DNA of 63,995 nt, the filler included, from Folioceros fuciformis (taxonomy: Eukaryota), in assembly GCA_049999805.1 (NCBI GenBank). It is 7 parts of 7 records of this genome, joined end to end, with 100 filler letters (N's around TTAATTAATTAA, not from the genome) between each part and the next. Parts side by side here need not be neighbours in the genome. Positions count along the whole stretch, not along the records: positions 15,518 to 32,279 come from JBNGIO010005073.1; 6 more parts are not named here. The stretch is one strand, 5' to 3'. A program made the translations under genes and the position numbers. The notes under the pieces are model-generated. The model searched no databases and had not been told where the DNA came from. It worked only from the letters and a program-made list of their open reading frames with translations. Shown here piece by piece: positions 1-63,995 of this stretch. Position 1 is the first letter of the stretch. Every line of letters begins with the position of its first letter.

Positions 1-133
1 ACTTATCCTATCCAGCTCCATCAATTCCCCGTCGTCCCAATGGCTTCGGCCTTCCTATCTCACGAGGCAGCATTAATCTTGTTCGGGGATGGCCGTGTGG
101 CCATGCTCTGGACATACGAGTTCATAATATTTG

Positions 134-3100
134 TTACTGGTTTCTGGCAAGCAGTTCGTCGATTTGCCCTTTGCTATTATACATGGCAATGAGCTTTTTA
201 GAGTAGGTTGGGATGTGTTGCTCGGCCCTGAAACGTGCAAGGGAGGTACATTAAACAACTGACTCCAACACGACAAGCAAGGACATCCACACACGGGATT
301 ACCTCTTCTTCCCCCATGCACGGTGGACATGGAGGTGATTCCTGATGGTGTGATAGTCCAGCGAGTATCGTCCAAACTCCAGTCCTTTTGGTCCAATCTG
401 CTCCAGGGAACGGCCCACTTAAGACTCTGCAGGAATTGACAGTAGTGTCCCACAGTTCTGTGACAGGAATTGAAGGGACAGCGCCCTGCTCACCAAGTTA
501 AGGAGGAAGGCAATGATGTTTCCTACGAGTCGAGGTGCAGGGGGTGTCTTCTCCTTTCCTTTTGTTTGCACCACAGTTAGGCCAAGGCTTCAGCACATTA
601 CAAACCCTGATGCTAAAACAACAGAGAAGAAAACAGCTGGTAGACCTAATTTTGCCTTGTCATCCGCTTTCACCGTCTCCATCACGAATGGGACCCTGTT
701 ACCCTGGATTATCAGGGGGGGAAGGATCATCCATACGGTTTAGCTGGAAGGAGCAATCTGCAAATGAGTTCGCGGAAAGAACTAGAATTCGCACCGTGCT
801 TATGGTTGGTGTTATTTCAAGAAGATCACGAACTGTCTCCAGCATTTCTCGACCCCTCTCATTCCTGAATGGTGCCAGGCAACGTCCACCAGGTGTTACA
901 GCAGTTAGTTCTCACCCCTCAGCACACAACTACGTAGCATCTGTGTGCAGACAAACGTCGAATGAAAGAGTCTACCATCTGCAGCTCACCTGATGGTGAC
1001 ATACTGTGGATGGCGTGTCATGGGCACACCGGCAGATTTTGGGACTCCCATGTACCCGACAACCAAGTCCTGTAAACACAGAAACTTCAGAAAACTGATG
1101 CCAGAATTTGAAGTGCACCCTTTCAGCCTGCGACGATGGACAGATGAACATAGAGAAGGGAACAGGACATACTGCAAGGCCGTTGGTGTAGTCAAAACAG
1201 CTATACATCCACATAAGTTTAGCACAATTGTCAGGCACATTTCCGTCTGCGCAGTCACAACGTGAACTGTACTTGGACAAAAGGTCCTTGCGACAAAGAT
1301 GCAGACAGACCTGTAGCAGGATGGTGCTATGACGTCATTGAGTTCATCCGCTGGCAAGCAAAAGTATGGTACCTATGTTGGGACGCATGAGCTTTAGCTT
1401 CCGAGTTCAACATTCCAACTCGCATGTCGTGTTGTGTCTGTGTTCACGACCTTCTTTGCAAGAGCAGCACTGAGCTTACCTCTTCGTTACGGCCATCCAG
1501 ATGTTTGAGGTGAACCTGTCATACAGGATAGAATGTCCGCTAATGAAATCCACGTGAAAAAGGCATGGAAACTTTCAGGAGGACACCACATTATCTGCCT
1601 CAAACGTTACCTTGTAGTCCTGCATGAACTCATAATGCAAAACGGTTTCGGGATCGTCACTTGCAGCTTTCAAGAACTTATCCAGTCCCTGCCTGGGGCC
1701 ATTGTCCACTGACATCCACACAAATACAAATAACTGGCACCCGATGTTAAACCCAGCTCAGGGAGGAGAAGTGGACACGAGGACCATTCATGTCCCTGCG
1801 GAAATGATATTACGGTTTACAGGCCTATGATGAAACTAGCATCAGCCAGGAGTTTTTTCCCAGCAGCAGAATTGTTCTACGAGACTCACCACAGTTTGTG
1901 CCAAGGACATACAGCTTCTCCAGGCCAAGATGTCTCTCCACTGACCGTAAGGCTGCGAACGCCAGAAATAAGCGTTGGCAACGGCTGGAGTGTATTTTTA
2001 TCACTCACGATTCTGTATGAAGGTCTACCCTGACGGATTCATAGAAAGCGTCCTGGTACCTTGAACTTGACAGCCAACCCCACAGAAAAGGAGCCGTTTC
2101 ACTCCTGCTGCCTATAGGAGCATCCAGAAGTCAATGGGTGAAGAGAATAGCTTCCCAGTTCATGAGATTCTAACCGTCCACAGTCATGATTGCAAAGACA
2201 GGATACCTCGACCAGAGCTAGTGTGTTCAGATTTGGGGACAATGTCGGTTTCACACCTCTTGCTGCCAAAACCTCTTCCGGTGTCCTGTAGAGAGGAGAC
2301 ACCATTTATCACGTTTGCAAGTTTTCAGAAACAGGCCTGGCGGTGCAGAAGGCAACTGAAAGCAATTTGGTCATGTTGCAGACCTTGCTAGGACTGGCTT
2401 TGGTTTGAAACGGTCCTCTGGATCACTGCAAAACACACACTACTAGCACTTAATTTCAATCTTTTGGCAAGCAGGTGAGATAAACGTGAAGACTGTCCGG
2501 TCTGAAGGAAATGTAAACATCAAGTCAACTTAGGAGACCTTTGCACACAAATGACAGCATCAACTCGATTTGAACGCAGCATTTCCACTGCAATTGCCGT
2601 CACAATTCCTGTCCATTGAGCACCTGTCGAACAAAACACCTGAAAGTCAGCAGTTACGAAATGCAAGCAAGCAAGGCAGACAAGTCAAAAGCTCAAACCT
2701 TCGATAGGCTCAATCTTCCGGGCGTAAAGCATTTCCTCGTGAACTCCGAAGTGCAAGTCATCCAACGAATCCAAATTTCTGCCCCGACCATGCACTTGGG
2801 GTTCAAGCGCCTGCATACAAGACGTGTCAAACATTGGCCCAACTTCCCAGGACTCTGCACACACCTATCGAACAAACAAGGAAATTATACCTCAATCCTG
2901 GACATGCCATCCCCCAGAAAAGCACAAGCCTCTTTCACATGGGCAATGTAATATGTATCGCACAGCCCGCACTGGCTGCAGGATTACAGGCAAGTGACTT
3001 CAGAACACCACTTGGATACAGCCCGGAAATGTCATGTCACAGGAACTGAAAGTTAGGATCTGAAAGTCTGCTCTTGCCTGCAGTGATCCTTGGCAGGGTA

Positions 3101-3451
3101 GGTAGACCCGGGCTTGATGGGTTTTGATTTGCTTCTCCAGTCACCTGCAGAAGTGCAAGACAGCCATTACGCTGTCGCCCAGAAACTGTACTCTTGGAAG
3201 TAGATAGCTCCGAACCCCCCACCTTGCGCTCTGACGGTCATCGCCCAGGGCCCCGCACGGGTCTTGCAATAGCGGCCCACAGCAACGTCACTATTTTCCA
3301 CGCTGTGGAGGCCGGGGGAGGGAGAATGGACACCACTCAGCCAAGCAGGAGGCGAAACGAGACCATTGGTGAGGGACGAGAATCGTGGTGGCAAGGGGTG
3401 CCAGATGGCTGGACACGAGGACACCGGATTCACAACGGGTGGACAAGCCAT
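134..3451 (-). CDS. HCAR: 7-hydroxymethyl chlorophyll a reductase, chloroplast; 19 coding exons
   Basis: Manual splicing gives a transit-peptide-like N-terminus (ATG 3449-3451), then YPAKDHCSQCGLCDTYYIAHVKEACAFLGDGMSRIE, GAQWTGIVT, RTPEEVLAARGVKPTLSPNLN, LLFCGVGCQVQALR, VLGTNCVDNG, VLHYEFMQDYKVHLKH, DVIAPSCYSCFDYTNGLADLVVGYMGVP, GPKGLEFGRYSLDYHTIRN. Stop TAA 134-136. All introns GT-AG except one GC-AG (2976-3077). Confidence 0.96.
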
Positions 3452-3672
3452 CGAGGTGGGAGTCTCACGCCAGAGACACTCTAGAATGCGAATTACACGG
3501 GCCGAAAAGAGCTGGTGAGCTGATTCTGCATGTTGTCAATGCAGGCCCCGGCAACCGTGGCGCTGAAGGCTCCAGAATAGATGCTCCCGGGCTGTGGAAC
3601 TGGGGGTTTGATCTACCTGTAGTCCCAGCATCGGGAAAGCTGTGGTGACAGCTGAGCTGCCTCGTGTGTGGA
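3452..3672. promoter_or_regulatory. Short divergent (bidirectional) promoter region between HCAR and the RraA-like gene
   Basis: Only 221 nt separate the HCAR ATG (-) from the first in-frame ATG of the RraA-like gene (+). Confidence 0.6.
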
Positions 3673-4341
3673 ATGCTTTCCAGTTTCAGGTTTCAGACCC
3701 TGGTCAAGAATGCTCTGCTCTGCTACGACCCACTGTTGAAGAGAGTGTTTCGACACAAGGTGAGCAGTGAAGGGAGCGCATGCTTGCTGCGGATGAATGC
3801 AAGACAGGTCGCTGACGTGCAGCGTTTGATGCAGGTAGGCGTGAGGTCAATGGCTTCCAACACTACCGACTTGTGTGATGCACACGAGGAGAAGCTAGAA
3901 ATGGGCGAGCTGAGGGTGTGTGCTCCAGTTTTTTCTTCCTATGGACGCCGTTCCAACTTCAGAGGTCCTGTAGCGACTGTGAAGGTGTTCGAAGACAATG
4001 TCCTCGTGCGGAAAGCGCTGTCAGAAGAAGGGCAGGGCAAGGTATTGCTGGTTGATGGAGGCGGCAGCTTACGGTGTGCATTGCTAGGAGGGAACCTCGC
4101 AACTATGGCACGAGATAATGGGTGGGCAGGCATCGTTGTGAATGGGTGCGTGCGGGATGTGGACGAGATAAATGCTTGTGAAATTGGTGTGAGGGCTCTG
4201 GCTTCCCATCCAGTCAAAAGTAAGAAGAAAGGACAAGGTGAGACAAATGTAGCTATATTTGTGGCTGGAGTCCGCATAGCCCCTGGAGACTGGTGTTATG
4301 CTGATAACGATGGAGTCATTGTCTCCAACGTTGAGCTGTGA
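3673..4341 (+). CDS. RraA-like protein / putative 4-hydroxy-4-methyl-2-oxoglutarate aldolase
   Basis: Family motifs [76 protein letters not shown]. The core starts at ATG 3850. An upstream in-frame ATG at 3673 with a probable 75-nt intron (3760-3834, GTGAG...CTGAC...GCAG) adds an N-terminal extension. Confidence 0.92.
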
Positions 4342-4897
4342 TCTAGGCTGCCTTCTAGGTGTCTGAGATTTGCATGCGATCAGCTGTCCCCGTTCCAACA
4401 ACAATGGCAACTCGTAGTGCTCCAGTCTCCTACATCATCTGTTGTTCGGTCTGAACAAGGATCCGTTGGGCAGATTGGACTTGCTCATTGACAGAAGCAT
4501 GTCACAAGTAGCATTTGTTGGCAACAAGCCGGTAAGATCGGATTGACCAGCTGACAGTGCAATTCCGATTCCTGCCTAAGTGACTATGCTTAATCCACAG
4601 ATAGGAGCTATCCTTAGAGACTGTGCACGGACAATCTTGATAGTCTGTCCACAGATGCAGGATCTCCACGTGAGTTATTCTCTCTTTCTAGGTACATAAA
4701 GGTTTAGCCTCATTCGGGTTCTGGTTGGCTTGCTCGCTTTCAAGCCGTTGTTGCCGCTTTTGGGGACTTGGGGTGGTTTGGAAAATTGTTCAGTACATGT
4801 CCCTAATGTTCTTCTATGCATGAAGTCTAAGGCTTTGCATCTGCTCTGATCTAGCTAACAAAAGTTTCCTGTCCGTCAACGATTCTCTGCTCCATTC

Positions 4898-7800
4898 TTA
4901 CTTATAACCTGTGCCGCTGTCGTTGAAAGGCAGTGGTACCTGATTGACAGCCCTGAACTTCCCAACGTTGTTCAGGTGCTCATTCTCCAAGCTGCAAACA
5001 AATACCCCAGGACACTGATGAGCGTTTCATATCTGAATGGCTTTGCCTGCCCAAGGGACATGAAAGAAGCACAGAGTTTGAACAAACGAACCGATAAAAA
5101 TTCCACTGGCCACGCCGGATGACTTCAAGGGCAGCAAACGTGAAGTCTGTGAGGTTGTTCGTCAAACCATACTGTGGGGTATGTATCAACGTGTATATCC
5201 ACGCTAGTCGCAATACAGAGTTGAGTGCCTGCCAAGGAATATCCAACATCAGAAGCATCCAAAGGCGTCCAACTTCATCCGAGATCTCGTCACTCTCTGG
5301 TCATGGCAGACAGTGAGTGACATGTTATGCTTACCATTGAGATGAAATATAGATACTTTCTCTTGAGGATGAGCTGATCCCGGAGCCAAGGATTTGCTGA
5401 GTTTCTCCGAAGAAGTCCCCAATCAACCACTATGTCCCAGTAGATTTGATAAATGGTAGCGATGACTGAAGATGTTATAAACAAACTCTGCCATACCGCG
5501 GAATGGTTCCTTGTGTATGTCACTCGCATCACAACAGCTACCATTGCTGACAAGTACTTGCCCAGATTGGCTACGTGTGCCGGGTCCCGATCCTCGTCAA
5601 TCCACCTTCTCAGGCACTGTTTTGGAGCAAAACACATAGACAAGATTCTCGTTGTGAAAAGCCACGTCTCATTCATTGAAGCATGAAGGCACAGGGAGCT
5701 GAAGAGCCGCGGTGGAAGACGGGATGGGCAGAGAGGTCACCACCTGCATGATCCTCCACCAATAAGGCAGCATGGACACGATGTATTCGAAGCTCCAGAA
5801 GAGTTTGGAACCAGTGCAGTGCGTGGAAATGTCGGTGCTGTTTGTCCCATGGATCGATCCTATGCAGTAGCACGCAGCATACTCGAGATTTCTCAAACCC
5901 GTAACCTGAAAATTCACTCAGGATGACGACTGTCAGTTCACAGTCGCAGGAAATGTGATCTGCCGTGGTTCAGACTTCTTTTGACTGCATCTGCTACAAC
6001 ATTAGAGATTTTATAAGAACCGTAAAATGGGGTGAATTGTGTTATTGTTAAGTGAAAGCATGATGATGGAGGCATCTGACCTGGCTTGTAATCTGATCGG
6101 CAACGAAGAAATCAACCAGGACGACCTGTCATATGAGAGAGACCACAGCTGAGGTGAGGATCAAGGGCCGTCCGGAGCTGCGATTGATGACTAATTCTCT
6201 TGGGTTGTTTGTTTTCACCTCGTACAATGGGGCAAGCATGACTCTCGTGAGGCATTTGAGAAATATGATTCTCGAAGACTTGTACAACAGATTGAAAGGG
6301 AGGAACAGAAACGACAGAAATACCTGTGCGGCGCAAATCACAGCAGGCCCCATTATCAGAATTGGTCTACGGAAGAACCAGGACAGTGTAATTGGAGGCG
6401 TTTAAAGTACAATGCAACGGTTTTACGGCTTACCACGGTCACCGTGAGTGGGATGCTCACGCTCTTGATGCCCAGAAATGTGTCCTTTCTCGAATTCGCA
6501 ACAAGATGAGAAAGCATGCCGAGAGTCAAAACTGTGGTGAGCACAGTACTCAGTAGCAAGACTTCACGAGACCGCAGCTCCGTGCCAGGTGCAAACTCAA
6601 AGATGAACGCGTAGTTGATTCGCACCCTTTGCCAGAGGTATAAATTGCCGCAGTAAAGGTAAAGGTGCAACAGGATCAACGCCAAAATGCTGTATAGAGA
6701 AAAGGACGAAAAATCAGCATGTGTTCGTGGCACATGATATGAATACAAGTGCCTCATGAGCCTTCAGGTATCCTGCATACTTGCAAGCGACACGGTTGAT
6801 CAGAAAGGCAACCTGAAGATCGGAAACACCGCTGTATCGTCCTTGAAATGGTATCTTTTCAACAACACAAGATAAACCAGAAACAACCCCAAGGAACAGC
6901 CGGAAAAGACCCCTGCAAGCCGACCACATGTTCGGGGATGAGCCGGTCTGCTACTCCTACCAAATGTGGGTGTACAATGGGAAACAGAGATGTGTACTTG
7001 CCTGACAGAAAGGTTATGCTGTGTGAAGCCTTTTGTCTTGTTGGCTTCAGATACGCCATGGCTTGACGCTCGTTCTTTTTGGTGAAGTGTTCAGTGAAGA
7101 TGCCTTCTACCCTTTCCATGAGCTTGACCACCTGCCAGCTCAGTAGTTCTATGAATCTACCTTCGGAGCAGCCTTATTAAAGTCCGTTGCTTCACAAGAG
7201 GCGAGACACGCTTGGGGACCTCCTGGACCGGAAAAGTGAATGAACAAACCGAAGTACCTTGTCAGAGCCGGCAAAGTATGATGTTTCGATTGCCCTCAGA
7301 TACGTGTCTGAAGTGTGTCGTCCTGTGACCTGGGGTGCAGAAAATTGAAGTCGATTAGTGACGGTCGCTGGAAGTCCAAGCTGGGTGATGTTCAAGTTCG
7401 TGCACGATTTCAATTTGTGCGCCATTGCTGCTCATCACCTTGTCATACTTCTTGAGAATTTTCTCGAAGGCTTGCATGTTAAGAGAGCTGTTCCAACAGT
7501 GGGAGTGTCAGTAGTTGCGATCAGAGGCCAGCCCGAATGCATTGGGCTGGGAGCAAGAACGACGTACCTAAAGCTCGCCAGCAAGGTTAACCCACGATAG
7601 AACTCTGTGAATGCAGCCCGAAGCATTTTCTGTGCACCTTGAACTTTTTTCTCGCTTATCGTCCTGTGAAACTCTTCCTTGCCCTCGTGCGAGAATCCTT
7701 TGTTTTCCTCCAATGCTTGTCGTTTCTTCGAAGTGCCAGCCATTTCCTCCCATAGCATCCTAGAAAGAGCCGAAATGGCTTCAAGCGATTGGCATTGCAG

Positions 7801-9045
7801 AGGAATGTTGACTACCATGGCGGGGGGAACGGACGAGGTGCATTGAATGTTAGACCCTGCAAAGCTGCAGTGCTGGTACGTGCACCCGACTCTCTCGTCC
7901 CCTATTGGGTGACACACATGCTCGCTCAGTTGAAGATCATATTCCGGGTTTGCCTGCAACGTCAGAGCTGTCTGGCCACCTAGCTTGGGCTGCAGCTCAC
8001 CGTTGCTGACAGCCAGCAGGTTGAGAGAGAAGGGGTTTAATTTGCTCTTCTCAGCAGCTACGTCCACCATCTTGGCCTCTTCTGAGTAGCCTTTGCCTGA
8101 AATGACAAATGCGTTAGCCACGAGAAGAAAACGTTGATGCCGGAACCTGTCACCCAGCTCCTCCTAACAAGGTGCTGTTTTGAGCAAACTCAAGGAGCAG
8201 CAGTAGTGGATTGTTGCGGCTGAAGTCACCTGCTGATGTCAGAATTTGGAGGTCGGCATCAAAATCATCAGGGCTTTCGACATCACTGTCGAAGGGGGAG
8301 AGATGAGAAACCCGAGTCGGACCACGAGACCGAGTCTTTTGCATGTCAACCAGAGTCCTCATTTGCGTTTCCAATTGGTGAGCCCTGATTATGAACTCTC
8401 CCTCCTTCCTCTGATAGAACCTGTCGACGATGTTGAGCTGTTCATCCAGCAGTTTGAAGAAAATCTTCTCGTGCTCCGCAGCTGCAATGCAGGGCTCGAG
8501 GATTTCTGTTTCGTAGTATTCTCCGGCGTGAGTCTCCGACTGCCGCTGATGGACCTGCCACATTGCATCGATCGTCCATATTACGAGCCCGCTCCAGAAT
8601 CCTTTGAACTATGTGCTAGCCAAGACACTTGTGAATTCTATCCATTGATCACCGCTCTTCACCGACAGACAGACAGACAGACAGACGGACAAAATCACGA
8701 ATTGCGAACCTTGATAGACGGGATGGAGGCCGAAGGCTTAAACGCGTGACCGGTCCGACGAGCCATCCCCGTGAATGCTACCAACGGGACTCCTGGAATC
8801 CTCACCACCTGGTGCTGGAGCGAATCAGTGGAGGAATTGGTGCTTCCGGTCTCGACGTCATTGTCGTCGGGATGGAGCTCCAGGGCCATGTGCAGCGCGG
8901 CTCTGCCCACCAGGGGGACCTTGCTGCCCTGGTAATGGTGCTGCTTTATCCTCTTGATCTGCTGCTTGAGGAGCTTGTAGTTGCAGTAGGCATCCGTCCA
9001 TTCCGGCACAACCTGCCTCGCAAGCTGCTTCTTGAACTTCGCCAT
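4898..9045 (-). CDS. PHO1: Phosphate exporter PHO1 family (SPX + EXS domains); 14 coding exons
   Basis: [160 protein letters not shown]. Stop TAA 4898-4900. Confidence 0.95.
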
Positions 9046-10297
9046 GTCTTAACGGATGTAGGCCAAGCTGCTGATTAGAAGCGGCCTGGCATGTATTTCT
9101 TGATGGTAGTCAGCTTGATCATCAACTAATTCTATTCTGATTAATCCGGGTCCCGTCCTTGTGATCGTACTCCATCTGCGACCTGACAGTCTGATTCACT
9201 ACCTGGGGTGTCAGAGCTACTTTTGGATGTCTACTATTGGCCTGTCACTCTTCGTTTCAAAGACGCAGCAGAGCCAGATGTGGCAATGAAGCTCCTGGAC
9301 ATAACCGACTTCTGTTGGCGCCCGCTGCAGTCACAGAGCGTACTGGAAAACTGGACAATATCTGGGAGTGGTCTGCAGGCACAACATCTCTTTTACTGAT
9401 TTCGTTCGTGGAGTTGGGAGAGGCGCGATTCCACAACCTGCAGAAAAAACTTTGCGATCATTTCAACCAAGCACGGTTCTGGTGGGTAGCAAGATTGCGA
9501 TTCCCTTCGCTGTGAGAGCAAATCAGTCCTAGCTCCTATTGGTTGAACTTTCTCCAAGCGGTGGTTTCTCCCAAGAGATTCTGATGGGGAACCCAACACT
9601 GACAAGTGAGCCTAGACGGATACGCTTCTTGGAAGCTCCTAGTTGACCTCCCAGTCTTGCTCTCAGCGGTGTGCCCGTCACCTGCACAGCAGGCAACCGA
9701 AGTTGCGCGCACGACATGGAGAGGCCAGAGATCTCTTGCATCCAACATTCACGTGGGCAAGCAAGCGGCCCCACAATTCGTCCATCATCCCCTGTCTCCC
9801 ACCCAAGCCCACAGATTTCAGCATTCTATAGCCAGGTCCACTGCAGCGTTACCAGAACACAGATGTCGAACACTCTAGAAACTTTGCTGACATTAATATT
9901 GGCTCCAAGCTTCACCCAAAAACTCGTAGGATCACATTGCCACAAAACACAAGGAGTGTCATCGTTCTGTGGCTCGGGATTGTTTAATCGTTTGCAACGG
10001 CGCGGGTGGTGGAGAGAACGTCAAAGGAGAGGACAGAAAAGCACATCGTTTTGCAAACACCGATTGAGAAAGATCCGAGAGCAAAGACGCCATGCATGGA
10101 GTCTAGCCGGCATTCCTTGTCGCAAATTTTTCAAGTCGTTCCCAAGAGACCCGTGAAGGAGAGAAACCCGGCAGCAGAAGCAGCACACACACACACACAA
10201 GTGAACGGAGGCAGGACAGAGGGCTGCCACACCGACCTGCTCGCTTTCCAGTCACAGGAACAGTCTACACCGCCAAAGCCAGGGGAAAAGAAGCTAC

Positions 10298-10403
10298 CTG
10301 TAGCTCTAGAAGCTTTGCGTGTGCGCTCCAGAGCTGCATTTGCCGAATTTCTTGCCTGCTGGGTAGTGGTGGCAGAGCAGCAGGAGCAGCGGAGGCCTTT
10401 ATA
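10298..10403 (-). promoter_or_regulatory. Putative TATA box and first non-coding exon of PHO1
   Basis: Minus-strand TATAAA at 10403-10398, followed ~100 nt later by a donor-like CAG|GTAG at 10298/10297. No other coding gene was found between here and the PHO1 ATG. Confidence 0.4.
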
Positions 10404-11118
10404 AGACGACGGCTCTAGAGCGGTCCCTTTCCTGCTCCCAGCTGCCATGGCGACATTCGCGCCGGGTCCCTGACCCTGGACAGCAAGCATTACAGAGGTG
10501 GACCTATGGGCGGAGGCAGAGGCATGGCAGACCTGGGGAGAAGGAAAATTACATGTTTGTCCTGGGGGCAGTACATGTACAGAAGGCGGAGCATCCGGGA
10601 AGGGAGGGGCACGAAAGAAAGAAAGCAGGCAAGAGAATGAGGCCAAGCCGTCACATAACCCACGCTGCCCAGGACGGCCTACCTCAGCCTTGCCTGCCTC
10701 GAAAGCTTGTTCTAGATAGTAACAGTGAGCTGAATCTTCTGGGCCCTCTGTTCTTTAAGGCAGGCTGGTAGACCAGAGGATGCTCTGCAGCTCGAATCCC
10801 GTACTAGACATAAACAGAAACCCGGCAAAGCGAAAATTCCTCACCCAGATTATTCCATCTCACTTTGCACTCACTGCACTTGTGGCCTGCAGGTGAGTGG
10901 TTTGTGAATTTCTCAACCTTCATTGGCCACCTTCCCAGCACAGGCCACCACACATGAGTACTGTTACAAAGGGCAAATTCAAACAACTCGGTGTTGTCGT
11001 GTCCTGTCTGCTCTGCTCAGTAGCGTGACCTTGGCCGTGGTGAACAAACTCGACGGTGCAAACCTCTCAAGCAACACAAATATCTTGTGCCGGATCCATC
11101 AACATCCCAGGCCTAAAG

Positions 11119-11218
11119 NNNNNNNNNNNNNNNNNNNNNNNNNNNNNNNNNNNNNNNNNNNNTTAATTAATTAANNNNNNNNNNNNNNNNNNNNNNNNNN
11201 NNNNNNNNNNNNNNNNNN
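11119..11218. other. Artificial contig linker
   Basis: N44-TTAATTAATTAA-N44 (six-frame stop linker). Confidence 0.98.
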
Positions 11219-12785
11219 AGCTATGACACGGTTTACTGTGAGTGTAGGAACATCTTGGAGAGCGTACACTACGCTTGTCCAAGTTTCAGGCAACGTGGCG
11301 AGGAAGAACACAGCCATAAACTCTTCTTCGAGGTGGACTCCAGCTGCCAGCATTTTCCCTCAAAGGGTCTTAAACTCCAGAACATGCTTGTCCAAGGATT
11401 CATTCTTCTACATTTTCAAACTGGTAAACTGCTGCAGGATATATGTTTGAAGCATTAGGTTGTGAGTCATAAATTGAAAGCACTTCCTGCCACTAGTTAT
11501 GGGCAGTTTCTGTAGCTCCTTGAAAAACATTAATATGGGTGCTTTTCACACTGAAGTGTAGCAGAGTTCGTGCTAACTGATCATGCTCTTCCCATTGTGC
11601 AATTTCATCAGGTGGTGCTGTCCTAGGAGCCTTGGGTGTGGGGACTGGTGGTGTCCCCACACCGTGCACATGCTCCCATAATCTCCTCGACTTGAAGATC
11701 TCTATCATTCGAAACTTCCATACATGGAAGTTTGTCCCGTCAAACTTCTCCTCCTTCGGTATAGTGAGGGAAGGAGTTGGCGTAGTTGCTGGAACTTGCG
11801 CCATGTTTGCAGGCTGCGCTTACACCACCAGAGGAACGAATGTGGCCTTGTAGGAGAATTCCTGGGAAGGCTCAAGACATAGTTGTAGTGTAACTGTAAG
11901 TACTTCAGGTTCTTTCAAATCATACTCCAGCATAATATGATATAGCAGATTCCTTGTGTACTGATCCAGGAGAACTTGTGACAAAGGTGCATTTTTCTGA
12001 GCAAATAGGTCACGGAGGTGATATGAAAGCACAAAATAAGCACTTCTATAGGAAGTTGGAAGTCATAAATGAAAGGTACTCTTAGGAAATTGCAGCATTG
12101 TGTTGTAAATACTTAGGATAAATCGTTGACGTCAAACGTGCTCCAATCGTACCCGTCCAGCGCAGGGAAGCCTTGAAGAACGTTTGTATACATGAGTTCA
12201 AGAATGATGCAGATTTTGCACCACACTTGCTGCCAGCGTGTGGGTGCCAAGGAGCGCAGGTACTCCTCGTCCCTGTCTTCAACCACTGCTGAAGAGACTG
12301 CTGGCGCTGTGCTCGCTTAGCTAGGCGTTCTCTCTTTCTTTGTCCAGGCATACTAAATTACTAACACAACAATGTGCTTGCATTCTTGTAGGCAGAATAC
12401 CTGAAGGCACTTGCGCACAATAAGGAGTAGTAGATTTAAGCAGTCTCGTCCAGAATTAAGAGAAGAGAGAAAACGCCAGCCATCTTAAAAAACAAGAGAG
12501 CACAGGCAGAGCGGGCGGTTGAATAAAGAACTCCATAGCAGTTCGGGAAGCAGGAGCAGCCATAGCCGATCGCAAGCAAGCAATGCGCCATTTTAGAACA
12601 CGCGGGGGATCGACGCATGCTCTGATACCATGATAGGAAATCTTAGAATAGATTAGAAACGCGTAGCGATTTAGCGCACTGGTGCTTACAGGTAGAGTGT
12701 CTTGTAGGCGTGAACGAACGGTTAGGGTTTCTAATTGTTAGTACTTAACTAACCTAAACCTGCCCTAACTACCTACTTTCCATCA
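11219..12785 (-). mobile_element. Ty1/Copia LTR retrotransposon, 5' part (LTR 12631-12785, PBS-Met, extra ORF, gag); cut by contig end
   Basis: 155-nt TG...CA LTR; PBS TGGTATCAGAGCA directly adjacent; gag KFDGTNFHVWKFRM...LWEHV at 11804-11493, continuing to FFLATLPETW. Confidence 0.88.
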
Positions 12786-12794
12786 CACAATATG

Positions 12795-12950
12795 GGAGAT
12801 GGAGGTTATACAAACCCAGCTATTGTATGATGGCTGGCAAACAAGACAGTCAAGATGTTTTCTGCTGCTTGACCATCGCTCAGCTTGGGCTCATCGTCAT
12901 TGGACCCATCACCAAAGTCGAGATCTAGAAGGAAATCAACGTCCTTGTAA
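12795..12950 (-). pseudogene. Probable cytochrome P450 relic (H/I-helix fragment, CYP85-clan-like)
   Basis: DFLLDL...KLSDGQAAENILTVLFASHHTIA resembles the P450 LSDxxIxDNILxxLFAGHDTT I-helix. It ends in a stop just before the Copia LTR. Confidence 0.5.
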
Positions 12951-13017
12951 ACCAACGTGCCATTCCCTCGTCGCCAACCGATAGACCAGAGGTGACGAGG
13001 GAATGGCATGTTGGTTT
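12949..13017. repeat. 27-bp inverted repeat with 15-nt loop
   Basis: AAACCAACGTGCCATTCCCTCGTCGCC (12949-12975) versus GGTGACGAGGGAATGGCATGTTGGTTT (12991-13017); 25/27 Watson-Crick pairs. Confidence 0.9.
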
Positions 13018-13519
13018 TCCCTGTTCTGTATGCCAACTGTGACAATTAAAGATGTCTATAGACCATATAGCGAAGCAATTACAGAAGCTCTCAATCTAGA
13101 TGGCGGATTTGAACAAATTGGGAAACAGCAAAGCAAATAAATGGTGCACAATTTGCACTAGGAAGGGGCATGTGGTTCCTGAACATTCTTTCAAACAAGA
13201 TGTGAGGAAACAAAATGCTCATCAAAGTCAACCAAGAGGAGGGCGAGAGCAATGCTTATTGTAGCAAGTTTGGACACATAGTGGATCCATGTGTATGGAA
13301 GTGGGAATTCTAGTCTAGGTGACTTCACTATCGAAGTGCACCTGTAGCGCTAGGGAGACTATAAATGACCTGTGCTATCACTATGACAATTTAACACCCA
13401 AGTATGAATCACACAAGACCAAAATCAAGTTGAAGATATAGAATAAGAATCCAAGGACAGTGAAAATAACTCTATACTGAGGAAGAAGGTATAAGAAGCT
13501 AGAAGTCTACAAATGAACT

Positions 13520-14341
13520 GGTGCGCACACAAAAATATCTTCGGCGTAGTCAACTGGCTCCTAGGTTGAGGCTTTCCTGGCATCGGCAAAGGGCAACGAT
13601 CAAACTGTTGTGGTCGACCTTAGGGATCCCCCCCAAGTGGAGGGTAACCATCTGGTGTTTCTTTCAAGCTTGCTTGCCTAACGCAAACCGCTGGGACGGG
13701 TTGTTGGTGGCCATAGGGGAGGAATGTTGCAAGCTATGCAGTGTTGGAGCCTCTCATAAAAGCCAACATATCTTCTTTCAGTACAACTATTTGCAAGGTA
13801 TCTGGAACAAAGTTGGCTGGTGGGTACAGAGACTTCTCCCTGAGAGAACCATCTGGGTTACTGAGCAAACTACCTTATTTAGGCTTGATGGGCAGTCGGG
13901 AGGGCCACTACTTCAGCACCAATGGTGGGGAGTGGTATGGTCTTTGTCTCTTTTCTCTTTGTGGCAAAATTGGACAGCAATGGTCTATGGCAGGAGTGAT
14001 CCGGTATCTAGGAAAGCTCTGTTATGGCGCATTTGGGAACAGGTCCTTGTGGTCGTGGAAAGCATTCGAACTTCCGCTCCCACTAAGTTCAGACGGAAAG
14101 AGTGGAAATTAGCAGGTTTCCTCCGACACAATGGCCAGTGGGACCACTCCTACTCGTGGGGCAGGCAAGTCCCATAAGGGCCGGGTTTCTCTTGGTCGCA
14201 GGATAGATCAGATTTGCTAGTTTTTTCAGCTTAGAGTTAGCTTGCATGCTAACTCCTTATTCAGTTGCATACGTAATTGTTGTACCCTTGCTGCAGCCTA
14301 AGCTGCGAATAATCAGATTTTTTGCTTCGTGAAAAAACAAA
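13520..14341 (+). mobile_element. 5'-truncated L1-like LINE (zf-RVT / C-terminal region) with A-rich tail and 17-bp TSD
   Basis: ORF 13521-14177 with LW...IPPK..VTIW...CLP...CKLC......HIFF...W motif; tail AAAAAACAAA; target-site duplication AAGTCTACAAATGAACT at 13503-13519 and 14342-14358. Confidence 0.9.
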
Positions 14342-14584
14342 AAGTCTACAAATGAACTTAGTACTACAACACCAAGAAAAATACAAGGTTAATGTTTACA
14401 TGCCTCTACCTCTCTCAAAGCCCTCCTTATATAAGAAAGAAGGGATAGAATGAGGTACGAATCAACCAATCATAATTATGAAAGTGTTACCTCTGTGGAT
14501 ATGATTGCCATGAGGTTTGTATTTAGAAGAGCAGTACTAGTGAAAAGCAAGATGAACTGGTTTTATTATAGCTTGGACACATAG

Positions 14585-15417
14585 TGTGAAACGGGATATG
14601 AAGATAATATAGTTTAGTTTGTAGATGGAGATGTGTGTGATTGTGCAAGTAGGAGAGAGTAGCGTATAACATGTAGCCTTATCTAGTGATCAAGATAGGG
14701 ATATATATTGGTGGTGGAAGAAAGCAAAGATGAGGATTGATGGATACGTAGCTTCCAAGTGTGTCTCCTCAGCATGGACGATTGTGTAACAATTGGTATC
14801 AGAGCTCGGGAGGAGTAGCTTTCGTCGAAGTGTGGCAGCCCGTTGAAAGGTGCAACTACGACAAGAGGGGGTGTGGCTGCAACGAGAGGGGTTCCTGGTG
14901 GCAGTGGGGGAGGAGGTGGCAGCGGTGGTGCACAAGTACCATCAGCACCTACTCATACCACTGTCACACATTTCAAGGTTGACTTCAAGGACAGAGATAG
15001 GTTTAATGGTAGCGACTACGAAATGTGGACAATCAGGCTTTGTACCATCCTTGAAGAACAGGATCTTCTAGACATTGTTCTAGGAACTAAGCCAAAGCCA
15101 GCCACAGGTTCTCCACCTGCAGACATTGAGGCTTGGGCCAAGGCTGATCGTCGAGCCCGAAGCATCCTTGTTGCAGGTCTGGACAAAAACATGCTGCACC
15201 ATGATACTGCTGCTAAAATGTGGTCAACTTTCGATCAGATGTTCCAAAGTAAAAACTCTGCCTCCATGGTAAATTCCACAAGGGCTTTCTGGCATCTCAA
15301 GATGCATGAAAGTGAACCTATTGAAGCTCACCTCAATAAGTTCAGAGCTCTTAGAGCACGGCTTGCCTCCTGTGGTACCAAATTGGATGAGACACAAGCT
15401 GCCACAGCCTTGCTCAT
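14585..15417 (+). mobile_element. Ty1/Copia 5' LTR, PBS-Met and gag start; cut by contig end
   Basis: LTR ends ...TAACA at 14791 (start approximate); PBS TGGTATCAGAGC at 14794; gag RFNGSDYEMWTIRL...LKMHESEPIEAHLNKFR. Confidence 0.85.
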
Positions 15418-15517
15418 NNNNNNNNNNNNNNNNNNNNNNNNNNNNNNNNNNNNNNNNNNNNTTAATTAATTAANNNNNNNNNNNNNNNNNNNNNNNNNNN
15501 NNNNNNNNNNNNNNNNN
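15418..15517. other. Artificial contig linker
   Basis: N44-TTAATTAATTAA-N44. Confidence 0.98.
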
Positions 15518-18500
15518 ACTTATTGCCTATGTAATGCCTACTTAAATAGACCCTATTTTTTATACTCCCACTTAGGCTATGCACAACCCAACGCGTTAAC
15601 TTGCTGCATTCTTCCTTTTTTTTTTTTAGGTTACCAGCTTGGGTTTAGCCGGCGCTTCCAGTAACCCTCGCGATGAACGGGTTCTTGGCGGCGGCGGCGC
15701 GTTTGCGCTCAATGCTTGCTTGCGCTCTAGGAGGCGATACTTGATGTGTTTGAATCTGGTGAGATGCGCTCCCTGGACACTGATCTTGAGCTATGGTGAG
15801 TGCCCAGTCTTGCGTCTTAGGCTCCCACTGCTTCCTATGTTTTCTGGTGTCTTGATCTGCTCTGTGAAATCGTGTATGCAGGGACTTGGTACCGATGCTC
15901 TACAGCGATGCCTCAGCGCCGGTTTCAAGGATGAAAAATGCAGGTTTAGATTGTCTGGTTGACGCTGCCTAGTGGGCGACCAGGGTTTCTAAGTGTCAAG
16001 CATTTCTATAAGGCCCATGGCCTTGCAAAACTTGTCATGCTTATCTTTAGGGAGAGCTTTTGTCAGGATATCTGCTACATTCTCCCCTGTAGGACAATAC
16101 TGTAAGGTTACATTGCCATCATTGATTACCTGCCTGATGAAGTGGTGTTTTATATCAATGTGTTTAGTGCGAGAATGCAGGACAGGGTTTCGGGCTAATG
16201 CTATTGCTGATTGATTGTCGCAAAGCAGTAGTGTTGGCGCGGTCTGGTTTTCTCCCAGGGAGGACAAGAGTGATCTTGTGTACACCATGTCTTGTGCTGC
16301 TGTGGCTGTCGCAGCATATTCTGCCTCAATAGATGAGAGGGCAACAACATGTTGCTTTTTGCTGTACCAGGATATGATAGTCGAGTTGTACTCATCCTTT
16401 CCAAGGAGTAAACAATTTGCAGAGATCGACTTCCTGGTGTCACTATCTGCAGCCCAATCGGCGTCCGAAAAACATGTAAGTAGCAGCTTCTCTGGCCGCT
16501 TCCTGTATAGCAGACCATGTGTTGGTGTTCCTTTTAAATACCGCATTATTCTCTGAACTGCTGCCTAGTGAGGGCTTCCATAGTTTGTTAGAAATTGGGC
16601 AGTGGCTCCCACTGCGTGTGACAGTTCTGGCCTTGTCCAGTTTCTGCAGTAGATGAGTGTGCAGACAGCAGATTTGTAGGGAACTAACTCCATCTTTTTC
16701 CTTTCTTCTTCTAACTTTGGGCATTGGTCCTATGTCAGCTTATCACCTACAGCTAGAGGGGTTGCAGCAGGCTTGCAATCTTGCATCCTGAATTTACTTA
16801 GAACTCGCTTAATAAATTGCGTTTGATGGATGAAGACTGTATGTTGTGCTAGGTTCTGAACAATCTGAACACCAAGGAAATATGTTAGTTGACCTACGTT
16901 AGTCATTCTAAACTGAGATGTCAAGATACCTTTGACCTTTTCCATGAGTGCAGAGTTACTAGCGATGATGACTGTGTCATCAACATATAACGCCAGGTAT
17001 ACAACTCCGTGTTTGAGTCATACAATTTGTAAACATTGCTGTCAGAGTCACTTTGCAGGAATCCAGAGTCCTTCAGGTATTGGTCGATACGCTTGTACCA
17101 GGCCCTTGGTGACTGCTTTAAGCCATATATTGTCTTTACAAGTCTGCACACTTTGTTTGGATATTTTGGATCTTCGAACCCCTCAGGCTGCCGCATGAAG
17201 ATAGTTTCTTCTAAGGTACCATTTAAAAATGTTGTCTTCACATCCATGTGATGCATTTTGTAGTCATGTTGTGCAGCTATGGCCAGCAGGGTTCTAACTG
17301 AAGTGGCTCTGACTATAGGAGAAAAGGTCTCGTTGTAGTCCAGACCCTCTACCTGGCTGTATCTCGAGCAACAAGGCGTGCCTTTGTACCTAGCAATTGA
17401 GCCATCTTGGGCTAGCTTTTTCTTAAACACCCATTTACAAGTAACAGCCTTGCGGCCCACAGGTAAATCCACTAGTTCCCAAGTTTTGTTGTCTATCAAG
17501 GACTAATATTCTGATTGAATGGCTGTTTGCCATTTTGCAGCTTCATGAGAGTTGATTGCCTCCTTGTAGGACTGTGGTTCTTCTAAGTCCACAGGTTCAC
17601 CTTGGTCCTCTACCAAAAAGGAACTATATGACAAGGGAGGTGTCTGCCACTCATCAGGTGAGGCTGTATGCCTCCTTGCACTCCTTCTTACAGGTACTTC
17701 TGGTACATTCACCTCTGTATGGGCCATTGTTCCTCCTTCCACTTGTGCTGAACCATTGTCACCGCTCGCATGTCAGTGTCATCAGCATCATCATGGTTTT
17801 CCATATTTTTGACACCAAGAACTCGACTGAGCACAACATCGTCAGGGAAGTAGCTAAGTTCCTCAACTTGTGTGTCTTGTGAGCCTGACTGTCCTATGGC
17901 TGGACTGGAGGGTGCAGCTTGTGGAGTGGAGGATTGCCCAGATGGTACAGCTATCTGTGATGTAGCTTCTTGTTTAGGTGACTGTTCATATGAATCTGTG
18001 TAATCTGAATGACTGGTAGTCGCTTGTGTGCTTAGAGGAGTCAGTTGTGGTGGTTCAAGTAATGCAAGTTCGTTAAAGAGCACACTCCTAGCATGCATAG
18101 TGGTGCGAGTATCAGGGTCATAGAGTTTATACCCCTTGATACCTTCAGTATAGCTAACGAACACATATTTCCGGGCCTTGTAGTCCAGCTTAACGTGTTG
18201 GTCCTCTGCCAGGTGAGCATAGGCTGGAGCCCAAAAGACTCGTGACGGTTTATTCTTGGCTTATGTGATGTCCATCTTTCATACGGAGTAGACCAGCAGA
18301 GGCCTTTGTTGGAAGGCGCATCTTTATGTAGTTTGCAGTCGCAACAGCTTCTGCCCAATATCCCCTGGACAAGCCAGATACCTTGAGCAAGGATTTCGCA
18401 GCTTGTTGCAAATGCTTGTTATTAAGCTCCGCCAGTGGGTTTTGTGCTGAGGTATAAGGGACAGTTATCTGGCGAGCAATGCCAAGAGAATGGCAGTAGC

Positions 18501-21500
18501 TGTCGAACTCTTCTGAGCAGTACCCGCCTCCACCATCACTCCTTAAGGTTTTCACCAATTCTCCAGTCTGCCTTTGTGCAAAGGTCACGTATTCCTGGAA
18601 GCAGCCTAATGTTTGGCTCTTGTTTTTTATGAAATAGGTGATGGTGTAACGACTCCAATCATCCACGAAGGACAATATATATTTGGCTCCTCCTAGAGAT
18701 ATGGTGGACATTGGCCCACATAAATCAGAGTGCACCACCTCCAGCAGCTTGGTAGCTCTGGTTGGGTTAGAGTTGGAGAATGGTAGGCGCTGATGTTTTC
18801 CAAAAGCACACGCCTCACAGAACTGTTTTTCAACAAACTTCAACAAGAATTTTTCACGATACAGAGTGTTATCTGCCACCATTGCTTTGATCTTGTCAAA
18901 GTTAGCATGCCCTAGTCTATAATGCCATAACATTGACTGCTGATCCCTCGAGGCTGCTTGACTCACTTGTACAGATGGTGGTGCCAGCCTGAATTTGGAG
19001 GTAAAGTCTAAGGCATACAGGTCATTTATGGACTTGCCTGTAGCTAAGGTTTTAGACTTGTACTGAGGATCAGTAATGAGACAGTCAAGATTTATGAATG
19101 AGATGGCTAGACCATGCTGTTTCTGGAATTTGCTGACTAAAACCAGGTTTTTGACCATTGTAGGTACATGAAGAACATCCACCAGGTTAATGGTGCTCCT
19201 GTTTGTTAGTAAGACGGGCACTTTGCCCATTCCAGCTATGGTGAGGCCTCTATCGTCCCCTAAGAGTACCTCTTGCCCTGGTGGCATTTTAGTAGTGAAG
19301 AAATGATTGCCGATTGTGGCAGATATGTGCTGACGCACATGAATCCAGATACCACACATCATTGACTTGTGTTGTAGCAACCATAAACACTGCAAGGATG
19401 GAGTTCTTTTTCTGAACTAGGTTTCTTTGCTGCAGGTGCAACCCGACAAGACTCATTTGCCTTCTTTTTTCGACATTCGGATTCATAATGACCTGGTATT
19501 AAACACCAGTTGCAGGAGCCCTTCTTCTTGGGAGGAGCAGCCCTTGGACGCTTCTTAGTCATGGAACTGTTGGTGTTAGTCCAAGATTGCTGTGGTGGTG
19601 GCCTTCTAGGGCCTCTCTGTGTGTAGAGTACCCTGTTTGAGGCCTCTCCTCTGTGGGAGGTGCCACCTCGATTTGCATTTCTTGTTGCCTAAAGGACACC
19701 AACCAGGTCAGATAGCATTACAGCTGGGGTCTGACCTGCAGGAGTGGCATTTTGAACTGTGCGAAGCGTCGCACTGTAGCTGGTCACAAAAGTCTTGTAG
19801 CTTTCAAGCAGGGAGAGAAGTAGGGCGATTGCAGCTTGCATTTCTGATGTAGTTGTTCCGCTGGATGTCAATTTGGATCTGAGTGTGCGGAATTTGTGGA
19901 CATGAGCCTCAATTGAGTCTGATTCCTTCATTTTACAGGTATAGAAGGATCGAGTTGCAGTCACCATCGAAGTACCGTTTACAACTTGGTAAGCTTGGGT
20001 TAAAGCATCCCAGACGTCCTTGGTTGTAGCTGCATCTCGAGTATAATCCATCATCGACCCATCTAGTGCAGATTGAATTACACCAAGGGCTCGAAGATCC
20101 TTTTTATCCCAAGCATCCTTTTCTGCTTGAGTTGCAGCAGCTGCAGGTTTTAGCTGTGCACCAGTTACTACTTCCCACAGGTCATGCTCTCTAAGGATGG
20201 TTTTGACTCGAAGAGCCCAGATGTCAAACTGAGTACCGAAGAACCTGTCCTTTTCTTTAAACTCTATTTTTAAGTTGTGCACTGTAGTGTTATGATTTAT
20301 TGTACTAGCTACTTTGGCCTTGTGCCATGTTATTCACCACCTGTGCTGCTAAGGCAGCTCGGGTAGCTTGGGCAAGTTGTGCAGCCCTAGAGGCTGCCTG
20401 CTGTTGTCTGGCGACTTGTTGTTGCTGTGATAGATGCAGGTGAGCATCTATCAAGGCTTGGGGAATACTAGGTCTACTAGTCTGACCTGCTTCCTCAAGT
20501 ACAGATTCCTGATACAAGGAGAGAGGGTCAACAGGTACAAATGGGTTTGGTCCCTCCTCTGGGGAGCTTCTCCCTTGTCCAATACCTCCTGGTCGACCGC
20601 TTCCTCTGCCACAACCTGGTTGATTTCGAGATCCACGACCTCTGCCGGACATCAGCACACCCTGGTGTGTTCACCTTGCAGCCATCACCTCTGCCCTTGG
20701 CTCAAGGTACATTCAAGGAGAGATTTTAGCCTTTGGACAAGTAAACCAAGCTTAATGTCTAACGCTATGAGTTTATTAGCAAGATCTGTCATTTCCAGGT
20801 GTGTTTTAAAGCCTACCGATTTATGAGATCGAAGGTTTCAACTAGAAGCTGGTCAGAGGGAGAGGGAAAAGAACTAAGATTGTCAGTACATTTCTTGCAA
20901 AGAATCGACTTGTTCTTGGACAAAACCTGTGATCTAAGGTCTGAAATTTGTTGTGCCTTATGTATCTCCTCTCTGACCTGCCTTCTAAGATGCACTAACG
21001 GATCTAGCTTGTGCCGATGCACCTGACTTTTGCAAGTGAAGTGCTGATTCGTGAAAACAGGTTTTACAATGCGTGAGAAGAATTGGTTGTGATTCTTATA
21101 TTGTTTTTCGACTGACTAACATGGATGACCAGCGAAAGGATCAGGAGACCGATTTAACCTCCTACCTCTGCCTCTTGGCATGGCATCTATCAGGAATAGT
21201 AATGGTAAACTACCTCCGCCAAAAAGGTGTTAGCCAATTCCCCAAAAATGATCAATGCCTTTCTCAGAGAATTTATGAGAATGCGGAAATGATCATGTGG
21301 CAATTTCTTGACGCAGTCAACGCGTCTGCAGGTGGCGTAAAGCTTAAGTGGGGACAATGGTGAATCCATGCTCTGATACCATACAGATCAGGCTAGGATC
21401 GAATGCTTGGACAAAAGAGATTGAACGCAAAAATTAATTGTCTTGTGCACACGCTCCTCTTAGAGGTAGGAGGTGGCGGTTGGCTGTGTCCCGTCGCGAG

Positions 21501-21636
21501 GACAGCGGTTGGTTTTTAGGGCACGACGTTTAGTCGAGTCCCTTACATTTGAGTCACATCATTTTATGTGACGGTTTGTTAATTAAATTACTTATTGCCT
21601 ATGTAATGCCTACTTAAATAGACCCTATTTTTTATA
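15518..21636 (-). mobile_element. Near full-length Ty1/Copia element A (gag-PR-INT-RT-RH, degenerate)
   Basis: 5' LTR 21382-21636; PBS 21369-21381; gag; CNWC..PGH zinc knuckle; WYLDSCAS protease; LWHYRLGH; VHSDLCGP...LRSDGGG integrase; MDVKT.FLNG...IYGLKQSPRAW RT; SDADWA...RTKHIDIKHHFIR RNase H; PPT 15565-15575; 3' LTR remnant 15518-15564 identical to 21590-21636. Confidence 0.95.
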
Positions 21637-24453
21637 ATGGTGAGCTGTCTAGCTATCCCCCTCTCTTGGCAATACTCTTGAAACACTGCAGATAGGTACT
21701 CTTTTCCATCGTCTGAACGAATGCACTTTAACTTATAGTCGGTTTGTCTCTTTGCATATGCAAGGTACCGCTTGAAGCTTCCAAACACCTCACTCTTATG
21801 GCAAAGCAGCTCTATCACTCTGAAGTGTGACTTGTCATCTTCAAACACGACAAAATATCAAGCTCCTCCCCAAGAGTTCACAGACATCAGCCCAGAGTTA
21901 TCAGTGTGAACCAGGTCCAGCAATTCTATGGCTTTCTTGAGCTTCCCACTGCCAAAGTGTGATTTAAATTGCTTACCATGTACACAGGCCACACACAAAT
22001 CAAGACTAGGGAGCTCCTACACACTAAAACCAGTGACCATCTTCTCTTTAGGAAGTCTCCTCATAGCCTGTATATTGGGATGTCCTAGGTGGCAATGTAG
22101 CTTAAATGGATCTGTTACTTGTGTTGCCAGGCTTCGGACTCACATCGATGACGTTGGCTGATTCAGGTGGGACATCAGAAGCAAAGTCCAGCAAATAAAG
22201 ATCAAACAGAGGAGTCCCTCGAGCAATTATGATTGATGGTGCAGACAGTCTATAAACATGGCATTCGGTGCCCTCTAAAGTAATTCTGTACAGGCTAGTT
22301 TTTCCCAGAGCCATAGTGCTGACCAAATTCTTTGCAAGAGTTGGTACATGCAAGGCATTGTCCAAGAGTAAGTAGCTTCCATCCTTCAGTGTTATTTGAA
22401 TTGTTCCAGTTCCTTTGATAGGAATAGTTGAATTGTCTCCTAACACCATATTTGATGGCAGGTGGAAGATGGCATGTACGTGATAAAGGCCTTACTTTCT
22501 CTTCGAACACATGTGATTAGAAGCTCCGCTGTCCAGAAACCACTTCTGACAGGCTTTCGTAGAAGAAGTGAGACATGCCACCAATAGACCAGGGGTAGAA
22601 GTCCTAACTATATGAGCTTTTGTTTGCCTGCCTCTCGCACTCTCATCTTTAACTTTCTTCCTACAACCCTTTATCCAATGTCCTGGCTTCCCACATAGTT
22701 GCAGTTTCCAGGTTTAGAAGTAGAGTTGGAGGCTAACTGACCAGAGGGTGACGAGGATGACATAGCTTGTCCTCTATCCCTGCCATAACCACCTCTACCT
22801 CTCCCCCTACCTCTACCACGTCCTCTGCCCCTCCCAAAAAACAAGGCTGTATCACTCTGTTTATGTGGAGCATGAGACAAGGAAGAACTACCCTTCATCT
22901 GTTTTCTATTGGCTTCAAATTGCAGCAAGGCTCCTACAACATTCTATACAATAAGGTTAGAAGTTGTTGGGGTAGATGATGTGGCACGTGTGACTATTGC
23001 TGATGTTTGCAGGCTTGAACTGAAGTATTCATAGCTGGAAGGAAGAGAAAGCAACAATTGAACTGCTGCTCTTGATTCTGAGATGATCACTCCACAAGAG
23101 GCAAATCTGGCTCTCAAAGCCCTGAACTTGGAAACGTGACTCTCAACAAGGTCACTCTCTCTCATGTGGAGTGTCTGATACTGCAGTGTGGCTGCAGCCT
23201 CTGCTACCATATCCTTAGTGTCATAAGTCTCTGATAGCAATGACCAAATCTCGTTTGAAGTCTGCGTCATTCTTATATGAAGTATCATCTCTTGAGACAC
23301 GGAAGCCACAAGTATATTTCTGGCCTTCTTGTCCTTAGAATTCCATTCTAACTCGTCCTTTTGTGTCCACCTGTGTACTGTGCCACCAGGTGTAGGGGGT
23401 CCAGAAGGCTGGCCAGCAACTTTCTTAGGTACAGAGCCATCAACAATGTCCATCAGGAGCTTCTCATCAAGGATGCAGCGCACCCTAAAATTCCAGGCAT
23501 CAAAATTATGTGAGGTCAATCTATCCTTTTCCTACAATCTTTCAAATCCAGAGTCAGGATTAGACGACCCCATGATGCCTGTAAGTCACAACTTCTAACC
23601 TAGAGAGGAACAGCCGATAGGCGAGCCAACTGCTCCCTTAGACTGTCTATGTCTTGTTCTTGCTTAGCCATCATAATTAGATCACTCATCCTCTTACTCT
23701 CAAGTCGATCCTATCTTGACTGTAGATTGTCAGCGTAAGTAGAGTACTCCAGCAAAGTACTTCTCACATTCAAAATGGAATTCAGAATAGCATCACGCTT
23801 TGAAAATTTCTCTAGGTATGGCTGAGCATTACTAGAATGTAGAAGACTTGAGGACGATAAGCAGGAGTGCTGATCTTTGTTAACAAATTTTCTCCTTTGA
23901 AATTGCTCAAATTCTGAGTCTAAATCAAGATCTTCTTGTGCAGTTACATGCTAATTGATAAGAAATCTGAGGAATTGAGCCCACTCTGCTCGCTCTTCTG
24001 GGGACGCTCCCTTCTTGAAGAATTTCCTTTCAAATTCAACCTACGCTGTCTGTCAAGATTTTCCCTTCTCAAATTCTAGCCAGGATTGCCTAAGGGAATT
24101 CCTCTGAGGCATCCTCGCTTTTAAGGCTAGGGTTTCAGCAACCCAGATGTGTGCACTCCCATTATTGAAACACAGCAATAGCTAGAGTTAAACAGGAACA
24201 GACAAGTGTACAGGCCACAACGTGGCTTTGATACCAAGATACATTTCATGGAGATTGACCAAGAGATCGGATGCGCGCGCCTAGGCTCGCAAGAACGAAC
24301 TAAACTGATTACATTGCAATGGGGGTGGACAAGGATATCTGATCCAAGTCCCATAAACGGTTACAATCGTCACTTAACTGTCGTTTAGGGTTTCTCATAA
24401 ACAACTAACCCTAAGTATATGACAATGATTAACTAAATAATACTTATTTCTCA
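21637..24453 (-). mobile_element. Ty1/Copia element B, 5' half, interrupted in integrase by element A
   Basis: LTR ~24240-24453; PBS TGGTATCAAAGC ending 24236; gag NFDAWNFRVRCIL; WFLDSGASNHM; integrase IRSDDGKEY...GIARQLTI| at the junction. Confidence 0.92.
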
Positions 24454-26781
24454 ACAGCTTCCTTGCAGACCACATCTCCTCTGGAACCTGCTCATTCACA
24501 GCCTTACTAGGAGATCTGTTAATAAGATGCACCGTAGTAGCCACTGCTTATGCCCAAAATCCGTTAGGCAATCTAGAGTTTGTCAACAAACTATGAATCC
24601 TCTCCTGGATGGTCCTGTTCATTCGTTCAGCCACACCATTCTGGGGAGGAGTATATGGGGCAGTCAATTCTCTCTTGATTCCCTCGGAATCACAGAATGA
24701 CTGGAAAGCCTTCAAAACATATTCTCCCCCATTGTCTGTCCTTAGACACTTTAGTCGGAGGCCAAACTGATTCTCCGCAAGGGTGATGAATTTCTGAAAC
24801 ATTGTCAGAACATCATCCATTTCCTTAAAGGATAAACCCACACCTTGCGTGAGAAATCATCTATAAAAGTGACAAAATAGAATGCACCGCCTAACGATAT
24901 AGTGGGCATAGGTCCACAAACGTCACTGTGAACCAACTCAAGAGATTTACTTTTGTGTTTACCTCTTGCTCCATGTGGTGACTTTGTTTGTTTTCCATAC
25001 AAACAGTGCTCACACACGTAGAAATCAGAGAAGTCAAAAGTAGGGACGTAACCAAAACGAGATAAGATCTTCATTCCTTTTTGAGACATATGTCCTAACT
25101 AACAATGCCACAAGGAAACACTTGGCTGTTCCGTTACACAAATCACATGATCCTTGATAGTGGTTACCTGAAGTGAGTACAAAGTGCCACACTTCGATCC
25201 ACGAGCTAACATAAGAGAACCTTTAGAGATCTTCCAAGAATGATCTCCAAACCAATAGTGGTAGCCAGCGTCATCCAATTGCCCTGCACTAATCATGCTT
25301 TTGTCAACTTTGGAACATGCCTAACATCCTTCAGTATGAATGAAGATCCGTTGTCGAACTTTAGCTGCACATCACTAACGCCTGCAATCTCGCATGTGTA
25401 GTTATTTCCAAGCCAAACACATCCTTTCCTAGTAGTATCATAGGTGCTAAACCACTCCCTATGCGGAGTAACATGGAAAGATGCTCTAGAGTCAATTATC
25501 CAATTCGAGAATAAGTGACTATCCACGGCTGTCAGTTGTGTAGAATCGAAGGAAGAAGAGATAAGAACATCTGCATCGTCAACATAATTCACCTCGTTAG
25601 GCTTGATACTCAGACTTGCCTTGTTGTCGCTTTGCTTCTTCTCCTTTCCTTTGTCCTTCTTGAACTTTTCGCAGTCCCTTCTGATCTGACCCTTCTTGTG
25701 ACAATGGTAACACTCAACATTGTTACGACTACGAGATTTACTACGGGAAAGACTTCGCTCCTTGTACTTCCCCTTTGAAGTGGACCTTCCTCTCACCATG
25801 AGGGCATTGGAACCTTTCGAAGGTTCCAATTTCTTCCTATTCACCTCCTTTATTAATAGGCTACCTTCTACATTTACAACAGTAAGACCATTGGCAGGAG
25901 CAGAATTACTTAGAGCTGTATGAAATGTGTCCCAACTCTCTGGTAATGTGACCAACAGAAACATAGCTCTCACGGAATCTGGGAACGAGATAGCTTGAGA
26001 TGAGAACTAGATGAAAATGGTATTGAACTCATTCAAATGATCGGACATCCTCGTCTCTTCCTTCATCTTCAAGTCCAACAGCTATTTCAACCAGTACACC
26101 TGAGAAGCCACATTTTGCTTCTCATACAGGTCACACAACTTCTGCCATAGCACTTGTGGTCTTGTCTTTCACACTGAAGTAGACCAACTTCGACAATGTT
26201 AGTATGATGGTAGACCTAGCAAGCTCATCCAGATCATGGCACTCATCCTAAGTCATGCTAATAGGTTTCACTCCTAGCAACTTTATGGGCCCCGCCCAAG
26301 GCTTGCCCGCTGCGGGGCGGCCAAGCAGCCCGCAGGGCTGAGCCTGGCAGCTTGCACGGCCCGCGGTATGGGGCACATCCGGCTGCCTGGCTTCCGCTCT
26401 CAGTCTGTTGCGGCCTTTGCCTAGATGCCCATCTTCACAGCCTTGCGCACCGTGTTCGCAGCACCTAGAGCCATCACCCTTGCTCCACAATCCTAGCTCT
26501 GATACCAGTTAAAGGATCGCTAGAGGAGCCACATGGTGAAGGAGGAGAGGAGAAAGAGAGGTCACACTCTCACATAGAGTCTCAATAGCAAGGGAGCTCA
26601 AGGGGGTATTTATACCCTCTAGAAGAGCTCCCAAGGAAGCTTCACAAGAAGCGCATAGGAAGTTGCACAAGAAGCTTCCCACAGATTAGCTTAAGCTAAT
26701 CTAAACTAATGATACTTAACTAGACACTAATCTTAGACTAAACACATTAGTCTAAGCACATTGGGCTTTAATAATCCTACA
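24454..26781 (-). mobile_element. Ty1/Copia element C, 5' half, interrupted at the end of integrase by element B
   Basis: LTR ~26510-26781; PBS ending 26507; gag LLVTLPESW; CYHCHKKG; WIIDSRASFHV; LVHSDVCGP; PYTPPQNGVAERMNRT; junction at EEMWSARKL|. Confidence 0.92.
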
Positions 26782-28767
26782 CCTTGGCCTGCTATGGAGA
26801 GCTATTTTGAAAGGGTGCTTGATGTCTTTTAGTTACGACACAAGCTTCACACCAGGATAGAGGTTCTATCAAAGTAAGGGAAGGATTCCTGTAGAAATTT
26901 TCCTTAGACATTTGAATAAGTTTTTGGCTATAAGGATGACCTAATCGTCAATGCCAAAGTTCGGTTGTATTGGAAGTGACAGAATTTTGGGAAGCGACAT
27001 GTATCCTATCATGTGAGGATCCCACTTGGACAGACAATTTGTATAACCCATCCTCTAAAGTGCATGTGCATATGTTAACAGATTCACTCAGAAAATAAGT
27101 GATAATACAACTATCTGTGTTTAAAATGACTTGTAGACAATGTTTAGAACATAATCTAGCGGCTAATACTGAATTTTTACACATGGATGGTATGTGAAGG
27201 ACATTAGAGAGAGAAAGAACTTGGCCTGAAGAACATTGGAGAGCGACTGAACCTACACCAAAGATGGGGAGGTTGTGGTCATCCCCCAACAGGACAGTCT
27301 GGTGTCTGGATATTGGCGAATATGACTCAAAAGAGTTTTCGTTGTAACAGATGTGTAACGTAGCTCCACTGCCCAAGTACCAACTTGGGTTTGTTACCTT
27401 TGATAATGCCAAGCATACAGTGAGAGCTGAGGGTGTTGTGGAAGATTGTCTCTTCACGGCAATATTTGCTCTAGGCGTGGCCTCCTTTCTAGGCTCACCA
27501 TTCTTAAAAACCATTGCCAAACATCATATTCTTTTCCATTGAATCTTTCTCCTTGAAGCCTTCTCCATGAATCACCGTAGTAGGTGAATTAAATGTCTTC
27601 TTCTTCCACTCTTCTTCCCATGTGGCTTTTTCTTCAGCAAGCCATATTCTAAGTTTTCTGGCATTTGTGTCTGAATTTGTGACTTCGTCAATTACTTGTT
27701 CCTTAGACATTGCAAATGATGTTCAGAGTTAATGAAGATAACTGGATCGTGCTTGAGGTGTAGTCTTGTTGATGAGTTTTGGAGTCACGCGTGAGCACAA
27801 ACTGAAGTTCTTCTTTGTTCTTTTACAAGTATCTGTATTATACCTGATAGAAGGATTAGAAGTGTCAACTTCTCAAACAGTTAGATTGTTGACAGCTTTA
27901 GAGTGTAAGTTTATCTCTTAGGTAAGGTAATCCAATCTCACATTAGTTGAACTATCAATTTGAATAGCCTCTAATCTAATGGAGTTGAGTGTTTGTTGTA
28001 ACTTGTCTGAATTTAGGAAGAAAGGTGTAGTCTTGTTATAGATGAATTGAAAAATTGCGCACTCAATGCATCCAATTTGATAAAGGCTAAATGTTGAAAG
28101 CAAACTTCTTTTAGCTAATGTGATGGACTTTGTTTTGTGTTCAGACTCAAAGAGAAGAGCAAATATGAGATTGGAGCCATGAACTTCAAGCATATCATTT
28201 CCAGCAAGGGAGTTAGCATCAAACTCCTCTGATGATTCTTCTATAAAGTTTTGTCATTGCCTTCTCCTTCTCTGGGTCTTGACTTTCCACCTTCTTCCAT
28301 GTTTGCTAGGATTTGAAGAATTCATGCTGAGCGAACAAGAAATGGATGCACAAGTTGTGCATCCTTAGAACACTTGATGCTACACTTGATTGGTTCCCAG
28401 AATGAAGCATGCACGATGCATTGTTGACAATGGAAGAGATCTAGAATAACGTTGAGCAATAGGGAGCATAGAGCTTAAGCATAGAGAGTTAGTTGCTTTG
28501 ATACCATGATGAGAATCATAGCTCTTAGGCATGAAGTGCTACAATGAGAATTGCATTAAGAAAGTAAAGTGTACAAGCCTTTATATAGGCTAGGTGGTTA
28601 GGTGGTTACAACCATACATTGTTGTAACCACTAGGTAGTTGCAACTAATATAACAACTAACTACCTAGAGCAACTAAATAGGAAACTACCTAATGCCCTA
28701 GGAATAAATTAATGTCTAAGTAATATAGCCCTAATGAATAGTGCCCTAAACTAGATATATTTCATCA
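26782..28767 (-). mobile_element. Ty1/Copia element D, 5' part with internal gag deletion, interrupted just before the integrase core by element C
   Basis: LTR 28507-28767 (TGATG...CATCA); PBS ending 28506; extra ORF; gag ATG 27710 fused to the post-zinc-knuckle region; WYLGSGATLHI; LWH.RLGHP. Same family as 53425-56329. Confidence 0.9.
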
Positions 28768-29136
28768 CCCAGTGCGCTGGTCCTCCAACCCGGCTCCCGC
28801 ACCTACTTGCGAGAACCCTTGGCATTCCCAACCAGCAATTAGCTCATCGATGGGTCCCAAAGCCCGGATGGCCCTGTTGGATGTACCTGACGTCTAGAGG
28901 CAATGCTGCGAATGTGGCAGCCAATGGTGACTCTGGCAGTTGTGTGGGAAACCTTCTATGGGGCTCTTGTAAACGATGAGCAGCCATCTGCTGTGCTTCC
29001 CCGCTGTTGTCGTAGTATACATAATGCCAAATGGGGAGGCCTGCAAGGCTTCCAGGCCAGTGCAAATACCTTCGAATAGTTCGACCAGAAAGAGGCTTGC
29101 ACTTGGGATGGGCCAAGCAATCACCTGAGCACTAAC
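28768..29136 (-). pseudogene. Cytosine-5 DNA methyltransferase fragment (motifs I-IV), intronless, two frameshifts
   Basis: Three-frame reading: LFLVELFEGICTGLEAL (motif I-like FxGxxT) / LAGLPIWHYVYYDNSGEAQQMAAHRL...LPLDVRYI (motifs II-III) / IRALGPIDELIAGWECQGFSQVGAGAGLEDQRTG (motif IV). Bounded exactly by two LTR termini. Confidence 0.85.
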
Positions 29137-32100
29137 TGTAGGGTTATTAAAGCCCAATGTGCTTAGACTGATGTTTTTAGTCTAAGATTAGTGTCTAGTT
29201 AAGTATCATTAGATTAAATTAGCTTAAGCGAATATGTAGGAAGCTTCTTGTGTAGCTTCTTGTGCGCTTCTTGTGTAGCTTCCTGTGCGCTTCTTATGTA
29301 GCTTCCTGTGCGCTTTTTGTGTAGCTTCCTGTGCGCTTCTTGTGAAGCTTCATAGGGAGCTCTTCTAGAGGGTATAAATATCCCCTTGGGCTCCCTTGCT
29401 ATTGAGACTCTGTGTGAGAGTGTGACCTCTCTTTTTCCTCTCCTCCTTGCTTCTGAGTATCAAGCGTGACAAGGTGAACTCTGTTGATGATGGAGATGTT
29501 CTTATCTCTTCTTCCTTCGATTCTGCACAACTGACAACCACGGAGAGTCACTTATTCTCTAATTGGATAATTGACTGTGGAGCATCTTTCCATGTTACTC
29601 CACATAGGCAGTGGTTTAGCACTTATGATGCTACTAGGAAAGGATGTGTTCGGCTTAAAAAACTATGCATACGAGATTGCAGGTGTTGGTGATGCGCAGC
29701 TGAAGTTCCATAATGGATCTTCATCTTCGTACTGAAGGATGTTAGGCATGTTCCAAAGTTGACCAAAATGCATGATTAGCGTAGGGCAGTTGGATGACGC
29801 TGGCTACCACTGTTGGTTTGGAGATCGTTCTTGGAAGATCTCCAAAGGTTCTCTTGTGTTAGCTCGTGGATTGAAGTGTGGCACTTTGTACTCACTTCAG
29901 GGGTAACCACTGTCAAGGATCATTTGATTTGTGTAACGGAACAACCAAGTGTTTCCTTGTGGCATAATCAGTTAAGACATGTCTCGAAAAGGAATGAAGA
30001 TCTTATCTCGTTTTGGTTACGTCCCTGCTTTTGACTTCTCCGATTTCTCCGTGTATGAGCACTGTTTGTATGGGAAACAAACAAAGTCACCACATGGAGC
30101 AAGAGGTAAACACAAAAGTAAACCTCTTGAGTTGGTTCACAGTGACTTTTGTGGACCTATGCCCACTGTATCGTTAGGCGGTGCATCCTATTTTGTCACT
30201 TTCACAGATGATTTCTCACGCAAGTTGTGGGTTTATTCTTTGAGGAAAAAGGATGATGTTTCAACAGTGTTTCAGAAATTCATCACCCTTGTGGAGAATC
30301 AGTCTAGCCTCCGACTGAAGTGTCTAAGGACAGACAATGGGGGAGAGTACGTTTTGAAGGCTTTACAGTCATTCTGTGATTCCAAGGGAATCAAGAGAGA
30401 ATTGATTGCCCCGTATACTCCTCCCCAGAATGGTGTGGCTGAACGGATGAACAGGACCATCCAGGATAGGATGCATAGTTTGTTGTCAAACTTTGGATTG
30501 CCTAACGGATTTTGGGCAGAAGCAATGGTTTCTGCAGTGCATCTTATTAACAGATCTCCTAATAGGGCTGTGGATGAGCAGGTTTCAGAGGAGATGTGGT
30601 CTGGAAAGAAGCCGTCTTAAAAGCATCTACGAGTGTTTGGCTGCAAAGCATACTACCATGTTCCTAAGGAGTTTCGGGACAAGTTGGCTCCTAAGTCAAG
30701 AAAATGTATTTTTCTTGGCTATGGTGAATTTGGTAAAATGGGATACCGTTTGTGGGATCTAAAGGCCAAGAGGATGGTTTGCAGCAATGACATGTTCTTC
30801 AATGAGGTCAAGATGCACAAGAAGCCTACTCCAACTATGGAGGTGCGATGGGTGGTCTTCCAAGAAGATGGACTTGATCGTCCCACGCAGGTTGAACGTT
30901 ATGATGTGCAGGAATAAGTTCCTCCACTTGTAGAAGAGGAGAGAGTGCAACCAGCTCCCATCGAGGCACCAGTGCTTCGGAGGTCAGGAAGGATTTCATG
31001 TCCTTCTGACAGGTATGTTGCATCTCTTGATTATGTCATGCTGACAGATTGTGGGGAGCCCTCTTGTTATCAAGAGGCCTTGTCAGTGACTGACAAGGAC
31101 AAGTGGGAGAAGGCGATGCAGTTGCAGATGGATTCGCTCCATAAGAACCAAACTTGGGAGTTGGTTTGATTGCCTAGAGGCTTGAAGGCATTGCCATGCA
31201 AATGGGTGTATAAGATGAAGGACATACCCTATTATGGCAAACCTAAGTACAAGGCACGATTGGTTGATAAGGGTTTTAAGCAACAACAAGGTATTGACTT
31301 TGATGAGATTTTCTCGCCAGTTGTCAAAATGACCACCTTGCAATGTGTTCTTGGTCTGGTTGCGAGGAACGACATGGAACTTGTCTAGATGGATGTGAAG
31401 TCGGCATTTCTGCATGGTGATCTCCAGGAAGAGGTATACATGCAGCAACCAGAGGGTTTCATTGAGAAGGGCAAAGAGAATCTGGTGTGCAGGTTAAAGA
31501 AGAGCCTTTATGGTTTGAAACAAGCACCCAGGGAGTGGTATTACAAGTTCCACTCATTTATGCTTTCTCAAGGCTACAAACGTAGCGATGAGGATCATTG
31601 CCTCTATATGAAGCAAGCTAAGGATGGAAGCTTGCTCATTCTGGTCCTCAATGTGGATGATATACTAATTGCTGGGACTAACAATGATGATATTTCAGCA
31701 TTGAAGTCAAAGTTGAATGCTCGCTTTGACATGATAGACTTGGGAGAGGCAAGCCATATTCTTGGCATGCGTATTCGTCGAGACAGACAGAAGCGTTTGC
31801 TGTACTTGTCTCAAACTAAATATATTAACAAGGTGCTTCAACGTTTCAACATGGAGAAGGGGAAGGTATTGAGTACTCAGTTGCCTCCATATGTGAAATT
31901 GTCGAGCAAGGATTGCCCAAGCTTTGCGGAGGACAAAGCTAAAATGGAGAAATGGGAGTGGTTAGCAGGTTTATGTCAAACCCTGGTAGGAAGCATTGGG
32001 AGGCAGTGAAAGGAATTATGAGGTACTTAAATGGTATGAAAGCTTTGTGCTTATGTTTTGGTAGTGAAGATGCATCTGTCGTGGGATATACGAATGCTGA

Positions 32101-32279
32101 TTATGAAGGGAATATGGACAAAAGGAGGTCCACATCAAGTTATGTCTTCATGTGCACTAGAGGGGCAGTCTCATGGCGATTGCGTTTGCAATCGTGCATA
32201 ACGTTATCTACCACGGAGGCCAAGTATGTTGCAGCAACTGAGGCGTGCAAGGAAGCCATGTGGCTTGCTCATTTAGTGG
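29137..32279 (+). mobile_element. Ty1/Copia element of family C with PBS and most of gag deleted; PR-INT-RT-RH present, degenerate; cut by contig end
   Basis: LTR start TGTAGGGTTATTAAAGCCCAATG matches the LTR at 26781; jumps at ~29447 into the gag C-terminus; integrase 29979-30620 is close to 24548-25089; [14 protein letters not shown]...[19 protein letters not shown]. Confidence 0.93.
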
Positions 32280-32379
32280 NNNNNNNNNNNNNNNNNNNNN
32301 NNNNNNNNNNNNNNNNNNNNNNNTTAATTAATTAANNNNNNNNNNNNNNNNNNNNNNNNNNNNNNNNNNNNNNNNNNNN
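32280..32379. other. Artificial contig linker
   Basis: N44-TTAATTAATTAA-N44. Confidence 0.98.
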
Positions 32380-32424
32380 TTTTCAACCAAAACAAACTAC
32401 TACCCCAAACTTTGGAGGTTCACA
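32380..32424. repeat. Terminal fragment of a dispersed repeat, probably an LTR end; second copy at ~53258-53302
   Basis: TTTTCAACCAAAACAAACTACTACCCCAAACTTTGGAGGTTCACA versus TTTTCAATCAAAACAAACCACTACCCCAAACTTTGGAGGTTCATA. Confidence 0.7.
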
Positions 32425-33528
32425 TAGGCTGTCTACCTATGACAATGAGTGGGAATGGTAAGGAACCTACCTATGAGAGGAGAGGTAGGGAACCTACCTA
32501 CGAAGGGAGCAACAGGGACCATACCATGAAGGTGACATCCTCACCCTACGTAGGGAAGGAACCTCAAGTTGAAGAACAAGTATATCCCTTCCCTACCAAA
32601 CCTGTAGGTGGTGGTGAAGGGATATCCCAAGAGATCCACACACAGGAAGGTACGGTGGAAGTTCGATCCAAAAGAAGACGAATCCCAATAATGGAGGGGG
32701 TCCCAGTAGCTCAACCTTCATACTCTGCCTTCCTTCAGGAGCAATCCTAGCCACACCTCTTTGGAGAGAGGGTTAATGAATCTTCTATGGCAGTGCCGAC
32801 AGTCCTAATCTTCAGCGGCGCGCACTGCCCTAGCAGTAATTGGTAGGACTTAGCCTCTTGGTAGGTGTGCGTAGTTAAAGTTGGTGGCGCCTAGTGTGAG
32901 AGAAGGGTAGCCCACCACCTACACGTAGGAGAGGGTTCATGTGTCGATCTCTCCTATAAGGAGGGGCTACACAAAGAAATGAACACCACATTCTGCACTC
33001 TTCTCATGGCAAGTTCTCATGCTCAGCAGAGCGTAGGAATCTCGTTGCTGGCTGTGTGCCATCACAGCGCCTGGTTGTGGCTAGAGTTGCAGTGGTCGAA
33101 GTGCTTGGCAGAGAGCTCATATTCTTTCATGGGCACCCCTACAAGTTGCTTCCCTTGTGAATGGTTGTTGTGCTACTGTAGGTGTGTGGCAATACCTGTA
33201 TGACTGTTGGCTTGAGGGTAGACTCCAGGGAAAGACTCCCTGGAAGTTCTCGCTAACAAGCACAAGCACGCAACAACCGGCCCAAGGAAAAACTTGTCGG
33301 GCCGTTTTTTGGATAATGAGTGTTTTGTGACAAATAGTGAATCAACTTTTGTAAACCTGCGTGGACATCCTGGCGGAAGGGGGAGCTGTGAGTGCCCTTT
33401 CTGTTGCCAATCGCAAAGGTTCTTCTAGTGTCTGGTTGGGAGTGTTGAACGCAGGGAGAAGAGAAGTTGGATCGCTATGGAAGGTGTTGCGAGGAGACTT
33501 GTGAGGAAGGGGTGTTGGGTGTAGGTAG

Positions 33529-33978
33529 TTAGAAATCGGTAGGGGAAGGTACTGGGGCCCTTTCAAGTGAAGGAATGGTGCCTTCCTACCAACTGGACGT
33601 GTTGAAGGTATGCGCTAGGGAAGGTTGAATGTTGAAGGTGAGCGATAAACACAGTTGGGGGAGCGTAGCAAGCTCGGAGGAAAACTTGGTCGTTGGGCGT
33701 AGGGAGATAAGCAGCTAGATTGTGGGTTAAGGAAGGTGTTGTAGGGAGCCTTGTGAGGAAAAGGTATTGAGTGCAGGGAGGTAGAAATCGGTAGGGGAGG
33801 TACTGGGGCCCTTCCAAGTGAAGGAATGGTGCCTACCTACTGACTGGACGTGAGGAAGGTGTTGTAGGGAGTCTTGTGAGGAAAAGATATTGAGTGTGGG
33901 GAGGTAGAAATCGGTAGGGGAGGTATTGGGGCCCTTCCAAGTGAAGGAATGGTGCCTACCTACTGACTGGACGTGTTG
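33529..33978. repeat. Imperfect direct repeats; three copies of a ~70-bp core
   Basis: Core TAGAAATCGGTAGGGGAGGTACTGGGGCCCTTCCAAGTGAAGGAATGGTGCCTACCTACTGACTGGACGTG at ~33530, ~33782 and ~33905. Confidence 0.85.
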
Positions 33979-34019
33979 CAGGATTGGCAGGTACGCGATT
34001 GGGAGGGTTGACTATTGTA

Positions 34020-35370
34020 GGGGAACGATAGACATAGCTGACCAGGCTCAGAGGGGAGTGATTCCGAGGAAGCTTACAACGACCGTGGGATTGATGTGGC
34101 CACGATACATGTGAGCGGGTGCCTGGTAGGGATACCACACCCGCTTGCCCACAGCATGTGTGAAGTTGACCTATTGAGCTGCCACCCTTGCGATCCTCAG
34201 GGCTCTCTACAAAATTAAAATCACCTGCCACCAGCCAGCTAATAGCAGGGTCAAGACGGTCCTTCATCCTTCTCCATGTCGTAGCTCGGAGGCAAGGTGT
34301 TGTAGGGGCATAAACATTGCACACCCCAACCACCCCTCATTGGAGGTGCAGTGACACCCATTGGAAGCAGAAATCCGTGTCCGTGCCATGCTCCCGAATT
34401 TTATCCTATAGTGACTAGTGGATTGTGATTTCCAGCCCTCCTTTGGATCCTTAGGCTGGGGCCCAGAAGGTCTGCCCCTGGATGTACAGCCGTTTTAGTG
34501 CACGGTCCTGCACCTTTCTTGCATCCAGCTTGTGCTCCTAGACATAGAAGATATCCCAATCGATCGACGATTGGGCATACGCTAATAGGGCTCTGCACTT
34601 GGAATGTGTCTTGAACCAGCGCGACAATTCTCTCACATTCCAGGAGATTACTTGCAGTTGTTGGCCTGTGACATGGCCTTGGTGGTGTGAACGACATTAG
34701 ATCAGTTGGTGCTTGTCGGCCATAGCTGTCACGGGAGCCAAGCAATTGTCAGGTGAGAGTTCAACCTGACTGTTGGGCTCTGGAACTGTCACAGGGTTGG
34801 TGAGTTTGGGCCTCTCGATGCCAAACGCCTCCTATGCCAGCCATACCCAGTCTTGTCGTCGTGGGACTACCCTGGTCCCTCCTTGCAGTGTAATCCATGC
34901 AGTGATTTGCGATGTAGAGTGGGCTGGGGAGACGGCTTTGGACTCTGGTAGGAAGAGGAGCAAGTCATCCCTCTCGAGAGCACCGCCCTCCCCTAGGATT
35001 GTAGTCGTAGCATCCAGCGCTGTCTTCCTCGAGTCTGAGGCCACCTCTAGGAATCGGGTTACACCGTCTTCCAGCTGCCACAAGGCCTCAGTTTGCTCGC
35101 CTTTTGCCCTGAAAACCTTGATCGTGGCACAAAATTGTGAAGTAGAGGTCAGAGGGAGAATGTCTGGGAACGAAAGCCCGTCATCCGTCGATGGAATAGC
35201 GTCCTACATCTCAACGGACTGAGTGTTAATTGTAGCCATTGGGGGCACGGCTTCACACGTGCTAGTGCCTAGGACCCCAAAAAGGGATACAAAGTTTGCC
35301 CTAGTCTCCTTGGGGTGTTGAGAGTGTTCCTGCTTCCGTCCGCCCTCTAGGTGGGAGTCACCTGTCGCTA
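34020..35370 (-). mobile_element. L1-like LINE fragment (ORF1 remnant and APE endonuclease), degenerate
   Basis: VGVCNVYAP...W...WLVAGDFNFVESPEDR in 33956-34333; boundaries approximate. Confidence 0.75.
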
Positions 35371-36243
35371 TGCGATATGGCGCAGCTGCTAGTCTGGGAC
35401 TACGTTGGCAAGATGTTGAGGACGGGGCTTTGCCCGCTCTTTGCTTCGGCTTTTCGTTCACGGGGTATATTGATACAAATTGGGCTTCTAACCCTGATTC
35501 GGGAAAGAGCCTTAGTGTCCGTTGTTTCCTCTTATCCTCAGCAGCCATCAACTGGAGTTGTAAGAAGCAATCCTCCATCGCCCTTTCCTCCACAGAAGCA
35601 AAGTACAAATCGCTCAACGAGGCTGCTAAGGAGGCAGAGTGGTAGAGATCTTTCCTCACAGATATAGACCAAAGGTAGGATTCACCCACGCCCCCTACAT
35701 TGTGACAACATGTCAGCAGTGGCCTTGGTTGCGAACCCTAAGTTTCACGCCAGGATGAATCACATTGAAATTCAGCACCATTACATCCATGATGTCGTTG
35801 AGCGGGGTGCAGTCATGGCCACCTATGTCCTATTGAGGAAAATGCTGCAGATGTATTTTACTAAGGGGCTACCCAAGCTATGCCATTACCAGCACATGCA
35901 GAAGCTAGGTCTGATTGCTGTAACCTAAGACAAGAGAGAGGACTTAGCCACAAGAGGGAGCGCATCATCAAGGAGCGTCACTTCCCATAGAAGATAGCCT
36001 TCATCACTGGTTAGGTTACTCTCAGCTTAAGAGGGAGTGTTACGGAACGGTTAATCTACTCGTAGAATAGTTACCATCCATAACAATAAGTCATCATGAA
36101 TAGGTGTGCCCCTTCGCGATGGGGCACCGACGTCTCAACTTTAAAAATACTCTTTGTATACCTTTCTACCAATGCTAATACAAATACATCTTGCATCATG
36201 GACTAGATGCACGCTATACAATCCTACTGCTAGGATTCCATCA
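35371..36243 (+). mobile_element. Ty1/Copia 3' end (RNase H, PPT, 3' LTR 36038-36243)
   Basis: GYIDTNWA...WSCKKQSSIALSSTEAKY, NPKFHAR..HIEIQHHYI; PPT AAGAGGGAG followed by TGTTACGGAA...TTCCATCA. Confidence 0.88.
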
Positions 36244-36347
36244 AAAACATATTATAATCAAACGCAACATGTGACTCTTGTGTGTGACGACACTTTGAAC
36301 AATGGTGCATGGTAACAAGTCTTGCAGTTTTGTACAAATATTGCAAT

Positions 36348-36400
36348 AGAAACTCCATGGTTAAGCACCCTTGTTGATGGATTAGTGCTAGGATGGGGGC
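36348..36400 (+). other. Degenerate 5S rRNA internal-promoter-like segment (possible Cassandra-type TRIM LTR relic)
   Basis: AACTCC-atg-GTTAAGC-acc-CTTG-N7-A-t-TAGT-g-CTAGGATGGG is collinear with plant 5S AACTCC-GCA-GTTAAGC-GTG-CTTG-GGCGAG-AGTAGTACTAGGATGGG. The 5' third of 5S is absent. Confidence 0.55.
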
Positions 36401-37283
36401 TTGTACAATTAAGTTTTTGCACCTAGGGGAAAAGAAAAACCAAGCAAAGGGAGGTAGGGTGCTCTACCTTTGCATGCCTCCCCTTGTCACCAAGTTGTAA
36501 GAGTCACTGGAGGTGGGGACGTTAGCTGGCCGATGCCTTGCCTCCCCTTGTCACCAATCTGTGAGAGTCCAAGGAGGGGGTGCTGGCCGACTTCCCCCCC
36601 CACCATTTAGAACATTGGGGGCATGAGTGGAGGGGGGGAGGGGACCGGCCGATCTCTACCTCCCTGTAATGTTTTTTTCCCGGTGCAAACAAGCATTTTT
36701 GCGGAAACCTTTAACCCTAATAGTTGTTGTTCCCATCTCGTTTGTGCAATAATTAAATGACATAAATAGCCTCTCCCATTTTTTTGAAGACTTCCAACAT
36801 TTTATATACAAAGTATCCTAAACCTTGCTAAACAAAGATACTTGAAAATGAGCAGCAAGCTTACTGACAAGGACTTTTCATGTTCATGGTGCCATCGAAG
36901 GACCTTCATGTGCAATACTAGATTGAAAGCCAAAGCACTTTGGACATTAGAGGTTTCTTGCAGCCACAAAAATACTTACTATTGTTTATGGATGTCTTGA
37001 GGGGTTTTCACATAGGTCCTTTGTATGACAAGTTGGTGTGGTGGCAAAACCTCCATGTCTATCTACTAAGGCTTCAACCTCAGTGTCCACACTTATCCCA
37101 CTATCGTTGAGACATCGAGTTTTGTTCCCACGAAGGAGTGTTGGAGCCCTCACTGTTATGGATGGAGGATCAATCCTTCTACTCAAACAATCCACGATAT
37201 CCTGCCAACCCTTAGGAAAACCTACCAAGGACTGTATTCCTACAACTAGACAAACCTCATGACTTTGACACAACACACCAACT

Positions 37284-38081
37284 TGATGACGAATTTGAGG
37301 GCTCTCCTCTAGTTCTAGTCGGGCATATGATAGTCCTCGATGTCCTATGCCCGACTACAGCGTAGCCCTACACATTCCTACTAACTCCCCCACTCGGCAA
37401 GAGTCTCTCAACTACGCTTGCCTCAATAAGAGGAAGAGGAGTCACAATCCTCTTGGACACCACTTCCCAGAACCCTACCAATGACTATGAGAGCATGGCC
37501 AGTACACAAATCCTATTCAGCAAAGAAGCAAGGGGGACTAATTAAGGGAGCAAGACATGACCAACACAATCAAGAATTAAGGGCTCAGTGCTTAACCCTA
37601 GACACCACTCCTCAAGGCTTTACTAGATATAATGCAACCACACAGTTGCCACACGCTGCTTGTGCTAGTCAAGAAGGAACAACCCGAGAGAGTGAGCATT
37701 AAGTGATCAACACAATAAAGAGTCAAGGGCCTAGCCCTTGATTCTGGCCACTGCACCCCATGGTCCTATAAGACGCTATGCAAACACACAATCGGCACCA
37801 CTGCTTGTACCAGAGCAAGCAAGGACACACTAGAAGGCATGCATGACGACATTAATCCTACAAGCTCCCTCTACCTTATAGGAGCCTCCTCTCTTCTACC
37901 TCACCTCTCTCTCTACAAAAGAACTATTATTTTAATAAGTTAACTAAAGTGGCAGGTTGTCACCAGCCACCCATTTAGACTTGCTTAACGCCTATCCTAC
38001 CGTCAGTATAAATGAGCCAGCCAACTTATCTGCTGACTCTACCACCATAAGTACTATCAGCCACTAAACTATTTTAAGACA
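37284..38081 (-). mobile_element. Probable ~0.8 kb LTR with TGG-initiated PBS-like site
   Basis: TG...CA ends, minus-strand TATAA at ~37880, minus-strand TGGTGTG at 37280-37274; no recognisable pol. Confidence 0.35.
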
Positions 38082-38959
38082 TTGAAGATTGGCAGATCTC
38101 TTAGATCTTGTGGGCGCTGCCTCTTGATTGTTGGGTGGCTGCTTACTCGGTCTTCCTTTGAAGCTTTCCTCCTTGTAGCAAGCTCTGTCCCTTGGCCAAT
38201 CATCTCCACTCCATCAACACCACCCTTGACGGCTTTCAAAGTGGCTATCGCGCAGTTCTCATAGGAGGAGAATCCTTTGGTCCTTAGCTAGTCCTAAAAA
38301 ATGTTGTACGGGCCCACGGACGATAGGTTAAACGTACTTGAAGTGAGTTAGTGTCAAGCCACGAAGAACATAGCATGAGTATTAGTGACGAGTTGGAGGA
38401 GCTACTCTCCTACTAGATTTTAATAAGTTAAGGTAGCAAGCAAGCAAATGGCCTATCTACCAAGTAGGCTAGTAGAACTAGTAAATACCGATACAGCCAA
38501 AATTATCTAAGAGGTGGATAGTCTCATAGACGTATAGTGAGAGTCCCCTAGTTTTAGTGAGAGTAGAGGGAGAAGGAGGAAGAGTGATGAGAGAGGAGCA
38601 ACAGATGAAGTTAGCTATGAAAACGGCAGCTCCTATAGCAAAAACGGGCTTAGCCGTAAGGCCTCTTGGCCACCAAAGACAAGCCCCAAGAGTACAAGAA
38701 TAGTCCCCAGACTTTTAAATAGATCAGATAGGTCAAAGAAAAAAGCTAAAAATATTTTATTTTTATTAATAAAAAAGATATGGAAAGTCCCCTCTACTCC
38801 AAAGATAGGAGGAACAACCTGAGTAGGACCAAAAGCCACAAGGGGTTCTAGCCCCTTCAAACATCATTCTCAAAAACTACATACTGCTCCCAAAATGTCA
38901 TGATGTGGAATAATAAAAGCCTAGCTACCACCGGTGTTGAAGAAGCTGCTTGACTTGTG

Positions 38960-40260
38960 CTTGTTGCTGTTCTAAAAACTCGCGTTGGCCAATGCTCTTA
39001 GCAAAGCAATGGATACGCGTTGTCAAAAGAAGGCCACCTCAGAGGAAAGAGGAAGAACACAATTCCTATGACTTTGATAAACCTTTGCGCACTCCTTGAT
39101 GAACCTTGAAAAGTCATTGCTCATGGCCCCATAAGTCTCAAGAGCAAGGGGGATAAAAATATGCTCATCTTGCAGCGAAGAATACTTATGGACTTCAGTG
39201 CTTGCACAACCCTCCGCTGCCCATCCAGGGGTTTGATGATAACATGCTTGCAAATCAAAACCCTAGTGGGATCTGTAATAACCACATCAGCAACAAAAAC
39301 TTGTTCCCCCCTAGTGAGGAAAAAAGTTGTCTCTAAGTGAAACCCCATTGCGAAAAGTACACGGATGCTCCTTGTACGGAAGAAACCCATATTCCCTAGC
39401 CATTGAGAACATGACATCCTGAACTGCATCATGGGTGCAATGCAGTGTCGTCTAGTAGGACAATGTGCCAAATGGGACCTATGTTGACCTTGACAACCCC
39501 ACAACTACATGTAGAGAGAGAAAACGTGAAGGATTGGGCCAAACCTCAGCAAACTCTTATGGCTGTGGCAAAAGTTGCGGGTGCGATTCAAAACGCTTGG
39601 ATGCAAAGTCGAGCCAAAAGCCAAGAGTCCGCTCCTTTACCTGATCATGAGCAAATACGAGCCCGAGAAGACCAGGGATGGATGAGTGTGAAAGAAGGGC
39701 TCTCAGTACTTGGGCATATTGCTTTTCTAGGAGGGAGGCCTGAAGACCCCTTAACCCTTCCCTGGAAAAGGAGGTGAAAGGAGGTAGAGCCTCACAAGCC
39801 TCCAAAGTCAAAGAGCCCCTCGCTTGCCTAAGAGATATTTGTAAAGGGAAAACACCCTCCTAAATGCCTAAGATAGAACCTTAATTGGGTCATGGCAAAC
39901 CTTGTCAACCTTAGCTTACTCCATACAAGATTTTGCTGGTAGTAGATCCTCCTCCTAAAGAGCTTGCCAATCTCTAGATTGAAAACAGCAAAGTCAAGAG
40001 GCCACCTCCCCATGACATGAAGGACTACTCCTAGAGCATAGAAGGCACCACCTAGGGAAGAAAAAGAACAAAATCCAAGCATCCTCATCTCTTGGGTCCT
40101 AAGCAAGGCGATCCTAGGGAAGATGATAAGCAATGCAAATATCATCATGTAGCTACCTAGGGAGATGTTAGAAGGGGTGAGTACACAGAAAATGAGCATG
40201 GAAAAGAGCCAATAAGGGATTAGATTGCCCTCGAAGCTATAACCAAGCCTCTAGGGGCGA
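38960..40260 (-). mobile_element. REL-endonuclease (CRE/R2-group-like) non-LTR retrotransposon relic lacking the RT domain
   Basis: N-terminal AWILFFFFPRWCL...DWQAL block; C-terminal CSCG...H..HC zinc knuckle, VADVVITDP and KY......FIPLALETYG endonuclease motifs; many frameshifts. Confidence 0.72.
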
Positions 40261-40684
40261 GCTTAGGGGATATGTTGAAAGAGAATTGGCAATTGATTCG
40301 GAAGAAGAAGCAAGTCGCACTAGTGCCACCCAAGTGTTCATATCGACACCCTTATGCTTATGACCAATATGATATTTCATTCCCTTGATCTCAAAACAAA
40401 GTTGAAAACACATTGAGCAAGGGGTGCCCTTGACAAGTAAAGGCTACGTGTCATGTGCCATATGATAGAGGTATGTAAAAATTCCTATAAAAAGATATAG
40501 GAACCTTGCAAAAAAAACTTACAATATCAATAATAATAATAACAATATGTGAAAACCCCCAAAAAACCCTTATCATGTGGATCGATAGTTTATGCAGTTC
40601 CATAAATACAGAAAACCAAAACATAGTTGGTACTCCTGATTGTAATCCGTAACCCTATGATGCCCTCCATGTACTATACTCTAT

Positions 40685-41015
40685 GTCATTATTCTCCATT
40701 ATGCCGCTCAACCCTAAACCCATTTTTCTCCACGATGCTGATAAAACCCTAAATCCGTTTCGCTCTACCATGCCGTTAAACTCTAAACCCATTCTGCTCC
40801 ACCATGGTGCTAAATCCTAAACCCATTTTGCTCCACCATGCCACTAAACCCTAAAAACCCATTCTGCTCCACCATGCCACTAAACCCTAAACCCATTATG
40901 GTCCACCATGCCGCTAAACCATAAACCCCCGCTACTATGCTATACCTCTTAAATCTAAACTCATTTTGCTCCACCATGCCGCTAAGCCCTAAACCCTAAT
41001 TGCTTGCTCCACCAT
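40685..41015. repeat. ~34-bp minisatellite (about 9 copies) containing the plant telomere motif CCCTAAA
   Basis: Consensus CCCATTCTGCTCCACCATGCCACTAAACCCTAAA. A separate ~46-bp direct duplication follows at ~41140-41231. Confidence 0.88.
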
Positions 41016-41777
41016 GTCGTTATACCATTCTGACACCAATCTGCTATGCTATTCCTACAGCCCTCCTACCCCACCCCTACACCACTTATACTGTTGATTT
41101 ATATCACTTTATACAACTCCTACACCACACTATCACATCGCGCCTACATCACTTATACCCCTCCTACTCGCTCTTAATTGTATAGCGCCTACATCACTTA
41201 TACCCCTCCTACTTGCTCTTAATTGTATAGCCCTTGCATCCCTCCTACGCACATTGCTTTACTCTACAATGCTCTTGTACCCATCTGTAGAGGAAAAAAA
41301 CTTTCAACACTCCCATTTTGAGTGACAGAATTAGCAAGTTGCGATTTTTTGTGTGAAAGGAGGAGCAAATCGGCTTAGTATGTGAATAAGATAGGGGTAT
41401 TCATACCCAAAAGTGGCCTTGGTCTTTTGGGTGTTTGGGACACTAAAGACCATGATCTGGAAGTGGGTGAGCGAGTGTGTCCTTGGGCCTTGGTGGTTTG
41501 GGGACACTTAGGTGGTTATATATGCACCCCTCCCTTGGAAAATATGGAATAGAAATGAGTAGGGAAGGGGGCTAGCTAGTTGTGGATTTAGGAAAAAGGA
41601 TGGGTTGAGGTGACTGGGCGACGATGGCCAGCGGGGCAATCGTCGCGAAAAGGGCGACTGGTGGTAGTCCAACTGGCAGTAGTGAGAGAAGAAAACGGCC
41701 AGTATAAAAACCCTAAAGGGAAGTCTGGAGGGGAATTAAGTTATTATTCGAAACGTGAAGGGCAGTAACCCGGGAGC

Positions 41778-43610
41778 GTGAAGGTGGCTGGAAGGGAAGC
41801 AGACGCTGAGGCAACAGGACGGGCCGAGGCAAGCAGCGAGTACTCAGCGAGAGAGGAGGGACCGCAGAAGCCGGAGCACGAGGAGGAGGTTGGCAGGATG
41901 AGGTCGCGCCCTGAACTGCTGCCTGGAGTGACAGTACCCGAGCAGGAGGGGGAACTCCCTGTTCCCCGGATCGACCTACTCCTGTGGCCCAACATGGAGC
42001 ACTGGAGGGTCAGAGCAGGAGGGTAGGTGGATGAATTGGGTCTTGGTTTCATGACCCAGAAGTGGAACCATGCAGCGCCACAGTTGGTCAGGGAGTGCAC
42101 CCTGAGGTTGAGGGAACCTGTCCGTGAGAAGGGGATCAGAGGCAAATCGCAGGGGTGGAACCTGGAGCTAGTAAGGAGGGTGTATGGCCATGACCAGCGA
42201 GAAGAGGGAGGATTGGTGTTGGAGCCCTGAGGAAACGGGGAGGTATAGGAGACGCTGAAAAATTGCTCAAACCAGGCACAAAGAAGGAGGCTAACGGATG
42301 GTTGGTTCGCGACATGGCGAGCCCACAGCTGAAGGGTCTGGCCACGTGGTTTCTTAGTTTTCTCCAGGTTCGCAAACAGGATTATCTGTCTGACCAGATG
42401 CTCCTATTTGTGCATGAGGTAGTGAAGGGGACCAAGATTGATTGGGGAAAAATTCAGTATGCCAGGATGGACAAGGAGAGGCAGAATTTGACCCTGCCCT
42501 CTCCTCAGCCCTCGATGATTTTCCCGTTTCTAGTTCATATTTATAGTTATGCTAACCTGGTGTCGGAACTGGAGGTGTTTGCTTCACTGCACATGTGGAG
42601 GCCAATCAGGGATGTAAAATGGAATCATGCTGAGCCAGTGAAGGCTGACTAGCAGTTGGGCGTCGGGGAGTGGGGACAGCTTGGTAGGGGAGGTTCCCGT
42701 CAGGCCTAAGAAGAGGACAGCAGCTCAGAGGAAGACCCTTGCCAAGAGGAGATGGGTCAACGGGCAGAGCACGAGAGGAGGAAGTAGGCCGAAGACACCG
42801 GAGACAGCCCTGGAGTGAACCGAAGGTCAAACAGAGGAGCAGGTTGTACAGGAACAGGAGGTAGAACAGGAGTTCGCTGACCAGGGAGTCACGGATCAAG
42901 GATTGGAGGAGCAGGGGTAGGATGAAGCAGGGCTGAAGGAGCCTCAGGAGCAGACATTAGCCACCGAGTTAATTCCTCCCAGGCATGAGAGCGAATTAGG
43001 GCACGTTTCGGCGCAAGGAGCTTTTTTAGGATGGGAGGAAATCTTCAGGAGCATTCCTCAGAAGGACAGGCTGCAGGTGGGAGACCTGGAGAAGCTGAGA
43101 GAGTTTCTGGGCAAGCAGATTACGGCGAGAGGAATGACTGTTGGAGAAATGCAGGCGGTGGATCTGCCAGGGCTAACTGCCGCGATGGTGCAAGCCCAAG
43201 CAGATCTCCTGGACCAGGCTGCTAGGGCATTGACCTGGCTGATTGTGCAGGTGGAACGGGAAGCCGAGGCCCGAGGAAAGGAAGTAGAGGCATGCCAGCA
43301 GGAGGCTGAAGCACGGAGGCTACTGGCAGAATCAGAGTCGGCGCGGCAACTGCTGGAGGAGAGACAGCGGGTTCTGGATAAGGAGAGGGCACAAGTTGAG
43401 GAAGAGGCATGCCAGGCGAAGGCCGAGGTCCAAGCGCTAAGGGAGCAACAAGGGATCCTACTAGCTCAGGTGAGGGAGGCCCATGAGACTAACCTATAGA
43501 TACAACAGGAGATGGCCAAGGCGCAGGAGCTGGAGATAGCAGTTGTGGAACAGGCCCAGAAGCTGGCTGACAGGTACAAGCGAGAGCGAGACGAAGCTAG
43601 AGAGAGAGTG
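41778..43610 (+). pseudogene. Degenerate antisense accessory ORF of the LTR element (helical domain plus C-terminal coiled coil)
   Basis: Collinear + ORFs 41778-42026, 42027-42230, 42263-42652, 43077-43499 broken by stops and frameshifts; E/Q/A/R-rich heptad-like C-terminus; TATAAAAA at ~41703. Confidence 0.6.
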
Positions 43611-43944
43611 AAGGGGAAGGGTAAGGTTGGGTGCCCAAGTTAAACGGCGACCCCAGTAGCTGAAGGGGCTACCGGTAGTCGAGCAGACTACCGGTAGCCA
43701 AGTAGTCGCCAGGGCTACCGGTAGCCCGGCTGAGCCCAAAGTAGCCGAGGGACTAGCCTTGGGGACCAAGGAAGAAACAGCGAAGGCGCCTGAGCTTAGG
43801 CGCTCTAGGAGATTGATCTGCACCAGAAGGATAGAGCTGGAGGAAGCAACAATTGGACGGGTGAAGGAACTTCAGGTACCCCAAAAAGATGGGGAGCAGA
43901 CAGCTTGAGGTAGCCCAAGGGAGGAAGGGGTAAGCACCTCCTTT

Positions 43945-44433
43945 ATGACAGAAGGTCGGGTTGTGCTGCAGTATGAGGAGGAGGCTTCCTATGTGCCAGG
44001 TCTTTATGTGGAAGGGGCCAGAGTTCTTAAATTGTTTCCGTATGTACGTATGGGCACAGGAGGGACGTGGGGCTACGGCCTGCATCTGAGGACCTGCAAG
44101 GGACTCTACCGCTACAGCTGGTGGATGACAGGCCTGCCCCATTGCTACGCAGAGGCAGCCCTAGAGGAGCTGACGGAAGAAGAGGCCCAACGATGGGTAG
44201 AATGGGAGCCTGTTGCCATCCTCAGTAACCAGAGGAGGAGGGGGAACAGTGGTTCTCAGCGGCGGGGCCCACCTGCGCCGCCGCCGGAAAGGTCCAGCAG
44301 CAGTAGTGATGTAGAGATCCTGTGGGAAGATTTGCCCAATCAGTGGAGGGGTAGGAGAGCAAGAGGGGGACCAGTGAGAGGAGGCGCGCGCAGACTAGGG
44401 GGAAGGCGCCAGCGGTGTGGAGAGAGGCGATAG
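43945..44433 (+). CDS. Uninterrupted 162-aa orphan ORF inside the LTR element
   Basis: ATG to TAG with an aromatic/Gly-rich N-terminal half and an Arg/Gly-rich tail; family not recognised. Confidence 0.45.
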   Translation: MTEGRVVLQYEEEASYVPGLYVEGARVLKLFPYVRMGTGGTWGYGLHLRTCKGLYRYSWWMTGLPHCYAEAALEELTEEEAQRWVEWEPVAILSNQRRRGNSGSQRRGPPAPPPERSSSSSDVEILWEDLPNQWRGRRARGGPVRGGARRLGGRRQRCGERR

Positions 44434-46252
44434 TAATTGCAAGCTAGGATATTGTTCTTTTTGGAATGCTTTTACTTGGACTTGAGCCGCTTGGAATTTA
44501 AGAGCGCCAACTGAACCCTGATAGACTTTATAGCAGAAAGACCGCCACCACCATGTATAAGAGGCCAGTTTGAGGCCCTGGGAAATTAGCAAAAATCAAC
44601 CCAACCACTCAACCTTGCAGGAAACTAGCAATGGCCGTTGCTGGATAGGAGGTCCAGGCAAGCAAGCGCATGATGTGATCTGGGGGTGTGGGTGCAGGTG
44701 GTGGACGCTCCATGACTGAGCCCGGGGACGAGTCGGGAGGTGGAACCTCGCCGAGTGGGAGACGAGCTCCCTAGCTATCCTCAGGGCAATCACGTGGGGT
44801 GGTGAAGACGTCGGAGCCGAATCCACGAGATCGGAGTAGAAGCGGGTATCCCTTCCCTTAGCCCTGGTGTCTCAGCATTCCTTAATTTCATAGGAGAAGG
44901 CCCGGCGGGGCAGGTTCGAGTGTGGAGTCTAGAAAATGTGAACAGGTGAAGAAGCAAGATTGAGAAGGATAGCGAGAGTGAGTGCGTGACGTTGAATGGT
45001 CATCAGGACAGGACTGCGCGACTGGGGGTGTGTATGTGAGAGGTGAAGAGTGGAGGCAGAAGTATGAGAAGGCTGCATGGTGGAAGCCGCCGAGGCCCAT
45101 GTGAGAGAGGAGTGGATTGGAGACCATAATCGAAAAGGGAACCTTTGGAGGCGCGGTGGATGGGGTGCTGCGAATTGTGGACGAGTGCCCGGAGTGAGAG
45201 GAAAAGAGGAGTCATGGAAGTGGAGTCGCTGAGTCGGAGTGATTGAACGCCAACAGAACCCTGGTGTGTAGCTGAAAGGCGATAGAGCGTAAAACGGTCT
45301 GGGATCGGGCTGAGGTTGCATGGATAGATTGGGGTCTGTACTGCCCGAGGTCCATTCACGACTTTATGAGTGTCGATGTGTGCACGACGGACGCTGGTGC
45401 GTTTCGGTCGAGGCACATGAGAACTGGCAAGTAAGGATGGAGGTCTGTGAGTTCGCAGGTGAGCGCGACGAGGAGTAAGTTGCTGGTGGTTTTGGAAGGC
45501 AAAGAATTGGTAAGTAAGTATTAGAGGATGAATCCATGTTAGAGAGAGAGAGGGAGAGACAAAGTGGGACCCACTGGAGTAGCCGAATGGGCGACCGCTA
45601 CTCGAAGGGAAACGGAGGTAGTCCTGAGCAGAAGTAGTCGTAGGGGCGACGAAGTGGTCGAGGAAATTGAAGAAGTGGCCGGAGCTGGGGTCGTCAAGGA
45701 GCCAGGAAGAGTAGGCGCATCCGAATGTGACTTGCGTAGTTGGGGCGTGAAAAGTGAGGGTCCTGAGGAGTTAGGTACCCTTAGGGTAGTAACTGATTTT
45801 GAGAGGAAACCTGTGTAGTTTGACACAAATTATTCCCTTGGGATTGAATCTTAATGCTATAACAACAAAGAGGGTTTGTGTGGACCTCGCTGTACCCCCG
45901 GGTACAATATTTTCCCCCACACCATCCCTCCACACTACTCTACCATACGCCCCACACCACTCTATTGCTCCACACACCTTTTTAAGGAAAAATAAAATTT
46001 TATTTTTTAAAATAAATAAAGGAAAATAAGAGGAAAAAGGAAAGAAATTAAAATTAATAGAAAAGGAATTAAAAGAGAAAATTAAGGGAGAAAAAAAAGG
46101 AGAATGATAATGGGAAGGTAAAAGAAAAAGGGTTTAGGGAATGGGAATGGGAAGCAAAATAGGAGTGGGAGTGTGTCCCACCTGCTCACATTCTCAACTT
46201 GCTCAGGCTCTACTAATCCTCCATGTGCTGCTTTCCTCCCAGCAACATGGGG

Positions 46253-46352
46253 NNNNNNNNNNNNNNNNNNNNNNNNNNNNNNNNNNNNNNNNNNNNTTAA
46301 TTAATTAANNNNNNNNNNNNNNNNNNNNNNNNNNNNNNNNNNNNNNNNNNNN
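46253..46352. other. Artificial contig linker
   Basis: N44-TTAATTAATTAA-N44. Confidence 0.98.
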
Positions 46353-46739
46353 TCATATGGCCCTGACCATGTCTAGGGTTCTATGCCTAGTAACATCCCG
46401 ATGCCACCCGCTCCCATACATGTGATACCTTTCTGACATAGAGGGGAGAGAGAGAAACTCCCGATGTCCCGAAGTTCCCGAAGCTCTAGGTATCACCACA
46501 ATTGAAGATGACGAAGGCCCATCGTACGTAGATCAACTAGAGAAAGAAAACCTTCACGAAAGTTCTTAGACTCCATCAATGGTTGTGTGCAGGAGGAGTT
46601 GGCATGTTTGGTAGATGCTGCAGAACTACGAAGCTTGAAGGAAGCATTCCAAACGAAGCTTGAAGGAAGCATCCCAAGGTCCAAAGGCAAAGGAATGGAG
46701 AGAGGCTGTGGACAATGAATACCACTCACTTACTAAAAA

Positions 46740-46920
46740 TAAAATTAAGACAATCACTCCTCTACTTCTTGGAAGGGAAAACATAGGGTCCAAGTGGACA
46801 TTCAAGTTCAAGCCAAAGGCCAAGAGTAGCATATAGCGCTACAAGGCAAGGACGAAACACATTGAAGTCAAGCACCAAAGGACACACTCGTTGATATTCC
46901 AACTAAGAGTCTAGCCTTAG
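46740..46920 (+). mobile_element. Internally deleted Copia relic (RT N-terminus fused to RNase H C-terminus)
   Basis: IGSKWTFKFK...RYKAR runs directly into TKHIEVKH...DIPTKSL. Confidence 0.65.
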
Positions 46921-47429
46921 AGAAACATATGAAGTTTATAAAGGAAATTAAGTTAGAAATACTTAGATTAAATATGTGTTAATTTCATAATCAGTTATAA
47001 CCAACACCAACAGACCTTGTACATATGGCTCATTATTCAATTATGATAATAACCACTTTTCATTTTCCTAAGCCATCAACTTTCTCGTGCTCGTGGTCGT
47101 ATCCCCAGCCTACTGGCTTCCATCGCGTTATGGTATTAGAGCCAGCATGATTCTACCCACGAGCAATCTCTCCAACTGGTTTGACCCACAGATGAGGAGC
47201 ACTTGAAGATGCCTAGGCGTTGAATCCTTCCGTCTCCTACGCCGATCAGTGATGTCTCTGCTCAGACTGCTACCTGAACGAAGTCCACACAAGACGATCC
47301 AGTGCATCAGCAAAGTTAGGAGTGCAACGCACCTCGTTGCGCCATCTACCTCACACCCTGAGAGTCCTCATCCGGTAAGGCGTTCCTCTGCTCTGTTTCC
47401 CGACAGTTCCGCCCTCAACAAAAGGTGTT

Positions 47430-47662
47430 TAGTGGGAGTGTTAGAAACCCATAGGGTTTGTGTAACACATCTAAACTATAATATGAAGAGTGTATCCTAG
47501 GATATATAGGATAATACCGGGGTCGAGGTATTGTTTATCCTCACTGGGGGTATTGTTATGCTTAAAAGGCTATGTATGTATGTGTGGGCTATCAATCTGA
47601 ATGTACTCAACCAGGGATTGATCTTGGGACTCATAAATCTTGGGACTCACTGTTTTCTAACA
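47430..47662 (+). mobile_element. PPT and 224-bp 3' LTR (47439-47662)
   Basis: AGTGGGAG followed by TGTTAGAAA...TTTCTAACA (perfect 9-bp terminal inverted repeat). Confidence 0.8.
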
Positions 47663-48104
47663 GAATCTTTCATCGCAAAGAGGTGAGCGCGCTTCGCCCA
47701 GATACGCCAGCCACACCCGTGCAGTTTCCAGCTCACTCTCTCACACAGATGTCTCCGTGTGGAGCATATCACCATCTCGGAGGTGAAGGAGCATCTGGTG
47801 CAGGCAGGCTTGGAGATGCGGCTTCTGAAAGCCGCGTAGCGGAACACAGGCAAGCGAAGTCTCAGACAAGGAAATAACGTCGGTGATTTGTTTCCGTCAC
47901 CTAGAAAGCATAGGTACACATACATTGGTCCAAACTTAATCCGGACCCGGCCGTGGAACGAACCACGACACGACCCGAAAACGACACGATATTTGGGACG
48001 TAGTCAGGTGTGTAGGTAGCTTCTACACGTTATGTATGTATGGACTGCGCATGAACAGGCGCCTGATTATTGTGACGGGTTTGTTAGCCCGCCTAGAAAA
48101 GCAA

Positions 48105-48638
48105 TCAGTGGATAGCGTTTTTTGTGATCTTGACGTTTTTGTTCTCGGCGTAGACGTTATTGAAGGCGGGGCCGTGGGAGGGACGCAGGCCGAGCTTGGT
48201 CTGGATGCCGCCGGTGTTGGTGGCCCAGTGCGGGGTACCCAGCGCGTTGTAGAGCACGACGTTGCCGTCACACTGGAGAATGATGAGCTTGGGGCCGTCC
48301 TGAAGACCCGCAGTACCGGTCGCGAAGACGGCGGAGCCGCCGGCCGTGTACACAACGGCGTTACCGTCGCGCTGCAGCAGGAAGTAGCAACCGGTGCCGA
48401 AGCCGTTGGTGTTGGAGGCCCAGATGGCTCTGTTTGAGGAGTACAGCACCAGGTTGCAGTCGTCTTGCATGATGAAGATATAGTTGCCCTCGGTGAGGCG
48501 GGATCCGGCCGCAAGGTAGTAGCCATCCACCAGAGTGTTCCATCCCGCCACCGGCGCCACGCCCTGCAACGCCACCACCAGGCCTAGGATGGCCAGTGCT
48601 GCTGAGCGACCCAGCTGCGTGTATGAACGGCCCGCCAT
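48105..48638 (-). CDS. GNA / bulb-type mannose-binding lectin with signal peptide, intronless
   Basis: ATG 48636-48638; hydrophobic AALAILGLVVALQGVAPVAG; three QxDxNxVxY sites (QDDCNLVLY, QRDGNAVVY, QCDGNVVLY); IWASNT and HWATNT; C-terminal extension; minus-strand TATAAA at ~48717. Confidence 0.93.
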   Translation of the reverse strand: MAGRSYTQLGRSAALAILGLVVALQGVAPVAGWNTLVDGYYLAAGSRLTEGNYIFIMQDDCNLVLYSSNRAIWASNTNGFGTGCYFLLQRDGNAVVYTAGGSAVFATGTAGLQDGPKLIILQCDGNVVLYNALGTPHWATNTGGIQTKLGLRPSHGPAFNNVYAENKNVKITKNAIH

Positions 48639-49827
48639 TTTGGGAATGTCTGCTGCAAACGTGCCTGGAAGTTTCAAGTGTGGGTGTTCTGGTCAAGGTC
48701 TTGTGCCTTGCTTTATAATCTTCACCCCGACGCGGACTGGATGTGGCTGCAGTCACCCAGCCAGCTGCATTTTTGTCCTTGTTGCTAAGACCTAAGGATG
48801 AAGTCAGGTGATTTCTCTTCTTCAGTCCAGAATATGCGGCAGCCAGCCCAGCCTAAGCTTGTTGCGTGGGCTGAGCTCTTGTCCGCACCCTCCAATGCGA
48901 GCTGCAGCCGCTAGGTAGACACCAACCCCGCTCCATTATTGTCCTTGGAGCCAGCCGAGTCTGAGTTTTATAGACTTCTTCTCCACAATCAGTATGAGAT
49001 GCGGCGCCGACCCAAGCTTGTAGTTGCATGAGCTGAGATCTGGTACGTACCCTCCAAAGATCAGGTTTAGATAGAATGTACATGTACTGCAGGTAGGCAT
49101 CTGGCGTCCAAGAACGATACGTCTGTGCACTGGGTTCACCATGACAGAAGTTGCTGACCAGGGTATTGTTTGTTTTCCTGCTCCTGCGACCATGCGATCC
49201 ACGCCTTGGCCAGGGCAGTGGGCGTTTAGACTGGCGCCGTCTATTTGCATGCCTTGTCACTCCGCGGGTGCCAAAAAGGGAGCGACAAAATACATAGGGC
49301 AGATATGTAGAGTACAATTGTGCCCACCTGAGCTGTTGCCACGTGGTGCTCGAGGCCAATGCGGATAGGCTTTGTCGTCTCGAGCAGGAGAGTATGGGTG
49401 AGCCTGGAGCGGGCAGAGGAGCATGGCTCCCAGCGTGGTGATGCCAGGCCGGGCCTGCAGCGCGTTCGCTCGCTGCGGACCAGGACAGACTCGTGGAGCG
49501 AGTGGGCCGTGCAGCCGGTCAATTGCAAGCCTCGCATCCTGCTGTCCAGGCCGGACAGGACCTGGGTTTGGAGGGGGAAAGGGATGGGGAGTAGTTGGCT
49601 TGCGCAAGGATGTCGGGCTCAGAGTGCAATCGGCGCGTGGGGCGGCTGGCTTGGAGGGAGAATCCGATGATGCGGATGGTCCAAAGGTGTGCGGAATCGG
49701 TGACGTGTCTGTGTGTACTAGCTAGTAGGACGTGACTGTGTGAGATCGGTTGGTCATCAGGATGGAACTGGAACGTGGAGGGCGTGAATGTGACTCAGCC
49801 ACTCTGATGGTGTAGCGCTGGGTGCAG

Positions 49828-50640
49828 GCTACTGGCGCGGCTGGGGTGAGGAAACGACAATAGTCCTTGCCTGGGAGCAAGGAGGAGAGTGTGGAGCAGG
49901 TGGGTATGGATTTATCATAGCGCTAGCATAGGGTTTGTTGGAGGGCTTGGCGTGGAGTCACCACGGTCGTGGTGGATTTCGCATGCAGGCGAGGATGGCT
50001 TGCAGGCAAGCCATTCGGAATGTGGAAACAAGGCTCCAGTTGGAATTGTTGCTGCCGTTGATTGGGGCCACGGATCTCGATGATTGACCGGTAAGTATCC
50101 ACATTGCTCCTCTTCATCAAGGCTAGCGCTGTGGATGGGAGGATGTGAGAGGAGAGCGTTCCTGTTTGGAGTGTCCATTCCGGATCGATGCTTCTGCACA
50201 CCGGATTCGATCTTGACTGGGGCGTGCGGCAGCGGCTGCGGCTGCCTGGTGTCTTGTGAAAACAGGGCGGGATCCAGCAGCAATTCAACGCTTCAGCGCG
50301 GAAGGTGTCCTCCTTGCTGTCTGGCCTCCTCGATGACGGCCGAAGTGCAGGTCCCGGAGAGGATGGAGGCTTCCGGAAGTATATCATTGCCGACGAAGAT
50401 GCGGTCGCGGCCTGGGAGAGTGATAGTGTAGCGTCAGGGCCCTATTTGAACAGTGATGTAACACTCTGGTCACTGCTGTCCCGTCCTGTGCCGTTGCAGA
50501 TGCTGACTGCTTCTTTTGGCTCCCTGCAGATCGCTTTGGTGTTGTTCCCCACGACGGAGTCTCTGTCCAGGGTGGAAGACTTAGCCAATGTGCAGAAGCG
50601 CCCTTTACTGCTCATGAATGCACAATGGCAAAGCGGGCAG
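49828..50640 (+). pseudogene. DUF1995-domain (plastid) protein pseudogene, 3'-truncated
   Basis: Spliced reading LPGSKEESVEQ|ARMACRQAI...ELLLPLIGATDLDD*P|GGIQQQF...EDAVAAWES...IALVLFPT...RPLLLMNAQW. In-frame TAG 49861-49863 and TGA 50085-50087 (conserved Trp position). Sequence turns into retroelement DNA after ~50730. Confidence 0.75.
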
Positions 50641-50732
50641 GTGTGTGCACGTGGTGCATCTTTCACTACCTCGGGTTGTCATCCTCCGAGTCGTCTTTGC
50701 TGTCTAATGTGGCTTCTCGACAGCAACCTTCC

Positions 50733-52559
50733 ATAGTCCTCCACAAACGTCCAAGAATTCTTTCTCAACAATTTCTCAGTGATTCTTCAATTCTTCAGCA
50801 ATCTTAGAGCGATCTTCCAAGGTTCTCCTCAGTCTCTCAGCTCTCTCTTCCTCACGAGATTTAGAAAGCAGCTGATGATTTAGGGAATAAGGGAAGGAGA
50901 AACTCCCTCCACTCCACGCAGCGGGTGGATTCGTCCCCCTCTCCTCAGCTACAGACCACAATCAGTCCTCACCCTTCTCCTTCTCAACTCACTCACTCCT
51001 TCAGCCTTCATCTCCTCCTTACTCACTCACTCCTTCAGCCTTCTCCTTCTCCTCAACTCACTCACTCACTTCTTTAGCCTTCTTCTCCTCCTCTCTCACG
51101 CTCTTCAACTCTAAATTCAAAACGTAGGCATTGGTTTAGGAAATAAGGGAAGGAAACTCTCCCTCCACTCCATGCAGTTGGTGGATTCATCCCCCTCACC
51201 ACGGGCCACAGTTGGCCATTCATGGAATAAGGGAAGGAGAAGCTCTCCCTCCACTCCACGCAGCTGGTGGATTCGCACCCCTCACTTTCCACTGTAGAAC
51301 ACAATTGGCCGTTTAGGGAATAAGGGAAGGAGGTGCTCCTTCCACTTTGTGCAACTCGCAGATTCGTCCCCCTCAATTTCAGCTGTGGAGCAAAAGTTCT
51401 CAACCACCCCTAGGAGCGTCTCGCACTCACTGTTCACCTAGACATCTCTTGTCCAACCATGGACAGTGTAGGGGATCTCAACCGGGAGGAGTCTCCAACA
51501 TTTGCTAATCAGAGAGGCACCAATAGGCCCCTTTGTACAGAGTTTCCAAGAGCGGGAGCCACAGCCCGCCATAAAGTCTAGTTCTAAAAAAAGTCAACTT
51601 TAAAACAGGTGCCCTTAATGGTAGGCGGCACCATGTTAAGATAGCATCTTGCCAAATCTTATCTAAATACTATTTTACGATGCAACCACTCCTGGCCTAC
51701 CTTAGCGCCACGCTCTCCTCCTATTTATTCCTGTGGCCCTCCTTCCCCTGCCACAAAATCTTCAGGCTCTCCTTCCATGCTGCTGATTGGGCAAATCCTT
51801 CCATAAAATATCCACCTCACTCCCGCTGCTGGCTGTCCTATCCTGGCTGTCCGCTCTCTGACCTCCAAGGATGCTGGAGTGCATCTTGCCACTATGGCTG
51901 TAGTTATTTCCATTCCAGTCCTCCTGATGCAGGTAGGGGTTTCAACAACCTTGGGTTGCTGATTCCGCAACCGGCGTTGTTCCCCAATTGGGGTAGAGCT
52001 TCCCACTACCGGCGTTGTCTCTCCTCTACCGGTAGCGGTTCTCACTACCTCAGTCGTGGAGCTGCTTCTCCTTTTGACCTTGCCCTTCCACTTGGGGTTT
52101 CCATCCGCCGACGGCCGTCTTGTTTCCACGACTGCCACCGGCTTCCACTACCGGTTGCCCTTCAGCGACCGTCGTTGAGCTTCGACTACCTCCCTTCCAT
52201 GACGGTGGTCCACCTTCCCCGACCATTGCTGAGTCACAACTCCCTTATTTCCTAGCCTAAGTCCACAACACTCCTCTCCTAGGGGTCGTCCCTTATTTCT
52301 AATATCAGGGGGGGGGTCTACATATATAGGCTCCCTAGTGCCCATTCCACTACCAAGACCCAAGGACCAACCAGCCCCCGGGCACCTGGCCTGGCTACTG
52401 GTCCACTCCAAAACCCCATGGTCCAAGGAGGTCTTGTGTATAAATACCCCTATTTTATTCTCAACCTAAGCCGCTTTCTCCCTCACTTCACACAAAAAAA
52501 CCGAAGTTCACCAAATCTGTCACTCAGGAAGGGGGTTATGAAATATGTTTTCCTCTACA
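50733..52559 (+). mobile_element. LTR element 3' region with direct repeats, PPT and 3' LTR 52319-52559 (same family as 41286)
   Basis: Four copies of GGAATAAGGGAAGGA...CTCCACTCC...GGATTC at ~50880, 51140, 51224, 51317; poly-G PPT 52307-52316; LTR with TATAAATA ending ...TTCCTCTACA. Left boundary approximate. Confidence 0.72.
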
Positions 52560-52750
52560 CTCTTCAACTCTTCAATTGCGCTCCCTTTCGAAATCGCATC
52601 TGGACCCCTTCCAACTTAACTTAGGGTTTTATACTCGTCGGGTCGCTTTGGTTCCACTACCACCTGGAGCGCTACTATCGGTTGGCCTTCCATGACGGTG
52701 GTTCACCTTCCACCACCTTTGCTGAGTCACGACATCCCTATTTTCTAGCC

Positions 52751-52850
52751 NNNNNNNNNNNNNNNNNNNNNNNNNNNNNNNNNNNNNNNNNNNNTTAATT
52801 AATTAANNNNNNNNNNNNNNNNNNNNNNNNNNNNNNNNNNNNNNNNNNNN
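52751..52850. other. Artificial contig linker
   Basis: N44-TTAATTAATTAA-N44. Confidence 0.98.
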
Positions 52851-53302
52851 CGGCCTCCATGGCCGTTTAGGCTAGCCAGACAATCAATCAGCCTGACATC
52901 GAACCCTCACCCCTTGACACAGACATACCCCAGATTCTCGTTCCTATGTTCAAACCATTATTTAATTATTTAATATTATATTATTATTTAATCATTTAAT
53001 ACTATGTACCTTTAATTATTATTAAACCAATCCCCAAACTTAGATTCAAACTTTCCCGACCCTATGGCCCGGTACCGGACCTAAACATTCCCAAGTCTGG
53101 GACCAAACCTATACCCACTCTAGTAACCAAACCAACTATTTCTTGGTCAATTAACCTAATTAGCACAAATAAAAATAGAAAAAAATGACCAGAAAATAAA
53201 GGAAAATTAGGAAAAATAAGTAGAAAAAGAAAACCAAACCATACCACTATTAACCCTTTTTCAATCAAAACAAACCACTACCCCAAACTTTGGAGGTTCA
53301 TA

Positions 53303-53424
53303 GTATCTCTTAGACTTTTTCATTGATGTCCCTATTACTACAGCAAACGTAGCCGATGCCAAGGTCTCCGTTAGTCAAGCATACCTTTGGCATTGTCTCC
53401 TTGGTCACCCAAATATGCAAGCAA
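53303..53424 (+). mobile_element. Copia GAG-pre-integrase sliver between two insertions
   Basis: YLWHCLLGHPNMQA| directly followed by the LTR at 53425. Confidence 0.7.
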
Positions 53425-56329
53425 TGATGAAATATAATAGATTTAGGGCACTATTCACTAGGGCTCCTTTACTTAAACATTATTAAATATCTAAAGGCAA
53501 CAAGTTGTTTCTCTAGGTAGTTATTTAGGTAGTTGGTTGTTATAACAACTTATTGTTGTAACCGCCTTCTAAGCCTCTATAAAACAGCTTTGGACTTTTT
53601 ATTAATCAATGCAATATGAAACTCTCTTGCAAGTACGTTTGTGCGTGATTCTCATCATGGTATCAAAGCATCCTGCTCTAGATGTTTGAGCACATTGCTT
53701 GCCTCCTCTTTAGGCATGAATTCTTTGTGCATTACTAAGTTTGCAACATGGAATTTTGGCTTGGAGGCAACTTTATAATTATGCTCAACTTCATATTTTT
53801 ATGATGCACAAATTGTGCATCACTTCCTTGACTCCTCTTCATGGGGCAAGGAAGTAGGAGGAGATTGAAGGTTGCATCAAGGGAGAATGCATCAAATTAC
53901 AACAATTCTGATAAATTTATAAAAGAAATTCTAAATTTATTGGTAATTTTATTAGTGCAATCCTTATAAAATCAGAGAATCAAGGAGAATTGATTGAGGT
54001 GGCTAAGAGAGATTTACTTACTTGTTTTGGTTTATCACAAGTAGAATCTCTAGGTTTAGCACTTCAACACATTCCCAATTTACGTGCTGGTCCTACTGTG
54101 ATTAGTAGCACAGATTCCTTGCAGCCTCGTCTTAAATCTATCAAAATAGATTATGAACTTAGACATAATGTCATTAGTAGACAATTGTCATCTTTGACCC
54201 ATGCCTTCAATCATTTAGCACAATGCATTGAAGACTTAGATACTAAAATGTCTAAAAGTTCCTTGCAGAATTCAACATTCTTACATGCAAATTTTATTTT
54301 TGATATGATTGAAACATCGTTTGGTGTAATCTCCTCCAAAACACCACGCACTCGACGTAGTCGTGGCCTTTAAACATCATCTGCAATGGTTGCTCGGGAA
54401 GATGAGGGAGAGCAAATTGACGTAGAAATCAACAGTGACAAAGATTCTACTGAGACCAAATCAATGGTCGTCAATAATTTTGGAGATAGCTCCAAGGAGA
54501 AGAATAGATTCAATGGCAAGGACTATGACGTCTAGCGCCTGCAAATAAGAGGAGTATTGCGCAACCGTGACCTATGGGACATCGTCAGTGGAGCATTAGA
54601 GCGCTCTGTATGGAGTACTAATGAAAAACATACTTGGGATGCGAAAGATGAGAGAGCCCAGGACATCATTATACGTGGTCTTTCCCTTCATATGGTACGG
54701 CAAATTAGCGAGGCATGATCCTCCAAGGAAATGTGGGACCACCTTGCACAATTATACTCCTCCAAGGATGTTATGAGTTTGATGACTGCTACTCGTAATT
54801 TCCATAACCTTAAAATGAGGGAATCTGATACCATCGAACACGATATTAATGCATTTCGAATGGCAAGATCCCAACTTGAAGGTGCCTCCAACTCCAAGCT
54901 CTCCGAGTTAACATGCTTTGTTGCATTATTATCCTCTCTTCCATCCTCCTATAGATCAATTGTGACAACTCAGAACGCTGTCTTGAGAACAGCACAGAAG
55001 AATATGGATATGCATGAAACCTTGGATATAAGTGTAAATGAGTTGATTGGCGCATTGATACAGGAGGAGTCTAGTCGACGTCAAGACTCACGAGCTAGCG
55101 GACAGCAAGTGATGTTCACAGGAAGAGGCAGAGGAAGAGGTCGTAGTCAAAACCGCACCAAAGGATCTCTTCCCACAAGGCCTACTACTTCCTCTCAAGG
55201 CTTCTCCAAGGGAGCCCCTTCATCTTCTTCCACACCTACAAGAGGTAATAAGAAGACAAGAATTATTTGTAATTGGTGCAGAATCCCACATCACATGGAG
55301 AAGGACTGCAAAACAAAGAAAAATGGTGAGCCTAGGAAAGAGGCCTCACCTGGTGCAAATGTTGCTGTGAAAAAACCATCTTCTTCAACCCCTTTTGCCC
55401 TTACAGTATGTTTGGCATCCTCCCAACCTACAAATAAATTCTGGTAACTTGATAGCGGAGCTACCTCACACATTTGTTATGACAAAGACTCCTTTGAGTC
55501 CTACTCCCCAACCATAGGACACTAGTCTGTCCTCTTGGGTGATGATCACAACCTCCCAATAGCTGGCGCAGGTTCAGTTGTCCTTAGATGTTTGACTAGT
55601 CAGACTCTACACTTACGCCATGTCCTTCATGTACCAGCCATGTGTAAGAATCTAGTCTCTACCTCTAGTTTATGTTATGAACATAGTATGCAAGTCATAC
55701 TTCATGTAGATAGTTGTCTTATTTCATATGTTTCCAATAAGTCACATTTCATCTTCATAGGCACACTAGAAGAAGGGTTATACAAACTCTCATTTAAAGT
55801 GGGTCCTACACATTCCATCAATGTAGCATCTTATGATTGTGCTCCACCTAGCCATACTATGTTGTGGCACTATCGTCTTGGTCATCCAAATAGCCAAAAA
55901 TTAGTACAAATGTCTAAGGTAGGAAATTTATATCGTACACCCTGCCTCTCTCACATTCAACACCTCTCATGGTGTGAGACTTGTGTCATTATCAAAAGAT
56001 ATCAAGCCCCTTTTAAGAACATCTCTCCATAGAGGGCGAAATGTCTCTAGAGCTTGTTCATACAGACATTTGTGGCCCTATCTCTACACCTTCCTTCAAT
56101 GATAGCAGATATTTTATGACCTTCATCGATGACTATTCTCGGTTTACCCTCACCTATATCTTAAGTCACAAAGGAGATGTTTATTGTTACTTCCAAGATT
56201 ATATGGTATGGGCTGAGAGATTAACTGAGAAGAAACTCAAAACCTTACGTTCTGACAATGGTGGCGAGTTTACTTTCAACCAATTTTGAGGATTTTTGTC
56301 GCCTTCGCGGTATTGCTCAACAACTTACT
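53425..56329 (+). mobile_element. Ty1/Copia element F (family D), 5' half, interrupted in integrase by element G
   Basis: LTR 53425-53657 homologous to 28507-28767; PBS TGGTATCAAAGCA at 53658; extra ORF; gag ATG 54386; CNWC..PHH; LDSGATSHI; LVHTDICGP...LRSDNGGEF...GIAQQLT|. Confidence 0.93.
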
Positions 56330-59300
56330 TGACACTATCAGAGAGCACACGGGAGCGCGTAGGCATAGAATAGAGAATACATAAATGGAAGTTACAGTCG
56401 TGTGTCTTATGAACGCGACGGTTGCGGCGGTTGAGTAAACTAACCTATCGACCTGTAAACCCTAACTGCCTATATATATTTTATATAGTCTCACTCCCAC
56501 TTAGGTCTAGGGTTAGAGATTATCTTAATTTTAGATATGTATATGTCTATTGCTAAGGAAACGTGGACCTAACCAAAAACTTTGAAACTATTCAAAGAAA
56601 CCTCGACGAGACAAAAAAAGCTCGTCGCGAGAGGAAAGGTGGACTCTGCCCTAAAAGCCTAGTCCTACAGTCTTCAGCCTTCAGCTCTTCAGCTCGTCAG
56701 CTCGCGTCTTCATCAGCTGAGATAGATTTCGAAGTGGACGCCGCACTCCAACGCAGGGATTTGCCACCAGCACGCAGCCCCATGCCCGACGCGTGCTCAT
56801 AGTGTTTGATCTTCCCCAGCGGCTTGGTGAGGATGTCTGCAGTCATGCGATCAGTCGGGCAGTAGGTGATTCGAACTGTACCTTGTGCAATTGTCTCAGG
56901 AAATAGCACCGCCTGCCAGGATGGTTACATAACTCGAGATGCTCTTGCGGCTGTCTGGGTCTCCAGCCCAGTCCGCATCACTATAGACTACCAGCCTCAA
57001 GGCCTTCTCAGCATTTGCATTGTACAGGATCCCCCAATCAGTTGTGCCAAAGACATACCTGTAGACCCTTGTCATCAGGTCATTGTGAGAGCTGTTGGGG
57101 TTTGACACAAACCGAGAAGTGAGGCCAGAGCAAAATGCTAGGTCAGGCCTCGTGCCAATCATCAAATGCATAATACTGCCGTTCTTAGACAGGTACTGCT
57201 CAACGAGAGCCTGACCAGATTCAGGTATGTCCCCTACCTGCTGCATGTATTTAACATTCTGTTCTGCAGGGGTCGAGATTGGCTTGCAGCCTAGCATACC
57301 GTACCTGGACAGAATCTGACGTGCATATTTTTGCTGATAAAGGAATATGGTGCCTGCAGATCTATCCCGAACAAGTTGCATTTTGAGGCAGTAGACTAGG
57401 GCACCAGCAGAGGTAATCTTAAAGGCTCTCATCAGGGCCTCTTTCAGGTCATGAATCATTGCTCAAAGAATTGAATTGGAAAGAATTGCTCATGACAATA
57501 ATGTCATCAACGTAAATTGCCAGAGCAAGAAAGTCTCTGCCTTCACGTTTGACATAAACATTACTGTCTGCGTGTCGGTTTTCATAACCAAGCTCCCTCA
57601 AATAGGTGTCTATTCGAGCATACCAGGCTCGTGGGCTCTGCTTGAGCCCATACAGAGTCTTCTGGAGACGGCAGACAGGCATAGGTATGTTTGTAGGGAC
57701 TGAAACACCTTGAGGGATTTCCATATAGATTTCTTCCAGCAGATTGCCATATAGGAAAGCTGTGGTCACATCTAGTTGCTCTAGTTCGAAGTTGTTCACA
57801 GTAGCAAGAGCAACAAACATACGCAGGGTATTTAATTCTACCACAGGGCTGAAGGTGTCGTCATAATCGACACCAGGTATCTGCGAATATCCTTTGGCCA
57901 CAACTCTGGCCTTATACCTAGAAATGCTCCCATCTTGCTTAAGTTTGATTTTAAATACCCAGCAGCAACCTACTGGTTTTCTATGTGCAGGCAGACTTGT
58001 AATGCGCCACGTCTCATTCTCATATAAAGAAGCTAGCTCAGAATTAATAGCTAGCTGCCATTGAGCAGCATCAGGACAGCTTAGTGCATCATCATATGTC
58101 GATGGCTCATAGAGCTCAGTATGAGCAGCCAAACAGTACGTGAGATTGGATTTCAGGTGCCTAAAGTCGTCAAGCACTAGAAAGTATGGTTGGCGATGTG
58201 CTCTTGCAGAACAACGAGGGGCAAGATGCTGACCTCCAGGTATAGCTGACTGAATAATCTCGTCGGGCTCTTCATGGGCAGGAGTTGAGCTAGTTGAAGG
58301 TAAATCTGATAAGCTCCTGTTGTTGATTGCATGTCCAGGAGTGTGTACAGGTGTGTATGGCCTTGGAGTACGTACATGTATCAAGGGTACATGTGGTACA
58401 TGTGCAGGGGCACCAGCAGCCTGTGGGACATGACCAGGAACACCAGCAGCTTGGGGACTCTGAAGAGGAACAGCCATCTGGCCTACCATAATCTCCTCCA
58501 CGTCTGCAGAGTCACCATCTGAGCTGGAACTGGCAGAGACAACTCTCCCACTGGCTGTTGAGCCTCGATACCTTCGACAAAAACAGCATCCCGGGTATGT
58601 GTGACCTGACGGGTGCGTTTATTAAGAATCTTATAGCCCTTAACTCCTTCAGTAAAACCAATGAAGATGCAGGGGCTTGACTTGGGCTCGAACTTCTTGC
58701 GCAGGTCCTTAGGAATGTGAGCATACACAGTAGAGCCGAATACACGCATGTTGGACAGGTCAGGCTTGCGGCCTGTCCACAGCTCATAGGGAGTCTTGCC
58801 GCTAATTGACTGGTGAGCAATCCTATTCTGAATATATGTGGCATGTGCAACTCCTTCAGCCCAGTAGCTCTTGGGTAAACTAGCATATTGAAGCATGCTG
58901 AAGGCTGAGGTTTCAAGAGACTGATTCTTATGTTCAGAGACTCCGTTCTGCTGAGGACTGTACGCATTGGTAAGCTGGCGAGAGATGCCATGCGTAGTCA
59001 GAAGGTAGTGAACGCTGCTGAAAGGTACTCTCCTCCATTGTCAGATCGCAGAGTCTTTAAACGGCTGCCAGTCTGATTCTCAGCCCATGACTGGTATTCC
59101 ATGAAGCACCCAAGCGTCTCAGATTTGTATCGCAGGACATAAACGACATAGAACCTGGTACAATCATCGATAAAGGTGAGGAAATATTCCTTGCCACCTA
59201 GTGAAGTGGGCAGTTTGCCACAAATGTCACTATGAACCAGGCCTAACTTTTCTGTTGCTCGAGATGCCTTGGCAGGAAAGGGTGCGCGCTTGTGCTTCCC

Positions 59301-59681
59301 AAGGACACAAGATTCACACACACCAAAGTCCTGAAGAATATCCAAGGTAATTCCGTCAACCAGCTTGTCCTTATACATTCTGACCATTTTCTGAAAATTA
59401 ACATGACCTAGGCGCAGATGCCACAGGTAGGTCAAAGAGGGGTGAGCAAAATGCGTGGTCGTGGAAGAGGCATATGCCTTGTCAGACTGTAAGTCAAGAT
59501 GATAAAGGTCGTCCTTCTGAAGGTGACCCGTAGCCAAGAGAGTTCCATCCTTGGTTTCCACAACACACTTGCCATCCCCAAAGCATACATAGCAGCCGAA
59601 TTGATTGATTTTTCGAACAGAGACCAAGTTCTTCGCAAGGCCAGGGACATATAATACGTCTGGAATTTCCAGATGCTGGTC
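56330..59681 (-). mobile_element. Ty1/Copia element G, 3' part (INT-RT-RH, PPT, 3' LTR 56330-56493); cut by contig end
   Basis: LWHLRLGH, LVHSDICG, LRSDNGGEY, QLDVTTAFLYG, YVDD, YSDADWAG; RNase H partly deleted; PPT AAGTGGGAG; 164-bp LTR TGAGACTA...TAGTGTCA. Confidence 0.95.
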
Positions 59682-59781
59682 NNNNNNNNNNNNNNNNNNN
59701 NNNNNNNNNNNNNNNNNNNNNNNNNTTAATTAATTAANNNNNNNNNNNNNNNNNNNNNNNNNNNNNNNNNNNNNNNNNNNN
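59682..59781. other. Artificial contig linker
   Basis: N44-TTAATTAATTAA-N44. Confidence 0.98.
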
Positions 59782-61310
59782 TGCCCAGGCCGACTGGTCA
59801 GAGGCTGCCAGCCGGCCTCCGGATTCAGCCAGGCAACCAGCCTGGCTGGCTGGCTGCCTACTGACTTCGCCTGCCCACTCCCAGGTCTGGACACCGCATC
59901 GCCGCCAGCACCGGATCCAGTCGGGGCTACCCGAGCCCGCTGGCCAACCGCCTGGCGAGCCTGTTGGCTGGCTAGACCCGGCTGGGAAACCGGCTGGATC
60001 TGGCAGGCCCCCTCTACCAACCTGACTGCGCATGCTTGGGCTCGCCTGCTGGTCAGCCCGACTTGAATCTGACCACCCGCTTGCCTGGGCCGACTAGCCA
60101 GAGGCCGCTAGCCGACCTCCGGCCTTCAAATCCAACCAGGCGGCCAGCCTGCACGGCCTGGCTGCCGCTAGATTCACCCGCCTAGAGGCCACGCTAGCCT
60201 ACCTGGCTGCTCGGGCTCCTGCAGCCAGGATGGTGCCTGGCTTCCGAGTCCAACCTCAGTCGCCTTGGATCCAGCACCGCTCCCCGGCCTGGATGCAACG
60301 CCACCACCGGGCTGCCGTGAACCCTCCACTGAGCGCTCCTGAATGCCATCTTGTTGCCTGGTTGGGTCTGCCGCTTGCAACGGCTGCGTGCCTGCCCTCA
60401 GCTAGATAGGACTGCTTGCCACCGACCACCTGGCTGCTACCTGGCCGTCCAGCCTTGTCTGGCATGTCCTCGATTAGCCGGCCGGTCTACTGGCTGGTTG
60501 GATCTGGCCGCAAGGCAGCCGGACCCGACGGCCAGGCCCCTGCCATCCTGCCACCAATGCAACCAGCTGGCCAGCCCGGCTCGTCGCACCACCGGCCTGG
60601 TGCTGGTCCGGCCACCCTCCAGGCCGCCTTGCAATGGCGGTTTGCCCTCCTGGATCTGGCCAGGCAGCCAGCCCAAATAACCGCCTTCTCCTGCTTGCTG
60701 CCGGCGAGACTCCTCAGTCGGCCATCACCCGCCATCCGCCGGCACACTGGCTGCCTGCCTGCTGCTGGCCGGTCCCCATGATGTCGACAGGCCATAGTCC
60801 AGCCAGCCGGCTAGACCGCTCAGGCCCTTGCAACCCGCCTCCAACCTTGACCAGCCGACTAGCTCAGCTAGCCGAACAGCCGGCCGTTGCTGGCTCCATG
60901 CCTCGGCTAGGCAGCCAGCCTAGCTACCCGCCATAGGCCTCCCTCCTACTACCCTGCCTGGAGCCATCTTGTGGTCACCCCGGCCTGTTGAATCCAGCCT
61001 CCGATCAGCCGGCCTGTCGGGAGCCCCACCGCAGTAGGTCGGCCCACCTGCCAACCAGGATCCGGCCAAGCCTGGCCCTACTCCTGGCCTATCCAGCTGC
61101 CTGCTCTCAAGATCCTCAGCCCCCCGGCGCACCTGGGCAAGGCCATGGCAAGCCTAAGCACGCCACCCCCATGCCTATGCCCAACCGCCTTCCGCACGCT
61201 CCCAAGGCCCCAACTCACCCTCACACGCCCGACTTAGGGTTCCACACACGCCGGCGTCCCTCTCCACGGGCACACCCTACCCCCTACTTCACATTTTCCA
61301 CAGCCATGGG
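59782..61310. repeat. GC-rich degenerate repeat array, probably internal to a retroelement
   Basis: Dense GCCAGCC/GGCTGGC/GGATCC motifs; similar in composition to the GC-rich leader of element C (~26290-26480). Confidence 0.55.
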
Positions 61311-62177
61311 ATAGCTAGACGATTGTTGACTTTCTAAACTGCACCATCACTATCTCCTGATCATCCTATTTAATCTAGCCTTATCTAACATAGTTTCCTA
61401 ATTACCTCTCCAAGGAATTCTATCAAAACTCCAAAAAAAACAAATACCACCCATTTTCTAAGAGGCCTATCTACCATGTGGTCTCCACAACCTGCATCCA
61501 CACTTCTCAGAGCTATAACTTGGCTTCTCAAATCCTCTTCTCAGAGCTATAACTTGGCTTCTCAAATCCTCGATTAGGTCATATAATCTTGCACACTATG
61601 CACACGCACACCTCAACGAGATTTCTAACAAGAGAATGCACTTCCTAGAGGATGCACTTAAGAGAATGCTCCATTAAGAGAAAGCCTATTCCATAGAAAG
61701 CAAGAGGACATAAGCTTACAGCTGCAGCGAACACCGCTGAGCTAGGCTTGTATGCCTTCTACTTGAGACTTGCTGCAACCACAACCACACATCTCGTTGT
61801 GTGTCTATGTAGTTGACTTTATCTTATATTATATTTTCTAATAATCTTTAGTAAATAACTATTAATTACTACTAATGCCATTTATTAGCATCATTTAATT
61901 ATTAACTAATTACTATTTGCATACATCTAAGTGACAACACACAATCATGCTTTACAGAGGAGTGAATATGTGGAGAGTACGTGGGTGATAAACCTATGTG
62001 GCGGGTAGGTAAGACAACGAAAGGTCGTCACAAACTTAAGAAAATTAGAGGAGATTTGGGGACACATGTGAGCATGCATAGTAGGAGTAAAACGATGGGA
62101 AGTACACATGTGTGGCCAGTACCTTTTTGCAACGGGAGCCATCACCAAATGGACTCTCCCCTTACACTTGTTCTTCA

Positions 62178-62720
62178 GTTTCTACCACAAAAATTTTGGA
62201 AAAGAGAAGATACATATTCGCCTCCATTGTCACTGTGAAGTATCTTAAGTTGGTTACCACGTTCATTCTCAACCAAAGCTTTCCATTCCTTAAAGGTCAT
62301 AAACACATGAGATTTCTACTTCAAGAGGTAAATCCATACCTTTCGTGTGAAGTCATCGACAAAGATGAGAATATAGCAAGCACCCCCTATGAAAGGGTTC
62401 TTTATGGGCCCACACACATCATTGTGCACGCATTAGCTTCAGTGCCTTCTGCGCTCGGTGCACTATAACTTCGTCCAACATAGTTTTCCCATGACACAAC
62501 CATGGCATAATTGTGTCTCAGTGATCTCCTTCAAATCCAATCCTGTCACCATGTGGCTCTTCCACATCAACTTGAGTTTGTCCACTCCGATGTGTTCCAA
62601 ACGTTGATGACATAGATCAACAAAACTAGTGTGATCGTGTGAACTAGTGAGAAATGTACAATAGGGCTTGCGCACAGAAGCACATATTATGTGCTTCTGA
62701 AATAGATCAGGTTTGTCCAT
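62178..62720 (-). mobile_element. Copia integrase relic
   Basis: LCHQRLEHIG...CHGCVMGK, MCGP, FVDDF, LHSDNGGEYVSSLFQNFCGRN|; homology ends at a TG that starts an LTR-like segment (62177 leftward). Confidence 0.8.
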
Positions 62721-63331
62721 GCAAATAGGGTTTCATAAAAAATCCCAATGTGATTCGCTTGTTTGGGACAATCTATCTGTTTTTTGCTTGTTTTGTGGGT
62801 AACAATTGCAACACAATGCGTTTTTTGGCTGCTGTTCTCCCTCCAGCTCGGCTATTGCCACCCAATGATGTGTACTACTTATAGAGAGTAATTTTTCCGC
62901 AAGTGCAATGAATTAGGTGTATTTGCTAAAACTGTAGTTTTCAGCATGTTTCACTTTCTCCACATACAGACGACAAAAGAGTGGCCTGGACATACTCGCC
63001 GTCTAGGCGTGCACAAGTGCGTGCCCAGCAACTGCCATGTTTTGAAAGGGAGAATTTTCATATTGTAAGGGTTATCATAAAGCTACCAGTCAAATAATGT
63101 TTTCAAATGTTCTAGATGTGCCATATGCTCTTTGCTAATTGGGTTTTACATATGATGGCACAAAACTTGCGATACTTCTAAAATAATACGAGTGCAGCTA
63201 TTGAGCTTTTGCCTCTTCTTCAACAATCGTTTCAGATTGTCATCAAACATGTCTACGAAAGTGCCTTCCCCATGTACCGTACCATGAGCCCTTGCATGCA
63301 TTCGAGCTACGTTGGGTCCAGATTTTCGCAT

Positions 63332-63995
63332 TGTGTGGATTGTGGGAGAGAGAGCACGGGAGCGAGAGCGCACGAGGCACGAAGGGCAAAGGTAGTTATC
63401 GTTATATCAAAAAAAAAAAAAAAAAGAGTATATATGAGTATTTTAAAAGAGTAGTTTTAACTGATTATGAAACTACTAACCTAAACTAACATAATTTCCT
63501 TTACTCCCTCTTAGTTGAAATAATCAGAATAAAGGATAAAATATGCAAACTAGACTAGTGAAAACATAACACTAAATCTCAAACATACTACTAGCTCCCT
63601 CTTAAACTCCAAAAGAGGGTGATGTTCTTGCTGAAAAGCGCACGATTAACACAAAACATTGCAGCTTCATCCACTGCGCTAATCAACATGTAACTTTAGT
63701 GTGCAGTACCAACTTTGGTCACTACAGTAATGGACTTGAGACCTGCTGCTGCGGAGTGCTTGCCATGAGAAACTTTTGGGAGTGGCTTGGTCAAAAGATC
63801 CGCTATATTGTCACCTGTTGGAATATAGTGAACCTCAACCTCGCCTGTATCAGCAGCTTGTCTAATAAAATGATGCGTTATTTCAATATGCTTTGACCTC
63901 GCATGAAATACCGGATTCTTAGAAAGTGCAATTGCTGATTGATTATCACACCACATAGTTGTAGCCCCTGCTGGTAACTGTTGAATTCCTCTCAA
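63332..63995 (-). mobile_element. Copia 3' end (RNase H C-terminus, PPT, probable short LTR)
   Basis: CDNQSAIALSKNPVFHARSKHIEITHHFIR...NIADLLTKPL; PPT-like AAGAGGGAG at ~63504-63512 and ~63595-63603; LTR limits approximate. Confidence 0.85.

Follow-up and report, generated by a model that had tools for sequence, protein, structure and literature searches.

A frameshifted DNMT3-like methyltransferase relic between two Copia elements of Folioceros fuciformis, probably left by a Ty3/gypsy retrotransposon

The window (the whole stretch of Folioceros fuciformis DNA analyzed here, 63,995 nucleotides including filler) contains, on its minus strand between two Copia elements, a 369-base stretch (28768-29136) in which C5-methyltransferase motifs I-IV are found in three pieces. 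As judged from homology, this stretch is a relic of the N-terminal third of a cytosine-5 methyltransferase domain, DNMT3-like and of the gypsy-DNMT family, spanning positions 2-121 of the about 330 positions of the family profile, and it is present in one copy in the window. The features of the locus are:

28768-29136, minus strand: the relic, covered (29136-28768) by tblastn of P0003 residues 78-203
29043-29136, minus strand: piece 1, with motif I and the lead-in to it (ELFEGICTGLEAL); 17.7 bits over profile positions 2-29
28868-29044, minus strand: piece 2, motifs II-III (YVYYD ... LPLDVRYI); profile positions 29-85, E 5e-10
28768-28869, minus strand: piece 3, with the catalytic loop of motif IV (IAGWECQGFS) and a G.G.GL.D.R tail; family profile E 1.5e-14
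28894-29181, minus strand: six-frame ORF of piece 1
28844-29131, minus strand: six-frame ORF of piece 2, in a shifted frame
28765-28893, minus strand: six-frame ORF of piece 3, in the frame of piece 1
29042-29043: frameshift 1, where other copies in runs X1 and X2 have 7 extra letters
28867-28868: frameshift 2, where other copies in runs X1 and X2 have 2 extra letters
28507-28767, minus strand: 5' LTR of Copia element C (TGATGA...TCATCA), 261 bases, cutting the 3' side of the relic
26951-27523, minus strand: Pol_BBD of element C (Pfam)
29137-29450, plus strand: 5' LTR of Copia element B (TGTAGGG...), cutting the 5' side of the relic

Pieces 1 and 3 lie in the same frame and piece 2 is shifted. 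The frame common to pieces 1 and 3 holds one TAG between them, the frame of piece 2 is open at that place, and the true frame there is the middle one. In the relic the motif I sequence is ELFEGICTG, its second Gly being replaced by Cys just as it is in P0004, and motif IV reads GWECQG, in which the catalytic Cys is kept and Glu replaces Pro; the two motifs stand in canonical order and spacing, with collinear profile positions. Neither motifs VI (ENV), VIII, IX and X nor a target-recognition region were found in the window by regular expression, by Pfam on 216 ORFs or by the family profile. With two frameshifts and two thirds of the domain gone this copy is dead, and it is unable to make an enzyme because motifs VI-X are missing. 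A reading of the locus as three pieces joined across two frameshifts had been put forward in the earlier note; the pieces are present as claimed, and the shifts lie at 29042/29043 and 28867/28868.

The decisive profile was built from 42 relatives with the window left out, and all six-frame ORFs of the window that reach 15 aa, 2595 in number, were searched with it. Only the three pieces of the relic match, all on the minus strand: piece 3 at 28768-28893 (E 1.5e-14, 50.9 bits, profile positions 84-121), piece 2 at 28847-29131 (E 5e-10, 36.0 bits, positions 29-85) and piece 1 at 28897-29181 (E 1.8e-4, 17.7 bits, positions 2-29); among all other ORFs the best E-value is 0.68. In the frame of piece 2, residues 204-262 of P0007 and 64-120 of P0031 align to 29044-28868/28874 with 39% identity, and the best relatives are 44-48% identical to the window pieces across 117 residues. 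A match to Pfam PF00145, which the earlier note had named as a check, is found for piece 3 alone (E 0.0012, 18.8 bits) and lies under the curated gathering cut-off of 22 bits, a score that the relic, which covers about a third of the domain, does not reach; translating the shared frame with X in place of its TAG gives 16.1 bits, no gain over the single piece. In the protein atlas, 28 of the 30 matches to piece 3 are PF00145 clusters (score 0.93), and together with the three adjoining collinear profile matches these clusters uphold the claim of a C5-methyltransferase relic with motifs I-IV.

Searches with single pieces gave less. When solved structures were searched with phmmer, the sole match to piece 3 was 3g7u, a bacterial enzyme (E 0.13), piece 1 had no match, and matches of piece 2 to PhnI were set aside as chance. 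Word-indexed searches for longer proteins with pieces 2 and 3 as queries returned no match, and in viral contigs none of seven pattern matches to piece 2 was confirmed. The read-through of the shared frame (P0001), which is out of frame in its middle, was compared by phmmer with 1.84 billion representatives and gave 31 matches at E <=1e-3, 22 of which carry PF00145 and one no Pfam family; the other eight (P0002, P0008, P0009, P0012, P0016, P0023, P0025 and P0026) are low-complexity artefacts of the out-of-frame query middle and were dropped before alignment. A Closterium member of the family was found through this search.

Logan contigs from three runs of one sample (X1, X2 and X3) were placed on window positions 27800-30100 at 80% likeness. 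The 7-letter insertion at 29042 is carried by two different contigs per run (X1 depth 25.6 plus 11 of 83.9), and the 2-letter insertion by one contig per run at 28867 and another at 28868. As 7 + 2 makes nine extra letters, the sister copies keep one frame, and the two frameshifts are genuine mutations of the window copy. Position 28844 is covered by nine diverged contigs, the listed pieces of which differ at 22-31 of about 230 letters; the pieces are about 87-90% alike, and several diverged copies are present in the reads of the same organism. Summed contig depth is 100-270 over the relic vs about 10-22 at 27800-28340, depth not being equal to copy number. The sister-copy contigs, at most about 400 bases long, are too short to reveal the flanks of the domain in the Folioceros fuciformis genome. 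Of the 12 related metagenome loci in which all three pieces are matched, nine have them in a single frame, while L029, L034 and L036 each have a shift of their own. As a separate observation on the same interval, run X3 shows C>T at 122 places vs 2-35 for each other type of change, an excess that is what a bisulfite-type library would give; this run could reveal the methylation state of the repeats at 27800-30100.

These results bear on whether the resemblance is due to chance or the stretch to bacterial contamination, an explanation to which the sub-threshold Pfam score and the bacterial identity of the best single solved-structure match of the motif IV piece (E 0.13) lend some color, but which is refuted by three collinear profile matches, down to E 1.5e-14, with none other among 2595 ORFs. 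The frame-keeping indels of the sister copies, the plant Copia LTRs that adjoin the stretch on both sides and the eukaryotic origin of the relatives likewise speak against it, and we regard it as scarcely credible.

The relic abuts two LTR starts, both facing away from it, with termini at 28767 and 29137; two Copia elements thus do flank the fragment, as had been claimed. The primer-binding site of element C (TGGTATC) begins at 28506, and the start of its LTR, TGATGAAATAT, recurs at 53425 with another flank. The LTR of element B, which has a match in that of element A (26539-26781), is followed on the plus strand by Pol_BBD, integrase and RVT_2, and its start at 29137 is the exact point of divergence for 34 contigs of run X2. 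Homology to the methyltransferase family reaches both LTR junctions. As the window shows no 3' LTR of element B or C from which target-site duplications of the Copia elements could be read, the order of events, with the Copia insertions later than the DNMT element, is inferred; CACTAAC as a duplicated target site occurs at a frequency at chance level. The Copia A/B LTR family itself (29137-29450 and 26511-26781) is extremely abundant in the reads of the organism, with a summed contig depth of about 74,000 at 29109-29185 vs about 10-20 in nearby low-copy sequence. Elements A and B are oppositely oriented and point apart, and B has neither a primer-binding site nor gag.

The window yielded none of the gypsy-type domains of the relic's family (protease, RT, RNase H or integrase): tblastn with nine long polyproteins matched the relic alone, and Pfam gave transposon domains of Copia and LINE type only, both on 101 ORFs with a minimum of 110 aa and on 115 ORFs in 20-41 kb. 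The gypsy-type domains are missing beside the relic because the copy is truncated on both sides. Elsewhere in the window there are numerous Copia fragments, a relic of a LINE-like endonuclease, and genes of the host. Among these genes are an RraA-like aldolase ORF (3649-4338, plus strand, E 1.3e-48), which is grouped with Streptophyta by the protein atlas, and a PHO1-like gene whose exons encode SPX and EXS (5293-9048, minus strand). LINE-type relics are seen at 33956-34336 (minus strand; a weak Exo_endo_phos match, E 0.031, with a GDFN-like motif) and at 13503-14174 (plus strand; a zf-RVT domain, E 2e-5). In a G+C-rich block (41700-52600, 52-57%), both strands hold many long ORFs that overlap one another and match no Pfam family at E <=0.001 save for a weak DUF1995 match; within this block 50845-51377 is a repeat family with units of about 100 bases. 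Tandem arrays lie at 40687-41028 (34-base unit, about 7-10 copies) and 33476-33982 (about 123-base unit, 3-4 copies). Twelve runs of exactly 44 N (at 11119, 11175, 15418, 15474, 32280, 32336, 46253, 46309, 52751, 52807, 59682 and 59738) form six pairs with 12 bases between members; at least the pairs 32280/32336 and 59682/59738 are inside or beside Copia coding ORFs, and the runs look like masking rather than assembly gaps.

The kind of methyltransferase was assessed with the profile of alignment A1, which comprises 12 short relatives. Against solved chains its first 29 rows are all DNMT3A/3C/3B (E 3.5e-16 to 1e-12; e.g. 2qrv), followed by M.HhaI (2e-11), tobacco DRM (NtDRM, 5.5e-9), DRM2 (2e-5) and DNMT2 (1e-4), with no DNMT1 row among the matches listed; the ranking of these first rows favors DNMT3. 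The G.G..D.R tail, called 'bacterial-style' in the earlier note, is instead a trait of the family itself, whose best matches among solved structures are DNMT3A/B/C rather than bacterial enzymes. The gypsy-DNMT family and DNMT3A/3B/3C share FxGIxTGL in motif I, DVR before motif IV, and AHRxRxxWxN; they differ in the catalytic loop (GWEC/GWPCQG in the family vs GSPCN), in that no PWWP or ADD domains accompany the family domain, and in that the latter sits after a retroviral protease. The full domain of intact relatives has ENV, AHRxRxxWxN, ERExAMGF and RRxxLG motifs. The DRM enzymes of plants, which are streptophyte relatives of DNMT3, match the family profile weakly and have a permuted motif order, unlike the relic with its canonical I-IV and its family with I-IV followed by VI-X.

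Pro precedes the catalytic Cys of this loop in nearly all such enzymes. GWECQG is found in 13 of 18 aligned relatives and WPC in four; decay of the relic as the source of its Glu is thereby ruled out, this being a trait of the family. Among the metagenome loci WEC occurs in L001 alone, which is also the best match of the window there. The intact family enzyme would presumably methylate DNA, and its WEC form may do so. In an unrooted FastTree tree (55 rows, 117 columns), from which P0078 was left out for having too few aligned columns, so that there is no outgroup, the window groups with P0003 and P0004 (support 0.80) within a clade of 10 that includes P0039 and P0040 of Calypogeia (support 0.85), both of which have a protease upstream of the DNMT.

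The architecture of complete members is seen in P0037, a Ty3/gypsy polyprotein of 2138 aa with the methyltransferase between protease and RT. Its domains, in residues, are:

399-415: zf-CCHC
607-654: aspartyl protease
777-953: DNA_methylase
1252-1411: RVT_1
1500-1602: RT_RNaseH
1724-1778: Integrase_H2C2
1796-1890: rve

The order in the family polyprotein is Gag-protease-DNMT-RT-RNaseH-integrase, and on this domain content the carrier of the relic's family is of Ty3/gypsy type. A search for longer proteins with the A1 profile gave 40 matches, of which 36 contain PF00145 and 19 have an extra retroelement domain (protease in 14, Retrotrans_gag in one, RT and/or RNase H in three, rve in one). The named sources are Marchantia polymorpha (14), Calypogeia fissa (2), Sphagnum (2) and Mesostigma viride (1), in agreement with the claim that the family occurs in land plants; another match, P0078 (E 2.7e-4), is a fish DNMT3-like protein and the sole host-type DNMT3 in the comparison set. 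A metagenome scan gave 53 loci, 36 of which (L001-L036) belong to the gypsy-DNMT family, L037-L053 being weak or unrelated matches that were left out. RT lies behind the DNMT, on the same strand, in 23 of these 36, and RNase H and integrase come after it in most of them. The sequence of most of the remaining 13 ends at the DNMT domain or shortly beyond it; a few (L027 and L030) extend for more than 1.5 kb past the domain with no RT match. By homology, then, the methyltransferase domain of the relic is that of elements with a gypsy-type pol. Carriage by a retrotransposon, as proposed in the earlier note, holds for the protein family (P0037; RT after DNMT in 23/36 loci), and for the relic in the Folioceros fuciformis genome the linkage to a retroelement is one that we infer from relatives.

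In L003, a 1369-aa frame (protease and methyltransferase) precedes a 1047-aa frame (RT, RNase H, integrase and PHD finger); a single stop separates the two ORFs, which share a frame, and L002 is alike. This arrangement of the Gag-protease-DNMT and RT-RNaseH-integrase frames suggests stop-codon read-through. The single in-frame stops are at 5083-5085 in L003 and 4661-4663 in L002, and many relatives of 1330-1450 aa stop directly after the methyltransferase. The pol frame ends, after the integrase, in a PHD finger (PF00628; L003 5086-8229, E 2.6e-10; L002 4664-7807, E 4.3e-10), at a place where many gypsy elements have a chromodomain; these elements thus combine a methyltransferase and a histone-tail reader. 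Comparison of the methyltransferase regions of L002 and L003 (dN 0.17, dS 1.38) shows purifying selection on this pair. A terminal repeat of 307 bases is found in L015, and the repeats of L034 are arranged A-coding-B-A-B.

The layout of L034 is DIRS-like, and this, with the signs of rearrangement around the relic (A and B are one family facing apart, B lacks a primer-binding site and gag, and no 3' LTRs are seen), would fit another vehicle, i.e. a DIRS-like element, capture by a different transposon, or rearrangement in place of two clean Copia insertions. We consider this very unlikely: every relative with context has an rve-type integrase and gypsy-type RT/RNase H and no tyrosine recombinase, and homology extends to both LTR junctions, as is expected of truncation through insertion. 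It is also improbable, though it deserves weighing, that the stretch was never mobile at this place and is a fragment of a host DNMT3-like gene, a processed pseudogene or a domesticated transposon-derived gene. The domain is DNMT3-like, no gypsy-type retroelement domain adjoins it in the window, and several relatives are annotated as plain proteins in which PF00145 alone is recognized, all of which such a host origin would explain; on the other hand the nearest relatives P0039, P0040 and P0062 have a retroviral-type protease upstream, and many diverged copies of the stretch are present in the reads of the organism. Moreover the fish protein P0078 scores 32.9 bits with the 12-row A1 profile (N-terminal half) vs about 105 bits, summed over the window pieces, with the 42-row profile, a contrast that is indicative only, since two different profiles are compared.

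The reading that we favor, and hold to be quite probable, is that the relic is a dead DNMT3-type methyltransferase fragment that was once encoded in a Ty3/gypsy LTR retrotransposon of gypsy-DNMT type, as part of its polyprotein. In the intact relatives the first reading frame codes for Gag (with a zinc knuckle), an aspartyl protease and the methyltransferase, with RT, RNase H and integrase next, either fused or past one in-frame stop, and the enzyme would form the C-terminal end of a Gag-protease-methyltransferase precursor. Two Copia insertions 369 bases apart would then have taken away all save motifs I-IV, and the remnant would afterwards have lost 7 and 2 bases relative to its sister copies, so that its frame was broken twice.

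The nearest described system is KnitGypsy-Dnmt3 of Klebsormidium nitens, in which a gypsy retrotransposon carries a Dnmt3 (de Mendoza et al., 2018; PMC5890265). In the passages of that paper available to us, it is like the relic's family in having an intronless, non-rearranged Dnmt3-type domain within the gypsy LTR polyprotein of a streptophyte, and its repeats are arranged A-coding-B-A-B (Fig. 4c legend), the same layout as in the related locus L034. It differs in its source, Klebsormidium, whereas the present relatives are from liverworts, mosses, Closterium and Mesostigma (the likeness being one of description, not of sequence), and in that the window copy is a truncated, frameshifted relic. 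The same passages describe SymbioDIRS-Dnmt3 and SymbioLINE-Dnmt of Symbiodinium, in which a methyltransferase is likewise retrotransposon-encoded but the carriers are a tyrosine-recombinase DIRS element and a LINE rather than gypsy, and which are reported as independent acquisitions; SymbioDIRS-Dnmt3 domains gave de novo CG methylation in yeast, and the outcome for KnitGypsy-Dnmt3 in the same assay was inconclusive (PMC5890265). A 2026 bioRxiv preprint cites, in the portion available, 'streptophytes (Gypsy-DNMT3)'. No description of gypsy-borne DNMT3 in land plants was found in full-text literature searches. We therefore call the relic another member of the Gypsy-Dnmt3 kind, already known since 2018, whose occurrence in land plants is undescribed in the literature searched.

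Beyond this locus, it is possible, although we put it forward only tentatively, that gypsy elements with their own DNMT3-type methyltransferase form an old, streptophyte-wide lineage that reached land and is multi-copy in liverworts, mosses and this genome, with some members intact and under purifying selection, the DNMT being placed at the level of Gag in ORF1 and combined with a PHD-finger integrase, and many members having Glu for the catalytic Pro. If this is true, land plants host transposons able to write cytosine methylation themselves. Transposons with a DNA methyltransferase of their own reverse the usual picture of the host silencing the transposon. To our knowledge, methyltransferase-carrying transposons have been described so far in dinoflagellates and one charophyte alga. 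A relic that is itself enzymatically useless has led to a family that is found, within gypsy polyproteins, in publicly deposited sequences from Marchantia, Calypogeia, Sphagnum, Closterium and Mesostigma, and whose proteins sit unnamed in public bryophyte annotations. For annotation this means that such domains inflate DNMT gene counts and can pass for host DNMT3 genes. Whether these elements methylate their own DNA or that of the host, and to whose benefit, is a question that is now testable in tractable land plants such as Marchantia.
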